This document shows, piece after piece, positions 1 to 64,000 of a stretch of 64,000 nucleotides of DNA. This DNA comes from Escherichia phage kaaroe. Every line of letters begins with the position of its first letter. Positions within the stretch are counted from its first letter, which is position 1. The stretch lies in sequence record MN850574.1; one strand, given 5' to 3'. The position numbers and the translations under genes are program-made. The notes under the pieces are model-generated. The model saw only the letters and a program-made list of their open reading frames with translations, made no database searches and was not told the origin of the DNA.

Positions 1-422
1 AGACCAAATATATGACGATTAAAACTCATGAGTTAGCGAGTAAGGTCTATGGTCTTGAACGAGCCGATCCGAGTAAACCAGTGTATTTCTTAGAAGGTCC
101 GATCGATTCATTGTTTATTGATAACGGGTGTGCAATTACTGGCGGTACTTTGGGATTAGATGAAATTCCTTTCCCTGATCAGCGAGTGTTTGTACTTGAT
201 GCGGAACCACGGTCTGCCGATACAATGCACCGACTGGAAAAGTTTATCAATGCAGGGGAAAAGATTGTATTGTGGGACCGTTGCCCGTGGCATTCTAAAG
301 ACGTTAACGCCATGATTCAAGACGAGGGCGCTACACGCGACCAGATCATGGAATATATCAAAGAGAACACCGTACAAGGTCTGATGGCTAAAATGCGGTT
401 TATGAAATATTGTAAATTTTAA
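1..422 (+). CDS. 61: DNA primase gp61, C-terminal part (5' end lies outside window)
   Basis: ORF open to window start; Toprim-like acidic motifs (FLEGPIDS, VLDAEPR); position next to gene 56 as in T4-like genomes. Confidence 0.65.
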   Translation, partial: TKYMTIKTHELASKVYGLERADPSKPVYFLEGPIDSLFIDNGCAITGGTLGLDEIPFPDQRVFVLDAEPRSADTMHRLEKFINAGEKIVLWDRCPWHSKDVNAMIQDEGATRDQIMEYIKENTVQGLMAKMRFMKYCKF

Positions 423-436
423 TTAATGAGGTGAAT

Positions 437-955
437 ATGTCAGAATTTAATTCTTGTGCTGGTCTGGTTAACGAAAAAGATATTAACGCGGCTATCGCCG
501 CATATCATCACGCGATTGCAGAAGGTAAAGATCCGTTTCAGGTGATGCTCGAAATGCAAACTGGTTTGCAGGTTGCATTATCCGAAAAATTTGATTGGGT
601 CCCAAATCCAACTAAGCTAGAGACTTGCGGTGAAATGCTGGATTGGATGCAACGGATGGATGACGCTATCGCAGACGAAACACGAGAGCTTTACACATCG
701 CTGGGTGGAATGTCCAATGGTAAAGATGCAAGTGCAATCTGGAAAATGTGGAAAAAGAACCACGGAGAAGCGCGAGCGCGTAAATTCTCTGAACTGTCAC
801 CGGAAGATCAGCTTGAAGTGAAATTTGAATTTGTGGACGCGATCCACTTCATTCTGTCAAAGATGATCCCGCTGGGTATTGACGCTCAAGAACTCTTTAT
901 TCTGTACTATCTGAAAAATGCTGAAAACTTCGCCCGTCAAGAACGCGGCTACTAA
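437..955 (+). CDS. 56: dCTP pyrophosphatase (dCTPase) gp56
   Basis: KDPFQVMLEMQ, MSPEDQLEVKFE, YYLKNAENFARQERGY closely match T4 gp56; SD GAGGTG before ATG 437. Confidence 0.9.
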   Translation: MSEFNSCAGLVNEKDINAAIAAYHHAIAEGKDPFQVMLEMQTGLQVALSEKFDWVPNPTKLETCGEMLDWMQRMDDAIADETRELYTSLGGMSNGKDASAIWKMWKKNHGEARARKFSELSPEDQLEVKFEFVDAIHFILSKMIPLGIDAQELFILYYLKNAENFARQERGY

Positions 956-991
956 AAATTAGTTGACACTACTCTATAATGGTTTTATTAT

Positions 992-1024
992 GCCTCCCGT
1001 CGAAAGATTGGAGGCTTTTTTATT
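992..1024 (+). terminator. rho-independent terminator (hairpin GCCTCC..GGAGGC + T-run)
   Basis: GC stem followed by TTTTTTATT directly after gene 56; GGAGG of stem may double as SD for ATG 1025. Confidence 0.6.
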
Positions 1025-1528
1025 ATGCAATTTACACCAGAAGAACTTAACATCATTGATGAAGTGATGAACTCTAAAGAAAATATCGATATGTCGATCC
1101 TTAATGGATTGATCGAAAAGACTGAGCGGTTAGTGCATCATGAAGCCTTGTATCGCGGTGTGAGCAAAAGAGAAGGCCGTAAGCTGGATACCTTAATTGT
1201 TGGTGATTCTTTCGTTGTAGAGCGTCCTATGAGCTTTACGCCACTGCAATCAACAGCAGAGGACTTTGCAACCGATGTTTATGCAACAGGAAAGATTATT
1301 GCAATAAAACCTACCAAGCCTTGCATGAATTATTACGAACATGCTATTGACCGAGTGGTGTCTAAAGAGTATGACAATCCGACTACTCGACTGTCTTTGT
1401 ATGCTATGTTGGCAGATGAGCGCGAGTGCATATACAAGACAGGGACGACCATGATCCTTGATGAGATCGAGGAAGTTTACGCGTGTAACGGCGATCTGAT
1501 AGAGATTTACAAATTTTCTTTAATTTAA
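1025..1528 (+). CDS. putative ADP-ribosyltransferase (ModA/ModB-like)
   Basis: R-S-ExE-like triad (ALYRG ... MSFT ... ERECIY) resembling the Alt catalytic motifs in this window; position between 56 and dda as modA/modB in T4. Confidence 0.5.
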   Translation: MQFTPEELNIIDEVMNSKENIDMSILNGLIEKTERLVHHEALYRGVSKREGRKLDTLIVGDSFVVERPMSFTPLQSTAEDFATDVYATGKIIAIKPTKPCMNYYEHAIDRVVSKEYDNPTTRLSLYAMLADERECIYKTGTTMILDEIEEVYACNGDLIEIYKFSLI

Positions 1529-1531
1529 GTG

Positions 1532-1560
1532 TTGACAGGACAAACCAGATAGACAATAAT
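1532..1560 (+). promoter_or_regulatory. sigma70-type early promoter
   Basis: TTGACA-17-AATAAT, then conserved leader ACACACATACC..AAGGAGAATCAA and ATG 1590. Confidence 0.6.
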
Positions 1561-1589
1561 ACACACATACCAACTAAGGAGAATCAATT

Positions 1590-2345
1590 ATGAAACTGTT
1601 TGCTTTTAAATCTAACGAAGAATTGGCGCTGGTTGTTTTCCGGCTGAACTCTATCATGGCTGGCGCTTCACGTCGCAACAAAGACTTCTCTATGAGCTTA
1701 GTCACTGTGCGTAACATTTACCGTCAGACTCATTGCGCCTATTCAGGTGAAGCGTTCGGTGAAGGTGATGATGGACTCTCCTTAGAGCGCATTGATTGCA
1801 ATCTGGGATATGTTGATGGCAATGTAATTCCGGTTAAACTGAAATACAATTCTTTCCGTGGAAATCACACTATCGAATCTCTTAAAGAGATCCAGGAACT
1901 GGGAACTAACGGTAAACTTTCTGATGATGAAATTGCCCTACGTGCGAAGTACATCGAGTGGATCGAACTTAACGAGAATCGCATCAAAAATCAGGAAATG
2001 GCAATCGAAGAAAAGAAATTAGCAATCGAGCGCCACAAAAAGCACAACGAACCGGAGAAAGCAGAGGCAGCCGAGCGAGCGATTAAAAATACTCTCTTCC
2101 GTATGGAAGAACGTTATCAGAAAATTGCAGATCTCAAGCAAGCACTTAGCGAAATCAACAAGAAAGAAGAAAAACTTAAGGCTATTGCAAACAATACCGA
2201 AATCGTGCTAAAATATACCAGCGTTTTGATTGAATCTCTTTCTAAGTATGAGAACTTAACGCCAGCACAAAAAGAACGCGTGAAATACGGGCTTCCGATT
2301 GATGCGTCGTGGATTGAATTGATGAAAGCGAAGGTAGGTTTATAA
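1590..2345 (+). CDS. hypothetical protein (srd-position); degenerate HNH-like N-terminus plus K/E-rich coiled-coil C-terminus
   Basis: Complete ORF with promoter and SD; CAYSGE...ERIDCNLGYVDGNVIPV resembles an inactivated HNH motif. Confidence 0.55.
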   Translation: MKLFAFKSNEELALVVFRLNSIMAGASRRNKDFSMSLVTVRNIYRQTHCAYSGEAFGEGDDGLSLERIDCNLGYVDGNVIPVKLKYNSFRGNHTIESLKEIQELGTNGKLSDDEIALRAKYIEWIELNENRIKNQEMAIEEKKLAIERHKKHNEPEKAEAAERAIKNTLFRMEERYQKIADLKQALSEINKKEEKLKAIANNTEIVLKYTSVLIESLSKYENLTPAQKERVKYGLPIDASWIELMKAKVGL

Positions 2346-2659
2346 TGCATGTATTTGCTGTATGTTATCGTGATAAAGACGGATTCTTTCAATACTCAGT
2401 GGACGCGAAAGGTCGCGTCCTAACTTGCGAAACACATGATGCTGCGTTAGCGTCAATGTGTGATCAGATAGATTATTGTGAGAGTCTATTGGCGGGTGAA
2501 CCGAAATACAAGGTTGTACCTAAACGAAAATTTGGCATAATCCGGTCTTCTGAAATTGTTCGGGATGGTATCGAATATAAAATTCCTGAATATGAAAAAG
2601 AACGGGTACGGCGAGAACTCAATACTATCTGTGTTCGCAAGGTGAGGATTTTAGGATAA
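2345..2659 (+). CDS. hypothetical protein
   Basis: ORF start overlaps upstream stop (ATAATG); coupled to dda. Confidence 0.5.
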   Translation: MHVFAVCYRDKDGFFQYSVDAKGRVLTCETHDAALASMCDQIDYCESLLAGEPKYKVVPKRKFGIIRSSEIVRDGIEYKIPEYEKERVRRELNTICVRKVRILG

Positions 2660-4050
2660 TGAGCAGAGTATTAACTTTCGATATGTTAACAGACGGGCAA
2701 AAACATGCTTTTGATGTTCTAATGAAACGCATTGAACAAAAGAAGCATACAACTGTCCGTGGTGCGGCGGGTACTGGTAAAACCGCAATGATGAAATTCA
2801 TTGTTCAGGAAATGGTCCGCCGTGGTGTAACTGGTGTGGTTTTGGCAACGCCTACCCACCAGGCTAAAAAAGTTTTGAGTAAAGCGGTAGGTCGTCAAGC
2901 ATTTACTTTACATGCACTACTGCGACTAAACCCGACCAACTATGAAGATACTCAAGTATTTGAGCAAAAAGATACTCCTAAGCTAGATGATGTTCAGATC
3001 ATCATTGTTGATGAAGCGAGTATGGTCGATAAGAAACTATTTGATATTCTCATGAAGAGTATCAACGGTCGAATTGTTATTATTGCCGTGGGTGATCTGT
3101 ACCAGTTACGACCAGTTGATCCGAGCGGTGCAACGTCGATCTCTCCTTTCTTCACCGATGAAAGGTTTCAGAATGTAGAACTTACAGAGATTAAACGATC
3201 TAATGCGCCAATAATTGATGTGGCGACCGCTGTCCGTAATGGTAAATGGGTATTCGAAAAGCAGTGCGGTAACGAGGGTGTATTCCATAGCTCAACTCTG
3301 CCGGAGTTTATGAAGCATTATTTCGAAACCGTTAAAACGCCGGAAGACCTTCTAGAAAACCGTATTCTGGCCTACACTAACAAGAGCGTCGAAAAACTCA
3401 ATGAAATTGTGCGTAAGCGCGTTTATAACACCGATGAACCAGTGATTGTAGATGAAATTCTGGTTACTCAGGAACCATTGATCGAATATCTGCGAGATGA
3501 ACGCGGGAAGAAGATTCCCAATGTTATTTTTAACAATGGTGAGATGATCCGAGTTAAAGAGGTCATCCCGCGTGAATTTACATTACGTTGCACGGGGGTA
3601 GATCCGCAACCAGTTTTAGGATATACTCTGAAAGTGGAAAGCGTCGATGATGACGAAGACAAAGAAATCCTAAATCAGAAAGTCGGTTTAGATGCAGTCG
3701 GAATCACTACAGATAAACCAGATTTAGTAGAAATCAACATTCTGACAGAACAACGTCAGAAGAACATTTTCTCTATCTATCTGAATACGGTCGCCGGACA
3801 ATATCGCGAAATGAAGAAAGAGAATCCAAAATTTAAACCAGATTGGGATTCCTTCTGGACGATGAAGCGTATGTTCTTGAATGTAAAAGCATTACCAGCT
3901 TGCACCATTCATAAGTCACAAGGGATCAGCGTAGACCGCGTGTTCCTGTATACTCCTTGCATGTGTACAGACAATGTTGACTTTGAACTGGCAATGCAGT
4001 TATTATATGTGGGTGTTACCCGTGCGCGGTATCGAGTAGACTATATTTGA
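2659..4050 (+). CDS. dda: Dda DNA helicase (SF1)
   Basis: Walker A GAAGTGKT, APTHQAKKVL, TEIKRSNAPIIDVATAVRNGKW, LLYVGVTRARY match T4 Dda. Confidence 0.93.
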   Translation: MSRVLTFDMLTDGQKHAFDVLMKRIEQKKHTTVRGAAGTGKTAMMKFIVQEMVRRGVTGVVLATPTHQAKKVLSKAVGRQAFTLHALLRLNPTNYEDTQVFEQKDTPKLDDVQIIIVDEASMVDKKLFDILMKSINGRIVIIAVGDLYQLRPVDPSGATSISPFFTDERFQNVELTEIKRSNAPIIDVATAVRNGKWVFEKQCGNEGVFHSSTLPEFMKHYFETVKTPEDLLENRILAYTNKSVEKLNEIVRKRVYNTDEPVIVDEILVTQEPLIEYLRDERGKKIPNVIFNNGEMIRVKEVIPREFTLRCTGVDPQPVLGYTLKVESVDDDEDKEILNQKVGLDAVGITTDKPDLVEINILTEQRQKNIFSIYLNTVAGQYREMKKENPKFKPDWDSFWTMKRMFLNVKALPACTIHKSQGISVDRVFLYTPCMCTDNVDFELAMQLLYVGVTRARYRVDYI

Positions 4051-4060
4051 GGAAATTATT

Positions 4061-4228
4061 ATGATTATGCGAAGTATCCCAGAATTTAATGATGTGACGG
4101 TAAGCCGTCACAATGGAACTGTTACCATGTGCTTTAGATGGGGTCTATACGGCTGGAACGTGTCCGGCGATAGTGAAGCTGCATGTATCAATAAAATGAT
4201 CGAGCATTTCACTAAGCGAGGGTTTTGA
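4061..4228 (+). CDS. hypothetical small protein (55 aa)
   Basis: ATG 4061 after SD GAGGAA; below the ORF-track size cutoff, translated manually. Confidence 0.4.
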   Translation: MIMRSIPEFNDVTVSRHNGTVTMCFRWGLYGWNVSGDSEAACINKMIEHFTKRGF

Positions 4229-4229
4229 T

Positions 4230-4472
4230 ATGGTTGTTATTAATAATGTGGCTAATGTAATACATCTACAATCAATTGTCGCGTGGAACCGTCAAAAGAT
4301 TCATTGTGACTATGCACAACATGTAATGAATTTTAACAACAAAGTACGCGCATACATGGCAACGGAACGACTGTTAACCGATAATTACGGTAACGGGATT
4401 ATTGATTGTAGCGGTTTCATTCTGGATAAAAACGATCTGGAGTTGTTCCGGCATATCGCGGAGGATATTTAA
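4230..4472 (+). CDS. hypothetical protein
   Basis: ORF tightly packed between small ORF and dexA. Confidence 0.45.
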   Translation: MVVINNVANVIHLQSIVAWNRQKIHCDYAQHVMNFNNKVRAYMATERLLTDNYGNGIIDCSGFILDKNDLELFRHIAEDI

Positions 4473-4473
4473 A

Positions 4474-5142
4474 ATGCTTCCAGTGGATTTAATGATTGAC
4501 TTTGAAAGTTTAGGTTATCCGCCTGATGGGGCGGTTATCAATATGGCGGCAATCGGATTTAAAGAAGATCCGCACAATCCACCTACATTTAAAGAACTGG
4601 TTGGCAATTCCTTTCTGGTAAAATTTGATATTCCTTCCCAGAAAGGTGTAAGGGTGTTTGATCATGGTGTGGTTGAATGGTGGAAGAATACCACCTCAGA
4701 AGGCATGAGAAAGCAATTAATCACAAATGGTACGGAAGTATCAACTAAAGAAGGTTTAGCGCGTTTTAACGCATTCTGTGAAGCCGTAGGAGTAGATCCG
4801 GTTAAATCCGTATTGTGGTCACGCGGTAATGCGTTTGATATTCCGTTACTAGTTGATATGATCCGCCGTGCACACAATACACGAGAGACGTTCAGCCTTG
4901 AACCTGTGCGATTCTGGAATATCCGAGATGTTCGCACCGCCATTGAGCGTACATTGATGCATCGCGGGATGTGTGAGTGTCCGTTACCAATGGGTACGCT
5001 AGATGGTTTTATCGCACATGATGCAATTCATGATTGCGCTCGCGATATTCTTATGCTAATCTATGCACAACGTTATGCTATGGGTCTGGAAGACCTACCA
5101 GAAAATCCAGATCCAAATTCAGTTAAGAAACAAAGGGGATAA
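4474..5142 (+). CDS. dexA: exonuclease A (DexA)
   Basis: DFESLG, KFDIPSQKG, VEWWKN, FDIPLLVDMIRR match T4 DexA (DEDD exonuclease). Confidence 0.88.
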   Translation: MLPVDLMIDFESLGYPPDGAVINMAAIGFKEDPHNPPTFKELVGNSFLVKFDIPSQKGVRVFDHGVVEWWKNTTSEGMRKQLITNGTEVSTKEGLARFNAFCEAVGVDPVKSVLWSRGNAFDIPLLVDMIRRAHNTRETFSLEPVRFWNIRDVRTAIERTLMHRGMCECPLPMGTLDGFIAHDAIHDCARDILMLIYAQRYAMGLEDLPENPDPNSVKKQRG

Positions 5143-5143
5143 T

Positions 5144-5317
5144 ATGCCATTATACGATTATTCTTGTGAAGAACACGGTCAATTTCAGAAAATCCGCAAA
5201 ATTTCCGAGCGTGAAAAGGCAGAATGCCCTGAATGCGGTAAAGAATGCAAACAGGGATTGACTGCCCCGCGCGGGATTAATGGCGGGTACTATGATAAAA
5301 ATGTGCGCGTGTCATGA
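5144..5317 (+). CDS. FmdB-like zinc-ribbon protein
   Basis: MPLYDYSCEEHG...CPECG: CxxC...CxxC zinc ribbon; start overlaps dexA stop. Confidence 0.55.
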   Translation: MPLYDYSCEEHGQFQKIRKISEREKAECPECGKECKQGLTAPRGINGGYYDKNVRVS

Positions 5318-5416
5318 GTCATATACTTGACAATCACTCAATTTTTAATATGATTGTTGCAGCCGTCTTTGTGGCGGTTGCAGTAAGTTATGGTTATGTT
5401 ATGAAGAGGTTTAATA

Positions 5417-7240
5417 ATGAGTGAGTTTCGCATTTTATCTGATCGTGAACATGTCCTTAAGCGTGCAGGAATGTATATAGGATCAACAACTTACGAAGAA
5501 CATCAACGTTTCCTGTTCGGTAAATGGACAAAAATTTCATACGTTCCTGGACTGGTTAAAATCATTGATGAGATCATCGACAACTCTGTAGACGAGGCGA
5601 TCCGCACTAACTTTGAATTTGCCAATGTGATTAGCGTCGATATCCAAAACAATATTGTTACTGTAACAGACAATGGTCGCGGTATTCCTCAACATATGGT
5701 TACTACCCCAGAGGGTACGCAGATTCCGCAACCTGTCGCCGCATGGACACGAACAAAAGCAGGGTCTAACTTTGATGATACCAATCGATTAACGCAAGGG
5801 ATGAACGGTGTGGGGTCGTCGTTGTCAAATTTCTTTAGCGATTGGTTTACTGGTGTGACCTGTGACGGCGAAACAGAAATGACCGTTCAATGTACAAACG
5901 GTGCTGAAAATATCACATGGTCATCGAAACCATCAAAATTGAAGGGAACAAAGGTTACATTTTGCCCAGACTTCGACCACTTCGAAGGTTATATGATGGG
6001 CAACTCTGTTTTAGATATTGTTCATGATCGTCTGCAATCATTGAGCGTAATATTTCCTAAGATCACGTTTAAGTTTAATGGTAAACGTATTGTTAGTAAG
6101 TTCAAGGATTATGCTAAACTATACAATGATGATCCGTTTGTCATTGAAGATAAAAACTTTTCACTTGCCCTAGTTCCTGCGGTCGAGGGAGAAGGTTTTA
6201 AATCAGTATCCTTTGCTAATGGTCTGTTTACCAAAAACGGGGGAACACACGTTGATTATGTGACAGATGATCTTTGTGAAGAGATTGTAAAACGAATCAA
6301 GAAAGAATATAAGGTTGATGTTACTAAAGCTGCGGTTAAGTCTGGATTGACCTGTATTCTTATTGTTCGTGAATTGCCTAACCTTCGTTTTGATTCACAG
6401 ACAAAAGAACGATTGACTAATCCAACTGGTGATATCAAGCGTCATATTGATCTTGATTTTAAAAAGCTGGCTAAAGTCATTGCTAAGAAAGAAAACATTA
6501 TCATGCCTATTATTGCTGTAGTCCTGGCACGCAAAGAGGCAGCAGATAAAGCGGCAGCGACTAAGGCAGCAAAGGCAGCGAAACGGGCTAAGGTGGCAAA
6601 ACACGTTAAAGCTAACCTTATTGGAACTGACGCAGAAACTACCCTGTTTTTGACGGAAGGTGATTCCGCGATCAACTATCTGATCTCTGTACGTGATCAA
6701 GATTTACATGGAGGTTTCCCGTTGCGAGGCAAAACTCTTACAACGTGGGAACAACCGGAGGCAAAGATCGTTAAGAACGCCGAAATTTTTAACATCATGG
6801 CGATCACTGGCTTGCAATTTGGTGTTGATGCATTGGAAGTTATGCAATACAAAAATATTGCGATTATGACCGACGCTGATACTGACGGGATCGGGTCTAT
6901 TAAACCTAGTCTGATCTCTTTCTTTGCACGTTGGCCTGAATTGTTCGAAGATGGACGAATCCGGTTTATCAAAACACCTATTATCATTGCGGAACCAAAG
7001 AAAGGTGATGATGTTCGATGGTATTATGACCTAGAAGATTTCGAGAACGACCGAGATAATATCAAAGGTTACAACATTCGATATATCAAAGGTTTAGCAT
7101 CGCTCACAGAATCAGACTATCATCGCGTGATCAACGATCCTGTCATGGAGATCATCACGTTACCGGAAAACTATAAAGAGCTATTCGATTTGCTCTATAG
7201 TGAAGATGCAGATCAGCGCAAAATTTGGATGCAATCATAA
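5417..7240 (+). CDS. 39: DNA topoisomerase II large subunit, fused gp39+gp60 (GHKL ATPase + Toprim)
   Basis: N-terminal GyrB-like ATPase motifs (IDNSVDE, DNGRGIP, GLNGVG-like) and C-terminal Toprim (EGDSA, DADTDG) in one 607-aa ORF. Confidence 0.93.
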   Translation: MSEFRILSDREHVLKRAGMYIGSTTYEEHQRFLFGKWTKISYVPGLVKIIDEIIDNSVDEAIRTNFEFANVISVDIQNNIVTVTDNGRGIPQHMVTTPEGTQIPQPVAAWTRTKAGSNFDDTNRLTQGMNGVGSSLSNFFSDWFTGVTCDGETEMTVQCTNGAENITWSSKPSKLKGTKVTFCPDFDHFEGYMMGNSVLDIVHDRLQSLSVIFPKITFKFNGKRIVSKFKDYAKLYNDDPFVIEDKNFSLALVPAVEGEGFKSVSFANGLFTKNGGTHVDYVTDDLCEEIVKRIKKEYKVDVTKAAVKSGLTCILIVRELPNLRFDSQTKERLTNPTGDIKRHIDLDFKKLAKVIAKKENIIMPIIAVVLARKEAADKAAATKAAKAAKRAKVAKHVKANLIGTDAETTLFLTEGDSAINYLISVRDQDLHGGFPLRGKTLTTWEQPEAKIVKNAEIFNIMAITGLQFGVDALEVMQYKNIAIMTDADTDGIGSIKPSLISFFARWPELFEDGRIRFIKTPIIIAEPKKGDDVRWYYDLEDFENDRDNIKGYNIRYIKGLASLTESDYHRVINDPVMEIITLPENYKELFDLLYSEDADQRKIWMQS

Positions 7241-7244
7241 CACT

Positions 7245-7271
7245 TGACATACAAGGGAGATTCTCTATAAT
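7245..7271 (+). promoter_or_regulatory. sigma70-type early promoter
   Basis: TTGACA-15-TATAAT; inverted repeat GGGAGA/TCTCCC flanks the -10. Confidence 0.45.
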
Positions 7272-7305
7272 GGGAGTCTCCCTTTTCTTTTATGAGGATT
7301 TAACG

Positions 7306-7605
7306 ATGAGCAAAAAGAATAACATGATGATGAGTATGGCAAAGTTCATGGAAGCAGACCTGATCAAAAATACAGTACAGCATGAACGCCAGCGAGAAGC
7401 CGCAGTGATTGCAGAACAAGGTTTTCAGGTTATCCGCAATCCACCTAAAGATACGATTAAATCGAAATACAGAGAAGATCTGAAAGACCATGAAGTACGG
7501 GAACTGGTTAATGATCTGCGTGACATTGCCATCAAATATCATGGTTATCAGTGCTTACGAGAACTGATCGCAGAGCGAGTAATGGATGCATTGAAAAAAG
7601 ATTAA
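7306..7605 (+). CDS. hypothetical protein
   Basis: ATG 7306 with SD GAGGA; preceded by promoter. Confidence 0.55.
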   Translation: MSKKNNMMMSMAKFMEADLIKNTVQHERQREAAVIAEQGFQVIRNPPKDTIKSKYREDLKDHEVRELVNDLRDIAIKYHGYQCLRELIAERVMDALKKD

Positions 7606-7612
7606 AAATCTG

Positions 7613-7641
7613 TTGACACTGGATCGGGGATATATCATAAT
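7613..7641 (+). promoter_or_regulatory. sigma70-type early promoter
   Basis: TTGACA-17-CATAAT with GGGGAT/ (A)TCCCC dyad around -10. Confidence 0.55.
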
Positions 7642-7671
7642 GTCCCCATCGAAAACAAAAGGTTGACTTAT

Positions 7672-7866
7672 ATGAAACCGTTTAAGAATGAAGAAACTCA
7701 AAAATTTTGTGAAAAAATTGCAGAAATCTACTTGACAGGGAATAAGGAAAAAGCTAATATTATGTTCAAAGAGTCAGTTTCCATGATGAAAGTAGCACGC
7801 TGGGAACTGATCGCAATGCAAGACCAAATTCGTTATCTAGTAACAAAGGAGAATCAAAATGCGTAA
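7672..7866 (+). CDS. hypothetical protein
   Basis: ATG 7672 downstream of promoter. Confidence 0.5.
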   Translation: MKPFKNEETQKFCEKIAEIYLTGNKEKANIMFKESVSMMKVARWELIAMQDQIRYLVTKENQNA

Positions 7867-8053
7867 CCATTACATCGAATTGGCAAGCCGTAAAGTTTCA
7901 GACCTGAAAGGCGTAATTGCTTACTATGAAGAAGTCCTGAAAAACGAAATTGCCGAGTGGGAACGTAAAGAATACAGCAAGTGCTTAGAGAAAAGCCGCG
8001 CTGAACTGGTTGACGCAGAAGCCCATCTGCAATGGGTAATTGAAAATGTATAA
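7859..8053 (+). CDS. hypothetical protein
   Basis: SD AAGGAGA before ATG 7859; overlaps previous stop. Confidence 0.5.
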   Translation: MRNHYIELASRKVSDLKGVIAYYEEVLKNEIAEWERKEYSKCLEKSRAELVDAEAHLQWVIENV

Positions 8054-8064
8054 GGAGTAGAAAA

Positions 8065-8322
8065 ATGAGTCGAAGTTTTGATTTTATGATCGCCAAGTGT
8101 CATAGAGAAAAGAAATCGATGGACCTATTTATGAAATGTCTGAGATATGAATATGCGCACCTTCGTAAACACAAAATTGACCCGCAAGTTTCCTACGAAA
8201 ACATCAAGAAATATGCGAAAGAAGTGATTGACAACGATTGCACCGTGACATATAATGCGTTTATTGATTTATGGGCGTGGGATGTAATCTACGCAGAGAT
8301 GGACAAAGAAGATTTTAATTAA
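8065..8322 (+). CDS. hypothetical protein
   Basis: SD AAGGAG before ATG 8065. Confidence 0.5.
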   Translation: MSRSFDFMIAKCHREKKSMDLFMKCLRYEYAHLRKHKIDPQVSYENIKKYAKEVIDNDCTVTYNAFIDLWAWDVIYAEMDKEDFN

Positions 8323-8336
8323 GTGAGGATTATATT

Positions 8337-10445
8337 ATGAAAATGCATATTGATAATGAAGAAGTATTTGGCAGTGACTTGAGCGGTGCGGTTGATTTTT
8401 CACTGAAAGCAAGTAGCAAGGCTTTTATGGTGCTTTCTAAGAACACTTATCAATATTGTGAACGTGCTTGCGTCCGTGAGTATTCGTGCAATGCTACCGA
8501 CACTCACAAAGAAGCCGGAACCTTAGATCGTCCGTTTGATATTCATTTACCGACTGCAATCGAACCGTATTTTTCTGTGCGTGATTATGGTACTGGTATT
8601 CCGTCTAAGAAAGAATTAGAACAACTGTTTACGGTTTACTTTGAATCAACAAAAGACCAGACTAATGATTATATCGGATCTTTTGGTTTAGGTGCGAAAT
8701 CTGCTTATAGCTATACCGACACCTTTACAATCGTAAACTATTACAATGGTCGCGCTTATGGCTTTACGGCATTTGTGCAAAACTCTATGCCGAAAATGGT
8801 GCAGATTTTCGACGAACCGACCTATGAAGACAACGGTCTGAAAATCACTATTCCGGTGAAAGAAAAAGACATTCAGACATGGCATCGAGAAGCGCAATTT
8901 GTACTGCGTCATTTTGGGGAACACAAACCTAATATCAATGCAATCGAAATTAATTATTTCCCTAGCTTTGATAATTATTATGTGTGTAATGGGCGTGATA
9001 ACGATTCCTATGTAGTATATGCAATCATGGGTAAGATCCAGTATCCGATCCCGTATGAATATGTTCGCGGAACATGGTTAGAAGCTGTAAACCGCCAGCA
9101 CCAGACCATTTACATTAATTTTGAGTTGGGTGATCTGGACCTTATGCCATCGCGTGAAGAAGTTCACTTGTCAATTGAGACTAAAGCGAACATCGAAAAA
9201 CGCATTGCAGAAATCAATGAAATGATGTTGGAAAAGGTTAAAGAAAAGATCGCCAACATTAAAACAGAGCGTAAACTTGCGCAATTTATGAGCGAGTATT
9301 CATCGACTCAACGCAATATTATTAGCAAGATGGGTAAGATCGGACAATGGGACGATCCGGTAGCAATCTATAATAAGTTTGTTAATGCGGGTAAAGATTC
9401 GCCTAATGACGTAGAAGGTCAGGTGTATACTCTGTATCGTACTCGTCACACAATAAGTAAATTGCGCCCTGCTTTCGTTAGCAGTCAATACAACATTACG
9501 CATTTTGTATGGATGCATAAAGAAGATATTACGTGTCTTATTGATGATACCGATAAACCGAAACTGCGTGCACTGACTCTTAACGGCATGGTCCAGGAAT
9601 ACGGCATCAATAAAAAGGTACTGGTGTTCCGTCAGAAAAACGAAAAACATATGGAGACTTTCGAGTACATCAAACAGTATTATGATGATTCTGAAATGAC
9701 CGTGATTAAAGTGTCTGAGGCCGATGATCTGCGTGCTAAAGCAGTTAAACCGGAGAAGACCGAGCGTACACAACGTGAAGCGACTCCTAAGCTGCCTAAC
9801 GTGTATATCATGGAAAAGATTGGTGACAGTTGGCATAAAACCAGCCATCACATGAAAGCGGCAGAGATTCGCGAGTTATCAGGCTTGCACATGTTCCGCG
9901 TAGGTGATGCATTCGAAAGCCGTAGTCGTAAATCGATCCATAGTGAAAATACATTACACACGGCGCTTGACTACTTCGGGGTAACAAAGTATATTATTAC
10001 TCGAAACGAGACACAAAAATATCTCGTTGACGAACAATTGGAATGTGCGCTAGAATTTGTTCGCGGTAAGCTGGCTGGTCTGGCTAAGAAGGTTAAGACC
10101 AATCATCTGGGGTATGGCGAATATCTGGGTGTGATCACTATGTTGTTTCATGACGATGAACTAGAACGCTGTGTTCCAGAATTTATTGACAGACTGTACG
10201 GTCGTCATTATAATAAAGAGGTTTCCAAGTTACTCCTTCGTACTCGTTGGATTATGGACGCAGAAACTAAAAAGATTTGTGATGAAAAATTCACGGTAGC
10301 AAACGAACGAATTAAAGCAGTTTGTGCGAAGTTTAAAGAGAATAGCCCGTTACTGTATGATATTGTAGATAACTGGTATCGTATTCTGCATAATGACAAA
10401 CGCGCACAAGACTTTATGAAACTGGTTAAGAATGTTAAATTTTAA
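8337..10445 (+). CDS. rIIA: rIIA membrane-associated protein (GHKL ATPase-like)
   Basis: 702 aa (T4 rIIA ~725); N-terminal HATPase-like motifs (DYGTGIP, GSFGLGAKSAY); followed by rIIB. Confidence 0.85.
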   Translation: MKMHIDNEEVFGSDLSGAVDFSLKASSKAFMVLSKNTYQYCERACVREYSCNATDTHKEAGTLDRPFDIHLPTAIEPYFSVRDYGTGIPSKKELEQLFTVYFESTKDQTNDYIGSFGLGAKSAYSYTDTFTIVNYYNGRAYGFTAFVQNSMPKMVQIFDEPTYEDNGLKITIPVKEKDIQTWHREAQFVLRHFGEHKPNINAIEINYFPSFDNYYVCNGRDNDSYVVYAIMGKIQYPIPYEYVRGTWLEAVNRQHQTIYINFELGDLDLMPSREEVHLSIETKANIEKRIAEINEMMLEKVKEKIANIKTERKLAQFMSEYSSTQRNIISKMGKIGQWDDPVAIYNKFVNAGKDSPNDVEGQVYTLYRTRHTISKLRPAFVSSQYNITHFVWMHKEDITCLIDDTDKPKLRALTLNGMVQEYGINKKVLVFRQKNEKHMETFEYIKQYYDDSEMTVIKVSEADDLRAKAVKPEKTERTQREATPKLPNVYIMEKIGDSWHKTSHHMKAAEIRELSGLHMFRVGDAFESRSRKSIHSENTLHTALDYFGVTKYIITRNETQKYLVDEQLECALEFVRGKLAGLAKKVKTNHLGYGEYLGVITMLFHDDELERCVPEFIDRLYGRHYNKEVSKLLLRTRWIMDAETKKICDEKFTVANERIKAVCAKFKENSPLLYDIVDNWYRILHNDKRAQDFMKLVKNVKF

Positions 10446-10456
10446 GAGGTGATATT

Positions 10457-10588
10457 ATGACTAAACTGACCGCTATCCAGAAAGAAACCATCCGTAAACA
10501 ATACGCTCGCGGCTTGACTAAAGGCGAACTGGCACGAATCTATAATGTATCAGACCGCACAATCCGCAAGGTTGTCGAAGCAAAATAA
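10457..10588 (+). CDS. small helix-turn-helix protein (43 aa)
   Basis: TKGELARIYNVSDRTIRKVV HTH-like; manually translated, below ORF-track cutoff. Confidence 0.4.
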   Translation: MTKLTAIQKETIRKQYARGLTKGELARIYNVSDRTIRKVVEAK

Positions 10589-10650
10589 TTCTGGTATAAT
10601 GATGTGAATCGGGCGGCGATAGTCGCCCAACTAATAGAGGAATGAATACT

Positions 10651-11643
10651 ATGACTAAAGCAAAAATCACCGTCTCTGACCGTAACGTTCAATGCCTGGA
10701 TTCTGAAAAACAAATCAAACTGGCTAAACAGTGGGGCGAAGGTAAGTTTACTACCCGCGAAGCACTTGCGGCAGCATTTGGGGTATCTCGTCGTACTGCC
10801 TCCCGTGTATTACTGATTCAGAAAGACGCAGTAGCGGAAGGTCGCAAGGCACTAGAAAAACGTAAAGCACGCCGTAAAACCAGTAAAGGAAAAGGCGGTG
10901 AACGCGCAAAAAAGCCCGTGACTACTTCCTCAAAAATCGTAGCAATAGCCTCAACTAAGTTTATTACTATTACATGTGGTGACATTGTTTATACTGCTGA
11001 TCCATCGCATGTTAACTTTAATGAAGCACTGGAAGCGATTAAACATAATGATTTCATCAAAGCTATTACGCTGATTGACATTAAGAAAGCGGTTGAAGTA
11101 TATTATCACGGCGCTTTCCGTATCGAAAATGGTATTGTGTATTATCATAATATTGTTCTTGATAATAATCTGACTCGTCGAGTTGTGGAGTCGATTAAAG
11201 AGAATAAGCCATATACGCACTATCTGAACTTCTTTGAGAAGTGCAAGAAGAATCCTAGCCGTAAGGCGGTAGATCGTCTGTTTGACTTCTTAGAGCACAA
11301 CGACATTGAGATCGGGGAAGATGGTTGTTTCTATGCATGGAAACGTGTTGATGTTGATTATAAAGATTTCTTTACGCATACGTTTGATAATAGCCCAGGG
11401 CGCACGGTTAAAATGAAGCGTAAAGACGTGGACCCAGATGATGATCGCACTTGCTCTAATGGCCTCCACGTTGCAGCGAAACACTATATTCCTCACTATG
11501 GCGGTGGACGAGGCCGAATCATTAAATGCAAAGTTGATCCGCGTCACGTTGTAAGTATCCCGAAAGATTATGCGAATGCCAAAATGCGCTGCCATCGTTA
11601 CTATGTGGTTGAAGATGTAACCGAAGGTTTTAGCCATTACTAA
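10651..11643 (+). CDS. rIIB: rIIB protein
   Basis: SRLFDFLEHNDIEIGEDGCFYAWKRV, FDNSPGRTVKM, VSIPKDYANAKMRCHRYYVVEDVTE match T4 rIIB; alternative ATG at 10642. Confidence 0.93.
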   Translation: MTKAKITVSDRNVQCLDSEKQIKLAKQWGEGKFTTREALAAAFGVSRRTASRVLLIQKDAVAEGRKALEKRKARRKTSKGKGGERAKKPVTTSSKIVAIASTKFITITCGDIVYTADPSHVNFNEALEAIKHNDFIKAITLIDIKKAVEVYYHGAFRIENGIVYYHNIVLDNNLTRRVVESIKENKPYTHYLNFFEKCKKNPSRKAVDRLFDFLEHNDIEIGEDGCFYAWKRVDVDYKDFFTHTFDNSPGRTVKMKRKDVDPDDDRTCSNGLHVAAKHYIPHYGGGRGRIIKCKVDPRHVVSIPKDYANAKMRCHRYYVVEDVTEGFSHY

Positions 11644-11657
11644 CAGAGGAATTAATT

Positions 11658-11984
11658 ATGGTTGATATGAAAGTTACTTGCGAAAGTGCACATGTTGAAG
11701 TTGAAAGTAGCCAATATTCATTGCGTCCGTCCGGTCGCGTTACTGTGACTATGGATGATGTTGATTTGGTTAATAATGTTAGTGTTGAAGATATCGTTAA
11801 TGAGTATGATCATAGCGAACTACTAGACGCAATTCCTGAACATGTTGTGATCCAGCACGTAGTAAGCAATAATGATCCATCGACTTTCATTAAAGAATAT
11901 GGCGCTGATGAAATGCTCGATGAAATTGGCGAAAAGATTGTTATTGCATGGCTTGAAAACAACGGTTATACTGTAGAACAATAA
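11658..11984 (+). CDS. hypothetical strongly acidic protein
   Basis: About 23 D/E versus about 5 K/R in 108 aa. Confidence 0.5.
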   Translation: MVDMKVTCESAHVEVESSQYSLRPSGRVTVTMDDVDLVNNVSVEDIVNEYDHSELLDAIPEHVVIQHVVSNNDPSTFIKEYGADEMLDEIGEKIVIAWLENNGYTVEQ

Positions 11985-11992
11985 TCAACATA

Positions 11993-12015
11993 GGCCGCTT
12001 TGCGCGGCCTTTCTT
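11993..12015 (+). terminator. rho-independent terminator
   Basis: GGCCGC-TTTG-GCGGCC hairpin followed by TTTCTT. Confidence 0.55.
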
Positions 12016-12029
12016 AGAGGGAATACATT

Positions 12030-12323
12030 ATGACGGTCACGGTTATTACCAAATACGACGACGAAAATGTGATTTACGGTGACGTGGTTGTTGTTCACGG
12101 TCGTAGCATGAAAGTTACTGGTAATTGTAAAGATGGTGCTATTATTTGCGGTGAATTGGTGAGAACAGTCAATCCTATCACCGACGAACAAAAGCGAGTC
12201 ATTATCAGAAAACTTAAAGACAGTGGATATTGTAACGTCGTGGTGATTCAAGAAAAAATTGAAGTAGGTCACTTATACACAAATCAGAAAACAATTCCTG
12301 TATCAATGGTTAAAGGCGGTTAA
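12030..12323 (+). CDS. hypothetical protein
   Basis: SD GAGGGAA before ATG 12030. Confidence 0.5.
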   Translation: MTVTVITKYDDENVIYGDVVVVHGRSMKVTGNCKDGAIICGELVRTVNPITDEQKRVIIRKLKDSGYCNVVVIQEKIEVGHLYTNQKTIPVSMVKGG

Positions 12324-12325
12324 TA

Positions 12326-12688
12326 ATGCTAGGTCATTCTAAAATAGAAGATTGCTCATTCAGAGCAATGAAAGATGATTTTTCGGTCCTGTACGCGTCT
12401 ATCCGAGAGTTGTTTGTAGATTTTAAGCAATTCAGAGAATACAAAGGCGTTAAGATGCGGGAGTGGGTATTCTGGCCTTTCTATATCATTACTCTGTTTT
12501 CTATGGTATTTTGTTTTGTCGGGATCACTATCGCTAGTTTTGTCACTTGCGTTTTCCTGATTATCAGGTGTATCATGTTTGCTTTGATTGCTGCCCCGTT
12601 TATTGTGTCAATCCTTCCGTTAAAATGGCTATTGGATTGGGCTGATAAATCTGATAAAGTAAAGAATGTGATTTGTAAGCGTGTATGA
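12326..12688 (+). CDS. hypothetical membrane protein
   Basis: Long hydrophobic segments (FYIITLFSMVFCFVGITIASFVTCVFLIIRCIMFALIAAPFIVSILPL). Confidence 0.5.
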   Translation: MLGHSKIEDCSFRAMKDDFSVLYASIRELFVDFKQFREYKGVKMREWVFWPFYIITLFSMVFCFVGITIASFVTCVFLIIRCIMFALIAAPFIVSILPLKWLLDWADKSDKVKNVICKRV

Positions 12689-12695
12689 GGTGAAG

Positions 12696-14042
12696 ATGAA
12701 TAAATCAGTTACTTACCGCAGCCTTGAAAGCATTGTACATAATGAAGCTAAGGAATATGCGATCTATTCTGCCGAGGAACGCGGGATTCCTCAATTAGTG
12801 GATGGGCTTAAACCAGTGCAACGCTTTGTTATGGAGTGCGCACTTCAAAAGAGTAAAGGTGACCGTAAGAAATTCCGTAAGATGGCAGATATTGGATCTG
12901 GTGTTGCTGAGTTGGGGTATCACCACGGCGAAACTAATGCCGTAGAAGCCGGATCACTCATGGCGAATACATGGAGCAATAATACTCCACTGCTTGACGG
13001 TCAAGGTAACTTCGGATCGCGTTTAGTCCAGAAAGCAGGTGCGGCACGTTATATCTTTGCTCGCGTGCATGAAAACTTCTTTAAAATCTATAAAGATATG
13101 AATTGCGCACCTAAGCACGAAGATCTGGAACACATCCCGCCAGCGTTCTACTTGCCAGTTGTGCCAATGGTATTGGCTAACGGTATTAGTGGTATTGCTA
13201 CAGGGTATAAAACTGACATTTTACCGCATTCACTGGAAAGCCTTATTGAATGCACAGAGCTAGCACTTGCCGGAAAACTGGATAAAGAACCTAGTGTTCA
13301 ATTCCCGAAATTCACGGGTAAAGTTATCCCGCGAGATGATCGCGATGGTGTGATTCTTGAGGGTACATATGAACTAAACGGCAAGACTAAACTGACAATA
13401 TCAGAAGTTCCTTATAAGTTCGACCGTGAAGAATATGTAGCGGTACTGGATGCACTGGAAGAAAAAGATCTGATTGTATCGTATAATGACCGTTGCTCTA
13501 AGGACGGATTCAGATTTGAAGTAACACTGAAACGCGATTATTTCAAAAGCGAAGATGAATCCGCTCGACATGAGCAAATCATGAAGGATTTTAAACTAAC
13601 GCAGTTAGTAGCCCAGAATATCGTAGTAGTTAACGAACGTGGTTTAGTAGAAGTATTCGAGAAAGCGAGCGATCTGATCCGTCGATTCGTCGAAATCCGA
13701 TTAGGGTATGTCGATAAACGCATTGAATTGATGCAAGCGGAAACGCTGGAAGCATACAATTATGCAATGGCTAAAGCCGAATTTATCGATCGCGTAATTA
13801 AGGGCGAAATCGAGCTACAGGGCAAGAAAAAGGCCGAGGTAATGCAATCCATCAATGGACATGAAAAACTGCGTCCATACGCCGATAAGCTAGTTTCTAT
13901 GCCATTGTATAGCGTTACTCAAGAAGAGTATGATCGACTGGTCAAAGATGCCGATAAACATCATAGTGAATATGAGTATTGGACAAAGACGACCGCAATG
14001 AAGGAATATAAGAAAGATCTTAAAGAACTTAAGAAGGGTTGA
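12696..14042 (+). CDS. 52: DNA topoisomerase II medium subunit gp52 (GyrA-like)
   Basis: KPVQRFV, GYHHGE, LLDGQGNFGSR, ARYIFARV, IPPAFYLP match T4 gp52. Confidence 0.93.
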   Translation: MNKSVTYRSLESIVHNEAKEYAIYSAEERGIPQLVDGLKPVQRFVMECALQKSKGDRKKFRKMADIGSGVAELGYHHGETNAVEAGSLMANTWSNNTPLLDGQGNFGSRLVQKAGAARYIFARVHENFFKIYKDMNCAPKHEDLEHIPPAFYLPVVPMVLANGISGIATGYKTDILPHSLESLIECTELALAGKLDKEPSVQFPKFTGKVIPRDDRDGVILEGTYELNGKTKLTISEVPYKFDREEYVAVLDALEEKDLIVSYNDRCSKDGFRFEVTLKRDYFKSEDESARHEQIMKDFKLTQLVAQNIVVVNERGLVEVFEKASDLIRRFVEIRLGYVDKRIELMQAETLEAYNYAMAKAEFIDRVIKGEIELQGKKKAEVMQSINGHEKLRPYADKLVSMPLYSVTQEEYDRLVKDADKHHSEYEYWTKTTAMKEYKKDLKELKKG

Positions 14043-14044
14043 TT

Positions 14045-14242
14045 ATGAAAGAATATCCAGAAGGCGGTTATATTGCATTTGTGTACAACAATAAAAAGAT
14101 TGTGCCAATGGTCGTTGAGACTATGGAAGAAGCCAACCGGATCACTATTGAATCTCTGAGCAAATTAGCAGAGATGACAAACACACCAGAACACAGAGCA
14201 AAGATCGACAGCTTGATGAAAGAATTTTCAGAGAGGAAATAA
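14045..14242 (+). CDS. hypothetical protein
   Basis: ATG immediately after gene 52 stop. Confidence 0.45.
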   Translation: MKEYPEGGYIAFVYNNKKIVPMVVETMEEANRITIESLSKLAEMTNTPEHRAKIDSLMKEFSERK

Positions 14243-14245
14243 ATT

Positions 14246-14641
14246 ATGACTGAACGACGCATTACTTCAAATGGTTTGGGTACTCATCATGCCTGGATGG
14301 TTGACCCAGACAAAAATCCTTATAAACTTTACGATACAACGATTAAACCGTGGAATAATGGCGTATGGAAAACACCACCCACAACAGCACCTATTATGAC
14401 TGATCAGAAACCGTTTAGCCCGATGGCGGAACCAGTACAGATTAAGCCGTTACCTTACCAGATAACGACGAATAGCATCACCAACAAACAAGAAAATGAT
14501 ATTGATATGATCTACGAGATGATTAAACTTTGGCGTGATGTTTATCTGGGTGTTCTCTGCAACACAGATAAAAGTGCACATGCGGCAGCGGTACTGGCAT
14601 CTCATGCAGTAGACGAAGCCAAAAAGAAATTTAGTAAGTAA
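14246..14641 (+). CDS. hypothetical protein
   Basis: SD AGAGGAAA before ATG; followed by terminator. Confidence 0.5.
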   Translation: MTERRITSNGLGTHHAWMVDPDKNPYKLYDTTIKPWNNGVWKTPPTTAPIMTDQKPFSPMAEPVQIKPLPYQITTNSITNKQENDIDMIYEMIKLWRDVYLGVLCNTDKSAHAAAVLASHAVDEAKKKFSK

Positions 14642-14651
14642 CTGATTATTA

Positions 14652-14680
14652 AGCCGATCCTTGTGGTCGGCTTTTTTATT
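14652..14680 (+). terminator. rho-independent terminator
   Basis: GCCGATCC..GGTCGGC hairpin followed by TTTTTTATTTT. Confidence 0.7.
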
Positions 14681-14690
14681 TTAAAAGTTG

Positions 14691-14719
14691 TTGACTTCCA
14701 TAATCCATCATTGCATAAT
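14691..14719 (+). promoter_or_regulatory. sigma70-type early promoter
   Basis: TTGACT-17-CATAAT plus conserved leader ACACACATACC..AGGAGAATCAAAG, ATG 14751. Confidence 0.6.
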
Positions 14720-14750
14720 ACACACATACCAAACAAAAGGAGAATCAAAG

Positions 14751-15023
14751 ATGAACAACGAAAACAGCAAAGTGTTGGCAATTGCAGATAAAGTAGGTTA
14801 CTGGAAATGCTGGGATGATATGGAGAAATTAGGCGGTCGCTATCTCGATAACTTAGAGTTGCATTATTGCCAAGCGCGTAATGCAGAAGTTGCGGGAGTA
14901 GCAATCGAAGATATTCCGTCTAAAGTCTTCGGATTCTCTAAAGATGATACTCTAGAATATGTTTTCAAGGCTGTTATGGATCAAGCATGGGAAGACGCAG
15001 AGACACGCGCTCTTGACTGGTGA
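14751..15023 (+). CDS. hypothetical protein
   Basis: ATG 13 nt after conserved RBS cassette. Confidence 0.55.
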   Translation: MNNENSKVLAIADKVGYWKCWDDMEKLGGRYLDNLELHYCQARNAEVAGVAIEDIPSKVFGFSKDDTLEYVFKAVMDQAWEDAETRALDW

Positions 15024-15027
15024 TAAT

Positions 15028-15198
15028 ATGAACTGGTATAAAATTTGGAAAAATCAGGTGGAGGCTTATCTAGGGTATAAGCCAACCGACGAAGAATTAC
15101 TTGAAGCAATGTACGAAGACGGCTTAAATCCGAAAGTAGCCGCGCAAGAATACGCGGAATGGGTGAAGGTCGAAGATAACCTAAAGGGGAAACTATGA
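15028..15198 (+). CDS. hypothetical protein
   Basis: ATG 15028 just after upstream stop. Confidence 0.45.
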   Translation: MNWYKIWKNQVEAYLGYKPTDEELLEAMYEDGLNPKVAAQEYAEWVKVEDNLKGKL

Positions 15199-15395
15199 AG
15201 AAAATGATTGCGATTGCTTTGCTGGCTAGTGCATGTACGGTAAATGCTAATACCGCAGCGATGGTCGCGGCTGTAACTGCTGCAAATGCGTCTGTTATGG
15301 CATCGCAAGAGGCAGCACGCCAGCAAGCACAACAAGAAGCCCAGCGAAAAGCACATGAGGCGACGAAAAATTTCACGAAAATAACAAAAAACTAG
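15195..15395 (+). CDS. hypothetical secreted small protein
   Basis: N-terminal signal-peptide-like MKKMIAIALLASACTVNA; start overlaps upstream stop. Confidence 0.5.
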   Translation: MKKMIAIALLASACTVNANTAAMVAAVTAANASVMASQEAARQQAQQEAQRKAHEATKNFTKITKN

Positions 15396-15396
15396 T

Positions 15397-15425
15397 TGAC
15401 GCCAAAGGTCATCGGTAGTATTATA
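15397..15425 (+). promoter_or_regulatory. sigma70-type early promoter
   Basis: TTGACG-17-TATTAT, leader CATACCGAAACGAACTGGAGG, ATG 15459. Confidence 0.55.
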
Positions 15426-15458
15426 CTCCCATACCGAAACGAACTGGAGGAAATAAAA

Positions 15459-15701
15459 ATGGTTAAAGTTAATGTTATCGAAGTTGCACTGTACGACGCT
15501 GGGATCTTCCTGAATGAAAAAGAAGCTGCCGTCCTCGACGAACTGAAAACTGTTTTTGTTCCTGTAGTAGAAGACGTAGAAGCAATCAAAATCGCTTCTC
15601 GTAAACTGTCCCGCGAAGCATTCGACATGATTGATCCGGTTTTCAAAGTTATGCACGAATGCGCGGTTATGATGACCGAAGAAGAAGCGAAAAATTTCTA
15701 A
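15459..15701 (+). CDS. hypothetical protein
   Basis: ATG after conserved leader. Confidence 0.55.
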   Translation: MVKVNVIEVALYDAGIFLNEKEAAVLDELKTVFVPVVEDVEAIKIASRKLSREAFDMIDPVFKVMHECAVMMTEEEAKNF

Positions 15702-15708
15702 AAACTAG

Positions 15709-15737
15709 TTGACGTAAAGATAAGGGAGTAGTAACAT
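15709..15737 (+). promoter_or_regulatory. sigma70-type early promoter with dyad over -10
   Basis: TTGACG-17-TAACAT; inverted repeat GGGAGTA/TACTCCC brackets the -10; ATG 15767. Confidence 0.55.
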
Positions 15738-15766
15738 ACTCCCATACCAAACGAAAGGAGAATCAC

Positions 15767-15976
15767 ATGAAATCTATCGAGCAAGTAGTAACAGAGTTTA
15801 TGAGCTACGAAGGAAACCGCATCTTTGGACGTTCTCAAGTTCGCGAGATCGTAGAAGAAGTTGCTGGAGAGTTTGCGGAATCTGGTCACATTATCACGCA
15901 AGAACGTAAAGAAGAAGCAGTAAACCAGATCATGGCTATACAGAAAATGCGTATTAATGCACGAGCGGGGGCTTAA
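15767..15976 (+). CDS. hypothetical protein
   Basis: ATG after AGGAGAATCA RBS. Confidence 0.55.
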   Translation: MKSIEQVVTEFMSYEGNRIFGRSQVREIVEEVAGEFAESGHIITQERKEEAVNQIMAIQKMRINARAGA

Positions 15977-15977
15977 A

Positions 15978-16277
15978 ATGAATTTTACCGATAAAGTTTT
16001 TGAAATTAGTCGCACTACTTCAATTAAAAATCTTAGGGCGGCTGCATTTATGGTTGATAAAGGGTTTAATATGGCATCGTCTGACGGTGTACCGTACTTT
16101 GCACCAACTTTCGTTGGCTGGATGACTGATCGTAAACGTGATTACACTAAAGCATATCCGCATATGGTACTTAGTAAAATTATCACTAAAGTGTATCCAC
16201 ATATGGTACTTAATGACGTTATCACGGACCACGATCACTTTACAAACTTTATTGTTTCCGGTGAATGGCGAAAATAA
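15978..16277 (+). CDS. hypothetical protein with internal direct repeat
   Basis: AYPHMVLSKIITKVYPHMVLNDVIT repeat; ATG 15978. Confidence 0.45.
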   Translation: MNFTDKVFEISRTTSIKNLRAAAFMVDKGFNMASSDGVPYFAPTFVGWMTDRKRDYTKAYPHMVLSKIITKVYPHMVLNDVITDHDHFTNFIVSGEWRK

Positions 16278-16288
16278 TTTAAAACTAG

Positions 16289-16317
16289 TTGACACCGGAT
16301 TAAGGGAGTAGTAACAT
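16289..16317 (+). promoter_or_regulatory. sigma70-type early promoter with dyad over -10
   Basis: TTGACA-17-TAACAT, GGGAGTA/TACTCCC dyad, ATG 16352. Confidence 0.55.
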
Positions 16318-16351
16318 ACTCCCATCAAGACAAAACACTGAGGAATATATT

Positions 16352-17110
16352 ATGAAAAACATTATCGCTGCTATCGTTCTTTCTGCTACTGCTTTCGGTG
16401 CTAACGCTGCGTCCTTTGATTGCGCTAAAGCTACTACCAAATCAGAGAAGTTTATTTGTGCTAATGAGTCTATCTCCGCACTGGACTCTAAACTTCATGA
16501 GGTGTATGTTAAGGCTGTTAAGATTGATCCGTCTCTGAAACAAGAGCAACGAAACTGGAATAAAACTGTTCGTGATACAATGATCAATATAGGGCAGATT
16601 CAGCCACTGGAGGCTGTATATAACGCTCAAATCCAAAACTTGATGAATGTATTACCTAAAGAAGAAACCGCGTCAGAAAGCGATTCAGAGACTTCTGCGA
16701 AGGTTGAAGAAGAACAACCGAAACAGGAAGCAAAAGTGGTAGAAGAACCGAAGGTCGAAACTTTTACCTATCAATGTACCGTTCGTTATGAGTGGAGTAT
16801 GAAAGATGGAATTTCCACAAAAATTAAAGAGGCTCCACTGTATGCAAAATATGGAAACCAGCCAGGGGATCTTAAAGTAACCATTAAAAATGGGAAGATG
16901 GTTGATTTTGTATACACTGATGAATACAACGTACACAAAGCAAACGTACAAGAAACCGTTATGACTAAAGGCGGGTTTTATAAGAATGTTGGCAAGAAAG
17001 ATCTATATGAATACTCCGTTTTCGAACCAAACGACGGAACTATTCGATTTGAAAAACGTCATCCTACATTCGGTGGAGCAATTGATGTAGATCAATACGT
17101 TTGCAAGTAA
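16352..17110 (+). CDS. secreted protein with LprI/DUF1311-like N-terminal domain
   Basis: Signal peptide MKNIIAAIVLSATAFGANA; FDCAKA..FICANE..LD..L..VY...Q..W...RD pattern. Confidence 0.6.
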   Translation: MKNIIAAIVLSATAFGANAASFDCAKATTKSEKFICANESISALDSKLHEVYVKAVKIDPSLKQEQRNWNKTVRDTMINIGQIQPLEAVYNAQIQNLMNVLPKEETASESDSETSAKVEEEQPKQEAKVVEEPKVETFTYQCTVRYEWSMKDGISTKIKEAPLYAKYGNQPGDLKVTIKNGKMVDFVYTDEYNVHKANVQETVMTKGGFYKNVGKKDLYEYSVFEPNDGTIRFEKRHPTFGGAIDVDQYVCK

Positions 17111-17121
17111 GAGGTTAAATT

Positions 17122-17409
17122 ATGCAATTCAATAACATGAAGATTACAAAAGATTGGTGGAAGGCGATGCAAGATACTCCAGAAACCAAATTAAGCGAGA
17201 CAACAACCACAATACAAGTTGATTACGAAGATCCGAAAGACATATACAGAGAGATTTTAATCAGAGAGCTTATAAAAGCTGGAAACTATCAAACACCAGA
17301 TGGCCTTATTGACATGATGGTTAAAGGTCTGTATAGTGGTAAAAATCCAGATATTTTACCGTGGTACGAGGGATATTTTAAAACATATCGTGACCACAAC
17401 CGAAAATAA
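17122..17409 (+). CDS. hypothetical protein
   Basis: SD GAGG before ATG 17122. Confidence 0.5.
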   Translation: MQFNNMKITKDWWKAMQDTPETKLSETTTTIQVDYEDPKDIYREILIRELIKAGNYQTPDGLIDMMVKGLYSGKNPDILPWYEGYFKTYRDHNRK

Positions 17410-17432
17410 GTTGTTGACGTGAGGATTATATT

Positions 17433-17624
17433 ATGGTAATTTTTAATCGCGATGGTATCATAGTTCGGCAGCATCCATTCCTTGAATACTATCAGGTTGA
17501 ACAATGGGGATATGGAGATTGCAACCGCTCATACGGTCAAAGCTGGGGATACCGTACAGTTTTTGAATCAACTAATATTGACAAAGTACGACAGAAAGTT
17601 TTAGAACTTCTTAACGATAAGTGA
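17433..17624 (+). CDS. hypothetical protein
   Basis: Preceded by recurrent GTGAGGATTATATT-ATG initiation cassette. Confidence 0.5.
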   Translation: MVIFNRDGIIVRQHPFLEYYQVEQWGYGDCNRSYGQSWGYRTVFESTNIDKVRQKVLELLNDK

Positions 17625-17634
17625 GGATTACATC

Positions 17635-18003
17635 ATGGAAATTCAAAACAATTACGAAAAATGTGTTATTATCAATGATTTGCAACGTCAATTGCACAAC
17701 TACGAAACCGATTATAAAACAGCAACCAAAACTGGAAAGCTGAAAGTGTGGGAAGTCTGGTATAACCGGAACTATCTGGGAAGCATCCACAAACTTGATC
17801 GCAGTGATGTTTATACAATGCATGTAGGCGCTTGTGGTGAATCGGATGTAGCATTTAATTTCATGGAAGCACTTGCATTCTATGTAGAATATCTGGTAGA
17901 CTATATCGAGTTGGAAGAGGAAGTTGTAGAATTGCTTCCTCCACCGGAAGAAGCGCCGGAAGCAACGATCCTGAAAGCATTAAAGAAAATCTTTGTTAAG
18001 TGA
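17635..18003 (+). CDS. hypothetical protein
   Basis: GTGAGGATTACATC-ATG cassette; acidic proline-rich C-terminus. Confidence 0.5.
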   Translation: MEIQNNYEKCVIINDLQRQLHNYETDYKTATKTGKLKVWEVWYNRNYLGSIHKLDRSDVYTMHVGACGESDVAFNFMEALAFYVEYLVDYIELEEEVVELLPPPEEAPEATILKALKKIFVK

Positions 18004-18011
18004 GGTGAACT

Positions 18012-18344
18012 ATGAAAAATGTACTGATTGTGTGGGAACTGATTCCAGAAACTACTGAATTATACATGGTACAGGTTGACAATAAAGAATTTGAAATTCT
18101 GAAACGCGTCAACTGCAAATATATTAACATTGATGACATGACCCCAGAAATGGACTATGTAAACTATGCTCTCATGCAGCCTAGTTGGATTATGGATGAA
18201 ACTAAAGCAGACGCCGAATCGCTGGGTGTACCGGAAGAAGTATTAGCGAAATGGCATCAATTCAAAGTTGAAATAAAAGAGGGCGAACCGTTTATTCCTA
18301 GCGGTAAGATCGATGCGGTGATCGTAACAGGTTTTCATCTGTAA
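18012..18344 (+). CDS. hypothetical protein
   Basis: SD GAGGTGAA before ATG. Confidence 0.5.
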   Translation: MKNVLIVWELIPETTELYMVQVDNKEFEILKRVNCKYINIDDMTPEMDYVNYALMQPSWIMDETKADAESLGVPEEVLAKWHQFKVEIKEGEPFIPSGKIDAVIVTGFHL

Positions 18345-18356
18345 GGAGATTATACA

Positions 18357-18689
18357 ATGTTTAACTATGACAAATATGAATCATGGAAAGCGACCGAATT
18401 GAAAGAGGCAGCGCGGTTAATCACACCGCGTCTTTATCCGGTGTTGTTTAGCGCAGATAAAGTAACAAGGGAAGTAAACGAGGCGCTATCGGTTTTAGGC
18501 TATCTGATCGATAAAGTAGAGAAAACATCGGTATTCACAAATAGCGTAGAATATACCCGGTATCGAGTGTTTTTAGATTCCTTGCTCGTTGTCATTAAGG
18601 CACTAAATGATCATAACTACACCATGAACATGACGAAAATAATCGACGAAGCAAGAATTATGACAGAGAATATTTTCGGTAAATTTTGA
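18357..18689 (+). CDS. hypothetical protein (paralog of 18804-19127)
   Basis: Shares EVN.A.., AR...EN.(F/Y)GKF C-terminal motifs with the next-but-one ORF. Confidence 0.5.
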   Translation: MFNYDKYESWKATELKEAARLITPRLYPVLFSADKVTREVNEALSVLGYLIDKVEKTSVFTNSVEYTRYRVFLDSLLVVIKALNDHNYTMNMTKIIDEARIMTENIFGKF

Positions 18690-18803
18690 TTATGAAAGAT
18701 GATGAATCATTGAAAATTGCACTGGTTATGCTATTACAAGGTATAGAATTAGCAAACCACGAAAAAATGTTGAAACAACAGCGTGAAATTATGAGAGGTG
18801 ATT

Positions 18804-19127
18804 ATGATCGAGTTTGAAATTGACAACTTTCACGAAAAAGCAGAAGACCTAACCAAAATTTTGATTAGTCGAGGTGCATATAATACGAAAGATATTATAA
18901 AAGAAGTTAATGTAGCGATGGACGCGATCCGAAAGGAATTTAAACATATTTCAGCGATTGGAGAAAATGGTCATCTTGAAGATGTTGAGCTGGTAGCACT
19001 GCGACGCTATTACTTCTTTGTTGATTGCATCATTGATCTAGCTAAAAATTATAGTCATTACATGAAAGATATTGTAAAAGATGCACGTAAGCTGGCAGAG
19101 AATGTTTACGGGAAGTTTCCAGAATGA
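18804..19127 (+). CDS. hypothetical protein (paralog of 18357-18689)
   Basis: ATG 18804 after SD GAGAGGTG; similar length and C-terminal motif. Confidence 0.5.
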   Translation: MIEFEIDNFHEKAEDLTKILISRGAYNTKDIIKEVNVAMDAIRKEFKHISAIGENGHLEDVELVALRRYYFFVDCIIDLAKNYSHYMKDIVKDARKLAENVYGKFPE

Positions 19128-19372
19128 AATTAGAACAAGCGATTGTATACTTTGAGATGGGCTATGATATTGCTCGTGTAGAGTGGGAAGATGGTGATTT
19201 TGTCCGATTGATTGATCTTCCAGAAACAGCTATTGCACTGGTCAAAGTAGAAAACGGCGTACAACGAAATTACGCGTTTTCTGACGAAGACAAACAAGCC
19301 GATGACTGGTACGCTACCTGTTTTCATCATACAGCGTCAAAATGCGATTCAGGCGCGTCTATGCGCCAATAA
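19124..19372 (+). CDS. hypothetical protein
   Basis: Start overlaps upstream stop (ATGA). Confidence 0.45.
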   Translation: MKLEQAIVYFEMGYDIARVEWEDGDFVRLIDLPETAIALVKVENGVQRNYAFSDEDKQADDWYATCFHHTASKCDSGASMRQ

Positions 19373-19375
19373 AAA

Positions 19376-19402
19376 GAAGGGGAGGCCGAAAGGCTTCCCC
19401 TT
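19376..19402. terminator. bidirectional hairpin terminator between convergent genes
   Basis: AGGGGAGGCC-GAAA-GGCTTCCCCT between + ORF (stop 19372) and minus-strand holin (stop 19407), T-runs on both sides. Confidence 0.6.
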
Positions 19403-19406
19403 TAAG

Positions 19407-20063
19407 TTATCTAATCCTTCCGAGGATTCTGGCAGATTGATTGCAAAGAGTATCTAAATTCTCAATGTCAATATCCGGTTTATTCTTCCATGAAATGGCG
19501 ATACTACCAGAATAGACATTATCGAGATTGAATATAGGACAAGAATACATGAAACCTATATCGATATTCTCTAATTTCTTTTCTCTTGATGGAATATACT
19601 GGAAATCTTTATCGGTAAAATATGATTTACCTAAAAGATGCCTACGATATTCTTCACTCGTTTTATTGATAGGGAATCCGCCTAAATTTTTTTCATCGAT
19701 TGTGTGAGGTAGCTTTCCTTCATATGCCACCAAATCAACAAAATAGTTTAGGTTTTTCGGACGAAAACTAAAAACAGCAGAAAAATCGGCATCAGCCGAC
19801 ACATGAACTATCTGTAACTGCTCCTGTGCTGCATTATCAAAATTGCGGTCTTTCTCTACCTGGAGAATGTGAGCATAAGTCTCATAACGAGTCTCTTTAT
19901 AAAGCGCAAATAACTCGTTTTTACTATAAACGACAAATGCTAATATGGACAACACGACGGCAGCAAAAACACGAAGTACGAGCAACTCCGTGCTTTTAGT
20001 TGTGAAAATAGCGCGCAGGACATTTGAGATAGCAAAGTCTTTCCCTTTTTCAGAAACTTGCAT
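19407..20063 (-). CDS. t: holin (T4 gpt family)
   Basis: LEQLQIVHVSADADFSAVFSFRPKNLNYFVDLVAYEGKLP, MYSCPIFNLDN, ICNQSARILGR match T4 holin T. Confidence 0.93.
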   Translation of the reverse strand: MQVSEKGKDFAISNVLRAIFTTKSTELLVLRVFAAVVLSILAFVVYSKNELFALYKETRYETYAHILQVEKDRNFDNAAQEQLQIVHVSADADFSAVFSFRPKNLNYFVDLVAYEGKLPHTIDEKNLGGFPINKTSEEYRRHLLGKSYFTDKDFQYIPSREKKLENIDIGFMYSCPIFNLDNVYSGSIAISWKNKPDIDIENLDTLCNQSARILGRIR

Positions 20064-20096
20064 ATAATGCCCTAAGATAACTATGACAGTGTACTC

Positions 20097-20336
20097 TTAT
20101 TTAGGTAGTTGACTATCACTAGGTTTATCTTGCTCGTTACTATCTTCTGACTGATCTTTATTAAACTCCTTATAAAGTTCTTCCACAAAACGATCATCAA
20201 TTGGCGTATTGGTATAAGCCGCAAGACGACGAGCGCAATAGAAGAAAATTTTAGTGAGCATCTTTTCACTAATTAACTTTGACAATAATTTCATTCCGAA
20301 ATTAGACAAAGCACCAATGACGATATTATAGACCAT
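20097..20336 (-). CDS. hypothetical small protein between gene 37 and holin
   Basis: SD AAGGAGA; hydrophobic N-terminus; occupies the position of gene 38 but is only 79 aa. Confidence 0.5.
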   Translation of the reverse strand: MVYNIVIGALSNFGMKLLSKLISEKMLTKIFFYCARRLAAYTNTPIDDRFVEELYKEFNKDQSEDSNEQDKPSDSQLPK

Positions 20337-20376
20337 AGCCGTTTCTCCTTAGTAGTTCCCTTCCCTGGGAGTTTCC

Positions 20377-23139
20377 TTAATTCTTTTTAAGTTCCGCTAG
20401 TTCAGCTTTAACGGCATTCAATTCTTCGCTCATTTCCTGAAACGCCTTAATTAAAAGAGCGTTGACAGCAGAGTTAGAAATTGTTAAGATCTCTTCTGGC
20501 TTATCGGGATCGCCGATGTTAGAAGTTGTTACTGCTTCCGGTAATTCTTTTTCAAGATCCTGAGCAATAATACCAACTTCATGAGCAATGACAGTACGGT
20601 CGGTTAAAGATTTAACCTTGTCATAGGTGTATACCGTCAAGCGATTAACTTTATCAGTGGCATTCTCCTTATACTCTTCCTTGTTGATTTTAAGGCGAGC
20701 ATCAGAGCGAATGTAAACGTCGTTAAAGTTACCATTGCGTCCAGCTTGGAAATCGCCGTTTTTATAGAAGGTAGTATTAGATTCAACACCAGAACCTTTA
20801 ACATGAACTCGCCATGAACCTTCATTAAGAAGCATACCCAACGAGAATGTTACTGCACCTTGAACATAACGTTGCTTGATCAAAGGAACATATGTAGACG
20901 CATCACCACGGTCTAAACGTTGGAAAATAGGTGCTTTGACGTTATCATCATGTTGAGATGCAAAAGAACCAGCACCCGCAGAACCAGAATCTATAGTAAT
21001 GACGCTAGCGCCGCGTTGAATAGCATTACCAAAATTCAGACTACCGCCTACGTTAGCATCGCTTCCGCTATAGAAAGAACCTGCAACAGAGAACTTAACC
21101 GGACCAGTTCCACCCGCAGTACGTTCGGTATACCAATGATAACTTGTTGCATCCGTACATTCAAAAACTTGTTTTCGTGATTCATTACCCCATGTATGGA
21201 GACTAAATTGCGAAGAAGAACCACGGTTAGCATGGAATGTAATTTCGCCAGATTCTACACGCACAAATCCTTTAAATCGCGCAGTAATTTCACCGGTTGC
21301 CATTTTACGTTCAGTTGTGAAGTGTGCACCGCTATTGTCTTCAAACTGCAAAATGTTATCACGGGCGTTATTGCTATCACCCCAATGGTTGATTTTAAAG
21401 AAATCACGAGATCCTAATCGTCCACTAGAGAAATGAAGGAAACCTTTTTCTACATAAACATCACCCGTAAAACGAGCGGCTTTGCTTGCACGTTCTAACG
21501 TTAATGCAGCTTCGTTACCGTCACCGCCTAATTGAACGTTACCGGAAGTCAAATCGTAAATGAATGGTCGGTTGCCGTTCCACCCACCAAAACGATCATT
21601 TTCGGCAGTAGAAAGAAGATAAACTTTAGTGCCGTCATTACGCCAGAATGCACCATAATTACCAAAGATCATACGGTATGCATCAGAATTGGCAGCTACA
21701 TATTGACCATTAGTGTATACAATTTTGGTTGCACCTGCGCTTAAAGATACTTGACCACTTGCTTCTAGCTTAACAAAGTTTTTACCTTCGTCACTATACC
21801 ATTGAAAATCGTTGGTTTCTGTAGAACCAAAACCAAACCAGCCTTGACGTTTATTAGCCCCGTCTCGCTGATCCATATATTCAAAATAGTTACTACAACC
21901 AGTAGGACGCCACATACGAATCGCGTTATTGCCTTGCAGATGAAGTCTATTGACAAATAAACCATCACTACCAACAATTTTTAATACTTCTTTTTGGTCG
22001 GTGGAACCAGTAGCCAAACGATACACATCACCTTGAACAGTTTCATGCCATATTGTTTCCGCCGCACGACTGCGGAATTTACGCATATATTTTTTATTGT
22101 TGTCTGGTACGTTATTAAGGCTCACAATATCATAGGTTGCTTGTGAGTTATTATCAAACATCAACGTTCCGGCTTTGTTTTCTGTGTTGAACATCGTAAT
22201 AACACGAGCATCAAATTTAGTTCCGGTTGCTGGTGCAGTCGCCGAAAATTCAGGAACATCATAAACAGTCAATGCGACGTCAACAGTTTTTCCAAACTCT
22301 ACAATAACGTTATCGGTGTAACGACCATAGTTAACATAAATGTCATAGTTATCACCGGAAGTATTAATTGCAAATACTTCATGGACGTTCAAAGAATTTC
22401 GACGATATGCAGCAATAGTAACACCTTTAGGATTTCCATTCCCACCACGAATCACGATTTCAAGGAAATCCACCTGGTCGTAGGATTTAACATTAAATCC
22501 GTTTCCACCATAGATACGAATAAATGCCATTTTTCCTTGCTGGGGGATCATTGCGGTTGCAATCTTAAAGTAGCCACGAGTTGCGTCACCGGAAGGAACA
22601 GACATTTTAACGTTCTTAACAAACATACGGTCAATTTCTTGTTTGCTATAAACGTTCAATTCTCCTGGAGTTGGTTTATCACCTTCGTGATACATTTTAT
22701 AACTAAATGCTTTTTGACCTTCTCTATTATAGCCATAAGTTTCTACACGCGATCCAGTGTGCCCATACTGGAAAGTAAATCCTCGACCATGTTGGACACC
22801 GGAAGAGTGAGGAACGTTTAGCGTGAGTTCGAGAAGACCATCAAGACCATTGGTACGGAAAGCGCCAAAGTAGTTAAGATCTCTCGCTGTCTGATCTTCC
22901 AGATAGTTAGCGGTTTTACTTAAGATATAATTATTACCTTTAACCTTACCCGCCATTGTAACATCGCGGTCATAAACCGGAGGACAACTTAAATTGATAA
23001 TAGTACCGGAATCATTTTTAGTAAGAAGATATTGATCCGCAAGGTTGATTGCCAATTCCCCCGGATTCATCGTACTAGCATCAGGTTTACGACCTTTAGT
23101 GCTAGTGCGTTTAAATTGGATTCTGCTTAAATCTGCCAT
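20377..23139 (-). CDS. 37: long tail fibre distal subunit gp37 with C-terminal intramolecular-chaperone-like domain
   Basis: N-terminus MADLSRIQFKR..GELAINL and GAGSFASQ..ASTYVPLIKQRYVQG match T4 gp37; C-terminal 100 aa resemble S74-type autoproteolytic chaperone domains. Confidence 0.9.
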   Translation of the reverse strand: MADLSRIQFKRTSTKGRKPDASTMNPGELAINLADQYLLTKNDSGTIINLSCPPVYDRDVTMAGKVKGNNYILSKTANYLEDQTARDLNYFGAFRTNGLDGLLELTLNVPHSSGVQHGRGFTFQYGHTGSRVETYGYNREGQKAFSYKMYHEGDKPTPGELNVYSKQEIDRMFVKNVKMSVPSGDATRGYFKIATAMIPQQGKMAFIRIYGGNGFNVKSYDQVDFLEIVIRGGNGNPKGVTIAAYRRNSLNVHEVFAINTSGDNYDIYVNYGRYTDNVIVEFGKTVDVALTVYDVPEFSATAPATGTKFDARVITMFNTENKAGTLMFDNNSQATYDIVSLNNVPDNNKKYMRKFRSRAAETIWHETVQGDVYRLATGSTDQKEVLKIVGSDGLFVNRLHLQGNNAIRMWRPTGCSNYFEYMDQRDGANKRQGWFGFGSTETNDFQWYSDEGKNFVKLEASGQVSLSAGATKIVYTNGQYVAANSDAYRMIFGNYGAFWRNDGTKVYLLSTAENDRFGGWNGNRPFIYDLTSGNVQLGGDGNEAALTLERASKAARFTGDVYVEKGFLHFSSGRLGSRDFFKINHWGDSNNARDNILQFEDNSGAHFTTERKMATGEITARFKGFVRVESGEITFHANRGSSSQFSLHTWGNESRKQVFECTDATSYHWYTERTAGGTGPVKFSVAGSFYSGSDANVGGSLNFGNAIQRGASVITIDSGSAGAGSFASQHDDNVKAPIFQRLDRGDASTYVPLIKQRYVQGAVTFSLGMLLNEGSWRVHVKGSGVESNTTFYKNGDFQAGRNGNFNDVYIRSDARLKINKEEYKENATDKVNRLTVYTYDKVKSLTDRTVIAHEVGIIAQDLEKELPEAVTTSNIGDPDKPEEILTISNSAVNALLIKAFQEMSEELNAVKAELAELKKN

Positions 23140-23185
23140 TTTATAAAATCCTTAAACGGTTATTAGAATAATATTATTTAGAAAA

Positions 23186-23204
23186 GCGGGGATTGTCTCC
23201 CCGC
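23186..23204 (-). terminator. hairpin (possible attenuator) between genes 36 and 37
   Basis: GCGGGGAGACAATCCCCGC followed by TTTTC on minus strand. Confidence 0.4.
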
Positions 23205-23209
23205 TAAAA

Positions 23210-24700
23210 TTAGAAAGTACCAAAATCAATCACCGCATTAAGTGGAACTGCGCCAACATCAGCCGGAGTAGGTTTATTACCTTCATGATAAAGCTGATAG
23301 CGGTCCACGGTTTGAGTATTGTTTCTAGAACGGAAAAACACGACCTTTGAGTCGTGGGTGATCCCCAGCTTTTCGGTCCCTTTAATATCACTAATGCGGT
23401 GAATCATAGCAGTACCATCAGCACCGCTTAACGCCGCATAACAGTTATCCCCGTTATAGTTAGTTTTAGCTGTTCTAACACCGTTTGCAGCCGGAACAGT
23501 TAACGGTCCTGTCATGGTATCGCCAGTGACGTTAACATAGCGAATATCAGCCAATTTACGGTGATCTACATAGTTCCATGCAGTCCATGATTCATTAGAA
23601 CACGAACGCCAGCACATCGGATGGTCAATAGATTCAGGATAATACACCTGAACAATTCGACGAGTACCAACAGCATCTTCTGGGCGATATACCATCAAAA
23701 CGCCGTTATAATAGCTATCAGACGGTTTATTAGTACCTGATCCAGCATTTTCCACACGATAGATACCGCGATTAATAAGAGTGTTCCAATCAACGTTTCC
23801 AATGATGGTTGGATTTGCTACCATTGATTTTCTCTCAAAGTAGCTCAAACGAACCAATTCATTAGGACCAGCAGGATCGTTTGTCGCCAACATTCTAGGC
23901 GCTTGCAAGTTACCTTCCATAATATCACCAGCACGTTTAACCTGTGCATCATTGGTGACATTGCCTAGCCCAACATCGGCTTTAGTTGGTTTATTGTTGG
24001 TGTGATAAAAACGACCTTCTCTGCCATTAACAAAAATGGTAGGCTCATCTTTACTTCGGAAGACCAACGTGTCAAGAACGTTACCATAATAGATCTTAGT
24101 CGCATCAAAATTAATTAAATCACGTTCCCTTGCAATTAATTTCGAATCAACCGATAGTTTAACAGTGACAGTGTTTAAATTATATGTTCCTGTGAGGGTA
24201 TCACCGCGACGAGACACCAAATCTAAATCATTATTCGTTGGTTTATTAACAGGGCTATAGACGCGTTGACCTGTGTCTTTAATGGTTGTCCCTTCGATAG
24301 TCCCTTTAGACTTAAATTCGCCCGTTGTGGTGTCAATATACGCCATAATAACGCCATCACGGGCATTAACAAAGCCGATTGACTTCCATGAATGCAAACC
24401 CCAGCTTACGCCGTCAAAATTAGCAGCGTCGCTCTGACCTTTAAAGATACCATTCTTTTTGGTTTCTCCAGCCGATGCGCTACCTACGCTTAAACCTTCC
24501 TCGAAATGAACTTGCTTTTGAAATGTGCCACCTTCGGATGCACTAACAGCATCAAAATCGGTAGCCGAAGGTCTATCAAAAGCGGTATAGATTTTATGAC
24601 CTTTGTAGAAAAGCTGATCCCCCGCTGGCTGGATCGTCAAGTTTCCTTGCGTCCAAATGGGAGATCCACCTACAGTAGATCCATATTTCAAATCTGCCAT
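23210..24700 (-). CDS. 36: long tail fibre subunit gp36 (extended, 496 aa)
   Basis: N-terminus MADLKYGSTVGGSPIWTQGN..PAGD matches T4 gp36 N-terminus. Confidence 0.85.
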   Translation of the reverse strand: MADLKYGSTVGGSPIWTQGNLTIQPAGDQLFYKGHKIYTAFDRPSATDFDAVSASEGGTFQKQVHFEEGLSVGSASAGETKKNGIFKGQSDAANFDGVSWGLHSWKSIGFVNARDGVIMAYIDTTTGEFKSKGTIEGTTIKDTGQRVYSPVNKPTNNDLDLVSRRGDTLTGTYNLNTVTVKLSVDSKLIARERDLINFDATKIYYGNVLDTLVFRSKDEPTIFVNGREGRFYHTNNKPTKADVGLGNVTNDAQVKRAGDIMEGNLQAPRMLATNDPAGPNELVRLSYFERKSMVANPTIIGNVDWNTLINRGIYRVENAGSGTNKPSDSYYNGVLMVYRPEDAVGTRRIVQVYYPESIDHPMCWRSCSNESWTAWNYVDHRKLADIRYVNVTGDTMTGPLTVPAANGVRTAKTNYNGDNCYAALSGADGTAMIHRISDIKGTEKLGITHDSKVVFFRSRNNTQTVDRYQLYHEGNKPTPADVGAVPLNAVIDFGTF

Positions 24701-24734
24701 AAAGTAACCTCAAAAAATTAGTTATAGTTCCGAG

Positions 24735-24742
24735 TATTTATA
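24735..24742 (-). promoter_or_regulatory. T4-type late promoter (TATAAATA)
   Basis: Minus-strand TATAAATA about 35 nt upstream of gene 36 ATG. Confidence 0.7.
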
Positions 24743-24872
24743 GAATGTTAACAAAATATCGCTTCGCGACGTGCCGTAGGCACTGGCTATTTTTTAACCG
24801 AAACAAATTTCTATTATTCTAAAGATCTTTCTTCGTTTTGGTTACATTTTAACCAACTGTATAAAAAATAAA

Positions 24873-24896
24873 GCCGACCACATGGGTCGGCTTGTT
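24873..24896 (-). terminator. rho-independent terminator after gene 35
   Basis: GCCGACCCATGTGGGTCGGC hairpin followed by TTTATTTTTT on minus strand. Confidence 0.7.
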
Positions 24897-24903
24897 AAAA
24901 ATG

Positions 24904-26043
24904 TTAATCAACATCGAACTCTTTAAAGTTGTTGGATGTGATGTGTTTATTATCTCTGGGTAGTTTAAGAAGACTCATTACAGGGTTAGTAAAATCACCG
25001 TTATCCTGAATATGAGTTGTTCTAACACCATTAACACCAAATGAAGTAGGACCAGTAGTTTTGACAACTCCACTGATCGGCGTTATTAGTATGTTTCTAA
25101 TTTTAACAATACCTTCATTGGAGTTGGTTGGATATCTGATACAACCAGTTACTACACTATCAACTCCTTCCGGTACGGTATAGACGGCTTCAAACTTTTC
25201 CCATTGGTCTTTTTTGCTGGCATTGTATCGAACACCAGTTTGATATTGTCCATCGGTGAAGTAGTTGTGATAGAAACGCGCTGTTACGTTGGCTGCGGCT
25301 GCGGCACTATCACGGAACAATTCAAAGGATATTGATAGTTTGTCACCTGCCTTTATGTTAAAATCCTCAAGTGGGGCGCTGGTCTCATCATGAGGCCATT
25401 GTATTAGCTCGAAATGTTCGGCATCTTCGCTAACATACTCAACCGGATAATCTAAAAATCGTTGTGGTGTTCCTGTTATAGCAAGATCATCTATAGTATC
25501 ATAGACTTTCTCAATTTGTATAGATGAATCTTGTCCTTCCCCGTGAGTTGCTTGCATCCCTTCGCACACAATTTTACCCATTTTAGTAGAATAAATTGCT
25601 GCATATGATACACGAGGCATTTGCTGTAGCAAAATGTGATTCGGGAATGATACAGATCCCAGCTTAGAGAATACACCATCACTGATCGGATCTGCAAACA
25701 ATTCTCCATGCGTTGCCATCGCAATGATATAGTCACCTTTCAGCAAAGAAAGATAATCACGCATTGCCAAAACAGCACCGCGACCATAGAATACCTTTTC
25801 TTCGTGTAGTTGTCCAGTTGGAGTAAGAACTTTAAAATTTAGGCCATTTTCATAGCCAGTGCCAACGATCTCCACTCCATTAAATCTAATCCTTGCTGGT
25901 TTGGTAGAATCCGCATTAGATCCGCGCACTTCCAGCTTATACATCACAGAGTTATTTTCTGAAATGCTGGTAAATGTCGCAGAGTCTTCGTCGAAATGCG
26001 CAAACCTAATTCCAGTGTTGCGTAATTCTATATCTTGTGTCAT
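24904..26043 (-). CDS. 35: long tail fibre hinge protein gp35
   Basis: SVMYKLEVRG, VSYAAIYSTK, SFGVNGVRT resemble T4 gp35; position between 34 and 36. Confidence 0.75.
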   Translation of the reverse strand: MTQDIELRNTGIRFAHFDEDSATFTSISENNSVMYKLEVRGSNADSTKPARIRFNGVEIVGTGYENGLNFKVLTPTGQLHEEKVFYGRGAVLAMRDYLSLLKGDYIIAMATHGELFADPISDGVFSKLGSVSFPNHILLQQMPRVSYAAIYSTKMGKIVCEGMQATHGEGQDSSIQIEKVYDTIDDLAITGTPQRFLDYPVEYVSEDAEHFELIQWPHDETSAPLEDFNIKAGDKLSISFELFRDSAAAAANVTARFYHNYFTDGQYQTGVRYNASKKDQWEKFEAVYTVPEGVDSVVTGCIRYPTNSNEGIVKIRNILITPISGVVKTTGPTSFGVNGVRTTHIQDNGDFTNPVMSLLKLPRDNKHITSNNFKEFDVD

Positions 26044-26051
26044 AATAACCC

Positions 26052-26067
26052 CATAGGGGGCTTTCGC
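26052..26067 (-). other. GNRA-tetraloop hairpin GGGGGCGAAAGCCCCC between genes 34 and 35
   Basis: Perfect 6-bp G/C stem with GAAA loop on the minus strand; identical element at 37780-37795 (+). Confidence 0.5.
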
Positions 26068-26076
26068 CCCCTTTAA

Positions 26077-29000
26077 TTAGTCTTCCCAGATAAAGTCTAC
26101 GGTACGAGTCAGATTATTGGCGATGATTTTAACATTACCAACTTTGATCCAATCACGAACCGTCATAGAGTTCATTAAACCACCTTCTGCAACTACTGCC
26201 CCGATTTCCTGAGCGGTAGGCTTATTCTGTTTGGTGTAAATTTCACCCCATGCTGTCCATTGACCACCAGTACCGGAACGGATATAATGTTTATGAGTAC
26301 CATCAGGGGACCAAAGCTGGGTAAGCCCGTCCGCGTCAGTACCCCATTGCATCAGAGTACCGTTTTTCTTCTCTGGATAAGTTTCTTTGATGTTCTGGGT
26401 AGTAACTCGCATATTCCAGAAACCGATGTTACCGATTGCCGGAGCGGTTGCCGCGCTAGCTTCATGCTTAACAGAAACAATAGGCGCATTATCCATAGTC
26501 AGCTTACCGACCATTGTATCGCCAGCATTCTTAACAAACTGACGGTTAAGAACTTCGTCGGCGTTTCCTGCGTGTACGATCTGATATTTCTGTCCGGCGA
26601 TCTCTGTAGTTAACGTTTGATGACCTGCCTTGATGTTAACACTTCCACCGTGACCGATATTCAGCATACCATCTGAGGAACGAGTCATTGCCGGATTAGA
26701 CTGGTCAACTATGTATAAACCGCCTTGTTTCGCATACAGGTTACGACCTGCAATAAAGTCTCTATATGCTGTCGCGTCGCCATTGTGTTTCATAGCAAAG
26801 GCGTAATGCTCAACGACTCCACCATCATTGATTTTACCGAAAGCGATAGCATCACTATCAACAACTTGCGCTGTTCCAGTACCACCAACGATAATAGACC
26901 AAGAGTTTTTCATGCCTTCCGATGCGGTTGTGCCATGCAGAGTAATTCCGGTGTGACCGTCAACTCCACGCTCACCCAACACCAGATGACCATTACTCGG
27001 AACATCGGTCGAGTTCTTAGTCACAGACAGAGTTTCAAAGGAACCTGATTTTAAGCACTCTAAATCGCCCTTCACGTTAACGTTTTTATTAAACGTGTAA
27101 TTGCTCTCTATGGTCTGATCAATGTCTCTACGCGCCCATTTAGCGGCCTCTACGTTACCCAATTTCAAACTATTCTGAGCGGTTGCCATCTTAGGTAAGA
27201 AATTAGCAAGTGCGTAGTTTAATCCTTTAGGGGTAACAGCAATTCCGTCATGCTGGTAGTTTCCTAGTTCTTGAGTAGAACCTTGCAGATTATCACCAAC
27301 AAAACAGTTTTCCTGAGTAGCAACTTTCAAGAAGCCACGACGCGCTTCGGTTGCTTTCCATGTATCCTCTGTCTGAACAACATATTTGAAGTTCTTCGGA
27401 GAAATTGCTACATTGTCCATAATACCAGCCACGGTTTCGGCTTGAGTACCAACTCGGATAATACCTTCTTTACCTTCGGTGGCCTTTTTGCCTTGCAGCT
27501 TTTTAGGCGTGATGATTGTAGTATCATCTTGACCAGCGTCAGTAAGCTGAGTAGTCGCAACTTTAGCGACACCTTTTGTATCTTCGGTTGCATCCAGACC
27601 GCTGATCATGATACCTTGCCACAAATCACCAGTAAGGTTAAGCCCCTGAGTCGGATCTACTTTCAAACGCTGTGCATTCTCAAAGAAGGTTTTAATCTTC
27701 AATGGGGTAGAAATGCGATCATCGTCACGACCTGCGTCAAATTCCGGCTGAGTTGCAATTTCTGCTAAACCGTGTAAAGTTTCCGTTGCGCGGCGAGTAT
27801 GCAACTTTTTAGGCGTGATGATATGGTTATCACTTTGACCTAAGTTTGTTTCTTCCTGAGTTGCAATTTCAGCGATACCAGTGCGCGATTCGGTAGCAGT
27901 ACGTTTCGTTAGCGTGCGAGTCGTGATGAGTAAAGCATCTTGCTGGGTTGATTCTGTAGCCCCTTGCACTTCCGCGTCAGTTGCCAGATAGCCAACACCA
28001 CGGGAAGTTTCGGTCGCCTTGACTTCGTTGATGTTTTTTGGCGTAACAATTTTAGCATGGTCATTGATGTTATAGATCCCTGTACCAGCTTCGCCACGTC
28101 GAGCGGCAGCACTGCCGCCAGCCTGAACAATTTCAGCAATACCAGCGAGATCTTCGGAAGCGCGACGTTCTTCTAATTTCTTAGGAGTAATAGCGCGGGT
28201 ATCGTCTAAACCTTCATTGGTTTCGTGCTGGGTTGCAATTTCCATCACACCACGACGGGCTTCGGTAGCAACACAGTCATTTAACTTTTTAGGCGTAACG
28301 ATAACATCATCCAGGAAGTTGGAACCAGTATCTTGATGCGTTTCCGCTTGAGTCGCAATGCGAGCAATACCGCGTCGAGTTTCGTTGGCGGTTTTATTAG
28401 CCAGCATTTTTGGTGTTACTGCAACTTCGTCGCTAGGATTCTCTTCATGGTTTTTATTCGTTTCAGTTTGGGTAGCCAGTGCAATTACACCAACACGATC
28501 TTTACGAGTCGGATCTACTCGTTCTACAATCGGGTGAGCATGTGCCACCAACCAGTATTTCTTACCATCATCACCTTCTGAATAAGAGAACTCCAGATAA
28601 GGTACATAATCATTTGCAGCGTTGAAAGACAATTCAGATACTCCCGTCCATGTATCGGTCCCATTGAATGGGTACTCGCTACGCTTAGGAAACTGAACCA
28701 TGTTTTTCTGCATAAGGATTTTTGTATCCTCTGTGGCGGTGATAATACGGCAATTCTGGTTTCCGTTCATATACTGCATAGAAACTTGAATACGATCACC
28801 CGGCTCGACATTGGTCGGCAGCGTCAGAGTAACATCACGACCACCAAATACAGCAACATAGCTATTAGGTTGCAAGCGAGTGTCATCGATGATCGGTTTA
28901 AGACGAACAGACTGATCACCATCCCACAAACGCCATAAGTTTTCCGTCTTGTCAAAGATGAATACACCATGACCGCTACGCTTACCGATAATCTCTTTTA

Positions 29001-29817
29001 GACCGGACGTGCCAATTGATTGTTCTTCTGCGTGCTCATGAACTTTAACCGTAACGTGGTTGGTTGCGGTTAATCCGTCAAGGTCTGTAGTCTGGATCAT
29101 GTCGCCATTGTTGGCAAACTTAGGAAGCACTAAGGTAATATTACCCAACGAACTACGACGAAATACCTGATCACCATTCTGCATTTGAATAGCATCAATC
29201 GCTGGCTGTGCGTACACACCGCGTGGCTCTGTTCCTGTCTGATAAACATGCCAACGATTACGAACAAAGATGAAATAGTTCATTGCATACGGGGTAGTGC
29301 AATACCATTTTCGGTTGTACACATTACCGTTATGGTAAAACTCATGTCCTGTACTCAAGAACGATAATTCGTTAACACCACACTTGCCACCGATATCTTT
29401 TACTGTTATAGTGTCTCCCTCTGCTGGTTTAGTTGGCATAGAGAAAGTCAAGTTTGCAAATTGACCATCTGCTGCGATATAATCACCAGACTGTAAAGGA
29501 GTATCACCGGAAGTTGCTGCAATATAATCCCAACGTGGGTCCGTGCGCAGTGCTTGCCATTTAGTCGGGTCAAAATCACCTGCTGGCTTTGTGATATCTT
29601 CTTTTGCATAATACGGACGGTTTTGATAGATTGTAGTTCCGTATTGATCATAACCGCGAGTTGTGTCATACTGAGTAATACCATTATGGTAATTGAAAAA
29701 TTCAACGTTGACCGCATCGGTGTTGACATTCTTATCAGCCAATGCTACATTGACGACCTTTTCATTACCAGCGTCAAAGCCAAATGTGGCCTTGAAATGT
29801 TGAGAAAAATCTGCCAT
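26077..29817 (-). CDS. 34: long tail fibre proximal subunit gp34
   Basis: KPAGDFDPTKWQALRTD, LTLPTNVEPGD, FPKRSEYP, RRGIARIATQ, ISTPLKIKT and C-terminal VKIIANNLTRTVDFIWED match T4 gp34. Confidence 0.93.
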   Translation of the reverse strand: MADFSQHFKATFGFDAGNEKVVNVALADKNVNTDAVNVEFFNYHNGITQYDTTRGYDQYGTTIYQNRPYYAKEDITKPAGDFDPTKWQALRTDPRWDYIAATSGDTPLQSGDYIAADGQFANLTFSMPTKPAEGDTITVKDIGGKCGVNELSFLSTGHEFYHNGNVYNRKWYCTTPYAMNYFIFVRNRWHVYQTGTEPRGVYAQPAIDAIQMQNGDQVFRRSSLGNITLVLPKFANNGDMIQTTDLDGLTATNHVTVKVHEHAEEQSIGTSGLKEIIGKRSGHGVFIFDKTENLWRLWDGDQSVRLKPIIDDTRLQPNSYVAVFGGRDVTLTLPTNVEPGDRIQVSMQYMNGNQNCRIITATEDTKILMQKNMVQFPKRSEYPFNGTDTWTGVSELSFNAANDYVPYLEFSYSEGDDGKKYWLVAHAHPIVERVDPTRKDRVGVIALATQTETNKNHEENPSDEVAVTPKMLANKTANETRRGIARIATQAETHQDTGSNFLDDVIVTPKKLNDCVATEARRGVMEIATQHETNEGLDDTRAITPKKLEERRASEDLAGIAEIVQAGGSAAARRGEAGTGIYNINDHAKIVTPKNINEVKATETSRGVGYLATDAEVQGATESTQQDALLITTRTLTKRTATESRTGIAEIATQEETNLGQSDNHIITPKKLHTRRATETLHGLAEIATQPEFDAGRDDDRISTPLKIKTFFENAQRLKVDPTQGLNLTGDLWQGIMISGLDATEDTKGVAKVATTQLTDAGQDDTTIITPKKLQGKKATEGKEGIIRVGTQAETVAGIMDNVAISPKNFKYVVQTEDTWKATEARRGFLKVATQENCFVGDNLQGSTQELGNYQHDGIAVTPKGLNYALANFLPKMATAQNSLKLGNVEAAKWARRDIDQTIESNYTFNKNVNVKGDLECLKSGSFETLSVTKNSTDVPSNGHLVLGERGVDGHTGITLHGTTASEGMKNSWSIIVGGTGTAQVVDSDAIAFGKINDGGVVEHYAFAMKHNGDATAYRDFIAGRNLYAKQGGLYIVDQSNPAMTRSSDGMLNIGHGGSVNIKAGHQTLTTEIAGQKYQIVHAGNADEVLNRQFVKNAGDTMVGKLTMDNAPIVSVKHEASAATAPAIGNIGFWNMRVTTQNIKETYPEKKNGTLMQWGTDADGLTQLWSPDGTHKHYIRSGTGGQWTAWGEIYTKQNKPTAQEIGAVVAEGGLMNSMTVRDWIKVGNVKIIANNLTRTVDFIWED

Positions 29818-29845
29818 TATTGGGTCTCCTTTTATAGTATGTTCA

Positions 29846-29853
29846 TATTTATA
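29846..29853 (-). promoter_or_regulatory. T4-type late promoter (TATAAATA)
   Basis: Minus-strand TATAAATA about 30 nt upstream of gene 34 ATG in the divergent 34/rnh intergenic region. Confidence 0.7.
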
Positions 29854-29891
29854 AAATAAGGCTTGATAGAAACAAAAGAGGATGATATATT

Positions 29892-30077
29892 ATGGTTAAA
29901 GTTGATTTGTCAGAAGGTGCAAAATGGGTAGTTGACAGAATCCCTGATAAGGATTACAATTATTTCCGCGCCGAATTAAACAATGCAATTCTGCGAGTTA
30001 TGGAGAAGTACGGGTATGACCGTGAAGTATCTAACTCGTTTGGCGAATATGTTGTTGTGAGAGTGGAGAGAACTTAA
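29892..30077 (+). CDS. hypothetical protein
   Basis: SD AAGAGGATGA before ATG. Confidence 0.45.
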   Translation: MVKVDLSEGAKWVVDRIPDKDYNYFRAELNNAILRVMEKYGYDREVSNSFGEYVVVRVERT

Positions 30078-30079
30078 TT

Positions 30080-31027
30080 ATGACGTATAACCCATTTACA
30101 AAAACGACCGCTACACTTAATGATTTCTTCGATGATCCAGAAGATAAACTGCCGGAAGGTGTGCATTTGATTGATATGTCGCAGCTTATGATTGCTACTA
30201 TCTCACATACCTTTAAACCGGAAGATCCTATTAATGAAGGTATGATCCGTCATCTTATCCTTGACACCATGCGTTATAATATGACAAAATTCAAAGAGCA
30301 ATACCCAATTACGGTACTTGCCTTTGATTCAAGCAAAGGTTACTGGCGACGTGATATCGCACCTTACTATAAACGCAACCGTAAGGAAAAACGAGACGCA
30401 GATCCGCGTGATTGGGAGATGATCTTTGCTGCGATCAATAAGATCACCGAAGAGTTTAAAGAGAACATGCCTTATCACGTTATTAAGGTTGACAAAGTTG
30501 AAGCGGATGATATAATCGCTGTGTTAACTAAAAAGTTTTCTGTCGAAGGTCGCCAGGTGCTGATCAACTCAGGCGATGGTGACTACACACAGTTACACAA
30601 ATACAAAAACGTGAAACAGTGGTCGCCAGTACAGAAAGCGTGGAAGAAATGCAAATATGGTAGCCCTTACAAAGACCTTATGGTAAAATGTGTTAAGGGT
30701 GACGCAAAAGACGGTGTAGCTTCTATCAAGTGCCGTAGTGATTTCATTATCTCACGACTGGAAGGAGAACGAGCTAAACCAATTGCAACCAAATGGTTAG
30801 AGCAAATTTTCGATGCCGAAGATCCAAAGTCTTTGATGACAGAGGAAGAAGCACGACGCTTTGACGAAAACCGCGAACTTATTGATTTTGAATTTATTCC
30901 TGATAACATCGAATATGAAATTTTGTTAGCATGGGAGAAATCTAAACCAGCACCACGCGGTAAAATTTATAACTATTTTGTAACAAATGCGTTAGTTAAA
31001 ATGTTGCAGAAAATTGGTGAGTTCTAA
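30080..31027 (+). CDS. rnh: RNase H / 5'-3' exonuclease (FEN family)
   Basis: KGYWRRDIAPYYKRNR, MPYHVIKVDKVEADDIIAVL, GDGDYTQLHKYKNVKQWSP, PRGKIYNYF match T4 RNase H. Confidence 0.93.
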   Translation: MTYNPFTKTTATLNDFFDDPEDKLPEGVHLIDMSQLMIATISHTFKPEDPINEGMIRHLILDTMRYNMTKFKEQYPITVLAFDSSKGYWRRDIAPYYKRNRKEKRDADPRDWEMIFAAINKITEEFKENMPYHVIKVDKVEADDIIAVLTKKFSVEGRQVLINSGDGDYTQLHKYKNVKQWSPVQKAWKKCKYGSPYKDLMVKCVKGDAKDGVASIKCRSDFIISRLEGERAKPIATKWLEQIFDAEDPKSLMTEEEARRFDENRELIDFEFIPDNIEYEILLAWEKSKPAPRGKIYNYFVTNALVKMLQKIGEF

Positions 31028-31037
31028 GGGTTGATAT

Positions 31038-31634
31038 ATGAAAGAACTTGAATTAAAATACTATGCACACTCACAAATTGGCGTCGAAACAATCTGTGAT
31101 TTGTGGGTAGCAATGTATGACGGGTACAATCTAGTAGATCGTGCTAACACTCTAAAACACGAATTTTATTATGATACCGAAGATCATGCACTGCGTCGAA
31201 AAGGAATTTATGCTCGACTTGACGTTAATAGATCATTGATCATGGTCAAAATAGGTGATAGTGAATCTGGACTCTTCAACCGAGAAGAAATTACTTTTTC
31301 AACAATGGATGATTTCTATCATTATGTTGATAGTCTAGGCGTAAACTCCGACCTTATCGTTCCTTTATTGCAAGTAATGACATACCGCAAGTCATTGACA
31401 CTTGACCTTGAGGGTGCTATAGTGGAAATGTGCAAAGACACTTTCTATTATTGCAAAGTCGGCGAAAGAATGGGAGAGGCTCACTATGAACTTGAGTTCG
31501 AGTTAAAATCAGGTGATGAAAAAGCACTTGACATTATCCGAGAAATGATGCTAGAATATGTTGGTGACGATTTAAGTCCTAGCGAATTTTCAAAAGCTGA
31601 ACGTGGTTTTCAATTAATGACGAAAGAGGGTTAA
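31038..31634 (+). CDS. hypothetical protein
   Basis: 198-aa ORF with no T4 counterpart recognised between rnh and dsbA. Confidence 0.5.
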   Translation: MKELELKYYAHSQIGVETICDLWVAMYDGYNLVDRANTLKHEFYYDTEDHALRRKGIYARLDVNRSLIMVKIGDSESGLFNREEITFSTMDDFYHYVDSLGVNSDLIVPLLQVMTYRKSLTLDLEGAIVEMCKDTFYYCKVGERMGEAHYELEFELKSGDEKALDIIREMMLEYVGDDLSPSEFSKAERGFQLMTKEG

Positions 31635-31638
31635 TATT

Positions 31639-31914
31639 ATGACTGAACAGAAAAAAGAAAAAGTAGTATTTGACGAAGCAGTGCACGGAAATACCCTGGC
31701 ACAACTGATTAAAGAAGCCAGCGATCAGAAAACCATTCAAGAAGCATATGGCGATAAGATCAAAGAGATCAAACAGCGTGCTAAAGAAGAATTAGGCGTA
31801 GATGGTAAAATGTGGGGCATTCTGTTTAAACTGTATCACCAGCAACAGCGCGAAACCTTCGAAGCAGAACGCGATGAAGCAGTAGAACTCTATGATCGGG
31901 TGTTCAATGCTTAA
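31639..31914 (+). CDS. dsbA: putative dsDNA-binding protein DsbA-like
   Basis: About 90 aa, position rnh-dsbA-33-59 as in T4; ELGVDGKMW and VELYDRVF recalled as DsbA-like. Confidence 0.5.
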   Translation: MTEQKKEKVVFDEAVHGNTLAQLIKEASDQKTIQEAYGDKIKEIKQRAKEELGVDGKMWGILFKLYHQQQRETFEAERDEAVELYDRVFNA

Positions 31915-32161
31915 TGAACATGCGGTAAAAGCCGCGAATAAAACAGCAAACGGTCTTGCAATCGAAAAACTGGTTGTTGAAGAGGGATTGACTTATCTTG
32001 AAGCGACAACTCAGTTTGTAGAGGAAAACTCTATAGAATATGGTCACTATCAGAAATATATTCCGGTGTCCATTATTGACAAGATCACACAAGAATGTAT
32101 AGTAAATAGAACGCTCAGGAAGGGAGTGATCGACGAACCGACCAACACTCTCGATATTTAA
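31907..32161 (+). CDS. 33: putative late transcription co-activator gp33 (position-based)
   Basis: Small ORF immediately upstream of gene 59, as gene 33 in T4; no sequence confirmation. Confidence 0.4.
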   Translation: MLNEHAVKAANKTANGLAIEKLVVEEGLTYLEATTQFVEENSIEYGHYQKYIPVSIIDKITQECIVNRTLRKGVIDEPTNTLDI

Positions 32162-32170
32162 GGGGTATGT

Positions 32171-32851
32171 ATGATCAGAAACCGTCTTCCTCCAGATCCA
32201 GATATGCGAATTAATGCTAAATCTGTGTATATGTTATATTGCATGATGAAAGCTCATATGAACGGGCGTTATGATTGCGTAAAATACAATTGGAGGATGC
32301 GGTTATCTGATGCCGCATTCAATAAACGCAGAGATAAGTATTATTTCGCGAAATTAGCGGAAAAGTACAATCTAAGAGAATTATACTTCCTATTCCTAAG
32401 CAATCTGGTAGCTAATACCGATGCATGGGTAGGTGAAATCACCGATGTTGACGCATACGGGTTTTACATGGAGTACATCGGTAAAATCACTGATGCGGCA
32501 ACACGATTTGACGATGACATTAAAAGTCTTGTATACTTCTCAGAGAAACGCGGGGTTACTCTTAAAGAGCTAATTACATACAATCCCGCAACCGAAACTA
32601 GCGGTATATTTAAACTACTGCAAAATCGGATTATATCGTTTGAGTCGTTTATGTTGTTAGATAGCTTTCTAAATATAATCGACGAACACGACAAGGTAGC
32701 CAAAGACTTGATTTGGCAAACTTATAGTGTTAAAATGAAGGCGTACAAGAAACTACTTGTTATTGACGCCGCAAAAGCAAGAGCATTATTTGTTAAAGTA
32801 GTTAAAGAGTGTAAAGAAATATCTCAATTAAAAGCCGAAACAAATAGTTGA
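32171..32851 (+). CDS. 59: helicase loader gp59
   Basis: KSVYMLYCMMKAHMNGRYDCVKYNWRMRLSDAAFNKRRDKYYF, LVANTDAWVGEI, ISFESFMLLDSFLNIIDEHD match T4 gp59. Confidence 0.93.
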   Translation: MIRNRLPPDPDMRINAKSVYMLYCMMKAHMNGRYDCVKYNWRMRLSDAAFNKRRDKYYFAKLAEKYNLRELYFLFLSNLVANTDAWVGEITDVDAYGFYMEYIGKITDAATRFDDDIKSLVYFSEKRGVTLKELITYNPATETSGIFKLLQNRIISFESFMLLDSFLNIIDEHDKVAKDLIWQTYSVKMKAYKKLLVIDAAKARALFVKVVKECKEISQLKAETNS

Positions 32852-32875
32852 CAAGTAAATTTAAATCTGTATAAT
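32848..32875 (+). promoter_or_regulatory. sigma70-type promoter upstream of gene 32
   Basis: TTGACA-16-TATAAT about 37 nt upstream of ATG 32912. Confidence 0.6.
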
Positions 32876-32911
32876 AGTCTAGTAAATTAATCAAAAGAAG
32901 GAATAGTGAAT

Positions 32912-33880
32912 ATGTTTAAACGCCAAGATTCTTCCAAACTGCAAGCTCAACTGGCCGCACTGAAAGGTGGCAACGGTTTCTCCAAAGAAGATCCGAAAGA
33001 GTGGAAGATTAAGACTGATGCAGCAGGTAACGGTGAAGCCCTGATTCGCTTCCTGCCGTCTAAGACAGAAGACGGTCTGCCGATTGTGAAACTGGTAAAC
33101 CATTCCTTCAAAGTTAATGGCAAATGGTATTGGGAAAACTGCTCAAGCACCCACGGTGATTTTGATTCTTGCCCTGTGTGCAAATATATTAACGAAAAAG
33201 ACTTGTACAATACCGATAAAACCGAATGGCAACTGATTAAGCGTAAAGCGTCTTACTACGCAAACATTCTGGTACTGAAAGATCCTCAAGCACCAGAAAA
33301 TGAAGGTAAGGTATTCAAATTCCGCTTCGGTCAGAAAATTTATGATAAGATCGTTGCAATGGTGAACGTGAATACCGATATGGGCGAAGTTCCGGTAGAT
33401 GTAACTTGTGTGTTCTCTGGTGCTAACTTCCTCCTGAAAGCTAAGAAGGTTGATAAACACCAGAACTATGATGATTCTCGTTTCATGCAGCAATCACAGC
33501 TTCCGAAAATTGAAGACGAAGCATATCAGAAATATCTGATGGAAAACATGGTTGATCTGAGTGAGATTGTAGCGCCTAGCCAGTTTAAACCGTTCGATGA
33601 ACTGGAAACCAAATTTAAGAAAACTATGGGCGTTTCTATGGTAGCTGGTGCTGCGGCTTCCAGTGCTGCGGCAGCGATTAACAGCCAGCTTGACGATTTT
33701 GACGCACAGATGAATGCATTCGATTCTGGTATGACCGCAGCTAGCACTGTAGTTGGTATTAACGCAGCTAGCACGGCGTTAGATTCTTCCGCTGATGACC
33801 TGATGGCATCTCTGGACCTGGGTGGCGGTACTTCCTCCGCTTCTGATCTGGATGATCTTGACGCTCTGTTAGGGATGTAA
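32912..33880 (+). CDS. 32: ssDNA-binding protein gp32
   Basis: [66 protein letters not shown] match T4 gp32; acidic C-terminus. Confidence 0.95.
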
Positions 33881-33891
33881 TGAATTTTACA

Positions 33892-33916
33892 GCCTCCCTT
33901 CGGGGAGGCTTTTTAT
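33892..33916 (+). terminator. rho-independent terminator after gene 32
   Basis: GCCTCCC-TTCG-GGGAGGC followed by TTTTTATT. Confidence 0.75.
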
Positions 33917-33942
33917 TGCCTAAAATTTTATGAAAAAAGATG

Positions 33943-33970
33943 TTGACATGTTGGCGAGGTAATGTATAAT
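33943..33970 (+). promoter_or_regulatory. sigma70-type promoter
   Basis: TTGACA-16-TATAAT, then SD GGAGGA and ATG 34001. Confidence 0.55.
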
Positions 33971-34000
33971 GAACTCATCGAAACAACGGAGGATAAAAAT

Positions 34001-35245
34001 ATGAAAACTTACTTTGCAAAAGATGTTTGTTATATTATCAAAAATAAATCCGTCTCAAAAACACCAGAACATTACGAGAATCGCTCAATAAATTATGCAT
34101 TGTCTCATGGTTTCGTTTATTTGGGGTTTATTGGAGAATATTCTGGATGCCAAACCTTGTCAAATTTTGAATGTAAAAGACATGGAACGTTTGCGGTCAG
34201 AGTACAAAATCTAAATCATGCTAAACATGGTTGCCCAAAATGTGCCATTGAGGATAGGGCAGAAAAAAGAAAATTGAGTATAGAAAAGATTTATAACGAC
34301 ATAAATCGAATCTGTGACGAGAACGGAACTATAGAATTAACAGAAATTAAAGGTGGGTATAAAACAACAAAAACACGAAATTTATTTTTTAAATGTAAAT
34401 TGTGTAATGGCATGTTTAATACATCACATGATCATTTAAAACGAGGTCAAGCATGTCCAAAATGTCGGTATAAAAAAATTTCTGTGTGTAATACTAGAAA
34501 CCAACTTGATATTGAACTTGACATAAAAATAGAATGTAAAAAAAGAAAAACCGTTGAATTTGTAGAATTTGAAAATGGATATTGCAGATACAAGTCAAAA
34601 AATTTAATAATGAGATGTTTGCGTGGACACGGAAATTACACAACAACAGCAAACGACTTTTTTAAGGGACGTGGTTGTCCTACATGCGGAGGAACGAAAA
34701 GACTAACAGAAAAACAAGCATCTGAACAAATGATAAAAGAGTGTGAAATTAGAGGTTATGATTTTTTGGGATTTTTTAATGGGTATAAAAAGTCGGCAGA
34801 ACCTAATGCAAAATTAAAATGTAAACGCAGTGGGGTAGTTTTTTATACATCACACAACAATTTTATGAAAGGACAAAACTGTAAGTGTTGCTCTGAATTT
34901 GGATATAGAACAACGAAATCTGGTGTTTTCTATGTACAGAAACTGTTAGAAAATAATATTTTTTGTGGTGTTAAATTTGGTGTAACCAATAGAACAACAA
35001 AAGAACGAATTGGAGGTCAATCTCGCCTTTCCAAATTCGACCACGAGATCTTTTATGAACTTACTTTACAAGACGGTCAAAAGATCTTAGACTTAGAGAA
35101 CAAGATCAAGGAAGCGATGAAAGGTAAAACTTCCTATATCTCAAAAGAAGATATGCCGGATGGCTACACAGAAACAGTAGCGCCGTCAGAATTGAGCACT
35201 ATCATGTATATCGTAAAAACTTTTGAAAAAGAGTTGACAGCGTAA
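34001..35245 (+). CDS. multi-zinc-ribbon protein with C-terminal GIY-YIG/T5orf172-like domain (putative homing endonuclease)
   Basis: Four repeats of HG.F...N...GCPKC-type CxxC ribbons; C-terminal GVFYV..KFGVTNR..R motif; inserted between genes 32 and frd. Confidence 0.6.
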   Translation: MKTYFAKDVCYIIKNKSVSKTPEHYENRSINYALSHGFVYLGFIGEYSGCQTLSNFECKRHGTFAVRVQNLNHAKHGCPKCAIEDRAEKRKLSIEKIYNDINRICDENGTIELTEIKGGYKTTKTRNLFFKCKLCNGMFNTSHDHLKRGQACPKCRYKKISVCNTRNQLDIELDIKIECKKRKTVEFVEFENGYCRYKSKNLIMRCLRGHGNYTTTANDFFKGRGCPTCGGTKRLTEKQASEQMIKECEIRGYDFLGFFNGYKKSAEPNAKLKCKRSGVVFYTSHNNFMKGQNCKCCSEFGYRTTKSGVFYVQKLLENNIFCGVKFGVTNRTTKERIGGQSRLSKFDHEIFYELTLQDGQKILDLENKIKEAMKGKTSYISKEDMPDGYTETVAPSELSTIMYIVKTFEKELTA

Positions 35246-35261
35246 CGCAATAGTGTATAAT
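35234..35261 (+). promoter_or_regulatory. sigma70-type promoter
   Basis: TTGACA-16-TATAAT overlapping 3' end of the endonuclease-like ORF; ATG 35293. Confidence 0.5.
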
Positions 35262-35292
35262 GTACATATCGAAACAAAGAGAGGATTATATT

Positions 35293-35622
35293 ATGTGGAC
35301 TGTAGAACAAATCGTAGATGAAAAAGTAAGTATTATCTCATGTGGCACTATTGAAGAATGCCTAAAAGCCGCCAATCGTGAATGTATTACGGTTTATGAA
35401 GCCCGTCGCGGGGATGGTACTGTGTTAACCAGCGACTATCGATATGAACCAAAAATGATTACCTTTCGTTTCTGGGAAAATGGTGTTAATGTTGGGGTAT
35501 CTCACTTAAAACGTTTTCGTGATTATTCTGACCGTTATTTCATCACACCGGATAACGGTCAAGAATTTAAGACAGCAATCACAGAAGAAAATGTAAACGA
35601 AAACTATTTCAAACTGATTTGA
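35293..35622 (+). CDS. hypothetical protein
   Basis: GAGAGGATTATATT-ATG cassette. Confidence 0.5.
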   Translation: MWTVEQIVDEKVSIISCGTIEECLKAANRECITVYEARRGDGTVLTSDYRYEPKMITFRFWENGVNVGVSHLKRFRDYSDRYFITPDNGQEFKTAITEENVNENYFKLI

Positions 35623-35637
35623 TGGGAGATTTATATT

Positions 35638-36207
35638 ATGATTCAATGTGTATTTGCGATTGGTGACACTAAAATGTCAGATGAAAACTGGGCTTTTGGT
35701 TTTAAAGGCGGTTTACCGTGGGGTCGTCCAATCAAAAAGGACATGGAAAACTTTAAAATGCGCACTATGGGAGATGTTGATCTTGCGGCGGTAGTAATGG
35801 GACGTAATACCTTTGAAAGTCTGCCTAAAGCACTGGAAGGTCGTCTTAATGTGGTTATTAGTACCGATGCCAGCAAGCCGACACCGAAAGCCAAAAACGG
35901 CGACCAGCCTAATGTGTATACTGGAATTGAATTAAAGGATCTGTTAAAAGTCCTGGAGAAAACGCAAGGTTTGGTAAGTGTTATCGGCGGACCTTCCCTG
36001 ATTGAAAAAGCGGTTGACTTTGCGGATCGTATTGTGTTAACGTATGTTCAACGTTCAGGAATCAACGATCCATTTGAATATGATGTTGGTATCTCTAAGG
36101 AAATGATTCAGGAATTATATTTTGACTTTGTAACCAAAGAAGAACATAATTACTTCCTTGATGATTACCTGATCAGCGAACAAATTTTAGAACGTAAGAA
36201 GGCGTAA
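35638..36207 (+). CDS. frd: dihydrofolate reductase
   Basis: AFGFKGGLPWG, MGRNTFESLP, VIGGPSL motifs of DHFR. Confidence 0.88.
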   Translation: MIQCVFAIGDTKMSDENWAFGFKGGLPWGRPIKKDMENFKMRTMGDVDLAAVVMGRNTFESLPKALEGRLNVVISTDASKPTPKAKNGDQPNVYTGIELKDLLKVLEKTQGLVSVIGGPSLIEKAVDFADRIVLTYVQRSGINDPFEYDVGISKEMIQELYFDFVTKEEHNYFLDDYLISEQILERKKA

Positions 36208-36208
36208 C

Positions 36209-36298
36209 ATGAAAATTCTGACAGATTATGAGTGCAAACATTGTGGTGAATCTTTGATGTTTGCTGGTAGTCGGTGTTTACACTGCGGACGGGAACAA
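36209..36298 (+). CDS. tiny zinc-ribbon peptide (29 aa)
   Basis: MKILTDYECKHCGESLMFAGSRCLHCGREQ; ATG overlaps frd stop; manually translated. Confidence 0.3.
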
Positions 36299-36300
36299 TA

Positions 36301-36570
36301 ATGAAAGTCGGTATTATTCAATTATGGACGGCTACCAGTGAAAACTACGCAGTAGCCGTAGATTATTACGGTTTACAATATCTCTATGATGAAGCGAGCG
36401 CATCATGGCTTCCTGTGCAAGAAAATAGCGATATATCAAGACCTGCTACTATATTCGACCGTGGCGTTGTCTTTATCGATATTGACGAGACAGTAGCAAA
36501 ACTGCGTAAGAAAGCAATCAATAAGAAAAAGGTGATGTGGGATGAAAGAATATTTGAAACTATTGCGTGA
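36301..36570 (+). CDS. hypothetical protein
   Basis: ATG 36301; 3' end overlaps td start. Confidence 0.4.
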   Translation: MKVGIIQLWTATSENYAVAVDYYGLQYLYDEASASWLPVQENSDISRPATIFDRGVVFIDIDETVAKLRKKAINKKKVMWDERIFETIA

Positions 36571-37774
36571 TGTTCTTGATAATGGATGGCCTCGTGAAGA
36601 CCGAACTGGGGTAGGTACGCTATCTAAATTCGGCGCAGAGATGCGAATTGATTTAAGCAAGGGTTTCCCATTACTGACCACTAAAAAGATGGCTACAGCC
36701 TCTGTAATTGGCGAATTGCTATGGTTTATGGAGGGATCACTTGACCGCCGTCGCTTACAGGAAATTACACGCGGTAAGTTTGACGAAGAAGCCTTCGACA
36801 TTTGGCGCGGCAACTGTCTTGATATGAAAGAAAAGAATCCTTTGCGATTCAATGGTTATAATGTCGGCAATATGTATGGTATGGCATGGCGACGCAAACC
36901 GATTCATCCACACGGTGAAATCAAAATTAAGCGCGTTAAGAGCAAATATGCACATACATTTAAGCACCCGTGGGTAGAAGACTTTACGCCAACCAATGAA
37001 ACAGAAGACCGTTTATGTGCTATCTGGCGTGGTATGCGTTATGAAGAGTTTGATTCTGAATATAATCAATTCTTAGTAGCAGACCACTGGAAGACTCAAT
37101 CTAATTTTGTTAATGATGCATATTGCTTGTGGGGATTCCAGGAATGGGTAGATGATGGTTATTTCGGTTATCTGCTTGATAGTGATTATCTGGGCGGGGA
37201 TATTTTAGCGCCAGATACCACGATCTTTGCTAGTATGGACGTAGACACATCGAGCACTAAAGACGATGAAGAATATGTCTATCGACCGAAGATTTGGGAA
37301 GACCAGTTACAAAACGTGATTGAACAAATTAAAAACAATCCAACGGATCGACGTATCATCATTGACTCATGGAACGTACAAGGAACACATAATGCTGTAT
37401 TAGGTGTATGTCATCCTTTCGTGCAATTCTACGTCAATGAAGGTAAACTGTCTTGTATGTGGTTTCAGCGAAGCGTAGACAGCTTTTTAGGCTTGCCCTT
37501 TAACGTCGCCAGCTATGCGCTGTTAACTCACATCATAGCGAAAATGTGTGATCTTGAGGTAGGAGAACTGATTTTCTCTGGTGGAGATACTCACATTTAC
37601 AAAAACCATTTTGATCAAGTTATGGAACAGTTAAGCCGTGTTCCGTTTGATAAACCAACGATTGAGTTGCCGGAATTTAAATCTTTAGATGAGGTATTGA
37701 CAAAGACTCCGAAAGACTTTAAAATTCACAACTATCAAAGCCATCCAGCAATCACCGCTCAAATGGCAGTATAA
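36542..37774 (+). CDS. td: thymidylate synthase with ~105-aa in-frame insertion, no intron
   Basis: DRTGVGT, LLTTKK, DRRIIIDSWN, CHPFVQFYV, QRSVDSFLGLPFNVASYALL, SGGDTHIYKNH conserved; 410 aa versus 286 in T4. Confidence 0.93.
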   Translation: MKEYLKLLRDVLDNGWPREDRTGVGTLSKFGAEMRIDLSKGFPLLTTKKMATASVIGELLWFMEGSLDRRRLQEITRGKFDEEAFDIWRGNCLDMKEKNPLRFNGYNVGNMYGMAWRRKPIHPHGEIKIKRVKSKYAHTFKHPWVEDFTPTNETEDRLCAIWRGMRYEEFDSEYNQFLVADHWKTQSNFVNDAYCLWGFQEWVDDGYFGYLLDSDYLGGDILAPDTTIFASMDVDTSSTKDDEEYVYRPKIWEDQLQNVIEQIKNNPTDRRIIIDSWNVQGTHNAVLGVCHPFVQFYVNEGKLSCMWFQRSVDSFLGLPFNVASYALLTHIIAKMCDLEVGELIFSGGDTHIYKNHFDQVMEQLSRVPFDKPTIELPEFKSLDEVLTKTPKDFKIHNYQSHPAITAQMAV

Positions 37775-37779
37775 ACAAA

Positions 37780-37795
37780 GGGGGCGAAAGCCCCC
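37780..37795 (+). other. GNRA-tetraloop hairpin GGGGGCGAAAGCCCCC downstream of td
   Basis: Perfect stem-loop without a T-run; identical to the minus-strand element at 26052-26067. Confidence 0.5.
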
Positions 37796-37842
37796 AATAT
37801 GGAGGATAAACTTGTTCCTGCTAAAATATGAAGTGAGGTAAT

Positions 37843-40086
37843 ATGATTAAAAATGTTGTTAAGTCTTCCGGTCTGACTGTTCCTTTTGAAAAAGAAAAAG
37901 TAATGAAAATTCTGGAAGCGGCAGCCGAAGGTCATAACGTTGATCCATATGAATTGTTTGATATGGTTGAACCACTTCTGACAGAAGGTATGTCTACCAA
38001 CGATATCCAGAAAGTATTGATTAAGGTCGCAGCAGATAACATTACTGTAGAAACACCCGATTATCAATATGTAGCAAGTAACCTTGCAATGTTCGCGCTT
38101 CGCAAATCAGTATACGGTCAATTCCAACCGATTGATTTTTACAGCCATATTGAGCGTAATATTGCAACCGGAAAATATGATCGCGAAATTCTGCAAAAGT
38201 ATTCCCGTGAAGAAGTGGAATATCTGGAGAAATTCATCGACCATAAACTTGATTTTAAAATGACCTATGCTGGTGCGATGCAGTTAAAAGAGAAATATCT
38301 TGTTCAAGATCGCAGCACTAAGAAAATCATCGAAACACCGCAATTTGCGTATATGCTGATCGGTATGTGCTTGCATCAAGAAGAGACAGAAAATCGACTT
38401 GAACATGTGATTGATTTTTATAATGCGGTTGCGAATAAGCAAATCTCTCTGCCTACTCCGATTATGGCAGGTGTGCGTACCCCAACACGCCAATTTAGTT
38501 CGTGTGTGGTGATTGAAAGTGATGACTCATTGCAGGGTATTAATGAAACCGCAAATGCAATCATCAAGTATATTAGCAAGCGTGCTGGTATCGGTATCAA
38601 CGCTGGCATGATTCGCGCGGAAGGATCTAAGATCGGGCATGGTGAAGTTCGTCATACTGGAGTTATCCCATTCTGGAAACATTTTCAGACTGCCGTTAAG
38701 TCATGCTCACAAGGCGGTATTCGTGGCGGGGCAGCGACACTCTATTACCCAATGTGGCATTTAGAGTTTGAAAGTCTGATTGTGTTAAAGAACAATAAGG
38801 GCGTGGAAGATAACCGCATTCGCCATCTTGACTACGGCGTACAGATTAATAACCTGATGGTAGAGCGATTCCTTAAACGGGATTACATTACTCTGTTTAG
38901 TCCAGATGTTGCGGGTGGCTTGTTGTGGGATCTGTACTTCCGAGACGAGGAAGGTTTCCGCCAACTTTACGAAAAACTGGAAAAAGATCCGAGTGTTCGT
39001 AAAACTCGTGTTAAAGCCGAAGACCTGTTTTTAGCGGTGGCAATTGAACGTTTTAACACTGGTCGAATCTATCCAACGTTCACAGACAACATGAACAATC
39101 ACGGGGCGTTTATTCGTAATGTAGCACCGATTAAACAATCTAACCTGTGTTGTGAAATTGCTCTGCCTACTAAACCGATGGGTCGTGATGATTCAGAGAT
39201 CAGCCTATGTACTTTGGCAGCATATGTTTTAGGAAACTTTGATATCGAAAATATGGAAGAAGTAGAACGCATTGCTATGGTTATGGTGCGTGCACTTGAC
39301 AACCTGTTAGATTATCAGGATTATCCTGTAGAGCAAGCTATGACAGCCAAAAAACGTCGCTCTCTGGGTGTTGGGGTGACTAACTTTGCATCGTATCTCG
39401 CGGATAATTTCTTCACATATGAAGACGCTAACGAGTTTACGCATAAAACGTTTGAACGCTTGCAATATGCTCTGATTAAGGCTAGTGTGCAACTGGCTAA
39501 AGAGAAGGGTGCTTGCGAACTGATGCACGAAACCCGCTATGGTCGCGGTGAACTGCCTATCGACTGGTACAAAAAGACAGTAGATGAACTGGTTGATCCG
39601 GTGTATGAGATGGATTGGGAAGAACTGCGCGAAGACCTGAAAAAATATGGCATTCGTAATAGTACGCTTTCGGCTCTGATGCCTTGTGAGTCGTCTTCTC
39701 AGGTATCTAACAGCACAAACGGTATTGAACCACCTCGCGGGATTGTATCGGTTAAAGGATCGAAAGAAGGGCAATTTAATCAGGTTATTCCGAACGTAGA
39801 GAATAATGCTGATGTTATTGACCTGCTTTGGACACTGATCAAGAAAGGTAACAAGCCCTATCTGACACTGGCAGCGATCATGCAGAAGTTTGTAGATCAG
39901 GCGATTAGTTCCAATACATCCTATGATCCAAGCACTTATAAGACTGGTAAAGTCGATATTGCTGATGTGTTAGATGATATGTTGTTCGCTCAACATTACG
40001 GTCTGAAAACCCTGTATTATGCGAACGTTCGCGACGGTGCAGATGGTACGGAAGACGCTAGCGAGTGCTCATCTTGCAAGCTGTAA
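37843..40086 (+). CDS. nrdA: ribonucleotide reductase large subunit (class Ia NrdA)
   Basis: ATP-cone N-terminus, SSCVVIE-like, ESSSQVSNSTNGIEP and other NrdA motifs; 747 aa. Confidence 0.95.
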   Translation: MIKNVVKSSGLTVPFEKEKVMKILEAAAEGHNVDPYELFDMVEPLLTEGMSTNDIQKVLIKVAADNITVETPDYQYVASNLAMFALRKSVYGQFQPIDFYSHIERNIATGKYDREILQKYSREEVEYLEKFIDHKLDFKMTYAGAMQLKEKYLVQDRSTKKIIETPQFAYMLIGMCLHQEETENRLEHVIDFYNAVANKQISLPTPIMAGVRTPTRQFSSCVVIESDDSLQGINETANAIIKYISKRAGIGINAGMIRAEGSKIGHGEVRHTGVIPFWKHFQTAVKSCSQGGIRGGAATLYYPMWHLEFESLIVLKNNKGVEDNRIRHLDYGVQINNLMVERFLKRDYITLFSPDVAGGLLWDLYFRDEEGFRQLYEKLEKDPSVRKTRVKAEDLFLAVAIERFNTGRIYPTFTDNMNNHGAFIRNVAPIKQSNLCCEIALPTKPMGRDDSEISLCTLAAYVLGNFDIENMEEVERIAMVMVRALDNLLDYQDYPVEQAMTAKKRRSLGVGVTNFASYLADNFFTYEDANEFTHKTFERLQYALIKASVQLAKEKGACELMHETRYGRGELPIDWYKKTVDELVDPVYEMDWEELREDLKKYGIRNSTLSALMPCESSSQVSNSTNGIEPPRGIVSVKGSKEGQFNQVIPNVENNADVIDLLWTLIKKGNKPYLTLAAIMQKFVDQAISSNTSYDPSTYKTGKVDIADVLDDMLFAQHYGLKTLYYANVRDGADGTEDASECSSCKL

Positions 40087-40094
40087 AATAAGTG

Positions 40095-40123
40095 TTGACG
40101 CGGGGAGAAATCCCCGCTATAAT
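40095..40123 (+). promoter_or_regulatory. sigma70-type early promoter with palindromic spacer
   Basis: TTGACG-17-TATAAT; spacer is CGGGGAGAAATCCCCG. Confidence 0.6.
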
Positions 40124-40154
40124 ACAACCATCAAAAACAAGTGAGGATTTTATT

Positions 40155-40323
40155 ATGACCAAATTAAAATGTGTTGCTGTAGATTTTTGAACTAGCTGAT
40201 AGCTTTGTTGTTGGTGATGAATATGATGCTCAACATGATGGGACTTGCTACTACGTCGAGGATGAATATGGTGTAGAATGGGCGATTCTTCCTGATGATA
40301 AATGTTTTGAGGTTGTCGGATAA
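40155..40323 (+). CDS. small ORF interrupted by +1 frame change at TTT-TGA (programmed frameshift or homopolymer error)
   Basis: MTKLKCVAVDF stops at UGA after UUU; +1 frame continues ELADSFVVGDEYDAQHDGTCYYVEDEYGVEWAILPDDKCFEVVG with no start codon of its own. Confidence 0.4.
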
Positions 40324-40496
40324 TGGCTACTGTATGGTTATTGATTGCAATCAGCAATTCAATGTATAATTACGGAAATATGTCAAGCATTGAATTTGCA
40401 ACAAAGCAGGATTGCGTTAAAGCTCGCGAGATTATCCGCGAAGACAATAAACGCTTTATGAATCTATATTGCGTTGAAAAACAAAAGGTGAACTAA
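40323..40496 (+). CDS. small hydrophobic-N-terminus protein (57 aa), tandem paralog A
   Basis: MATVWLLIAISNS...; start overlaps upstream stop (TAATG). Confidence 0.5.
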   Translation: MATVWLLIAISNSMYNYGNMSSIEFATKQDCVKAREIIREDNKRFMNLYCVEKQKVN

Positions 40497-40663
40497 TGGC
40501 TACATTATGGTTATTGCTTTCCGTTAGCGTAGGCTCATATAATAAAGGAACTGTTACCAGCGTGGAGTTTTCATCACATCAAAGCTGTTTTGAAGCCGTG
40601 CAGGAATTGCAACAGGATAACGAAATAAACAGAAATACTAAGTTCTTTTGTGTTAAAAAGTGA
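40496..40663 (+). CDS. small hydrophobic-N-terminus protein (55 aa), tandem paralog B
   Basis: MATLWLLLSVSVG..., same length and conserved Cys spacing as paralog A; TAATG overlap. Confidence 0.5.
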   Translation: MATLWLLLSVSVGSYNKGTVTSVEFSSHQSCFEAVQELQQDNEINRNTKFFCVKK

Positions 40664-40678
40664 TAGTGAGGTGAATTA

Positions 40679-41839
40679 ATGAGCGTATTTAACCGCGAAC
40701 ATGTTGATATTATGAACGAACCAATGTTTCTGGGTAGTGGGTTGGGTATCGCTCGCTATGATATTCAGCGTCATCAAGTATTTGAAGAACTGATCGAAAA
40801 GCAATTGTCATTTTTCTGGCGTCCAGAAGAAATTTCACTTGCAACCGACCGCATTCAATATCTTAATATGGGTGACGTTGAAAAGCGTTTCTTTACTGAA
40901 AACTTGAAGTATCAGACATTACTTGATTCTATTCAAGGTCGCGCACCGTCCGCAGCATTTGGTCCAATTGTATCTGATCCAACTCTCGATACATGGTTGC
41001 AAACATGGACATTCAGCGAAACGATTCATAGCCGAAGCTATACACACATTATGCGTAACTGTTTCATTGATCCGGCTAGTGAGTTCGACCAGATCATCGA
41101 TAACCCTGCTATCATGAAGCGAGCGGAATCTATCGGGAAATATTATGATGATGTTCTTTATTGGATTCGTAAGTATGAGAATGCAAAAGAAGATCTCCGC
41201 TATTGGGAAGAACGAGACGACCAGACAGCATTAGATGATGCAAGAAGATTTTTTGAAGATACAAAACGAGATCTGATGGCTTCGATTTATCTGTGTGCAC
41301 ACTGCGTCAATGCACTGGAAGCAATTCGTTTTTATGTGTCCTTTGCATGTACTTTCAGCTTTGCCGAACGTGGTTTACTGGAAGGTAACGCGAAGATCAT
41401 GAAATTTATTGCGCGTGATGAACAACTTCACTTAAAAGGCACACAATACATTATTCGTCAATGGCAAACGGGGGTTGATGGTGATGAGTGGAAACAGATT
41501 GCGGAAGAACTTGAAGGCGAAGCAACGAAAATCTTTCTGGATGTTGTCGAGCAAGAAAAAGAATGGGTAGACCACCTATTCGCAATGGGGGCAATTCCTA
41601 ACCTGTCACCGGAAATTCTGAAAACCTATGTAGAATACCTGGCAGATTCCCGTATGCGTGCTGCCGGACTGAAAAGCCCGTTTAGTGTTCGTCGTCATCC
41701 GTTACCGTGGATGCGTAAATGGTTGAACTCTGACGAAGTACAGAATGCAGCGCAGGAAGTAGAGATTATGTATCTGGTATCTCAGGTTAATACCGATTTA
41801 ACAGATGACGACTACAACCGATTCGGGAAATATCTATGA
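40679..41839 (+). CDS. nrdB: ribonucleotide reductase small subunit (NrdB)
   Basis: Diiron/tyrosyl radical motifs (FSETIHSRSYTHI, FACTFSFAERG, ARDEQLH); 386 aa, uninterrupted. Confidence 0.95.
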   Translation: MSVFNREHVDIMNEPMFLGSGLGIARYDIQRHQVFEELIEKQLSFFWRPEEISLATDRIQYLNMGDVEKRFFTENLKYQTLLDSIQGRAPSAAFGPIVSDPTLDTWLQTWTFSETIHSRSYTHIMRNCFIDPASEFDQIIDNPAIMKRAESIGKYYDDVLYWIRKYENAKEDLRYWEERDDQTALDDARRFFEDTKRDLMASIYLCAHCVNALEAIRFYVSFACTFSFAERGLLEGNAKIMKFIARDEQLHLKGTQYIIRQWQTGVDGDEWKQIAEELEGEATKIFLDVVEQEKEWVDHLFAMGAIPNLSPEILKTYVEYLADSRMRAAGLKSPFSVRRHPLPWMRKWLNSDEVQNAAQEVEIMYLVSQVNTDLTDDDYNRFGKYL

Positions 41840-42312
41840 TATATTTTGTCGATTTAGATTTTACGATCACAGATCCAACACATCGACTAGCAAAGATGCC
41901 AACCGAAAATCTTGATAAAGTCGAGTCATGGATCGAATATAACAAAGCATGTGGGGGAGATTCCCCCATTTACGATGTAATTCGTGTTATTAATGCTCTT
42001 TCCGACAACGGGCATTTGATTTACATCCTCACCGGACGAAGTTCACATGCTTACATGGAAACAATTGATTGGTTAATTTCTAACGGGGTGTGTTTTGATA
42101 AAATCTTTATGAGAGGCCGTACCGATTCCCGTAAAGATTATCACATCAAATTAGAGGTAATTAAATCCTTTGATAAAGATGAAGTTGTCGGAGTCTTTGA
42201 GGATAACCCAGAAGTGATTAAAGTTTTGCGTGAAAATGGTTATCGTGTCTTTGACGTAGGAAATCACAAAGATAAGACGCGAGCGGATATTGCAAATCAC
42301 GGTCATGATTAA
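41836..42312 (+). CDS. HAD-superfamily phosphatase-like protein
   Basis: N-terminal DxDxT motif (FVDLDFTIT); start overlaps nrdB stop. Confidence 0.6.
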   Translation: MIYFVDLDFTITDPTHRLAKMPTENLDKVESWIEYNKACGGDSPIYDVIRVINALSDNGHLIYILTGRSSHAYMETIDWLISNGVCFDKIFMRGRTDSRKDYHIKLEVIKSFDKDEVVGVFEDNPEVIKVLRENGYRVFDVGNHKDKTRADIANHGHD

Positions 42313-42323
42313 TGTTTGTTCAA

Positions 42324-42348
42324 AGTCGCCCATAGTGGCGACTTTTTT
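42324..42348 (+). terminator. rho-independent terminator
   Basis: GTCGCC-CATAGT-GGCGAC followed by TTTTTTGTT. Confidence 0.7.
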
Positions 42349-42359
42349 GTTATTGGGTG

Positions 42360-42388
42360 TTGACAATCTGATCTTGCCATAGCATAAT
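42360..42388 (+). promoter_or_regulatory. sigma70-type early promoter
   Basis: TTGACA-17-CATAAT, leader ACGCACATCGAAACGGAGGAA, ATG 42413. Confidence 0.6.
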
Positions 42389-42412
42389 ACGCACATCGAA
42401 ACGGAGGAACAT

Positions 42413-42631
42413 ATGGAAACAGAAGAACAAGTCATTGCATATTTTCATCGTAAAAAGATGAAACTTAGAATTGAAAAGCAGTACATCAATCACTACATTG
42501 ACCGAGTTCACTTAACAAGTACACCTTACCTATTCCGGTTGATAAACCCTAGAAAACGGTGGGAGAAGTTGGATAGAAACACAAAAATAATTGATAAGCT
42601 CACCCAGTGGTGGAATGAATACAACAAGTAA
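42413..42631 (+). CDS. hypothetical protein
   Basis: ATG after conserved leader. Confidence 0.55.
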   Translation: METEEQVIAYFHRKKMKLRIEKQYINHYIDRVHLTSTPYLFRLINPRKRWEKLDRNTKIIDKLTQWWNEYNK

Positions 42632-42638
42632 AAAGTAG

Positions 42639-42667
42639 TTGACACTGAATAACGGGGGTAGTAAGAT
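42639..42667 (+). promoter_or_regulatory. sigma70-type early promoter with dyad over -10
   Basis: TTGACA-17-TAAGAT; GGGGGTA/TACTCCC dyad; ATG 42701. Confidence 0.55.
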
Positions 42668-42700
42668 ACTCCCATCGAAACGAAACAAAGGAGAATCAAA

Positions 42701-42919
42701 ATGAAATTTACTTGCACCGACTCTATCAGCAAACACTTTGTAGTAGGCGAAGTATACGAATCTACTACCATTCGCCAGCGTGACCTGATGGGTCGCCTTT
42801 ACAATCAGCCAGTATTCATTATTGGCGAAGAATTGTTCTACATTGAAAACCGTCCGTGGGTTGCTTTCAATAAACGAGGACGCAAGGTAGCAAAATTCGA
42901 ACTTGTCATTAAAAAGTAG
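42701..42919 (+). CDS. hypothetical protein
   Basis: AGGAGAATCAAA-ATG cassette. Confidence 0.55.
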   Translation: MKFTCTDSISKHFVVGEVYESTTIRQRDLMGRLYNQPVFIIGEELFYIENRPWVAFNKRGRKVAKFELVIKK

Positions 42920-42948
42920 TTGACAGCATGAAACGGGGGTAGTAATAT
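42920..42948 (+). promoter_or_regulatory. sigma70-type early promoter with dyad over -10
   Basis: TTGACA-17-TAATAT; GGGGGTA/TACCCCC dyad; ATG 42987. Confidence 0.55.
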
Positions 42949-42986
42949 ACCCCCATCGAAACGAAATACACTTTAAGGAGAATCAA

Positions 42987-43136
42987 ATGAACAACTTTGA
43001 CGCGGTACTGAAAATGGCAATCGAAACTTACGCGGAGATCTCCGGCGAGAAAGTAGAGGACATTATCAAAGAATGTCAGAACTTTGAAAGCCAGACAGCC
43101 AAGAATGTTCAAATGTTGATGTTTGCGGTTGCATAA
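42987..43136 (+). CDS. hypothetical small protein (49 aa)
   Basis: AGGAGAATCAA-ATG cassette; manually translated. Confidence 0.45.
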   Translation: MNNFDAVLKMAIETYAEISGEKVEDIIKECQNFESQTAKNVQMLMFAVA

Positions 43137-43144
43137 AAAAGCAG

Positions 43145-43173
43145 TTGACAGCATATCACGGGAGTAGTAAGAT
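43145..43173 (+). promoter_or_regulatory. sigma70-type early promoter with dyad over -10
   Basis: TTGACA-17-TAAGAT; GGGAGTA/TACTCCC dyad; ATG 43207. Confidence 0.55.
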
Positions 43174-43206
43174 ACTCCCATACCAAAACAACTAAGGAGT
43201 ATCAAG

Positions 43207-43605
43207 ATGATTAAATTTCAAACTCGCAAAGATGTTCTGGACTTCGTTAAAGTTTTCGGTTACGCTGCATTGCAACATGCAATGGACAAAATGACCATCT
43301 CCCCAGATCAGACTATGCTGATCCGTATGGTTAAAGCAACCGCCTACAAAAACGACATTACCCTCTCAGAAATCAACGACGGTAATACTGTTCGCGAGGT
43401 AATTGTTTCTTTCGAATCACCGAAAATTGGCGGTTTTCATACCACGATGTTAGGTGAAATCACTGTCACTGTATACGGGCAAGGTGGCGGAGTGTTTACC
43501 GTCAAAGAAGCAATGGAAAATGGAACGCTGAACAAAGAAAAACTGGAATTTGTCCTGAAAATCATCAAGGAGCGTAACGAAGCTCGCGATATTCTGGAAA
43601 GTTAA
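43207..43605 (+). CDS. hypothetical protein
   Basis: AAGGAGTATCAAG-ATG cassette; followed by terminator. Confidence 0.55.
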   Translation: MIKFQTRKDVLDFVKVFGYAALQHAMDKMTISPDQTMLIRMVKATAYKNDITLSEINDGNTVREVIVSFESPKIGGFHTTMLGEITVTVYGQGGGVFTVKEAMENGTLNKEKLEFVLKIIKERNEARDILES

Positions 43606-43611
43606 TAAGGT

Positions 43612-43637
43612 GGGCGGGAGAAATCCCGCCTTTGTTG
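43612..43637 (+). terminator. rho-independent terminator
   Basis: GGGCGGGA-GAAA-TCCCGCC followed by TTTGTTG. Confidence 0.65.
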
Positions 43638-43655
43638 TGACGTGAGGAAAGGATA

Positions 43656-44117
43656 ATGATTAATGAGCTAATAGAAAACTATGGATTCGTTAAATATTCA
43701 TGTTTAGAGTGTAAAGATGGTGATGTGATTCTGCCGCCTCAGAAGAACCGTTTAAATGTTCTTTACGCTATTGTTGTTGATGATGAACTGGTATACATTG
43801 GTCAGACTGTCAATCTCAGAAAGCGGATCAATTATTACCGGACTAGCATTAACAGACAAACACCAACAGCGGATACTCGCAAGAGTAAGAATATTCATAA
43901 GGCGCTAGAGGAAGGTAAGACAGTAACATTCTATTACCGACAGTGCTTTGAGTTGTACATCGAGAATCCAACGGGTAAGGATATTATAAGCACTGCCGAT
44001 ATCGAAGAACCTGTTTTGATCACCAAATTTAAACCAGAATGGAACACAAATTATGTCAACAAAAGAAAACAACAAAAAAGTTTTAGCATTGTTCAAAAAT
44101 CTGATGGCACTATGTGA
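43656..44117 (+). CDS. GIY-YIG endonuclease (Seg-like homing endonuclease, short form)
   Basis: LYAIVVDDELVYIGQTVNLRKRINYYR contains GIY..YIG..NLRKR motif; 3' end overlaps rnlA by ~65 nt. Confidence 0.65.
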   Translation: MINELIENYGFVKYSCLECKDGDVILPPQKNRLNVLYAIVVDDELVYIGQTVNLRKRINYYRTSINRQTPTADTRKSKNIHKALEEGKTVTFYYRQCFELYIENPTGKDIISTADIEEPVLITKFKPEWNTNYVNKRKQQKSFSIVQKSDGTM

Positions 44118-45222
44118 CGGATCTGATACGTTCTATTACAAAGATGAAATTACGGCGATGCAAACCCGTATGCGCATTTTTAGTTATCTGTACTTGAGCA
44201 AACCGGAAATGTGGAATAAACCAGATGCGTTAGAGTGTCGCGGGATCATGTTTGAAATTGACGATAAAGGTCGTCCGGTCCGCATCGCATCTCGTCCTAT
44301 GGAGAAGTTTTTTAATTTGGGTGAGAATGATCGCGCTCGCTTTAAGCCGGAAGATGTGGAAATGGTCATGGACAAAATGGACGGTAGTCTAGTAAGCACA
44401 TACATTGATAACGGCTATGTTCAGTTGAAGTCTAAAGCGGCCTTGTACTCAAGCCAGGCAGAGAGAGCAAACGGTCTTCTGTATTCAGAGAAGTATGCGG
44501 ATCTACGCGCTAAGATTGCTGATATTGGGTCTGATTATACTTTCAACTTTGAATATACAGCGCCCAGCAACCGAATTGTTGTAGAATATTCTGAACCGTC
44601 GCTAACACTTCTGAATGTACGCCATAACGTCACAGGAGAGTACGTACCGCATCAAATGCTATTTTCTGACGCAATCCTACGTCCTCATCTGGTAAATGCG
44701 TTACAGGTTGATTCAGCGCGTTTTAGCAATATTCTTGATGAAGTTCGGACCGCAGAAGGTATCGAAGGAATTGTTGCACGCACTAAAGACGGTCAAATGT
44801 TCAAAGTGAAGAGTGAATGGTATATTGGTGTGCATAACATTAAAAACACATCGATGTTTCCTAATAACCTGATCTACTATGTCGTAGAAAGCGAAACCGA
44901 TGATTTGCGTGCTGCATATGAAGGCGAACCGGAAGCACTGGAACGAATCGAGCTATTCGAGGAAGCATTCAGGTCTATTCTTCGCAATGCCTTCACGACA
45001 GCAACAGAATTTTATAACGCACACGCGGGAGAAGACAGAAAGACATATGCATCAAATGCGACTATCGAATCACGTAAACATGGTGATGCACAAGCATATA
45101 TTTTCATGTGTCTGATGATTGCATTTGATGGTCTTGATTATGACCGTATTCTGGATTCAATGAAAACTTACTATCTACGGAATTATAAGAAACTTATTCC
45201 GGCTGATAAGATTGATTGGTAA
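44053..45222 (+). CDS. rnlA: RNA ligase 1 (Rnl1, gene 63)
   Basis: ALECRGIMFE, PVRIASRPMEKFFNLGEN, KMDGSLVSTY, NFEYTAPSNRIV, DRKTYA match T4 Rnl1. Confidence 0.93.
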   Translation: MSTKENNKKVLALFKNLMALCDGSDTFYYKDEITAMQTRMRIFSYLYLSKPEMWNKPDALECRGIMFEIDDKGRPVRIASRPMEKFFNLGENDRARFKPEDVEMVMDKMDGSLVSTYIDNGYVQLKSKAALYSSQAERANGLLYSEKYADLRAKIADIGSDYTFNFEYTAPSNRIVVEYSEPSLTLLNVRHNVTGEYVPHQMLFSDAILRPHLVNALQVDSARFSNILDEVRTAEGIEGIVARTKDGQMFKVKSEWYIGVHNIKNTSMFPNNLIYYVVESETDDLRAAYEGEPEALERIELFEEAFRSILRNAFTTATEFYNAHAGEDRKTYASNATIESRKHGDAQAYIFMCLMIAFDGLDYDRILDSMKTYYLRNYKKLIPADKIDW

Positions 45223-45228
45223 TAATAA

Positions 45229-45252
45229 GCGGGGCTAGTTCCCCGCCTTTTG
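45229..45252 (+). terminator. rho-independent terminator
   Basis: GCGGGG-CTAGTT-CCCCGC followed by CTTTTGTCG. Confidence 0.6.
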
Positions 45253-45266
45253 TCGTTGGGGGTAAT

Positions 45267-45590
45267 ATGTCAAAGCTGATATACATTGTTATCATCTCTG
45301 TGTTGCTAGGGGTAGGTGGTAATATGTGGTGGGAAAATAAAAAGGAGGTAGATCGACTGAATCAGGAATTTACAGAGTATAAGAAAAAGACAGATGAAAA
45401 GATGAAGGTCGTAGACTCACTACAAAAGGAGATGTACGGAATAAGAACTAAGTTTGCAGAAGAACAAAACAAAGCAATGAAAGACGCTACACGAGGCTAT
45501 GTAGTAGCACAAAAACCAAAGTTGGTAGAGAAACAGCTTAATGATTCATTTAAGGAGTTTACCGAAGAATTAAAGGAGGCTACTAAATGA
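45267..45590 (+). CDS. putative i-spanin (type II membrane protein with periplasmic coiled coil)
   Basis: N-terminal TM LIYIVIISVLLGVGG then K/E-rich helical region; adjacent to pseT as the T4 spanin pair. Confidence 0.5.
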   Translation: MSKLIYIVIISVLLGVGGNMWWENKKEVDRLNQEFTEYKKKTDEKMKVVDSLQKEMYGIRTKFAEEQNKAMKDATRGYVVAQKPKLVEKQLNDSFKEFTEELKEATK

Positions 45591-46039
45591 GCATAGAAAT
45601 ATTGCCTACACAAGAGCAGATAAGCAATTTTAATCTGGTTGATTATCTGTGGATAGGTGCAAGCATTATTATCCTGATGGTGTTTTCAATTTTCGTGATA
45701 CACTGGATGTTTAAGAAAGCACATAAGAATTTTCAGACCTCCATAATCCATGTCTTCGCTTTGCCTATTGTATTTGCGCTTTCTTCGTGTACAATGGACC
45801 ATTATTCACAGGAACCGAAATTACATCCTCCACTACCAGCACCAATAGAAAAAGTTGACATTGACCTGAAAGTGGATACAATAGACGGTAAACCTAGAGT
45901 TTCTATGTCGTGGGAGGACTCCCAAAAATTCAGAGTCTGGCTTGCGGATATTAAGAGATATACACTTGAAAGTAAGTTGATCATGTGTTATTATCGAAAA
46001 GAACTTAATGAGGAACGGTGCAAACCGAAGGAGAAATAA
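45587..46039 (+). CDS. putative o-spanin-like membrane/lipoprotein
   Basis: ATGA overlap with upstream ORF; hydrophobic segments and lipobox-like FALSSC; ends overlapping pseT start. Confidence 0.4.
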   Translation: MSIEILPTQEQISNFNLVDYLWIGASIIILMVFSIFVIHWMFKKAHKNFQTSIIHVFALPIVFALSSCTMDHYSQEPKLHPPLPAPIEKVDIDLKVDTIDGKPRVSMSWEDSQKFRVWLADIKRYTLESKLIMCYYRKELNEERCKPKEK

Positions 46040-46917
46040 TGCCGAAATGTGAAGTGATTTTAACCGTTGGTTGTTCTGGGTCCGGTAAAACTACATGGGC
46101 TATGGAAACGTGTAAACGGTTTAGTAATTATCGTAATGTGAATCGTGATGATCTTCGTCTTATGTTGTTTGGTGTTGACTCACATTTGAAATACAAGTAT
46201 ACTAAGGAAAAAGAAAAGCTGGTAGAGTCTATTCAGAGAATGATTGCTCGTGAGACTCTATCACGCGGATTGAGTATCATTATCTCCGATACCAACCTGA
46301 AAGAAAAACATCGTGTATTCTACAAAGAACTTGCAAAAGAATTTAACGCGGTGTATACTGAACAAGTGTTCAATGAATCATTTGAGACACTAAAGAAACG
46401 TAATTTCTATCGCGGCGAGAAAGCAATTCCACTTTCTCATTTGCGCAACCAATTTTATCTGATGCAGGAATATATGGGTCAAGAAGTATACAAACCGAAT
46501 ACTATGCTGCCAAAGGCAGTGATCTTTGATATTGATGGAACATTAGCGGATAAGGGCGGTCGTCATCCGTTTGACTGGACAAAGGTCAAAGAAGATAAAC
46601 CACGTCCGCAAGTGATCGAAATGCTTAAACTGTATCGTGATAATGGCTATCGTATCATTACATGCTCAGGTCGTGAGGATGTTTGCGAAGAAGATACTCT
46701 GCAATGGTTGCGTGAACAGGGTATTGAACCTAGTGATCACTTTCAACGTGAAACTAATGATCGTCGTCCTGATCATGAAGTAAAGAAAGAGATTTTCTTC
46801 TCTGAAATTGCACCGCGATATCATGTTGTTTTGGCAGTAGATGACCGTGATCAAGTGGTTGACATGTATCGCTCAATTGGTGTAGAATGTTTTCAGGTTA
46901 ACTACGGAGACTTTTAA
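46039..46917 (+). CDS. pseT: polynucleotide 5'-kinase / 3'-phosphatase
   Basis: GCSGSGKTTWA P-loop, IISDTNL, AVIFDIDGTLA HAD motif, AVDDRDQVVDMYRSIGVECFQV match T4 Pnkp. Confidence 0.93.
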   Translation: MPKCEVILTVGCSGSGKTTWAMETCKRFSNYRNVNRDDLRLMLFGVDSHLKYKYTKEKEKLVESIQRMIARETLSRGLSIIISDTNLKEKHRVFYKELAKEFNAVYTEQVFNESFETLKKRNFYRGEKAIPLSHLRNQFYLMQEYMGQEVYKPNTMLPKAVIFDIDGTLADKGGRHPFDWTKVKEDKPRPQVIEMLKLYRDNGYRIITCSGREDVCEEDTLQWLREQGIEPSDHFQRETNDRRPDHEVKKEIFFSEIAPRYHVVLAVDDRDQVVDMYRSIGVECFQVNYGDF

Positions 46918-47120
46918 TGTTTACCGATAAACTCAAGCAATTAGGCGAAGCACTTGCTAAACGTGGTTTTAATGTTGAAATTGAACCAGCACCAGTTAAC
47001 CCGTTTAGTGATGAGCGTCGCAGTGTGTATGTCATTATGAGCAATGATCATGGCGTGAATACATTCAATGTAAAACAGTATAGCGACGGATCAGTAGAAT
47101 ACTTTCGCGTATACGGTTAA
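46917..47120 (+). CDS. hypothetical protein
   Basis: ATG overlaps pseT stop (TAATG). Confidence 0.45.
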   Translation: MFTDKLKQLGEALAKRGFNVEIEPAPVNPFSDERRSVYVIMSNDHGVNTFNVKQYSDGSVEYFRVYG

Positions 47121-47141
47121 TTAATATGTGAGGATTATATT

Positions 47142-47648
47142 ATGTTGTCACAAACTTACATGCAGATCGCTTATCTAATCGCAAAGAACTCTAAATGCGT
47201 TTCGTGGAAGGTAGGCGCACTGATCGAAAAAGACGGGCGAATCATTTCTACTGGATTTAATGGCACTCCAGCAGGGCAAGTAAATTGTAGCTGTCATGCA
47301 CATAAAAGCGGTTGGCTGGATGATGACGGAAAAATGATCCCAGAAAAACGACCAGAACATAGTGCATGGTCACAGAAAAACGAGATCCATGCTGAATTAA
47401 ATGCTATTTTGTTTGCTGCCCGTAGCGGTGTATCGATTGAAGGCGCTAGTATGTGGTGTACTGCTTCACCGTGTCCAGATTGCGCTAAAGCAATTGCAAA
47501 CAGTGGTATTAAACATCTATACTATTGCGACACATATGATCGAAATGGTGGGCGTGATTGGGCTGATATTTTGGATAAAGCCGACATTACGGTTACTCGT
47601 ATTCCAAAAGCATTATTGTCTGATTTGAAGGTTATTGATAATGACTGA
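47142..47648 (+). CDS. cd: dCMP deaminase
   Basis: CDA zinc motifs HAE and CTASPCPDCAKAI. Confidence 0.9.
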   Translation: MLSQTYMQIAYLIAKNSKCVSWKVGALIEKDGRIISTGFNGTPAGQVNCSCHAHKSGWLDDDGKMIPEKRPEHSAWSQKNEIHAELNAILFAARSGVSIEGASMWCTASPCPDCAKAIANSGIKHLYYCDTYDRNGGRDWADILDKADITVTRIPKALLSDLKVIDND

Positions 47649-47955
47649 ACAAGTTGATAATATCGCACTTCGTGAAGCACTAAAGAAAATGTTTTCGGTC
47701 GGTACTCACTCTTTGCAGTTTACTAAGAAAGATGGTACTGTCCGTGAGATGATCGCCACGCGAGATCCGGCACTGATGCCTTTCGAAACATACGAAAAGT
47801 GGTTAGTTCCTAATGTTGAAAAACCGCGTAAAGAATCAGAAACATCTTTGCCAGTATATGAAATTGCAGTTGAAGGTTTCCGTAGTTTTGGGCTTGATAG
47901 TCTGATTAATGTAGACGGGCTGACTCCAGCGCAGATCGTCGAAATTTATAAATAA
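47641..47955 (+). CDS. hypothetical protein
   Basis: ATG 47641 overlaps cd stop. Confidence 0.45.
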   Translation: MTEQVDNIALREALKKMFSVGTHSLQFTKKDGTVREMIATRDPALMPFETYEKWLVPNVEKPRKESETSLPVYEIAVEGFRSFGLDSLINVDGLTPAQIVEIYK

Positions 47956-47996
47956 TTCATCATTAAACTGTATTGATTTGAAGAGGTAATAAAATT

Positions 47997-48320
47997 ATGA
48001 CCGTTAAAACTCCTAAAGCACTTGGTGACTATGTGATCATTGAAGCTAAAGCAGAAAGCGCAGGGACAGAAGTAAAAAGCTCTATGGGGATCATTATTGA
48101 GCAAAAGCGCACTATGGGCGAGATTCCGCTGGTAGGTAAGATTATTGATATCGGTGAAACGGTAGATAAAGAATTGCTGGGTAAAACTGTTTTACTGCCA
48201 CATGGCAAGATGAATAAAGTTCCTCATCCAGACGTTATTAACGGCGTTAAGAAGGAAGAAGAGATCGACCTGAAATGGACTGTAACGCACAAACAGAATA
48301 TTGTGGTAGTTTACGGTTAA
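47997..48320 (+). CDS. 31: co-chaperonin gp31 (GroES-like)
   Basis: GDYVIIEA, KVPHPDVI and ~110 aa as T4 gp31; position between cd and ligase. Confidence 0.8.
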   Translation: MTVKTPKALGDYVIIEAKAESAGTEVKSSMGIIIEQKRTMGEIPLVGKIIDIGETVDKELLGKTVLLPHGKMNKVPHPDVINGVKKEEEIDLKWTVTHKQNIVVVYG

Positions 48321-48330
48321 TGATTTTAAA

Positions 48331-48358
48331 CGGCGGGAAATAATCCCGCCTATATTTT
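48331..48358 (+). terminator. rho-independent terminator
   Basis: GGCGGGA-AATAA-TCCCGCC followed by TATATTTTG. Confidence 0.6.
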
Positions 48359-48403
48359 GACTATATGATTTTGTAAGTTATTGATTATTAAGGAAATTTT
48401 ATT

Positions 48404-48568
48404 ATGAAAACTATGAATGTAAACATCCACGAAATCCATACCGAAGTATTCACCGAAGAAGACCAGTTTGGTGTATGGGTAAACCCTCATTCGATTACTA
48501 TCGATATTCCTAATGACGATTATGATCCGTTCTCTCTGATTAGCGAGATTAGTTTCAATGACTTCTGA
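48404..48568 (+). CDS. hypothetical small protein (54 aa)
   Basis: ATG after AAGGAAATTTTATT; manually translated; 3' end overlaps NADAR ORF. Confidence 0.35.
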   Translation: MKTMNVNIHEIHTEVFTEEDQFGVWVNPHSITIDIPNDDYDPFSLISEISFNDF

Positions 48569-49037
48569 AATTGATATCTATGCGGGTGGACCTTATCCAT
48601 CGGGTGAATTGAGTAATTTCAATAAAAGACCATTCCGTCTATTTGGTTGCGATATTAACAGCACAGAAGGATTTTTACAGGGGCTAAGATTTAAGAACCC
48701 TCAGAGACAAAGAGAAATCTTTTTGATGCACGGTGGCAAAGCAAAAAGAACCGGAAGAACTGAAAAGATTGAGAATCACATGTTATATTTTCAGGGTCGC
48801 CAGATTCATCGAATGAGTGAGCATTATTACAGACTGGTACATCTGGCATTTGTTACGATGGCACGGAATAACCCAGAATTTTGTAAAGCATTACTCTCTA
48901 CCGGAAATAAGAAATTACGTCATAGCATAGGTGGAACTGATCCGTTAAAGACTATATTGACTGAATCGGAATTTTGTAGTATCCTCAATGATATTCGTGA
49001 ACGTTTAACAAAACGAGGTGAAAATGTCAATTCTTAA
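48558..49037 (+). CDS. NADAR-domain (YbiA/DUF1768-like) protein
   Basis: IDIYAGGPYPSGELSNFNKRPFRLFGCDINSTEGFLQGLRF parallels the YbiA N-terminal SNF...EH.FQ..KF core. Confidence 0.65.
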   Translation: MTSEIDIYAGGPYPSGELSNFNKRPFRLFGCDINSTEGFLQGLRFKNPQRQREIFLMHGGKAKRTGRTEKIENHMLYFQGRQIHRMSEHYYRLVHLAFVTMARNNPEFCKALLSTGNKKLRHSIGGTDPLKTILTESEFCSILNDIRERLTKRGENVNS

Positions 49038-50520
49038 TATCATTAATCAGCTTGCAGCAACAGACAAAACATCGCTGAAAGAAAAGATTCTGAAAGAATC
49101 CGCGAGCAATGAAACGCTGAAAGAATGCTTTTATCTGGCATATTGCAAACAGGTTACGTTTGGCGTAAAGAAATACGATAAACCGTCTCGCTATTCGTCT
49201 GTATTGTCTTTATCCGGTGCATTACAGGTCTTTAAAAATAAACTTGCCACGCGTCAAGTAACTGGTAATGCAGCATTACAGCTAGTTACCGATACTCTGA
49301 CTTGCTTGTCAGAAAATGATGCTAAAGTTGCAATGATGGTCCTGAATCGTGATCTGGAATGTGGTTGTTCCGCTACTACTGCAAACAAGGTATGGAAGAA
49401 ACTGATCCCTCAGCAACCGTGCCACCTTGCATCGTCATGTTCTGATAAGACTATTGCTAATATCAAGTATCCGGCGTATGCACAACTTAAAAGCGATGGC
49501 GCTCGTGGTATGGCTGATATTGACGGGGAAACATTAGCAATCTATACCCGCTCAGGTAATACCTATCAAGGGCTTGATGATTTGTTTGCGGTTTTAGAGC
49601 GTCTACGAGGCCGTGGAATTGTTCTAGATGGCGAATTGGTATATATGCCTACCCTTTCGCAAACACCAGCGCAGAACTTCGTTGAAAGCGTTTATGATGG
49701 TACTCTGTCATGGATATTTGAAGAAGAGGAAATGCCATTAACGCCAGTAGCGGAAGCAGTGAAAGAATCCGTTGTTGCAGATCGTCAGACCGGAAATGGT
49801 ATCCTCAACAAATCACTTAAAGGAACTATTCCAAAAGAAGAAGCCCAATGTATTGTTTACACTGTCTGGGATGTTATCGACCGTGATGTGTATTACGGAA
49901 ACGAGAAAGCAACGAAGCAATATAAAGATCGATTCGAAGAACTAAAACAGATTGTTGAAGAACTTAACGATCCTCGTGTTCAGATCATCGAAAACACTGT
50001 AGTTAACAATATCGATGAAGCTCGCGAAGTATATCATCGTTATGTCAACATGGGCTTAGAAGGTATTATCCTTAAAAATTTACATGGTGTATTTGAAGAT
50101 CGCCGTAGTAAAGATCAGGTTAAATTTAAAGAAGTGATTGACTTCGACGCGGAAATTGTTGATGTATATCCGCATAGTAAAGACCCCAATAAGGTAGGCG
50201 GTTTTACTGTCCGTAGTGCGTGCGGACGAATGATGACTAACACCGGATCGGGATTAACCGACACTACAACCGAAAAAGGTGATGATGGTATCGAACGTGT
50301 AATTCCGTTCGATCGTCGAAATGAACTCGACCGAGAAATGTTATGGGCTGACCGTCATAACCTGATTGGAAAAGTCATTGAGATGACATGCAACGGGTAT
50401 ATCCGCAGCAAATCACGTAAAGAAGATGAACCGGAGTTCTCTTTATTTCTCCCAATCATCAAACGTATTCGCTACGACAAGACCACTGCAAATACAGTAA
50501 AAGAGGTATTCGATGTGTGA
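49024..50520 (+). CDS. 30: ATP-dependent DNA ligase gp30
   Basis: AQLKSDGARG, LDGELVY, ANKVWKKLIPQQP, GLEGIILKN, GSGLTD match T4 DNA ligase. Confidence 0.93.
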   Translation: MSILNIINQLAATDKTSLKEKILKESASNETLKECFYLAYCKQVTFGVKKYDKPSRYSSVLSLSGALQVFKNKLATRQVTGNAALQLVTDTLTCLSENDAKVAMMVLNRDLECGCSATTANKVWKKLIPQQPCHLASSCSDKTIANIKYPAYAQLKSDGARGMADIDGETLAIYTRSGNTYQGLDDLFAVLERLRGRGIVLDGELVYMPTLSQTPAQNFVESVYDGTLSWIFEEEEMPLTPVAEAVKESVVADRQTGNGILNKSLKGTIPKEEAQCIVYTVWDVIDRDVYYGNEKATKQYKDRFEELKQIVEELNDPRVQIIENTVVNNIDEAREVYHRYVNMGLEGIILKNLHGVFEDRRSKDQVKFKEVIDFDAEIVDVYPHSKDPNKVGGFTVRSACGRMMTNTGSGLTDTTTEKGDDGIERVIPFDRRNELDREMLWADRHNLIGKVIEMTCNGYIRSKSRKEDEPEFSLFLPIIKRIRYDKTTANTVKEVFDV

Positions 50521-50989
50521 TAATGAAGGGGCGAAAGCCCCTAAACCTAAAAAATTGTCAAAGAAAGAGCAACGCCAGATCCTGAAAATGAAATATGGTG
50601 GACGTTGTGCCTATTGTGGCGAGGAACTAGGGGATCGCTGGCACGCGGACCACATCAAACCAGTATTGCGACGCTCAAAGGTAGTCTATGATGAAAATGG
50701 ACGAATTGCCCGTAATGATGATGGATCATGGAAATATAAGGTTGTAGGAATGCATAAACCGGAGCATGATATACTTGATAACATGAATCCGGCGTGTGTG
50801 CAATGCAATCTTTATAAAAGCTGTATGGGCTTAGAATACTGGCGTAAGTGTATACGCGAGAACTTCCAGAAGTACATTCAGCGCAATATGGGATTGCGAG
50901 CGGCTAAACGCTTTGGCTTGCTGTCAATCCACGACCAGCCAGTAGAATTTTATTTCGAAAAGTACGATCGCGAGCATCAAGAAAAATAA
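50513..50989 (+). CDS. HNH endonuclease
   Basis: CAYCGEEL...HADHIKPV...N...CVQCNLYK zinc-finger HNH motif; start overlaps ligase stop. Confidence 0.75.
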   Translation: MCDNEGAKAPKPKKLSKKEQRQILKMKYGGRCAYCGEELGDRWHADHIKPVLRRSKVVYDENGRIARNDDGSWKYKVVGMHKPEHDILDNMNPACVQCNLYKSCMGLEYWRKCIRENFQKYIQRNMGLRAAKRFGLLSIHDQPVEFYFEKYDREHQEK

Positions 50990-51002
50990 TTCAAAAAGTT
51001 GT

Positions 51003-51031
51003 TGACAGGGGATCGGTGATCCCCTATACTA
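51003..51031 (+). promoter_or_regulatory. early promoter cassette with palindromic spacer
   Basis: TTGACA-GGGGATCGGTGATCCCC-TATACT, conserved leader, ATG 51076. Confidence 0.65.
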
Positions 51032-51075
51032 CACACATCAAAACGAAACACACTTTCTTAAACGGAGAATCAAAA

Positions 51076-51387
51076 ATGAAATACATCGTAACGCTGCCAA
51101 TGATTGACTTCGACGGAACCATGAACACCCAGAAGACCATGAGCGCGGAGAACCAACTGAAAAACGCTACCCTGATTCGTGAAGTTCGCAAGGCACTGGC
51201 AAAAGAATTTAACACCAAAATTCATTCTGTAACTGGCGAACGTTTCGCGGATCATCTTGATATCAACATCAAACCAGTGCGCAACGGTGTTATCTCTGTA
51301 ACAACCAGCCGCCCACATGCTGACGCTGATAATCTGACCGCTCGCGCAGAAGATGTAATTATGACCGTTATCATGGAAAAACTTTAA
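51076..51387 (+). CDS. hypothetical protein
   Basis: GGAGAATCAAAA-ATG cassette. Confidence 0.55.
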   Translation: MKYIVTLPMIDFDGTMNTQKTMSAENQLKNATLIREVRKALAKEFNTKIHSVTGERFADHLDINIKPVRNGVISVTTSRPHADADNLTARAEDVIMTVIMEKL

Positions 51388-51395
51388 AAAAGTTG

Positions 51396-51424
51396 TTGAC
51401 AGGGGATCACCGATCCCCTATACT
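51396..51424 (+). promoter_or_regulatory. early promoter cassette with palindromic spacer
   Basis: TTGACA-GGGGATCACCGATCCCC-TATACT, ATG 51459. Confidence 0.65.
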
Positions 51425-51458
51425 ACACACATACCGAAACGAACTAGGAGAATCAATT

Positions 51459-51638
51459 ATGAACTTCAACGAAATCATCGCTAAAATCCGCTACAACGAA
51501 GAAACCATTGAACTGATGCAAAACAATATCACCAATGGCTATATGATTGCAGCGTCACAAGAAATCATTGATTTGACGGTAGCAGAAAATGCTCAGTTGA
51601 AACATCAACTTTCAACGGCTGGCGTGATTGTTATGTAA
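51459..51638 (+). CDS. hypothetical small protein (59 aa)
   Basis: Conserved leader/RBS then ATG 51459. Confidence 0.5.
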   Translation: MNFNEIIAKIRYNEETIELMQNNITNGYMIAASQEIIDLTVAENAQLKHQLSTAGVIVM

Positions 51639-51655
51639 TAAAGAGAGGTGACTAA

Positions 51656-51958
51656 ATGGCAAAAGTTCAGGTAGGTGAGGTCTTCAAAATGGAAGACCAC
51701 ACCGTGGAAGAGATGAAAGGCGCAGTATTGAAAGTAATTAATTCAATGTGGCGTAGTGTGCTTTACATCAACTTTATCGACGGTGATGTGTGGTGGGCTA
51801 GCGATAGCGATAAATGGGATATCAAGTTCTACAAAGGTCATACTCACTGGTTAGGATCAGAGGATGTTGTAGAAGTTCTTGCGGTTGATGTTATGCCAGG
51901 AGAGATCGAGAATCTTAGCGGAACAGCAAAAGAAGCATTGACACGCCATTTTGCGTAA
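51656..51958 (+). CDS. hypothetical protein, member of HxHW...AVDV paralog family
   Basis: GHTHWLGSEDVVEVLAVDV motif shared with four other ORFs (53007, 53709, 54034, 54731). Confidence 0.55.
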   Translation: MAKVQVGEVFKMEDHTVEEMKGAVLKVINSMWRSVLYINFIDGDVWWASDSDKWDIKFYKGHTHWLGSEDVVEVLAVDVMPGEIENLSGTAKEALTRHFA

Positions 51959-52014
51959 TGTAGTATAACAATAATCGGGAGGGTAATACTCTCCCACAAA
52001 TTGAGGATAATATT

Positions 52015-52206
52015 ATGTGTGGTCTTAAAATGGTTGCTGAATATAAGCGAACTGGTAATGTTATGATGTATCGACGCAATACCAACGAAGAATGGAAACC
52101 TTCAAACCGCATTAAATCCATCCAGACGTTTATGAATAACATAAAAGAAAACCTTTTCGTTAAGCGTGCTGGTGTTGGACATTGGGAAGTTTACGAAGCT
52201 GTATAA
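52015..52206 (+). CDS. hypothetical protein
   Basis: TTGAGGATAATATT-ATG cassette; upstream dyad GGGAGGGTAATACTCTCCC. Confidence 0.5.
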   Translation: MCGLKMVAEYKRTGNVMMYRRNTNEEWKPSNRIKSIQTFMNNIKENLFVKRAGVGHWEVYEAV

Positions 52207-52222
52207 TTTTGAGGAAAATACT

Positions 52223-52516
52223 ATGGAACATACTAATTTGTTTGTAGCCGAACCTTTCGTTGAAGGCAATAAAAATCTGGCTAATACCGTTATTCTTTAT
52301 GAAGATTGGATCTTTTACATCGACGAGCATTTAGATGTATTTTGTCGCACAGATAAAAGTGACCAATTTCCAATTGAAAAAAATCGAACATCAAATCATT
52401 GGTACGGCGGGAATGACGAAACCGACCTAGCTATTGTTCTAGAATCAGGCGTAGAATCTGAACATGCCAATGAAGTGGCAGACAAATTTATGAAATACGC
52501 ATATAAAGCATTATAA
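52223..52516 (+). CDS. hypothetical protein
   Basis: SD GAGGAAAATACT then ATG 52223. Confidence 0.5.
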   Translation: MEHTNLFVAEPFVEGNKNLANTVILYEDWIFYIDEHLDVFCRTDKSDQFPIEKNRTSNHWYGGNDETDLAIVLESGVESEHANEVADKFMKYAYKAL

Positions 52517-52521
52517 AGTTG

Positions 52522-52550
52522 TTGACAGGGGATCGGTGATCCCCTATAAT
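52522..52550 (+). promoter_or_regulatory. early promoter cassette with palindromic spacer
   Basis: TTGACA-GGGGATCGGTGATCCCC-TATAAT, ATG 52583. Confidence 0.65.
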
Positions 52551-52582
52551 GCACACATACCAACGAGATAGGAGAATCAAAA

Positions 52583-52750
52583 ATGTTCCAGACTAAAGCA
52601 GAATGCGAAGCATACATTGTAGCAAACCACGGTGAAGACTACCTGAAATTCGATATCGTAGTAGCACAGAAGATCACCGGAATGGTTGCAAAATATCTGG
52701 GTGTTAAAGAAGGTTACTATCCGAGCAACGCACCGGAAATCAACAAATAA
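52583..52750 (+). CDS. hypothetical small protein (55 aa), near-identical paralog of 55863-56030
   Basis: MFQTKAECEAYIVANHGEDYLKFDIVVAQKITGMVAKYLGVKEGYYPSNAPEINK versus MFETKAACEAYIIETHGEDYLKFDIVVAQKIVGMVAKYLGVKEGYYPSNAPEINK. Confidence 0.55.
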   Translation: MFQTKAECEAYIVANHGEDYLKFDIVVAQKITGMVAKYLGVKEGYYPSNAPEINK

Positions 52751-52753
52751 TAG

Positions 52754-52782
52754 TTGACAATGATTAAAGGGAGTAGTAAGAT
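52754..52782 (+). promoter_or_regulatory. early promoter cassette
   Basis: TTGACA-17-TAAGAT with GGGAGTA/ TACTC remnant dyad, ATG 52815. Confidence 0.55.
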
Positions 52783-52814
52783 ACTCACATCAAGACAACA
52801 AACGGAGAATCAAA

Positions 52815-52994
52815 ATGAAAGCTATCGAAGTTCAGAAGTACATGGAACTCATCATTGAAGGTAAAGCACATACAGTATTGACTACCCACGTAGGATATGA
52901 TAAAAATGTGCATATGCTGGTAGACAATATCGGCTGGATGAAGTTTAACCCTAACGAGAACGTACAAGCTCAAGAAATGACCATCCCTTTCTAA
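52815..52994 (+). CDS. hypothetical small protein (59 aa)
   Basis: GGAGAATCAAA-ATG cassette. Confidence 0.5.
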   Translation: MKAIEVQKYMELIIEGKAHTVLTTHVGYDKNVHMLVDNIGWMKFNPNENVQAQEMTIPF

Positions 52995-53006
52995 GAGGAA
53001 TATATT

Positions 53007-53285
53007 ATGATGCGAATTACTGCAACGCTGGATAAGACACACAAAGAAAGATTTTTCGGTATGATCTTAAAAACGCCGATTTTCGATAATTACCTTTATG
53101 TTGACTATGAAGGTCACATTAGCTATAAATGTAAAAATGATATTCGTGATTCCTTTGGTGATAAATCACAAGCTGATATTCATGACCACTGGTGGAACCA
53201 TGACGAACCTTTACGAGTTATCGCAGTTGATGTAAAAACAACAAAAGAAGCTGATAAGGTAGTGAATGATTATGAGCAAATTTAA
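53007..53285 (+). CDS. hypothetical protein, HxHW...AVDV paralog family
   Basis: IHDHWWNHDEPLRVIAVDV motif. Confidence 0.55.
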   Translation: MMRITATLDKTHKERFFGMILKTPIFDNYLYVDYEGHISYKCKNDIRDSFGDKSQADIHDHWWNHDEPLRVIAVDVKTTKEADKVVNDYEQI

Positions 53286-53529
53286 AGAATACAAAGCATA
53301 TCAACAGATCCTGCGAGTATACGCACCAGAGTTCGCCGAAAAGATGATGGAAGATGCATCAAAATGCCCGTCCTTTTCTGGAAACAAAAACCATTATTCT
53401 ACTCGTATTGTATCATGGAAAGAAACATGTTACACTCAACAGTGGATAAACGTTTTCTCAAAAACAATTGGTTGGAATGGTGTTAATTATGGGTATTCAG
53501 AGTCAATTCAAAGATTATCGAGTGTATAA
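53266..53529 (+). CDS. hypothetical protein (paralog pair with 53489-53707)
   Basis: FKEYKAY...AEKMMEDASKCPSF...NK..IV.W shared with next ORF. Confidence 0.5.
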   Translation: MIMSKFKEYKAYQQILRVYAPEFAEKMMEDASKCPSFSGNKNHYSTRIVSWKETCYTQQWINVFSKTIGWNGVNYGYSESIQRLSSV

Positions 53530-53707
53530 AGAAATCTGTGCTGTATTTGATGAGAAAACAGCAGATAAAATGATGAAAGAAGCGTCACAATGTTCATCTT
53601 TTGTTGATAACAAAGATTTAAGAGTAAATGAGATCGTGTGCTGGAGCGACACGAAACATGAAATTGTATGGCGTACCGTGTACTATAGCCGCGACCGAGG
53701 ATTATAA
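53489..53707 (+). CDS. hypothetical protein (paralog pair with 53266-53529)
   Basis: FKDYRVY...ADKMMKEASQCSSF; ATG 53489 inferred from paralog alignment. Confidence 0.45.
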   Translation: MGIQSQFKDYRVYKEICAVFDEKTADKMMKEASQCSSFVDNKDLRVNEIVCWSDTKHEIVWRTVYYSRDRGL

Positions 53708-53708
53708 A

Positions 53709-54029
53709 ATGAAATTAACTAAAAAGATTTTCCCAGAATTGCGTAACTGTCTGTTACTGGTTACTGAATATAAACCTTATACGATCTATTTGTACGTTGA
53801 TGAAAATCTGAAAATCCGTTACTATGATTATACGTCTCCAGTGATGAAATCATTTGCTCACTCGATCGCAAATAACTGTATGAATCACAATCATTGGGTA
53901 TCAGAAACGGATGACGATGCGTCAGAAGTTGTAGTGGTTGCATGGAATCTATCACCAGCGGAAGCAGATCAAGCACGCATTAAGCATTATGCGAAAAACA
54001 ATTGGTTTGACCTTATAAATGAGGACTAA
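53709..54029 (+). CDS. hypothetical protein, HxHW...AVDV paralog family
   Basis: MNHNHWVSETDDDASEVVVVAWNL motif variant. Confidence 0.5.
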   Translation: MKLTKKIFPELRNCLLLVTEYKPYTIYLYVDENLKIRYYDYTSPVMKSFAHSIANNCMNHNHWVSETDDDASEVVVVAWNLSPAEADQARIKHYAKNNWFDLINED

Positions 54030-54033
54030 TATT

Positions 54034-54312
54034 ATGTTCAAAGTAGGTGATAAGTTTATTCTTAGTCGTGATATTCTCCCTAATCTGAAAGGTTGTATCA
54101 TCAATCCTAGTAAAAATTCATGGTTTTATCTGTTTATCGATGATGATCTAAATGTACGCGCCGAATATAAAGAAGGTCTTCGTACTGGTCTTGGTTTCTT
54201 TCACGATCATGACCATAGCCATTGGCTAAACGGTGGATTCGAAGCAACGGTGATAGCGGTTGATGTGGATTACACAAACATCATAGAAAAATATCAAAAA
54301 ATTATTTTATAA
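54034..54312 (+). CDS. hypothetical protein, HxHW...AVDV paralog family
   Basis: HDHDHSHWLNGGFEATVIAVDV motif. Confidence 0.55.
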   Translation: MFKVGDKFILSRDILPNLKGCIINPSKNSWFYLFIDDDLNVRAEYKEGLRTGLGFFHDHDHSHWLNGGFEATVIAVDVDYTNIIEKYQKIIL

Positions 54313-54318
54313 AAAGTG

Positions 54319-54347
54319 TTGACATAAGATCGGGTGTATAGCATAAT
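54319..54347 (+). promoter_or_regulatory. early promoter cassette with dyad over -10
   Basis: TTGACA-17-CATAAT; perfect inverted repeat GGGTGTAT/ATACACCC brackets -10; ATG 54394. Confidence 0.6.
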
Positions 54348-54393
54348 ACACCCATCGAAACGAGATACACTTTCTAACTAGGAGAATCAAATT

Positions 54394-54681
54394 ATGGCAT
54401 ACATTACTATCACTCTGAAAGTTAACAAATTTGCTCACGCTGCACACGAAACCGATAATGCAATCCGTAACAACAAGTTCGCACGTCTGGTACGCGATGC
54501 AGTAGCTAAAGAGTTCAACTTCAAATTTGCAGATGGTAAAGTTATCACTAAATGGACTCATGACGGCGAAACTAAAGTAGAACTTGCTGACAACTTCGCA
54601 AATCAGGAATATGCACACCGTCGCATTAATGAAATCATCAGCGATGAACTCTACTACGGTGTACAGGAAGGACTGTTTTAA
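54394..54681 (+). CDS. hypothetical protein
   Basis: Conserved leader/RBS, followed by terminator. Confidence 0.55.
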   Translation: MAYITITLKVNKFAHAAHETDNAIRNNKFARLVRDAVAKEFNFKFADGKVITKWTHDGETKVELADNFANQEYAHRRINEIISDELYYGVQEGLF

Positions 54682-54684
54682 TAT

Positions 54685-54708
54685 ACGGGGCGTTAAGCCC
54701 CCTTTTCA
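54685..54708 (+). terminator. rho-independent terminator
   Basis: GGGGCGTTAAGCCCC hairpin followed by CTTTTCATC; same hairpin recurs at 58887. Confidence 0.65.
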
Positions 54709-54730
54709 TCCAACTATTGAGGATAATACT

Positions 54731-55039
54731 ATGAAAGATAATATCTTTGAATTTACCCGCGAAAATCTCCCAATGTTCCGAAAGTCTCTGCTTAAACTAG
54801 AGAACAGCAATTACGATGTATATTTTTACATCACCGAAGATCTAGAGATCCTTTACGCTGATTACCCAGGTCCGATCCGTACCTTCGAAGAAGCATCGCA
54901 GTATAAAAATGTTCACGGTCATGAGCACTGGTTACGAGAAAACCCAGGTCGCAAGAAAGCACGCGTTAAAGTGATTGCGATTGACGTAACACCAGCATAC
55001 GCCGACCGGATTGCACTGAATGATTATTTGTCTAAATGA
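54731..55039 (+). CDS. hypothetical protein, HxHW...AVDV paralog family
   Basis: HGHEHWLRENPGRKKARVKVIAIDV motif. Confidence 0.55.
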   Translation: MKDNIFEFTRENLPMFRKSLLKLENSNYDVYFYITEDLEILYADYPGPIRTFEEASQYKNVHGHEHWLRENPGRKKARVKVIAIDVTPAYADRIALNDYLSK

Positions 55040-55047
55040 TTTTATTA

Positions 55048-55075
55048 GCCGACCTTAGCGTCGGCTTTTTTATTG
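55048..55075 (+). terminator. rho-independent terminator
   Basis: AGCCGACC-TTAG-CGTCGGCT followed by TTTTTTATT. Confidence 0.75.
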
Positions 55076-55095
55076 CATAAAATTAAAAAAAAGAA

Positions 55096-55124
55096 TTGAC
55101 ACCAGATCACGCCTATAGCATAAT
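55096..55124 (+). promoter_or_regulatory. early promoter cassette
   Basis: TTGACA-17-CATAAT, leader ACACCCATCGAAACGAG.., ATG 55165. Confidence 0.6.
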
Positions 55125-55164
55125 ACACCCATCGAAACGAGATACCACTTAGGAGAATCAAACA

Positions 55165-55434
55165 ATGGCACTGACTAAAACCACTACCAACTTTGCAAAA
55201 CGTCACGGCTTCGACATTGAAATCAATAGCTTTAACGATTACACTCTTCTGTGTGTATATGAAATCGAAAATGATTGCGAGTGGATGTTCAGCTATCGCG
55301 TAAACGAAGACGGATCTTTCACTTGGAACGGAAATATCTATCTTGCACAGGAAGTAAAAGAAGAACTTCCGGCGAATATCAAAGATGAGAAACATTTACG
55401 TCAAGTTTTAAAATTTATTTCTGAAAATATCTAA
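55165..55434 (+). CDS. hypothetical protein
   Basis: AGGAGAATCAAACA-ATG cassette. Confidence 0.55.
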   Translation: MALTKTTTNFAKRHGFDIEINSFNDYTLLCVYEIENDCEWMFSYRVNEDGSFTWNGNIYLAQEVKEELPANIKDEKHLRQVLKFISENI

Positions 55435-55442
55435 AAAAGTTG

Positions 55443-55471
55443 TTGACACCAAAGTAAGAACATAGCATAAT
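55443..55471 (+). promoter_or_regulatory. early promoter cassette
   Basis: TTGACA-17-CATAAT, ATG 55505. Confidence 0.6.
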
Positions 55472-55504
55472 ACACCCATACCGAAACGAACTGGAGAATC
55501 AAAA

Positions 55505-55786
55505 ATGAAATTCATCAAAGCAACCGAAATCCTGAAAAACAAAGAAGCATACATCGGAAACATCGTTGGTATGAACATTCGCGGCGCTGGTAGCCAGTGG
55601 ACCAAACTGGTTGATGTTAAAGCTAAAGGCGATAAAATTGAGTTCACTGTAAAAATGCTTACTCATAACGCACATATGGGTATCAAGACAAAAACGATGG
55701 CAGCAGATAAAAGCATTAACTATCAGGGTCTGGGTGATTGGCTGAACTGGTGCAAAATGCACAATATCGAAACTAATCACGAATAA
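55505..55786 (+). CDS. hypothetical protein
   Basis: Conserved leader/RBS. Confidence 0.55.
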   Translation: MKFIKATEILKNKEAYIGNIVGMNIRGAGSQWTKLVDVKAKGDKIEFTVKMLTHNAHMGIKTKTMAADKSINYQGLGDWLNWCKMHNIETNHE

Positions 55787-55800
55787 TTTTAAAAAAGTTG

Positions 55801-55829
55801 TTGACGGGGATCGGGAGATCCCCTATAAT
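55801..55829 (+). promoter_or_regulatory. early promoter cassette with palindromic spacer
   Basis: TTGACG-GGGATCGGGAGATCCCC-TATAAT, ATG 55863. Confidence 0.65.
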
Positions 55830-55862
55830 ACACACATAACGAAACGAAATAGGAGAATCAAA

Positions 55863-56030
55863 ATGTTCGAGACTAAAGCAGCATGTGAAGCATATATCAT
55901 TGAAACCCACGGCGAAGATTATCTGAAATTTGACATTGTAGTAGCACAGAAGATTGTAGGGATGGTTGCAAAATATCTGGGTGTTAAAGAAGGTTACTAT
56001 CCGAGCAACGCACCAGAAATTAACAAATAA
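55863..56030 (+). CDS. hypothetical small protein (55 aa), near-identical paralog of 52583-52750
   Basis: See 52583 entry; about 90 percent identical at protein level by eye. Confidence 0.55.
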   Translation: MFETKAACEAYIIETHGEDYLKFDIVVAQKIVGMVAKYLGVKEGYYPSNAPEINK

Positions 56031-56044
56031 TTTTATAAAAAGTA

Positions 56045-56073
56045 TTGACAGGGGAGGATAACTCCCCTACAAT
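56045..56073 (+). promoter_or_regulatory. early promoter cassette with palindromic spacer (operon 56114-58346)
   Basis: TTGACA-GGGGAGGATAACTCCCC-TACAAT, ATG 56114; no further promoter until 58355. Confidence 0.65.
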
Positions 56074-56113
56074 ACAACCATCAAGACGAGATACCACTTA
56101 GGAGAATCAAACA

Positions 56114-56365
56114 ATGGCTAACATCGAAACCGCAAAGAAAATCGCTAAAGACCTGAACGTTAAAGGCTTCCGTAAACTGAAATTACAGCGTGTACGCTAC
56201 ACCATCGGCAAACAGTGCTCTTTCATGAGCGAAGAAGTTGCTAACAGCCTCATTGATAACCTGATTGCGGCTGGCTGGGAAGTTGCGGATCTGAAAACTT
56301 GCCGCGAACTGGCTAACAAAGGTCTTTTAGATTCTGTTACTATCAAACCAATGGGGGCAGCGTGA
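56114..56365 (+). CDS. hypothetical protein (operon gene 1)
   Basis: Conserved leader/RBS. Confidence 0.55.
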   Translation: MANIETAKKIAKDLNVKGFRKLKLQRVRYTIGKQCSFMSEEVANSLIDNLIAAGWEVADLKTCRELANKGLLDSVTIKPMGAA

Positions 56366-56607
56366 AAAGAAAATTAATTAAACGCAATAAGGAATTTCTT
56401 AATAACTGCATTAAGGCCGCTAATGGTTGGCCTTTGTGCCTCTTCCTTTATGATTGGTATTCTAAACAATCAGTTGAGGAAACACGACACTATAAGAAGA
56501 TCAGAAAAGAATCATATACAAAACAAGGCCGCATTAACGGACTTTACTTAATGTGGCACGGCAAAGAACCTTCTAAAATCTGCGTTGGATTAAAGGGGCG
56601 TATATGA
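56362..56607 (+). CDS. hypothetical protein (operon gene 2, GTG start)
   Basis: GTGA overlap with upstream stop; ORF track 56362-56607. Confidence 0.45.
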   Translation: MKRKLIKRNKEFLNNCIKAANGWPLCLFLYDWYSKQSVEETRHYKKIRKESYTKQGRINGLYLMWHGKEPSKICVGLKGRI

Positions 56608-57320
56608 AACAAAAATTAATATTCTGTAACTTTGACGGATCGGGGATAATGGGGCTAGAATGGGCTAAAGCAGGTCATAAGGTGATCTGCTTTAATGCTG
56701 ACGATGGCGACCACGGCACATACAAAAAGTATAATACCAGATTTGAACACCCAAACATTACCTATGTAAACACATGGATTGATTTGAACTGGCTAGAAAG
56801 AGCAATGGACCTTGAATGGGGGAAACCGGATATTATCTTTGCATTCCCACCGTGCACCAATTTAGCTGTTAGTGGCGCTGCACACTTTGAACGAAAGAAA
56901 CGAGAACAAGGACCATTGATTCAAGTTCATGATGTAAGGGCAGCTAAAATAACCGCTTATTTGGGTGAATGGCTAGGAGTTCCCTACATGATAGAGAATC
57001 CTGTAAGCGTTATCTCTAGCATGTGGCGTAAGCCTGATTACATGTTCCACCCGTGGGAATATGGCGGTTATTTGCCGGAAGATGATAAACATCCTACTTT
57101 TCCTGAGTATATCGCCGCCCGTGATATGTACCCGAAAAAGACTTGCTTATGGACCGGACAAGGCTTTATAATGCCAGAAAAGAAACCGTTGCAGATTAAT
57201 AAAGGGTACAGTAAACAGCATTCTAAGCTAGGCGGGAAAGGAACGAAAACAAAGACTATCAGGTCACTTACCCCGCGAGGATTCGCAAAGGCAGTATTTG
57301 AAGCAAATAAGGATCTATGA
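56604..57320 (+). CDS. C5-cytosine-methyltransferase-like catalytic core protein (operon gene 3)
   Basis: Motif-I-like FDGSGIMG, motif-IV-like FPPCTNLAVSG, motif-VI-like IENPVS; 238 aa, no obvious target-recognition domain. Confidence 0.45.
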   Translation: MKQKLIFCNFDGSGIMGLEWAKAGHKVICFNADDGDHGTYKKYNTRFEHPNITYVNTWIDLNWLERAMDLEWGKPDIIFAFPPCTNLAVSGAAHFERKKREQGPLIQVHDVRAAKITAYLGEWLGVPYMIENPVSVISSMWRKPDYMFHPWEYGGYLPEDDKHPTFPEYIAARDMYPKKTCLWTGQGFIMPEKKPLQINKGYSKQHSKLGGKGTKTKTIRSLTPRGFAKAVFEANKDL

Positions 57321-57655
57321 TGAGATTGTTTAAGTATTCGCTAACGTCAAATTACGATAAACAAGGTCATTGCATCCGTTGCCCTGATTGTCATAGCCAT
57401 AACATCGAAAGCAAGATCACCGATCATATTGATGGACTTTGGTCGCCAGCAAGTGAAATAGAATACTATTGCGCTGATTGTGGAATTGTAGTAGCATATT
57501 GGGCATACGGATCATATGATCCATACTTCCAGATGGGAGAACGTTCAATCCCTGCGCTTATCTGGAGAATTAAGAACAATATCCGCTATTCATGGGATGA
57601 GTTCTTAAAAGATATTGATTTACGTGATGATCCATTCAGGAGAACTATATTATGA
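57317..57655 (+). CDS. zinc-ribbon protein (operon gene 4)
   Basis: CIRCPDCHSH ... CADCG; ATGA overlap with upstream stop. Confidence 0.5.
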   Translation: MMRLFKYSLTSNYDKQGHCIRCPDCHSHNIESKITDHIDGLWSPASEIEYYCADCGIVVAYWAYGSYDPYFQMGERSIPALIWRIKNNIRYSWDEFLKDIDLRDDPFRRTIL

Positions 57656-57831
57656 TAACACCACAACTACACGGTAAAGAGATTTGCGATCTTACTTGGG
57701 AAGAGTTGGTCATGTATCGCGACACCTACAAATGGTTTGAATCCATGAAAGAATTTGTAGCAGCAGTACGAGAAGAAATGAGCATTCGCCAGTATGCGGA
57801 CGCATATATTGAAAAGGTAAGCACACTATGA
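57652..57831 (+). CDS. hypothetical small protein (59 aa, operon gene 5)
   Basis: ATGA overlaps at both ends; manually translated. Confidence 0.4.
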   Translation: MITPQLHGKEICDLTWEELVMYRDTYKWFESMKEFVAAVREEMSIRQYADAYIEKVSTL

Positions 57832-58346
57832 ACCGTTTAACGCCTAAACGCCGTTACTATACCAATACTAAAAACTTTGTCATCTCTGTTTATGAGGCGT
57901 GGTTAGAAGATGGCTTTATCAACATGAACCCAGATTATCAGCGTCCTTTGGTATGGGACACCGAAAACAAACGTATGTTTATCGAAAACCTGATTAATGA
58001 TTTTCCGGTTGGTGCTATCGCAATGGCTAAGATTGATGATGGCTCTCGCTATGAGATCGAAATCGTGGACGGTAAACAGCGTTTAAACGCAATATTCTCC
58101 TTCATGAAGGATGAGTTTAGCATTGCTGGTAATGATGATTCTATGTTGTATTACAGTGATTTTACGCCAGCAGAAAAGCGACGTTTCCGAAATCTCGGAC
58201 TACCCGCGATCATGATGGAAGAGAGCACACGAGAAGACCGATTAGAGTATTTCTACAAAACAAACTTTTTCGGTGTGCCTCAATCGGAAGAACATCGCCA
58301 GCATGTGATTGCCCTATTGCAAGATGAGCAATTAAAAAATAACTAA
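57828..58346 (+). CDS. DUF262/ParB-like nuclease-domain protein (operon gene 6)
   Basis: NPDYQRPLVW and IVDGKQRLNAIF (DGQQR-type) motifs typical of DUF262, the GmrSD N-terminal domain. Confidence 0.6.
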   Translation: MNRLTPKRRYYTNTKNFVISVYEAWLEDGFINMNPDYQRPLVWDTENKRMFIENLINDFPVGAIAMAKIDDGSRYEIEIVDGKQRLNAIFSFMKDEFSIAGNDDSMLYYSDFTPAEKRRFRNLGLPAIMMEESTREDRLEYFYKTNFFGVPQSEEHRQHVIALLQDEQLKNN

Positions 58347-58354
58347 AAAAGTTG

Positions 58355-58383
58355 TTGACAGGGGATCATCGATCCCCTATAAT
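58355..58383 (+). promoter_or_regulatory. early promoter cassette with palindromic spacer
   Basis: TTGACA-GGGGATCATCGATCCCC-TATAAT, ATG 58418. Confidence 0.65.
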
Positions 58384-58417
58384 ACACACATACCGAAACG
58401 AACTAGGAGAATCAAAC

Positions 58418-58597
58418 ATGAAACACTTAACCATCGAATCGGCAATCATCGCAATCGCTAAAGTTCAAGCGGCTTATAATTGCACTGACATTGAAGCCAT
58501 TTCAAAAATGCAAGCAGAAGCAGCAAAAGCGGGTGACGAGAAATCTTTAGATGTTCTCTGCGAAATCAAAGCAGAATTGATTTCAAAAATGTTCTAA
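58418..58597 (+). CDS. hypothetical small protein (59 aa)
   Basis: Conserved leader/RBS. Confidence 0.5.
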   Translation: MKHLTIESAIIAIAKVQAAYNCTDIEAISKMQAEAAKAGDEKSLDVLCEIKAELISKMF

Positions 58598-58603
58598 AAG
58601 TTG

Positions 58604-58632
58604 TTGACATAACAGAGGGTGTATATCACAAT
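58604..58632 (+). promoter_or_regulatory. early promoter cassette with dyad over -10
   Basis: TTGACA-17-CACAAT; inverted repeat GGGTGTAT/ATACACCC; ATG 58669. Confidence 0.6.
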
Positions 58633-58668
58633 ACACCCATACCGAAACGAACTACTAAGGAGTATCAA

Positions 58669-58881
58669 ATGGCTAACATCGAAATCATCATTACCGACGT
58701 AACTTATGACCGCATTAACGAAATCGGTACTGCATTACTGGAAGATGGAACAACTCGTACCATCAACTACGCAGAATACGTTGAAATGCGCGGTTGTATT
58801 AAACGAGTAGGAAAATATATCCTGATTGAAAAAGACTATTCAGGATACACCTTAGAGCAATTGCTCGATGGTGCATTATAA
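58669..58881 (+). CDS. hypothetical protein
   Basis: AAGGAGTATCAA-ATG cassette. Confidence 0.55.
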   Translation: MANIEIIITDVTYDRINEIGTALLEDGTTRTINYAEYVEMRGCIKRVGKYILIEKDYSGYTLEQLLDGAL

Positions 58882-58885
58882 TAAA

Positions 58886-58908
58886 TGGGGGCGTTAAGCC
58901 CCTTTTTC
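58886..58908 (+). terminator. rho-independent terminator
   Basis: GGGGCGTTAAGCCCC hairpin followed by TTTTTCAT. Confidence 0.7.
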
Positions 58909-58948
58909 ATAAATATAGGTTTATAGGTTATCAACTAGAGGATATAAA

Positions 58949-61000
58949 ATGTTTAACTTAGAAATCGACGATCTAATGATTGAATCTTTCGAGAAATGGC
59001 TGTTGACGGAAGAGGAAGAAAACTTTGGCAGTATTGCTCCGGTACAGTGCTTAAAGCCTAAGCAGAATCCTAAACAGCTTTTTGCAGTACAGACACGCGA
59101 TAAAGATGTGATTGTCCGTCTTTGTAACTTCACCAACAAAACACCTAAAATCATTCGTATGGGTGACAAGACCGCACATGTTGTACTGTGCGAAATGAAC
59201 AAAAGCGGTCGTATTGTACAGCTTAAAAATGGTCTAGGCGATAACCCGATTGCAGTTATGTCAAGTGCTTTTGATGTGGTTATGGAAACAGCCCGTAAAG
59301 CGCAATTAGACGCTGTTATGTTCCGTTTTAACGTATCCCGCATGAAAGGTAAGACCGAACTGGTTAAGCGCGTTATAGAGCGTTTGGTGCGTCGTACACC
59401 GAAGTTTGAAGTATTCCAGCAGGAAGTAATGACCAGCAAAAAGATCGCTTTAGTTGTTGTCAAGCGTCGCGGGATGGCGATTGATAAGATTAAAGGTATT
59501 AAACTTGATGAATCCTTGTTCACTAAAGTAGAAAGTGATTTAGGTGATCGCTGGGTATCTAAGGCTACTGGTGAATCTCTGACTAAAGATGAGGCATATG
59601 CGGCTAGTCTTGTGTCAGAAGAAGAACGAAACGCGGAAGCAGAACAACGCGTAGCGGCTAAATCTCGTTTGACTAAAGAAGAAATGCTGAAAACTCAAGC
59701 GACATATAACAGCGACTACGTGAATCATCCAGAAAAAATTAATCTTAAACCGGAAGAAGATATCACCGAAGCAGAACCTAAGAAACAGTTTAATACTCTG
59801 ATTGACCGTCAAGCCTTAGAACGTTCAACCGCCCGTTCTCTGAATGACTGGACAAGTGATATTATCACTCGCTATGGTTTCATGCGTACTATTTTTGAAA
59901 GCGAAGCCGATGCAAAATACGCAGTAAGCGAACTGGTAAAAGTTCAGGATCAATATGATCCATTGTCTGCGGAAGTTATCGCAGCCTCGGTCAAACGCTT
60001 AAAAGAAATCATGAGCGAGGAAGTATTCGAAAACAAGATCACCGCCCTGGCAATGGATCGAGTAGACCAGTCTATGCCAGCAGATGTAAAAGCTGAAATG
60101 CTGCGTAGTCATATCACCCAGATTAAAACAGATGCCCTACGTAATATTGCCTCCGGTATGTTTGAAGCAATTGCTAGCAACATGGGTGAAATGATGGCAG
60201 ATATTGATCTTGATCTGCCGGGCGCGGAAGGTTTTGTGTTGAGCGAATATGCCGATGCAGCATACATCAATATGAACAACTTCCTAACCGACCGTAAGCT
60301 GGAAGAGTTTGAAGGCATCGCAGATCCAGAAGAATTGGTCAAGATGTGCGATGCACTGGATAATGCCTTCTCCAACTATGGCGTTAAACTTGATCCGGGT
60401 ACTATTCTGTATCGTGGTATGGACTTCCGGTCGCAAATGTGGGAAACTGCACGTAAGCAAAAAGCGTTTTACTTTAAAAACTATGTGAGCACTTCCCTTG
60501 CACCTAACATTTTTGGCGGCTGGAATGCAAACGTGGCTAGTGCCGTTGCTGGTGTTGATTCTATGGCTGGCTCTCGCGGTGAAGGTGGCGCTAATGTTGC
60601 TTTCTCCATTGCTGGCGCGGAAAACATCCCTGTATTGCCAGTAGGTAACAAAGCATTTGCTTACAAAGAATGCGAGATTTTACTTCCTCGCGGTGTTGTG
60701 TTATCCTTTGATACGGTAACTCGTGCTACGGCATCGACGGATTCACAAGAAACTTATTACATCGAGGCACATATTATGAACAAAAATGAACTGGCAGCAT
60801 TACAAGAATCTGGCGAGATGATCGCGGACGGTGATGCATTCATCCGTGAAGGTGTTGTTAAACCGGCTTCTGACCTGTCTTTCTCCAGCTTCATTAGCGA
60901 AGCTAAAACCGAACGTAAGAAAGCAGATAAGGCAACTCTACGTCAGCTTATCGCTGATCTGGTATCTGTAGACGCAATGCCAGATAAATTTAAAATGTAA
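58949..61000 (+). CDS. alt: ADP-ribosyltransferase Alt (virion-packaged)
   Basis: 683 aa (T4 Alt 682); SLFTKVESDLGD, LYRGMDFRS, FYFKNYVSTSLAPNIFGG, ECEILLPRG (R-S-ExE) match T4 Alt. Confidence 0.9.
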   Translation: MFNLEIDDLMIESFEKWLLTEEEENFGSIAPVQCLKPKQNPKQLFAVQTRDKDVIVRLCNFTNKTPKIIRMGDKTAHVVLCEMNKSGRIVQLKNGLGDNPIAVMSSAFDVVMETARKAQLDAVMFRFNVSRMKGKTELVKRVIERLVRRTPKFEVFQQEVMTSKKIALVVVKRRGMAIDKIKGIKLDESLFTKVESDLGDRWVSKATGESLTKDEAYAASLVSEEERNAEAEQRVAAKSRLTKEEMLKTQATYNSDYVNHPEKINLKPEEDITEAEPKKQFNTLIDRQALERSTARSLNDWTSDIITRYGFMRTIFESEADAKYAVSELVKVQDQYDPLSAEVIAASVKRLKEIMSEEVFENKITALAMDRVDQSMPADVKAEMLRSHITQIKTDALRNIASGMFEAIASNMGEMMADIDLDLPGAEGFVLSEYADAAYINMNNFLTDRKLEEFEGIADPEELVKMCDALDNAFSNYGVKLDPGTILYRGMDFRSQMWETARKQKAFYFKNYVSTSLAPNIFGGWNANVASAVAGVDSMAGSRGEGGANVAFSIAGAENIPVLPVGNKAFAYKECEILLPRGVVLSFDTVTRATASTDSQETYYIEAHIMNKNELAALQESGEMIADGDAFIREGVVKPASDLSFSSFISEAKTERKKADKATLRQLIADLVSVDAMPDKFKM

Positions 61001-61017
61001 TTTTTAAGAAATAATGG

Positions 61018-61046
61018 TTGACTCAAACGGGGACTAGTTTTATACT
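61018..61046 (+). promoter_or_regulatory. promoter with dyad flanking -10
   Basis: TTGACT-17-TATACT; CGGGGACTAGT / ACTAGCCCCG inverted repeat; ATG 61079. Confidence 0.55.
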
Positions 61047-61078
61047 AGCCCCGTTTTCTGTTATATGGGAGGTTTAAA

Positions 61079-61903
61079 ATGTTCAAGAAATTACAGGATT
61101 TTCGTCTTTCAGAAGAATCACGCGAATCAATGATGGAACGTATGGATAATTACATCGAAACATATGACATTGAGGGGATTAATGGTTACATGATCACTGA
61201 GATGATCAGCGATCAGATTAACTTTGATGATTATGTGAAGGTTATCCGCTTCCTTGAGCGCGAGACACAAGATTATGGATTTGTAAAGAAAATCATTAAT
61301 GTGATGTATGAAGTACACTCCGAAGACTTTGGAGATAATGTATTCAAACATTACAAACATAACAACATAACCCCAGCAGAATATAATGCAATCTGTGATT
61401 ATGTGTCTGAACAATACGAATGGGTAAATGGTGCTCTCTTAGGGGAAGAAGACATGACCGATGAGATATCAGAGATTGTTGATTTGATGGATTGTGTCAT
61501 GGATAAAACCGAAAAGTTAAACGGTACTCTTTATCGAGGTCAACATCTTGACATTCAGACAATAGAGCGTATCATTGAAGATAAGGAGTTTACCTTTAAA
61601 AACTTTGTATCTACCAGCATGACACCGATCATCTTTGGAGGATGGCTATCAAACAGCACTAGCCTTTATTGTGAGAATCGATATGAATCAATGACCGGAA
61701 AGATGCAACATTCTTGTAATGTATCATGGGTAATTGACGTAAAAGATCATAAAGGTTTTGTTGTTGGGTCAATTGCATGGAACCCTTGCGAATGTGAAGT
61801 AATTTTACCGCGAGGGACTTGCGTCAAGGTAAACGACGTAGTAGAATCTTTCGGCGATGAGAATCGTAGACAATTTACAATTTTCGGTGAGGTGACTAAA
61901 TGA
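61079..61903 (+). CDS. second ADP-ribosyltransferase (Alt/Mod-like paralog)
   Basis: LYRGQHLD, FKNFVSTSMTPIIFGG, ECEVILPRG triad aligned to the Alt C-terminal domain. Confidence 0.75.
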   Translation: MFKKLQDFRLSEESRESMMERMDNYIETYDIEGINGYMITEMISDQINFDDYVKVIRFLERETQDYGFVKKIINVMYEVHSEDFGDNVFKHYKHNNITPAEYNAICDYVSEQYEWVNGALLGEEDMTDEISEIVDLMDCVMDKTEKLNGTLYRGQHLDIQTIERIIEDKEFTFKNFVSTSMTPIIFGGWLSNSTSLYCENRYESMTGKMQHSCNVSWVIDVKDHKGFVVGSIAWNPCECEVILPRGTCVKVNDVVESFGDENRRQFTIFGEVTK

Positions 61904-62385
61904 AAATGATTAAACTGATTGGTCTTGCGGCTGCATTCATGCTTACTGGTTGTGCCAACATGGAAGCTATGATGAATGCTAAATCAGATCCGGTTTTCTT
62001 GCTTCGTGAATGTAAAGCAGCATATGCAAGTGATGATCAGATCGAATCATGCTTTATTTCTAAAATGGAACGTCGAGACGTAGATCGAGTTAAAGTTGGT
62101 TTAGCACCACAAACGCAGATGTTCAAGGAGGCAATCAAAGAAGCGCGGGAAGAGAAAGCACAAGAAGAAAAGAAGCGTCAAGAAGAATTGCGCAAGCAGA
62201 AAGAAGAGTCTATACAACTTGAGAAGATGAAAGCGCGGGATCGCTGTATTATCATGTCTGACATGCAGATAGAGCAAGAAGCAAGAAAGGCAGCATTAAA
62301 CGGTGATTATGACCGTTATGAAGAACTTAACAGCGCAGAATTTCAAACTAAGGCACTAAAATATTGCAATGATTTAGCAAAATAA
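61900..62385 (+). CDS. putative lipoprotein with K/E-rich C-terminus
   Basis: Signal peptide with lipobox LTGC (MKMIKLIGLAAAFMLTGC); ATGA overlap with upstream ORF. Confidence 0.55.
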   Translation: MKMIKLIGLAAAFMLTGCANMEAMMNAKSDPVFLLRECKAAYASDDQIESCFISKMERRDVDRVKVGLAPQTQMFKEAIKEAREEKAQEEKKRQEELRKQKEESIQLEKMKARDRCIIMSDMQIEQEARKAALNGDYDRYEELNSAEFQTKALKYCNDLAK

Positions 62386-62388
62386 AAA

Positions 62389-62412
62389 GGCGGGGATAAT
62401 CCCCGCCTTTCG
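62389..62412. terminator. bidirectional hairpin terminator between convergent genes
   Basis: GGCGGGGA-TAA-TCCCCGCC flanked by A-run upstream and TTTCGC downstream; between + ORF and minus-strand gene 54. Confidence 0.7.
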
Positions 62413-62416
62413 CTTA

Positions 62417-63349
62417 TCAGAACCAGTTAGTGACAGTATTCACCACACGCCCACCAACGCCATTTAGACGCGATAAAGCATTACCAGCAGCAGATAACCC
62501 ACTATCAAGTAAATTATTGCCGAAAGTGTTTGTTATTGCGTTTATTGCCTTATCCTCAATCCATTCTCGCGCGGCTTGCTCTCCTACAGCACCAGTTTGC
62601 ATAGTCCTATACGCAAAAGTAACATCGAATGTTGTAATTTCGTTGTTATTTTCATAGGTTAATTCCGGTGCACTCACACCAACAGGAACACAACCATTAA
62701 ACATCATGATCGTGTGAGGAACTCCCATTCGGTTATGTAAGTTAACCTGAATATCTGCTTCAACGTCAACAGGAAGCGCACGAAGCCCTGTAACGGGGTC
62801 TTCTACTGAGTTAACCCAATCCTGCATTGCTCTATAGTTTGATGCGCTAGAGTCCATTCTAAAGCTCAATACAAGCGGATCGAAATCACGTCCGGTAATT
62901 CGAATGTTTGGCGCATTGTGGTTACGGTCCATTTCATAATTCAATCTGTTTTCTGGAACCTTAACAGCATACACCAGAAGACCGCTTGTCTTATATGCCA
63001 TATTGAACCAGTCAAGCGCATATGTACCAACATCAAATTGCCCCAGAAGAGATTGAACTACGCGGGATGACATTGCACCTAAAAGATACTTTTTGACACC
63101 GGATGAATCAACAGCACGCCTAACACCCTGTACAGCAAGATTTGTTAATGCGTCAGTATAATCACCACGAGTAATCCCGAAATAGTCATTTAATGCATTT
63201 GGTATAATATCATATACCGCACCGCCCATACTTTCTAGGATCGCTTGTGTCTTATTACTTGGAGTGGTGGCAAATGCCACGCTGAATAAGTTAGATCGCT
63301 GAAAGTCAAGGTTAGCGGCTTGTTCGTTAAAATCATTTAAATCAAACAT
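62417..63349 (-). CDS. 54: baseplate tail-tube initiator gp54
   Basis: FNMAYKTSGLLVYAVKVPENRLNYE, NIRITGRDFDPLVLSFRMDS, NYRAMQDWVNSVEDPVTGLRALP match T4 gp54. Confidence 0.93.
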   Translation of the reverse strand: MFDLNDFNEQAANLDFQRSNLFSVAFATTPSNKTQAILESMGGAVYDIIPNALNDYFGITRGDYTDALTNLAVQGVRRAVDSSGVKKYLLGAMSSRVVQSLLGQFDVGTYALDWFNMAYKTSGLLVYAVKVPENRLNYEMDRNHNAPNIRITGRDFDPLVLSFRMDSSASNYRAMQDWVNSVEDPVTGLRALPVDVEADIQVNLHNRMGVPHTIMMFNGCVPVGVSAPELTYENNNEITTFDVTFAYRTMQTGAVGEQAAREWIEDKAINAITNTFGNNLLDSGLSAAGNALSRLNGVGGRVVNTVTNWF

Positions 63350-64000
63350 TATACCACACTCCCAAATATAGTACCACGGGAAAGTGTCAAGATCTCTCTA
63401 AATGATACTTCCAGAACAAATGTACTAGGCAAGTTAGGAGAAATAGCAAGGCCATTAAACTTACCATCAGGCGACTTGTCCAGACGTACACTTGAGATCT
63501 GAGCGGGACCAAATGCATCGCTACGCCCTTCAAACGATGTACGCTTGCCGAAGTTAGAGATCATCCATATTGTCGGGTTAGATACAGTAATTGCGTTTGA
63601 TAGAAAATCGGTGATCCCTTCAAACAGAGTATCATTTCTCTTCGCTTCCTCTGGGGTGGATTTTCTCAATAGTGTATTTTTATACCACGCATCAACTTCC
63701 GCTTTTAATTCTTTTGCGGTGCTGGAAATACCACTAGACCCATAAGACAACTCTAAAAACGTTTCGTATATGATCAGAATATTGCGAAGGTCTTCAATAC
63801 TACGTGGGGTTAGATGCCATACGTAGTTTTTAGTTCGTGCGTCAGCACCAGCATACATGCTTCGCGCAGTATTATAAATCTGTTCACCGTGATCGGCAAG
63901 GTATCCACCAGTAATACTTTCGATACCACCAAAAACGGCAGTAGATGCCATATTAGAAAGAGCACCGCCTAAAGTACCACCACCGCGAGAAATAACAGAT
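63349..64000 (-). CDS. 48: baseplate tail-tube cap gp48, C-terminal part (N-terminus outside window)
   Basis: Minus-strand frame stays open to the window edge; stop overlaps gene 54 start (TAATG); position as gene 48 in T4. Confidence 0.6.
   Translation of the reverse strand, partial: SVISRGGGTLGGALSNMASTAVFGGIESITGGYLADHGEQIYNTARSMYAGADARTKNYVWHLTPRSIEDLRNILIIYETFLELSYGSSGISSTAKELKAEVDAWYKNTLLRKSTPEEAKRNDTLFEGITDFLSNAITVSNPTIWMISNFGKRTSFEGRSDAFGPAQISSVRLDKSPDGKFNGLAISPNLPSTFVLEVSFREILTLSRGTIFGSVV

Follow-up and report, generated by a model that had tools for sequence, protein, structure and literature searches.

A standard uninterrupted gene 39 for the topoisomerase II large subunit in a Krischvirus genome, with homing-endonuclease inserts beside the gene in sibling phages

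We report here that gene 39 of Escherichia phage kaaroe (MN850574.1), analysed within a window of 64,000 nucleotides to which all coordinates refer unless another locus is named, very probably (at about 96%) encodes a standard uninterrupted gp39, the GyrB/ParE homologue of a T4-like type IIA topoisomerase, and was never invaded by MobA; it would need no recoding, because a gene that never received the MobA cassette never received its bypass gap. The window is a Krischvirus (RB49-like) genome, and the one-piece gene 39 of this genus is real, was correctly interpreted in an earlier note on this DNA, and is both ordinary and already known; it is the split form of T4 that is the unusual one. In T4 and a minority of its relatives, a MobA homing-endonuclease cassette divides the Toprim domain between gp39 and gp60 and introduces the 50-nt bypass gap. 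By itself, the intact gene is of little importance, and it confirms that the bypass is a trait of the mobile cassette rather than of the topoisomerase gene. Its modest added value comes from the context, as the ends of gene 39 serve as insertion points for homing endonucleases in sibling phages.

Results

A single frame carries the complete subunit

Gene 39 has an ATG start, a TAA stop and no internal in-frame stop in the ORF list (Table 1), and the ATPase and Toprim domains lie together in this one frame of 607 codons, as the earlier note had claimed. Pfam places HATPase_c (PF02518, the GHKL ATPase) at aa 45-186 (E=5.8e-9), the transducer DNA_gyraseB (PF00204) at aa 259-383 (E=5.4e-17), Toprim (PF01751) at aa 409-518 (22.1 bits) and TOPRIM_C (PF16898) at aa 519-606 (29.7 bits). 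The Toprim score is marginally below the curated cut-off of 23.1 bits; this is no real objection, because the solved T6 and T4 chains align over the domain region. String searches recovered the ATPase motifs (the N-box IIDNSVDE at aa 53-60, DNGRGIP at 85-91 and GMNGVGSS at 128-135), the QTK loop (SQTKERL, aa 327-333), the Toprim glutamate motif LTEGDSA (EGDSA; aa 412-418, nt 6650-6670) and the acidic DxDxD cluster MTDADTDG (aa 484-491, nt 6866-6889). The features that mark the ATPase/Toprim subunit of a type IIA topoisomerase, namely the GHKL motifs, a QTK transducer, the Toprim glutamate with DxD, and an encoded partner, were all found.

Table 1. Coordinates of gene 39, its parts and neighbouring features in the window
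Feature	Coordinates	Strand	Basis
Gene 39 (fused '39+60'), DNA topoisomerase II large (GyrB/ParE-like) subunit, 607 aa	5417..7240	+	ORF list, Pfam, BLASTP, megablast, solved-chain alignment
GHKL ATPase domain	5549..5974	+	Pfam and motif string search
Transducer (DNA_gyraseB) domain with QTK loop	6191..6565	+	Pfam and string search
gp39-like part, aa 2-474, homologous to residues 4-475 of T4 gp39: ATPase, transducer, first Toprim half	5420..6838	+	BLASTP, string search
gp60-like part, aa 476-605, homologous to residues 31-158 of T4 gp60: second Toprim half and Toprim C-terminal domain	6842..7231	+	Pfam, BLASTP, string search
Uninvaded equivalent of the MobA-cassette insertion zone	6809..6892	+	Coordinates inferred by alignment with RB33
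Promoter-like site, 11/12 to consensus, upstream of gene 39	5327..5354	+	Consensus match only
Perfect 12/12 sigma-70 consensus promoter (TTGACA, 16 nt, TATAAT)	7244-7271	+	Consensus match
Terminator-like 13-bp hairpin with a T-run behind it	7253..7284	+	Fold; same site annotated as terminator in G5211
Partner subunit gp52 (GyrA/ParC-like DNA cleavage subunit), 453 aa	12681..14042	+	PF00521, E=6.3e-69; GTG start as listed

Among solved structures, the best match is the T6 gp39 chain 8ylu_C, which aligns end to end (query 2-606 to chain 4-604, E=4e-233), so that a solved homologue at 57% identity spans the entire window protein; the artificially fused T4 gp39-gp60 chain 8yo3_C aligns in two stretches. 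The fused gp39 of the T2/T6 type (T6, PDB 8ylu; RB33; RB14) is likewise one polypeptide of ~605 aa, is collinear with the window protein, and belongs to a two-subunit enzyme with gp52 (PMC11461880). The window protein differs from this type by its ~57% amino acid identity and by indels of 1-2 residues at two places, aa 470-476 (the Toprim linker) and aa 528-533.

By homology, the N-terminal GHKL domain of gp39 would bind and hydrolyse ATP and operate an ATP-driven gate, while the contiguous Toprim domain would provide the metal site for metal-dependent support of DNA cleavage. The cleavage core itself would be gp52, which with gp39 should form a heterotetramer of the two-subunit type, as in T6. 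ATP-dependent strand passage by the window gp39 may be expected from its 57% identity to the characterised T6 and T4 enzymes (PMC11461880), and it is from this kinship that we infer both the enzymatic activity and the subunit stoichiometry.

The protein is collinear with T4 gp39 followed by gp60

The T4 proteins were rebuilt from the T4 record (gp39, 516 aa; gp60, 160 aa, joined over the annotated 50-nt gap) and compared with the window protein by BLASTP. Window aa 2-474 match T4 gp39 residues 4-475 with 57% identity, and aa 476-605 match gp60 residues 31-158 with 55% identity (E=6e-51). The two blocks abut, a single residue separating aa 474 from aa 476. This alignment had been proposed in the earlier note, with an unrelated C-terminus named as the outcome that would speak against the claim; instead, the subunit came out collinear and unsplit. 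The note was right that the C-terminus is homologous to gp60 and erred on the length, since the homology extends over ~130 residues and not 90.

T4 gp39 and gp60 together are homologous to the window protein over all catalytic parts, with the glutamate motif in the gp39-like part and the DxDxD cluster in the gp60-like part. However, the last 41 residues of T4 gp39 (476-516) and residues 1-30 of gp60 have no counterpart in the window protein, either by BLASTP or in the comparison with RB33; these tails are the extensions that have been ascribed to the inserted element (10.1101/2022.08.31.505936). Whereas T4 has the split, the 41-aa C-terminal extension of gp39, the 30-aa N-terminal extension of gp60, mobA and 60.1, the window gene has neither a divided Toprim domain nor tails, neither a MobA gene nor its remnant, and no bypass gap. 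It is a single ORF collinear with gp39 plus gp60 and free of cassette-derived extensions, which is the arrangement of the unsplit T2/T6 type.

The junction is continuous at the nucleotide level

Between the blastn blocks that flank the bypass position, T4 has 62 nt and the window only 12 nt (gene nt 1465-1476), so that the window is shorter by exactly 50 nt. T4 reads GGA TAG at the take-off site and then has the 50-nt gap; the window has GGG (6887-6889) in place of GGA, and next to it not a stop but the sense codon ATC (6890-6892), with no gap, the bypass position falling between G491 and I492. When the window gene was compared with the T4 39-60 region by blastn, only the topoisomerase coding parts matched, with no MobA gene or remnant. 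Inspection of the junction, also suggested beforehand, found coding continuity and no take-off stop, and the claim that this gene has neither a gene 60 split nor a bypass element stands: its frame is continuous and 50 nt shorter here than that of T4.

What had been said of T4, that its coding sequence is split by an insertion with a 50-nt bypass, holds equally. The fused gene of RB33 (Tequatrovirus) has 97.3% identity to T4 as far as gene nt 1418, and 98.5% from nt 1483 onwards. Between these break points only one block of 46 nt aligns, at 76% identity, and 1117 nt in T4 replace 64 nt of RB33; the T4 record places a homing-endonuclease remnant in this insert. The picture matches the published anatomy of the MobA element, which comprises a sharp 5' break, a region of homology that has been replaced, and the bypass cassette (10.1101/2022.08.31.505936). 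The window gene is collinear with RB33 throughout the insertion zone, and by alignment the 5' boundary of the cassette in other clades would correspond to aa 466-473 of the window protein and the 3' boundary to a point just past D490/G491.

The gene and its neighbourhood in Krischvirus

Megablast with the gene returned 58 phage records, all of them Krischvirus and 90-99% identical (RB49, Phi1, JSE, GEC-3S, Sf20 and others). RB49 gene 39 (NP_891577.1), annotated as topoisomerase II large subunit, has 98.8% nucleotide identity to the window gene, the two being separated by point substitutions only: 22 nt and 3 aa differences over 607 aa (with RB49 as reference: K179N, G195D and E474D). The sister phage Phi1 has this gene under the label '60+39: gp60+39 topoisomerase II large subunit'. 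RB49 and Phi1 also have the same neighbours as the window, namely the 39.2 zinc-ribbon ORF, the 36-aa ORF, four small ORFs and rIIA, and the order dda, dexA, 39.2 (zinc ribbon), 36-aa ORF, 39, small ORFs, rIIA is that of the T4 early region read from the opposite strand.

The consensus promoter downstream begins 4 nt past the gene 39 stop and is followed by the four small ORFs, with rIIA at 8337, in agreement with the earlier note, which had a promoter and small ORFs directly behind the gene. The loop of the terminator-like hairpin is the -10 hexamer TATAAT of this same promoter, and a fold of -23.1 kcal/mol (z = -3.95) was obtained for the 60 nt from 7241 to 7300. On the other side, the 36-aa hydrophobic ORF (5314-5424), which corresponds to RB49p006.1, runs 8 nt into the start of gene 39 and contains both the upstream promoter-like site and a hairpin at 5354-5386; it has no Pfam match.

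The gene is present in all 58 Krischvirus records. Because 22 of the 58 records align with window positions 5300-8340 in two or three pieces, we considered whether gene 39 might be split in other members of the genus, and rejected this: the alignments are broken because extra DNA adjoins gene 39, and in the four records checked (W115, FL15, MIZ6 and G5211) all the extra segments lie outside the gene. At least one representative of each insertion class was inspected among these four, and the remainder of the 58 were classified by length and annotation.

The fused form is the norm

A homologue was found by tblastn in 2059 phage records, in 1995 of which one place covers at least 80% of the query. 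In a sample of 60 rows spaced evenly along this list, a two-piece match with an endonuclease gene in between was seen in four. The T4 cassette is present at a coverage of at least 80% in 41 phage records, with weaker matches in Salmonella, Acinetobacter and Shewanella phages; judged by organism name, no Krischvirus is among the 136 records that match it. The window protein and yeast Topo II align as a single stretch over the split position. This collinearity with yeast, the tblastn counts and the rarity of the cassette make the fused form both the norm and the ancestral state. The ancestral arrangement proposed in the earlier note is also supported by the clean RB33/T4 break points and by the endonuclease remnant in the T4 insert. 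Among T4-like phages and, to our knowledge, all cellular type IIA topoisomerases, the one-piece gene is the default.

Discussion

Two other explanations of this gene have to be weighed against an intact gp39 that MobA never invaded. The arrangement could have arisen by a 'hit and run', in which the cassette once split the gene here and was later excised precisely, restoring the single ORF. Re-fusion of this kind has been described in other clades, among them a clade of Aeromonas phages (10.1101/2022.08.31.505936), and the linker at aa 466-477 is the least conserved stretch of the window protein, with a length difference of 1-2 aa from RB33. However, the Aeromonas cases keep inserts homologous to the tails, of ~44 aa each (10.1101/2022.08.31.505936), whereas the T4 tails are unmatched in the window protein. 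Its length is 607 aa against 605 in RB33, and the arrangement is common to 58 of 58 Krischvirus records. With no tail remnant in the BLASTP comparison with T4 or in that with RB33, we rejected secondary re-fusion after cassette loss, whose probability, counting in a scarless excision that the sequence would not reveal, we put at a few parts in a hundred; the homology points instead to an empty site that would be primary rather than restored.

It could also be asked whether the protein is a true DNA gyrase B, acting in supercoiling, and not a subunit of a topoisomerase II that relaxes DNA as in T4. Sf20, kvi, E26 and other phages have it annotated as 'DNA gyrase, gyrB subunit', and the GyrB Pfam domains are indeed shared. 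Yet the similarity runs the other way, with E=4e-233 and 1e-223 to the T6 and T4 enzymes and ~1e-59 to eukaryotic Topo II, against a far weaker ~1e-28 to GyrB. Gyrase supercoiling requires the C-terminal DNA-wrapping domain of GyrA, and T4 topoisomerase II relaxes DNA and does not supercoil it. The partner gp52, in turn, has just 453 aa and a single DNA_topoisoIV domain, which is the cleavage core only. A gyrase is thus the least credible reading of all, and we give it practically no weight beside a gp39 of the T4 type.

The intact gp39 of the window fits well with what had been established before. Already in 2010, all other T4-related phages then sequenced were reviewed as having a single gene, with the gap nucleotides apparently in none of them (PMC3014915). 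Manning and Atkins later described carriers of the cassette in six clades, each with an empty-site relative 96-99% identical within the gene (10.1101/2022.08.31.505936). In a cryo-EM study from 2024, both the two-subunit T6 enzyme and the T4 topoisomerase II were solved, and the T4 insertion was found to affect activity little (PMC11461880).

That the bypass belongs to the mobile cassette and not to the topoisomerase gene was reportedly demonstrated by experiment by Bonocora et al. in 2011. The same has been established comparatively (10.1101/2022.08.31.505936). The suggestion in the earlier note that this phage would be a useful comparison point for the origin of the bypass is weak: its gene has only ~64% nucleotide identity to T4 gene 39, and the empty site can be read directly from phages as close to T4 as RB33 (97-98% identical), which makes the window gene a poor comparator. 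Empty-site genomes with 96-99% identity to cassette carriers have already served this purpose (10.1101/2022.08.31.505936).

Homing-endonuclease inserts beside gene 39 in sibling phages

The window itself carries neither of the two endonuclease inserts that adjoin gene 39 in its siblings. The upstream insert, present in 13 of the 58 records, is an ORF of 242 aa carrying an Endonuclease_7 domain (E=5.6e-16), located between the 36-aa ORF and gene 39. It substitutes for window positions 5406-5469, the window having the empty site, and in MIZ6 it lies at 307-1109 of locus L006. Past this insert, gene 39 begins with ~650-700 nt that share just 70-83% identity with the window (5470 to ~6100), before the identity rises to ~100%. 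To judge from this pattern, the diverged 5' stretch beside the Endonuclease_7 ORF looks like a co-conversion tract left by homing; the window has the uninvaded allele. A donor of the diverged MIZ6-type allele was not found in the phage collection, the nearest other sequences being ordinary Krischvirus alleles with ~78% identity. G37-3 (MK327941.1, vB_EcoM_G37-3) has the diverged 5' allele, 98.7% identical to that of MIZ6, and no match to the Endonuclease_7-type ORF; it is possible that the endonuclease was lost after homing, or that the allele was acquired by recombination.

Records with the upstream endonuclease start their gene 39 annotation at the internal Met19, giving 589 aa (MIZ6, L006 1057-2880; G5211, L004 1111-2880). 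This is probably a mis-annotation of the start codon, because the complete 607-aa frame begins 54 nt before Met19 (MSEFLLLDDRAHCLKRPSMYIG...) in both MIZ6 and G5211.

The downstream insert is a 187-aa ORF with HNH_3 and AP2 domains that starts 2 nt past the gene 39 stop (in W115, 2114-2702 of locus L005), located exactly between gene 39 and the TTGACA promoter. It substitutes for window positions 7213-7243, and beside it gene 39 ends in ~10 recoded codons, with EDSDMRKAWMAS instead of EDADQRKIWMQS. It was confirmed in W115, FL15 and G5211, and about seven more records were assigned to this class by length, for a total of ~10.

It is tempting to speculate that gene 39 of the window is the uninvaded allele at three homing sites, the internal MobA site, used in T4 and further clades, and one at each end, used in sibling Krischvirus phages, and that, if the endonucleases were active and uncharacterised, the genus would offer a natural series of such states; we hold this only as a doubtful proposal, with the odds some way against it. 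If true, the series could serve to study how cassettes in which an endonuclease is coupled to a recoded copy of its target are placed at an essential gene and perhaps enter it. Such an entry would be the step before the T4 bypass.

Two further observations concern other records. In OX001802.1 (vB_Eco_TB34, 89779-91601) the gene 39 match is 1823 nt long, not 1824, and is annotated as two topoisomerase CDSs, which looks like the effect of a 1-nt indel, possibly a sequencing error, and not a biological split. Homologues of the Endonuclease_7 ORF, 40-45% identical, are located at similar coordinates in VR7 and VR26, whose records likewise begin at the rIIA end.

Follow-up and report, generated by a model that had tools for sequence, protein, structure and literature searches.

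Gene Content of the rIIA to t Region

The window analyzed, a stretch of 64,000 nucleotides from Escherichia phage kaaroe (sequence record MN850574.1), represents ~39% of a ~164 kb genome. Judged by nucleotide identity, its source is an RB49-like T4-type coliphage of the genus Krischvirus (Straboviridae). The interval considered here was 97–98.6% identical to Krischvirus phages over 100% of its length, and at least 80% of it was covered by 53 phage records at 95–99% identity. RB49 (AY343333) was collinear with the whole window at 96–98.6% identity, a few indels excepted, in agreement with placement in Krischvirus. The matching RB49 segments were 1-10444 and 109392-164018, with window 1-10445 aligned to RB49 10444-1 at 98.6% identity. 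The gene order (rIIA, 43-aa ORF, rIIB, three ORFans, 52, ORFans, t, 37) was identical in RB49, phi1, JSE, and FL37, all of Krischvirus. The gp37 tip (20745-22006) had diverged from RB49, in which gp38 occupies a different place than in T4. The features of the region were as follows.

8337-10445, + strand: rIIA, 702 aa (weak HATPase_c Pfam matches; rIIA annotated at the collinear RB49 locus)
10457-10588, + strand: stand-alone helix-turn-helix (HTH) ORF, 43 aa, between rIIA and rIIB (RB49ORF272c)
10572-10600, + strand: sigma-70-like promoter TTGTCG-17-TATAAT with extended TG, ~40 bp 5' of rIIB
10642-11643, + strand: rIIB, 333 aa (tblastn with T4 rIIB: 44% identity over 321 aa, E=3e-76)
11658-11984, 12030-12323, and 12326-12688, + strand: three Krischvirus-specific ORFans from the ORF list (RB49ORF270c, 269c, and 268c)
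11992-12010: GC-rich hairpin within the rIIB-52 gap
12681-14042, + strand: gene 52, topoisomerase II medium subunit (Pfam DNA_topoisoIV, E=6e-69; 51% identity to T4 gp52, E=9e-147)
14039-19127, + strand: sixteen small early-strand ORFs, 43-252 aa
16352-17110, + strand: ORF with a signal peptide and an LprI/DUF1311 N-terminal domain
19124-19372, + strand: Tad2-like (DUF2829) ORF, 82 aa (PF11195, E=2.4e-6, 28.4 bits, cut-off 25)
19378-19402, no strand assigned: GC-rich hairpin GGGGAGGCC-GAAA-GGCTTCCCC separating the convergent early cluster from t, found by sequence inspection; probable bidirectional terminator
19407-20063, - strand: holin t (Phage_holin_T, E=4.5e-61; 49% identity to T4 t)

An earlier note on this DNA had started the interval at position 10445; this is the stop of rIIA, not of rIIB, and both the HTH ORF and rIIB still lie 3' of it. 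The 43-aa HTH ORF matched Pfam CENP-B_N (E=7e-6) and Sigma70_r4 (E=2e-4) as well as phrog_15481 (E=3e-34), and was 41% identical to residues 7-45 of T4 rIIB in a database of only 26 proteins. The note was accurate in describing the rIIB-52 gap as about 1 kb with three small ORFs: the distance was 1,037 bp (~1.04 kb) and held exactly three, whereas the T4 gap spans 2.76 kb with 14 ORFs. All three ORFans fell in PHROGs families of unknown function, none had a Pfam or NCBIfam match or a T4 homologue, and the third was hydrophobic (GRAVY 0.70). Such a compact gap is consistent with the fact that this lineage has neither gene 42 nor a-gt and b-gt of the hydroxymethylcytosine pathway.

Gene 52 and holin t had also been positioned correctly, as their Pfam domains confirmed. 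The 5.36-kb interval between them contained 17 + strand ORFs of at least 43 aa, more than the ~15 that the note had counted; RB49 is annotated with 15. Fifteen of the sixteen small ORFs at 14039-19127 had no known function according to Pfam, PHROGs, NCBIfam, and blastp against T4 proteins. ORFs 18357-18689 and 18798-19127 were paralogs, and the AF2 model of the latter was a 3-helix bundle (pLDDT 74) with no significant or AsiA-like PDB match. The Tad2-like ORF adjoins t, the position held by asiA in T4, VR5, and AM101.

The anchors rIIB, 52, and t occur in the same order and orientation in T4 (44–51% amino-acid identity), where early genes likewise converge on t. In contrast, the 23 non-core ORFs that T4 carries between these genes were all missing. 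By tblastn, rIIB, 52, and t were the only ones with homologues among the 26 proteins that T4 encodes from rIIB to t. The T4 ORFs missing from this region include asiA, asiA.1, arn, arn.1-4, motA, motA.1, 52.1, ac, stp, ndd, ndd.1-6, denB, and denB.1, and the 52-t gap was longer than the 3.0 kb of T4.

Absence of MotA, AsiA, and MotA-Box Promoters

The earlier note had reported no recognizable MotA or AsiA among the ORFs between 52 and t and had proposed domain HMM and MotA-box searches. We looked for both proteins with Pfam, PHROGs, NCBIfam, tblastn, custom HMMs, and hhalign. The HMMs were run against six-frame translations cut from stop to stop, with a minimum length of 25 aa, of the window and of all of RB49 (AY343333) and LF73P4 (OZ035795). 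The MotA HMM was built from more than 80 homologues, and the AsiA HMM reaches members 34–41% identical to T4 AsiA. MotA and AsiA were absent from the interval, from the 64-kb window, and from the complete RB49 and LF73P4 genomes.

Pfam searches of every ORF at 7859-20336 (E<=0.1) returned no PF09114, PF09158, or PF09010. No small ORF of the interval belonged to a family of known function in PHROGs or NCBIfam, where the 43-aa ORF gave only weak generic DNA-binding/HTH matches. Queried with T4 MotA and AsiA, tblastn gave best E values of 0.23 and 0.37, respectively. Across the window, RB49, and LF73P4, the best AsiA HMM match had E=0.1-0.14, while the best MotA HMM match (E=0.004-0.018) was a local alignment of 12-14 bits in frd.2. 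T4 carries frd.2 in addition to MotA, and Pfam sees no MotA domain in frd.2. When 352 window ORFs were aligned by hhalign with the MotA and AsiA profiles, the top probability was 24.6%. Neither motA nor asiA is annotated in the RB49 GenBank record. Both genes are presumably absent from the remaining ~100 kb of the kaaroe genome as well, judging from these two relatives, which are 97–98% identical.

T4 middle promoters have a MotA box, (a/t)(a/t)(a/t)TGCTTtA, whose centre lies at -30, 11-13 bp 5' of a sigma-70 -10 element, and such boxes are enriched on the early-gene strand; three patterns were used to scan for them. On the sense strand of the window, 0, 1, and 2 matches were found (0.36, 1.45, and 5.0 expected), and on that of the whole RB49 genome 0, 3, and 15 (1.0, 4.0, and 13.2 expected). 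The sense strand of T4, in contrast, yielded 6, 10, and 20 matches (0.65, 2.05, and 6.05 expected), an enrichment stated as 5- to 9-fold, and these matches included the known middle promoters PuvsX, P45, and PrIIB2. A separate scan of both strands of the window gave 5 sites (2.74 expected), none of which was sense-oriented in an early region. Sense-strand counts were thus at or below chance where those of T4 were enriched.

In identical HMM searches, T4 MotA and AsiA were recovered with E=4e-95 and E=6e-43. Since the same searches recovered these proteins and known T4 middle promoters, the absence is more than a failure of detection. Of the hallmarks of the T4 MotA/AsiA middle-mode system, namely AsiA (PF09010), MotA (PF09114 and PF09158), and MotA-box promoters, none was found.

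Sigma-70 Promoters and PeSL Cassettes

Sigma-70-like promoters were abundant and strongly biased toward one strand. With 12.7 +/- 3.0 sites of at least 10/12 expected, the sense strand of the window had 70 and its antisense strand 11. Many of the sense-strand promoters corresponded to published PeSL (promoter-early stem-loop) cassettes, and an extended sequence was common to dozens of them, for example, aaaaagttgTTGACAggggatcNNNgatccccTATAATacacacatacc. The PeSL is a mobile regulatory cassette of RB49 and phi1, defined as a repeated element located 5' of ORFans, with an AT-rich tract, near-consensus sigma-70 -35/-10 elements, and a GC-rich stem-loop (Arbiol et al. 2010, PMC2839356). Four copies were located within 14651-16331, all between 52 and t and with repeats of 25-30 nt.

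14651-14750, + strand: PeSL-type cassette; hairpin followed by a T-run, AT-rich tract, TTGACT-17-CATAAT, and Shine-Dalgarno sequence
15376-15440, + strand: PeSL-type early promoter cassette, TTGACG-17-TATTAT
15689-15765, + strand: PeSL-type cassette, TTGACG-17-TAACAT, with stem-loop GGGAGTA/TACTCCC over the -10 element
16269-16331, + strand: PeSL-type cassette, TTGACA-17-TAACAT, with the same GGGAGTA/TACTCCC stem-loop
17309-17337, + strand: sigma-70-like promoter TTGACA-17-TATAGT (11/12), inside ORF 17122-17409 and 5' of ORF 17433

These cassettes did not differ substantively from those of RB49/phi1, kaaroe being a close relative with the same elements. They shared the AT-rich tract, TTGACA-17-TATAAT followed by a Shine-Dalgarno sequence, the GC-rich stem-loop between -35 and -10 or over -10, and the repeated location 5' of ORFans, flanking modules that vary among relatives. 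In RB49 and phi1, the cassettes were shown to act in vivo as promoters and terminators and to produce mini-circles by recombination (Arbiol et al., PMC2839356). The cassette at 15689-15765 (repeat family D6) and the copy at 16301 share an identical core of 25 nt. These two cores lie on either side of module 15767-16277, which RB49 and LF73P4 lack or carry in altered form, an arrangement that lends indirect support to possible PeSL recombination in kaaroe. Small indels relative to these two phages were PeSL-flanked ORFan modules: window 15185-16276 had no counterpart in RB49, and 15969-16288 was missing from LF73P4.

Full -35/-10 sigma-70 promoters were also found directly 5' of rIIB, 32, 39, srd, and modB, which are orthologues of T4 middle genes. 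That of gene 32 scored 12/12 and matched an "early RB49 promoter" annotation in AY343333.

Transcription Programme and Alternative Explanations

We consider it highly likely that the rIIB-52-t interval is the "hyperplastic region" of an RB49-like phage lacking MotA/AsiA and MotA-dependent middle promoters. The RB49-like lineage would have lost the MotA/AsiA sigma-appropriation system or never acquired it, and a lineage without MotA/AsiA would have no MotA-dependent middle promoters. The host sigma-70 RNA polymerase, left unmodified, would then transcribe prereplicative genes and the many lineage-specific ORFans, starting at numerous promoters with near-consensus -35/-10 elements, a large share of which belong to repeated PeSLs. 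The PeSLs may also terminate upstream transcripts and serve as recombination sites for the exchange of ORFan modules. The late genes would be driven by the conserved gp55/gp33/gp45 system, and the "middle-like" timing of replication genes may result from combined early and late promoters, as earlier RB49 work proposed. [quoted passage not shown]

The late transcription apparatus (gp55, gp33, and gp45) was present. By tblastn, RB49 encodes gp55 (61% identity) and gp45 (33% identity), while gp33 and dsbA are annotated there in a stretch that aligns with window 22006-34011 at 96.5% identity; that part of the window contained two matching ORFs.

31639-31914: dsbA-matching ORF
31892-32161: gp33-matching ORF

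RB49 also has rpbA, srd, and modB and lacks gene 42, a-gt, b-gt, modA, motB, srh, and mrh. The late-promoter motif TATAAATA was not enriched in the window (3 found, ~5 expected).

These results agree with what is known of RB49, for which neither a motA ortholog nor a middle-promoter consensus was found (Nolan 2006, PMC1524935) and which has no motA or asi homologues (Clokie 2010, PMC2984593). According to Desplats 2002, as cited in both papers, RB49 has only early and late promoter classes; here, this statement rests on those secondary citations and on the promoter annotations of the RB49 GenBank record. Its middle-like timing is thought to be due to overlapping early and late promoters (PMC2984593, citing Desplats 2002). 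The earlier note's suggestion that the phage lacks T4-type middle-mode transcription was supported, as both genes were absent from the window, RB49, and LF73P4 and MotA boxes were not enriched on the sense strand of the window or of RB49. Its further suggestion of a reliance on early cassettes was right as to their abundance (70 vs. 12.7 +/- 3.0), with one refinement: the timing probably comes from early and late promoters combined rather than from the cassettes by themselves. Because the absence of MotA, AsiA, and middle promoters in RB49 has been known from the literature of 2002-2010, the reading is correct without being new.

Could the functions of MotA and AsiA reside in nonhomologous or unrecognizably diverged ORFan proteins, with a cryptic middle mode that uses a different promoter box? 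The interval contains ~20 ORFs of unknown function, and by synteny 52-t is where motA and asiA would lie. Such a case was raised for phages with AsiA and no recognizable MotA (Hinton 2010, PMC2988021), and KVP40 AsiA works with T4 MotA at 27% identity to T4 AsiA (PMC2988021). Moreover, the stand-alone HTH at 10457-10588 is weakly similar to sigma-70 region 4. However, neither profiles nor hhalign gave a signal, and the sole ORFan modelled (18798-19127) was a generic bundle unlike the six-helix AsiA. The -35/-10 promoters of the T4-middle orthologues would be inhibited by AsiA-type remodelling, and the RB49 literature, as far as cited above (PMC1524935, PMC2984593), gives early and late promoters only. 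We therefore regard this scenario as very unlikely.

It is still harder to suppose that motA and asiA were relocated outside the window. The window covers little more than a third of the genome, and the relocation of gp38 in RB49 demonstrates that synteny breaks occur; nevertheless, the complete genomes of RB49 and LF73P4 contained no HMM or tblastn match, neither gene is in the RB49 annotation, and MotA boxes were not enriched across the RB49 genome, which makes relocation highly improbable. That small or unusual ORFs were missed through alternative starts, frameshifts, or split genes is scarcely credible. AsiA has only 90 aa and ORF callers easily miss small genes, but the six-frame segments and the tblastn of raw DNA were independent of gene calls and starts, and the T4 controls were recovered in the same way.

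The loss or nonacquisition of MotA/AsiA raises the question of how strong -35-dependent early promoters are shut off without AsiA in RB49-type phages. It is very unlikely that an ORFan of 52-t or the 43-aa HTH protein, nonhomologous to MotA/AsiA, performs the early shut-off or a "middle" switch through a novel action on sigma-70 or the beta-flap; no data pointing to such a regulator were found.

The main value of the analysis is correct annotation, that is, placement in Krischvirus and T4-controlled confirmation that RB49-type phages differ from T4-type phages in a way already at textbook level. Like kaaroe, RB49 and its Krischvirus relatives have PeSL promoter cassettes and lack motA, asiA, and MotA boxes; the RB49-type thus differs from T4 in that sigma appropriation and MotA boxes are missing and sigma-70 PeSL promoters are dense. 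Not all Straboviridae, accordingly, follow the three-stage transcription programme of T4. In KVP40 and Aeh1, motA is likewise unrecognizable (PMC2988021), but asiA is kept, whereas kaaroe has neither. The cyanomyoviruses S-PM2 and Syn9, which are far more distant and infect other hosts, likewise have neither motA nor asiA, and their transcription is presumed to rely on sigma-70-like early promoters together with late promoters (PMC2984593).

Gene order and relatives of the phage

The interval 10445-19400 was matched by 58 phage records; in 53 of these, coverage was 80% or more at an identity of 95-99%. The closest were Escherichia phages FL37, FL15, and Delraymugoa (98.3-98.6% over 100%), and RB49 was ~97.8% identical. 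The whole window, ~39% of a ~164-kb genome, was collinear with RB49 (AY343333), whose record runs in the opposite direction: RB49 10444-1 corresponded to window 1-10445 and RB49 164018-109392 to window 10446-64000, interrupted by a few indels (window 15185-16276, 20745-22006, and 34011-34971). Judged from the identity of these records and the collinearity with RB49, the phage is a Krischvirus, that is, an RB49-like T4-type coliphage. Blocks of the window were found in a different order and orientation in the unannotated record of the Krischvirus LF73P4 (OZ035795), where, for example, window 24748-33994 lies at 56743-65993 and window 50983-57655 at 37698-31002. Either this genome may be rearranged, or its record may contain an artefact of assembly or permutation. 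The genes from rIIA to the tail fiber gene were arranged as follows.

8337-10445, + strand, rIIA
10457-10588, + strand, 43-aa stand-alone HTH ORF
10642-11643, + strand, rIIB (44% identical to T4 rIIB, E = 3e-76)
11658-11984, 12030-12323, and 12326-12688, + strand, three ORFans (lineage-specific small ORFs)
12681-14042, + strand, gene 52, topoisomerase II medium subunit (DNA_topoisoIV, E = 6e-69)
14039 to 19372, + strand, 17 small ORFs
19407-20063, - strand, holin gene t (Phage_holin_T, E = 4.5e-61)
20377-23139, - strand, gp37

An earlier note on this DNA had described a compact rIIB-52 interval without recognizable motA or asiA between 52 and t, and this observation was essentially correct. 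The rIIB-52 distance that it gave, ~1 kb and three ORFs, agrees with the 1,037 bp and three ORFs found here, while T4 has 2.76 kb and 14 ORFs in this place. The many small ORFs between 52 and t also exist, although there are 17 of them and not ~15; the 52-t gap is 5.36 kb, compared with 3.0 kb and nine ORFs, including motA and asiA, in T4. The start coordinate, 10445, has to be corrected: since rIIA stops there, it marks the end of rIIA and not that of rIIB. The RB49 GenBank record has the same layout (rIIB, ORF270c-268c, 52, ORF266c-253c, t), with neither motA nor asiA.

Two observations concern the flanks of t. The 34-bp gap that separates t from the convergent early genes contains a perfect GC-rich hairpin, GGGGAGGCC-GAAA-GGCTTCCCC (19378-19402), probably a terminator for both directions. 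Within gp37, 20745-22006 was sharply diverged from RB49 (unmatched or 79% identical) between flanks of 96-98% identity, probably a variation of the receptor-binding tip.

Searches for MotA and AsiA

MotA and AsiA, the sigma-appropriation proteins that drive T4 middle promoters, were missing from the interval by every method used. In Pfam, MotA_activ, MotCF, and AsiA were all unmatched at E ≤ 0.1 by every ORF in 7859-20336. PHROGs and NCBIfam assigned the small ORFs of the interval to no family of known function, except for weak generic DNA-binding matches of the 43-aa HTH ORF. Among the 26 proteins that T4 encodes in its rIIB-to-t region, only three (rIIB, 52, and t) had homologues in the window at E ≤ 0.05. 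When T4 MotA and AsiA served as tblastn queries on the window and the complete RB49 genome, the best E was 0.23-0.37.

More sensitive profiles were built for both proteins. The MotA HMM included more than 80 homologues from a search of 5.8 billion proteins. The first round of the AsiA search went no further than homologues with 59% identity or more, and this HMM was widened by adding the distant AsiA genes of six phages (Acinetobacter AM101, Cronobacter VP8 and LPCS28, Aeromonas Aes012 and CC2, and coliphage VR5), down to 34-41% identity with T4 AsiA. Three targets, namely the window, the whole RB49 genome, and the complete genome of a second Krischvirus, LF73P4, were translated in six frames and searched as stop-to-stop segments no shorter than 25 aa. 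T4, as the positive control, was recovered at E = 4e-95 (MotA) and 6e-43 (AsiA). Beyond this control, the best values in the three targets were E = 0.1-0.14 for AsiA and E = 0.004-0.018 (12-14 bits, in frd.2) for MotA, so that neither protein was found. When 352 window ORFs were compared with both profiles by hhalign, the top probability was 24.6% over 19 columns. Krischvirus was absent from the named MotA homologues and from the 45 AsiA-positive records listed of 1,169.

Several candidates were considered and rejected. The frd.2 match (RB49 36982-38160, E = 0.018; LF73P4 copy, E = 0.004) is a local one in the N-domain/linker region of MotA and is probably due to chance; in Pfam, frd.2 had only a weak sub-threshold RecT match and no MotA domain, and T4 carries frd.2 besides MotA, which counts against this identity. 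ORF 15195-15395 matched MotA residues 80-109 (blastp E = 0.002, 26-protein database) and was dismissed because the match lies in a low-complexity Ala/Gln/Glu-rich stretch of a 66-aa signal-peptide protein. An AsiA tblastn alignment at 60776-60991 (25% identity, E = 0.38) lies inside the alt gene and was taken as chance.

A non-homologous MotA/AsiA analogue, which sequence methods would miss, is an improbable alternative. ORF 18798-19127, an ORFan in the asiA-equivalent neighborhood, was predicted by AF2 (pLDDT 74) to form a three-helix bundle unlike AsiA. Foldseek against the PDB gave no significant match to this model (best E = 0.2), and the hits were generic helical bundles without AsiA among them; only one homologue cluster of this ORF occurred in 5.8 billion proteins.

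The lack of T4-type MotA and AsiA agrees with the literature. Nolan et al. reported neither a motA orthologue nor a middle-promoter consensus for RB49 and gave AsiA orthologues for RB69, 44RR, Aeh1, and KVP40 only (PMC1524935), RB49 is not in the list of phages with motA and asiA (Hinton 2010, PMC2988021), and its lack of motA and asi homologues was stated directly (Clokie et al. 2010, PMC2984593). RB49 has gp55, gp45, rpbA, srd, modB, and alt, and is without gene 42, a-gt, b-gt, modA, motB, srh, and mrh. From established T4 biology we infer that a missing hydroxymethylcytosine pathway is consistent with the lack of denB and arn in the region.

Middle, early, and late promoters

MotA-box promoters were counted on the sense strand with three patterns, all based on the consensus given in the literature, (a/t)(a/t)(a/t)TGCTTtA-N11-13-TAnnnT.

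MotA-box matches on the sense strand for the three patterns
T4, 1-50 kb: 6 / 10 / 20 matches; 0.65 / 2.05 / 6.05 expected
Window: 0 / 1 / 2 matches; 0.36 / 1.45 / 5.0 expected
Whole RB49: 0 / 3 / 15 matches; 1.0 / 4.0 / 13.2 expected

The T4 matches lie where middle promoters are known, among them PuvsX, P45, P45.2, and PrIIB2. A separate scan of the window on both strands gave five sites versus 2.74 expected, none of them in sense orientation in an early region.

The + strand had 70 sigma-70-like sites scoring at least 10/12 and the - strand had 11, versus 12.7 ± 3.0 expected per strand, and 61 of the 70 were in early-gene regions. Many share an extended cassette in which an AT-rich tract precedes gttgTTGACA, a GC-rich palindrome (e.g., ggggatc...gatcccc) is placed within the spacer or across the -10, and TATAAT is followed by acacacatacc and a Shine-Dalgarno sequence. 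By its sequence, this cassette corresponds to the promoter-early stem-loop (PeSL) of RB49 and phi1, which has been shown to act as promoter and as terminator and to take part in the shuffling of ORFans (PMC2839356). The promoters in the interval were as follows.

~14651-14750, 15376-15440, 15689-15765, and 16269-16331, PeSL-type copies
10572 (upstream of rIIB) and 17309, additional sigma-70 promoters

Full -35/-10 promoters were also located immediately upstream of modB, srd, 39, and rIIA, and that upstream of gene 32 (32848, 12/12) matches one that AY343333 annotates as "early RB49 promoter". The view of the earlier note, that T4-type middle mode is lacking and abundant early cassettes are relied on instead, is supported by the absence of both genes, the MotA-box counts, and the excess of sense sigma-70-like sites. 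Middle-mode timing in RB49 was thought to be due to overlapping early and late promoters (Clokie et al. 2010, PMC2984593). The late motif TATAAATA was not enriched (three sites in the window versus ~5 expected), and therefore such overlap was not demonstrable here. Both the absence of MotA and AsiA and this promoter picture are already known for RB49-type phages.

Small ORFs and PeSL-bounded modules

Three PeSL cassettes fall within 15376-16331. The copies at 15721 and 16301 have an identical 25-nt core, and ORFs 15767-15976 and 15957-16277 lie between them. RB49 has nothing that corresponds to window 15185-16276, and LF73P4 lacks 15969-16288; the stretch of ORFs between the PeSL cores (15767-16277) is the part missing or altered in these two genomes. 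As read from sequence, this module pattern is compatible with PeSL-mediated shuffling. ORF 15957-16277 also contains a tandem 39-nt duplication (16145-16222, 82% identical) yielding the repeated peptide TKAYPHMVLSKII / TKVYPHMVLNDVI.

The 43-aa HTH ORF between rIIA and rIIB matched CENP-B_N (E = 7e-6), Sigma70_r4 (E = 2e-4), and phrog_15481. It shared 41% identity with residues 7-45 of T4 rIIB, the N-terminal HTH of that protein, and BLASTP found no similarity to the rIIB N-terminus of its own phage. An 82-aa Tad2-like/DUF2829 ORF (19124-19372, + strand; PF11195, E = 2.4e-6, passing the gathering threshold) adjoins t, the position of asiA in T4, VR5, and AM101. Its phmmer search against PDB sequences returned nothing at E ≤ 1; from its family match, the product could be a counter-defence protein sequestering Thoeris signals. 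The early-strand ORF 16352-17110 (+, 252 aa) combines a signal peptide with an LprI/DUF1311 "lysozyme inhibitor" domain at the N-terminus (PF07007, E = 1.4e-5); a Glu/Lys-rich linker comes next and leads to a C-terminal domain of unknown type. Finally, ORFs 18357-18689 and 18798-19127 are a paralogous ORFan pair (phrog_9457) sharing the C-terminal motif ...ENxxGKF.

Follow-up and report, generated by a model that had tools for sequence, protein, structure and literature searches.

A Predicted Periplasmic LprI-Domain Protein with an Exchangeable C-Terminal Domain in RB49-like Phages and Escherichia coli Prophages

The window analysed here, 64,000 nucleotides of Escherichia phage kaaroe (MN850574.1), contains at positions 16352-17110 a gene for a predicted periplasmic protein that combines a near-invariant LprI domain with a C-terminal domain occurring in about nine deeply diverged alleles, which are common to strictly lytic phages and E. 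coli prophages. To judge from the DNA alignments, the variation of the C-terminal domain, a predicted β-barrel, is due to the exchange of a cassette between conserved arms and not to gradual divergence. Diverged barrels on an N-terminal part of 93-99% identity are what one would expect if a specificity determinant were involved in an arms race. We tentatively favor the reading, which we regard as quite possible, that the protein is a periplasmic inhibitor of incoming muralytic enzymes and a possible analogue of the T4 protein Spackle with an exchangeable specificity module.

Gene, Locus, and Upstream Elements

The open reading frame on the plus strand starts with ATG, comprises 252 codons, and has exactly the extent given in the initial annotation. 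In sequence, the region matches RB49-like T4-type coliphages (genus Krischvirus, family Straboviridae) at 96-99% identity, and the frame is the homologue of RB49p262, which is annotated as a hypothetical protein. Because a homologue is kept in 56-58 Krischvirus genomes, it represents a genuine gene and not a chance ORF. It is situated in a hyperplastic block of small early genes that extends from the topoisomerase gene 52 to the holin gene t, the latter being located approximately 2.3 kb away on the opposite strand. Its phage neighbors are small early genes to which no function is assigned. In PHROGs the protein falls in phrog_14799 (unknown function). A component of a known defense system was considered and rejected, since a PADLOC search with the protein gave no meaningful match.

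The features of the locus are compiled in Table 1. A PeSL cassette is located 29 nt upstream of the start codon. According to the promoter scan, its promoter (TTGACA, 17-nt spacer, TAACAT) agrees with the consensus in 10 of 12 positions, and the stem-loop GGGAGTA-GTAACA-TACTCCC, a hairpin of -13 kcal/mol, overlaps the -10 element. Six copies of the 35-nt motif were observed in the window versus none expected, and the copy in front of this gene matches the consensus exactly. PeSL elements are known from RB49 and phi1 as strong sigma-70-like early promoters combined with a stem-loop (PMC2839356). Early expression, as claimed in the initial annotation, is plausible because this early-promoter cassette is situated directly upstream; the timing itself is carried over from the literature on PeSL elements (PMC2839356).

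Table 1. Features of the locus, with window positions.
Feature	Positions	Strand	Basis
Conserved 5' recombination arm (PeSL, signal peptide, LprI domain, linker)	16276-16753	+	blastn
PeSL cassette (sigma-70-type early promoter and stem-loop)	16289-16323	+	promoter scan, motif count, hairpin folding
Shine-Dalgarno sequence GAGGA, 7 nt upstream of ATG	16340-16344	+	direct sequence reading
Sec (signal peptidase I) signal peptide, aa 1-19, predicted cleavage between ANA and AS	16352-16408	+	heuristic rules
LprI/DUF1311 helical domain, aa 20-101, Cys24/Cys36 pair, near-invariant in relatives	16409-16654	+	
Acidic, E/K/P/S-rich disordered linker, aa 102-134	16655-16753	+	pLDDT, composition, alignment
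Polymorphic C-terminal domain, aa 135-252, predicted eight-stranded antiparallel β-barrel (allele A in the window)	16754-17107	+	
Exchanged cassette	16754-17117	+	blastn: no DNA similarity between phages with different alleles
3' arm with the co-transcribed downstream gene ORF261 (17122-17409)	17118-17409	+	blastn identity

Signal Peptide, LprI Domain, and Linker

Residues 1-19 (MKNIIAAIVLSATAFGANA, followed by ASFDC) have the features of a signal peptide as judged by simple rules, namely K2, a hydrophobic stretch that spans residues 4-15, and, after residue 19, an A-x-A site (-3/-1 rule), in agreement with the signal peptide claimed before. When the whole protein was checked with the same type of rules, neither a lipobox nor a further hydrophobic or TM-like segment was found. 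Periplasmic export of the product is predicted on these grounds, and the mature protein is probably soluble, with a mass of approximately 26.5 kDa and two disulfides. The two Cys pairs, C24/C36 and C142/C251, are invariant in all relatives.

The similarity to DUF1311/LprI proteins suspected in the initial annotation was recovered with the Pfam profile LprI (PF07007), for which membership requires the profile HMM to score no lower than the curated gathering threshold. Residues 24-76 scored 25.9 bits (E 1.4e-5) against a cut-off of 22, the alignment spanning profile positions 1-71 of 106. Relatives exceed the cut-off as well (P0019, 26.4 bits; P0009, 25.3 bits; PWKp18, 23.1 bits; CC2, 28.4 bits), and the profile was matched independently in allelic relatives and in proteins of Klebsiella and Aeromonas phages. 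The domain is modeled as a compact helical bundle resembling the solved DUF1311 protein 3gi7; in the full-length AlphaFold model the bundle comprises residues 30-98 with a pLDDT of approximately 62-79. C24 and C36 are the only Cys residues inside the domain, the W...RD motif being followed by M77 and not by a Cys, and the HMM match ends at position 71 of 106; the conserved Cys residues of the family number four in ScwA and its relatives. The linker has a pLDDT below 50 at residues 104-132, a pI of 4.4, and a net charge of -6, and its length differs among the alleles in the alignment.

A weak DUF1311 match (E 0.2) was listed in a 2006 survey for RB49 ORF 260c, which is probably the same gene (PMC1524935), and the E. 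coli copies bear the NCBI name “lysozyme inhibitor LprI family protein”. The bare LprI annotation is already public, hence it is not new. A literature search for functional studies of phage LprI proteins returned none. The LprI domain in itself has never been demonstrated to be a lysozyme inhibitor (PMC7933661). For this reason, and because ScwA has no role towards lysozyme, the initial case for a lysozyme inhibitor, which was built on the LprI motif alone, was a weak one.

The Predicted C-Terminal Barrel

A C-terminal domain, as presumed initially, does exist behind the disordered linker and consists of 118 aa. AlphaFold yields a beta-rich domain at residues 135-251 (pLDDT of approximately 88), which is confidently predicted to form an eight-stranded β-barrel bounded by Cys142 and Cys251. 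Both Cys residues, C142 in a YQC and C251 in a YVC motif, are located in the first and last predicted strands, respectively, and are invariant in all alleles. Cys residues on strand 1 (YxC) and on the last strand also occur in MliC (YQC...NNC), PliC, and PhiA (C76-C154).

The solved neighbors with the lowest rmsd are the hydrolase inhibitors PliC, MliC, PhiA, and ACP, with PhiA as the closest one. Since generic barrels (OMP, lipocalin, avidin, and designed barrels) reach scores similar to those of the inhibitor barrels, the structure comparison indicates a fold class only and no homology. A Foldseek search of the barrel against the PDB gave no match at E ≤ 1e-3, the best being the barrels of NHBA, LolA, FABP, and TbpB.

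True homology to MliC, considered on account of the YQC, FVYxD, and TKG motifs common to both, was rejected. The Pfam profile MliC (PF09864) was matched neither by the whole protein nor by 11 C-domain alleles at E values up to 10, a profile search with the barrel against PDB sequences retrieved no MliC or PliC, and hhalign of the barrel alignment against an MliC alignment, a shallow one as all its homologues are at least 80% identical, gave a probability of 0.6% (E 0.097, 26 columns). In MliC/PliC, the active site of lysozyme is plugged by the SGxxY and (S/T)KG loops (PMC8334348). The lysozyme-binding motif SGxxY is present in no barrel allele; allele A contains TKGGFY, which is not kept in alleles B-D, so the (S/T)KG loop is not conserved. 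The link between the barrel and MliC is retained at the level of the predicted fold only.

Barrel Alleles and Cassette Exchange

With the exception of the metagenomic P0020, the first approximately 134 codons are 93-99% identical among the relatives; at the protein level, 112-119 of the first 120 residues are identical, compared to 100 of 120 in this outlier. The barrel alleles fall into four groups with 20-56% identity between alleles: A (window and RB49), B (B1 in UPWr_E1, and B2), C (C1 in Phi1, C2, and one variant), and D (D1 in JSE, D2, and D3). Of 56 Krischvirus records, allele A (95-99% identity) is found in 44 and an allele of approximately 36% identity in the other 12, without intermediates. 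The D-type domains agree with types A-C in length, first-strand motif, and Cys pair, but their homology to these types is not demonstrable past that strand.

In DNA alignments with Phi1, UPWr_E1, and JSE, the identity is 93.5-97% from position 16276 onwards and ends at 16753-16759; in those with the copies in E. coli prophages, an identity of 94-95% begins at 16346. Over the cassette itself, blastn found no match in Phi1, UPWr_E1, JSE, or the E. coli prophages, and at position 17118 the identity to UPWr_E1 is back at 98%. It is this loss of identity over 16754-17117 and its return at 17118 that argues for cassette exchange.

The gene ORF261 in the 3' arm occurs in two alleles that have no one-to-one match to the barrel types: it is 97-98% identical between phages with allele A and UPWr_E1 (B1), and the copies of Phi1 (C1) and JSE (D1) are alike. 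A toxin-immunity pair of the barrel protein and ORF261 was rejected on the basis of this missing one-to-one co-variation and of the prophages, which keep only a remnant of ORF261 of approximately 75 nt.

Occurrence in Prophages and Other Phages

Of 5426 complete E. coli genomes, 26 possess a chromosomal copy, with the first 371-408 nt being 94-96% identical to the window. Wherever the surroundings of an E. coli copy were inspected, the gene is the last one of a prophage inserted in hicB, with prophage genes and hicAB as neighbors; copies in IMG/VR are likewise located at the ends of viral contigs of approximately 23-36 kb. The prophage alleles differ by strain (B2, C2, or D2), and the lytic Krischvirus phages and the hicB prophage of E. 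coli have barrel alleles in common. In the prophages of H2 and DEC5A, approximately 75 nt following the stop codon are 81-90% identical to the start of ORF261 (81-82% over 17106/17118-17194 in one comparison) and represent a non-coding remnant. This remnant suggests that the prophage module came from a Krischvirus-like context.

No allele families beyond those already known were found in scans of IMG/VR and metagenomes, and a scan of GTDB representative genomes for further alleles gave no match. A search of 1.84 billion representatives with the barrel profile yielded five matches, i.e., two own relatives, one fragment, and two repeat-protein artefacts. The barrel thus appears to be essentially confined to this phage/prophage LprI protein. 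In Klebsiella Marfavirus phages and Aeromonas phage CC2, the unit of signal peptide, LprI domain, and linker precedes unrelated C-terminal domains, which contain a Cys pair too. Considering these fusions, the signal peptide, LprI domain, and linker may constitute a general platform for varied C-terminal domains.

Relation to Spackle, Tail Lysozyme, and Endolysin

The initial annotation had placed the gene in an early region equivalent to that of the T4 Spackle gene. This does not hold, as sp of T4 is located between genes 41 and 61, whereas the present gene lies between gene 52 and t. A hidden Spackle in Krischvirus was also rejected. RB49 has no annotated sp, and tblastn with the Spackle proteins of T4 and PWKp18 against the window and RB49 genome segments returned chance matches only; the best of them (E 0.065) falls inside gene 41 and none within the ORF under study. 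Other phages do have Spackle homologues, which were found in 734 records. These annotation and sequence searches support the view that the place of a Spackle-like function is vacant in Krischvirus. It should be noted that the Klebsiella Marfavirus phages encode Spackle and an LprI-domain protein; since both are carried together, the two are no simple substitutes for each other.

The gp5 protein of RB49 contains a Phage_lysozyme domain of the T4 type, and the endolysin is a Peptidase_M15_4. With an M15 endolysin, and no muramidase, a muramidase inhibitor would not hinder the lysis brought about by the phage itself. The gp5 lysozyme domain is 98.8-100% identical, mostly 100%, across Krischvirus, whatever the barrel allele. 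Due to this near-invariance, the idea that the barrel tracks the gp5 lysozyme of its own phage was rejected; the near-invariant LprI domain could do so. Masking of the phage's own receptor was weakened as an explanation, too: no co-variation exists between barrel allele and tail-fiber tip, given that the window and FL38 (allele A) have the same tip as MIZ2/3/6 (allele C1).

Proposed Function and Alternatives

According to the favored reading, the gene would be transcribed early from the PeSL promoter. Its product would be exported via Sec, lose the signal peptide of 19 residues, and fold in the periplasm into a near-invariant LprI bundle, a flexible acidic tether, and an eight-stranded barrel. 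There it would bind and neutralize muralytic enzymes attacking the wall from the outside, the likeliest targets being the lysozymes in the tails of phages that attempt superinfection of the infected cell or of the lysogen. The outcome would be superinfection exclusion and resistance to lysis from without, i.e., an effect like that of Spackle brought about by an unrelated fold. The LprI module may provide the constant function by binding a conserved target, e.g., a GH24 lysozyme, or the wall itself, and the barrel would be the exchangeable specificity module, its polymorphism being maintained by antagonistic co-evolution. In this scheme we infer the export, the disulfides, the early timing, every step of binding or inhibition, and the identity of the target.

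The inhibitor reading is supported by the fact that the pairing of an LprI domain with an MliC-type barrel recurs in LprI of Mycobacterium tuberculosis, a lysozyme inhibitor, and by the demonstrated or predicted service of DUF1311 proteins as immunity proteins against peptidoglycan-hydrolase T6SS effectors. In its favor we also count the signal peptide free of a lipobox, the invariant Cys pairs, the PeSL element, the missing Spackle together with the M15 endolysin, the place of the gene at the end of a prophage, and the barrel polymorphism. Against it stand the joint presence of Spackle and an LprI-domain protein in Marfavirus, the near-invariance of gp5, and the D-type barrels with their limited demonstrable homology. 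It is further weakened because PhiA, the best structural neighbor, did not inhibit its proposed target in vitro, and because the barrel has no MliC sequence similarity and no conserved SGxxY and (S/T)KG. Phage tail lysozymes as the specific target account for a share of this reading that is in itself unlikely to apply, the remainder going to other exogenous or endogenous peptidoglycan hydrolases. Somewhat less doubtful, though still rather unlikely, is a broader generalization, in which a constant LprI “handle” with interchangeable barrel cassettes forms an undescribed kind of polymorphic periplasmic exclusion or immunity determinant. The cassettes would recombine between the conserved arms and move back and forth among lytic T4-like phages and temperate prophages of E. 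coli, with every allele directed at a different incoming muralytic weapon or tail component.

Exclusion might also be achieved without any effect on an enzyme, if the barrel bound the incoming tail tip or tape-measure protein, or the periplasmic face of a receptor, and thereby blocked DNA entry or adsorption, as T5 Llp and Cor-type proteins do to rival phages. Small barrels are versatile binders, and the structural neighbors include binding barrels of the NHBA, fHbp, and TbpB type; moreover, discrete polymorphism and a position at the prophage end suit exclusion determinants, and the catalytic-site motifs of MliC are missing from the barrel. However, such a mechanism would leave the LprI domain without a role, the protein is predicted to be soluble and no lipoprotein, and the independence of barrel allele and tail-fiber tip is at odds with it. 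We consider it improbable.

A comparably low probability is given to the possibility that the gene is a captured orphan immunity gene whose product shields the infected cell or the lysogen from periplasm-acting muralytic T6SS effectors or bacteriocins of competing bacteria, each barrel allele covering another effector family. No T6SS gene or effector adjoins any copy, neither in the phages nor at the E. coli loci, and the barrel was not found outside these phages. The benefit for a lytic phage with a short cycle is doubtful, yet at least 56 Krischvirus genomes retain the gene under an early promoter.

Some other role, e.g., binding of a small ligand in the manner of lipocalins or counter-defense against a system of the host or a prophage that acts in the periplasm or inner membrane, would render the resemblance to LprI uninformative on function. 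Neither a ligand nor a defense target has positive evidence in its favor, PADLOC being without a match, and the pairing of an LprI with an MliC-like domain is hard to call a coincidence; this, too, appears improbable.

Least probable of all, by a little, is a modulator of host peptidoglycan hydrolases that, similar to ScwA or PhiA, binds lytic transglycosylases or endopeptidases and thereby stabilizes the wall of the infected cell, e.g., in lysis inhibition, or tunes the timing of lysis. In its favor, the periplasmic LprI-domain protein ScwA, which has two disulfides, controls the level of MltD but not resistance to lysozyme, PhiA, the closest low-rmsd neighbor of the barrel, has a genetic link to the endogenous muramidase SagA, and the holin gene is near, but the hydrolases of E. 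coli are conserved, which leaves about nine barrel alleles unexplained, ScwA differs in architecture with its LprI domain at the C-terminus, and the closeness of t, given its opposite orientation, reflects the hyperplastic region and not an operon.

Implications

The predicted barrel and its pairing with an LprI domain are new, as are the discrete alleles along with the mapped limits of their cassette, the occurrence of such alleles in a lytic genus as well as in a prophage, and the context of a phage group lacking Spackle and equipped with an M15 endolysin. To our knowledge, Imm and Spackle of T4 are the only superinfection exclusion factors of T4-like phages with an understood mechanism. If the protein is indeed a counterpart of Spackle, T4-like phages would have evolved periplasmic inhibition of muramidases on at least two occasions from unrelated folds. 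The orphan LprI/DUF1311 domain would then gain a tractable model system, and the barrel alleles would provide a natural set for mapping the specificity of hydrolase inhibitors. The sharing of alleles between a strictly lytic genus and a prophage makes a clean case of gene flow between lifestyles. RB49-like phages are in wide use in phage therapy cocktails, and the alleles could affect the combination of phages in such cocktails or their ability to infect lysogens.

Comparison with Known Systems

Salmonella ScwA is a soluble periplasmic LprI-domain protein with two disulfides that regulates MltD levels and has no lysozyme role (PMC7933661). It is all-helical, chromosomally encoded, and carries its LprI domain C-terminally, whereas the protein described here is phage-borne and contains a barrel.

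The EHEC protein Etsi4 (DUF1311) rescues the toxicity of Etse4, which establishes periplasmic immunity experimentally (PMC12981562); further DUF1311 immunity proteins against muralytic T6SS effectors were assigned by synteny (PMC9796082; PMC8867033). Like the phage protein, Etsi4, SED_RS06230 of Salmonella Dublin, and the products of orphan immunity genes of Pantoea combine a signal peptide with LprI/DUF1311. The T6SS immunity proteins are single-domain proteins of approximately 120-150 aa encoded beside the effector in T6SS islands, whereas the phage protein adds the barrel and has no effector neighbor.

MliC/PliC (PF09864), Brucella PhiA, and Neisseria ACP are similar to the predicted phage barrel in fold. 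The phage domain differs from all of them in being approximately 30 residues longer due to an insertion after strand 1, in its fusion to an LprI domain, and in its deeply diverged alleles, and it has no significant sequence or profile similarity to them. PhiA also lacks SGxxY, and its proposed target is a T4-lysozyme-like muramidase that was not inhibited in vitro (PMC8334348).

LprI of M. tuberculosis (Rv1541c), from which the family takes its name, is a lysozyme inhibitor composed of an LprI and an MliC domain, inhibition being credited to the latter (PMC7933661). It has in common with the phage protein the export, which for the latter is predicted, and the combination of a PF07007 domain with a small MliC-type barrel. 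However, it is a glycosylated lipoprotein, in contrast to the phage protein with its predicted signal-peptidase-I site and without a lipobox. As second domain it carries a bona fide MliC domain according to Pfam, whereas the phage barrel has neither an MliC sequence match nor SGxxY; an acidic linker of approximately 30 residues and a polymorphic barrel further distinguish the phage protein.

T4 Spackle (gp61.3) is an inhibitor of the tail lysozyme gp5 and brings about superinfection exclusion (PMC7677548). Spackle is a highly conserved single-domain protein of 75 aa, encoded between genes 41 and 61 and without sequence similarity to the phage LprI protein. Nevertheless, both are early phage products, if the PeSL-derived timing applies to the latter, and the periplasmic location and disulfides shown for Spackle have their counterpart in the predicted export and probable disulfides of the LprI protein. 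In both proteins, finally, the conserved part is a helical bundle, modeled as such in the LprI protein.

PeSL cassettes and neighbouring genes

Six copies of the PeSL, a promoter-early stem-loop cassette, were found in the window, with none expected by chance. In RB49 and phi1, PeSLs are mobile regulatory cassettes (PMC2839356). The 106-aa ORF, which is flanked by a PeSL on either side, is missing from most Krischvirus genomes, including RB49, as judged from a Krischvirus similarity search in which only 7 records covered query positions 1-276, and it has the appearance of a cassette insertion mediated by PeSL. Within this ORF, a 39-bp tandem duplication at 16141-16225 repeats the peptide YPHMVL. 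The 66-aa ORF had no match in a Pfam search; it resembles a second small secreted protein, possibly with a non-canonical lipobox.

ORF261, the gene downstream of the LprI-barrel gene (putative signal peptide, LprI/DUF1311 domain, linker and predicted polymorphic beta-barrel), occurs as two alleles of ~48% identity, one in the window, RB49 and UPWr_E1 and the other in Phi1 and JSE. The top sigma-70-like match of the neighbourhood in the promoter scan, agreeing at 11/12 positions, is situated within ORF261, immediately upstream of the following small ORF.

The distal long-tail-fibre protein comprises 920 aa in the window versus 979 aa in RB49. Its C-terminal 250 aa are identical in FL38 and share 93-97% identity with MIZ2/3/6; only ~140 aa can be aligned to RB49 (82% identity). 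These sequence comparisons indicate a receptor-binding tip different from that of the type phage RB49.

Features of the window and of comparison loci
Feature	Location	Details
66-aa ORF	window 15195-15395	N-terminal start MKKMIAIALLASACTVNA
106-aa ORF	window 15957-16277	PeSL on either side
PeSL copies	window 15709-15743, 16289-16323, 42639-42673, 42920-42954, 43145-43179, 52754-52788	motif TTGACA, 9 nt, GGGAGTAGTAACATACTCCC
ORF261	window 17122-17409	downstream of LprI-barrel gene
Sigma-70-like match	window 17309-17337	TTGACA, 17-nt spacer, TATAGT
Distal long-tail-fibre gene	window 20377-23139	- strand
LprI-barrel gene, E. coli chromosomes	L005 9001-9771; L006 9001-9780; L003 8001-8795	
LprI-domain fusion, Klebsiella phage PWKp18	L002 4001-4753	
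LprI-domain fusion, Aeromonas phage CC2	L012 2474-3193	
RB49 p102 endolysin	L009 14719-15108	Peptidase_M15_4

Occurrence in prophages and other T4-like phages

A chromosomal copy of the LprI-barrel gene was found in 26 of 5426 complete E. coli genomes. In the copies with inspected surroundings, it is the terminal gene of a prophage integrated in hicB, which is left truncated, with three different barrel alleles depending on the strain. Behind two of the prophage copies (strains H2 and DEC5A), the first ~75 nt of ORF261 are retained as non-coding sequence. IMG/VR contigs bearing the gene measure ~23-36 kb.

The LprI domain, with its signal peptide and linker, recurs in the T4-like phages PWKp18 and CC2, where it is fused to unrelated C-terminal domains with a Cys pair. 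In PWKp18, the gene for Spackle, the T4 inhibitor of the gp5 tail lysozyme, lies 2 kb from the LprI-domain gene. In contrast to a T4-type lysozyme, the RB49 endolysin p102 is a different enzyme, a Peptidase_M15_4 (46.9 bits).
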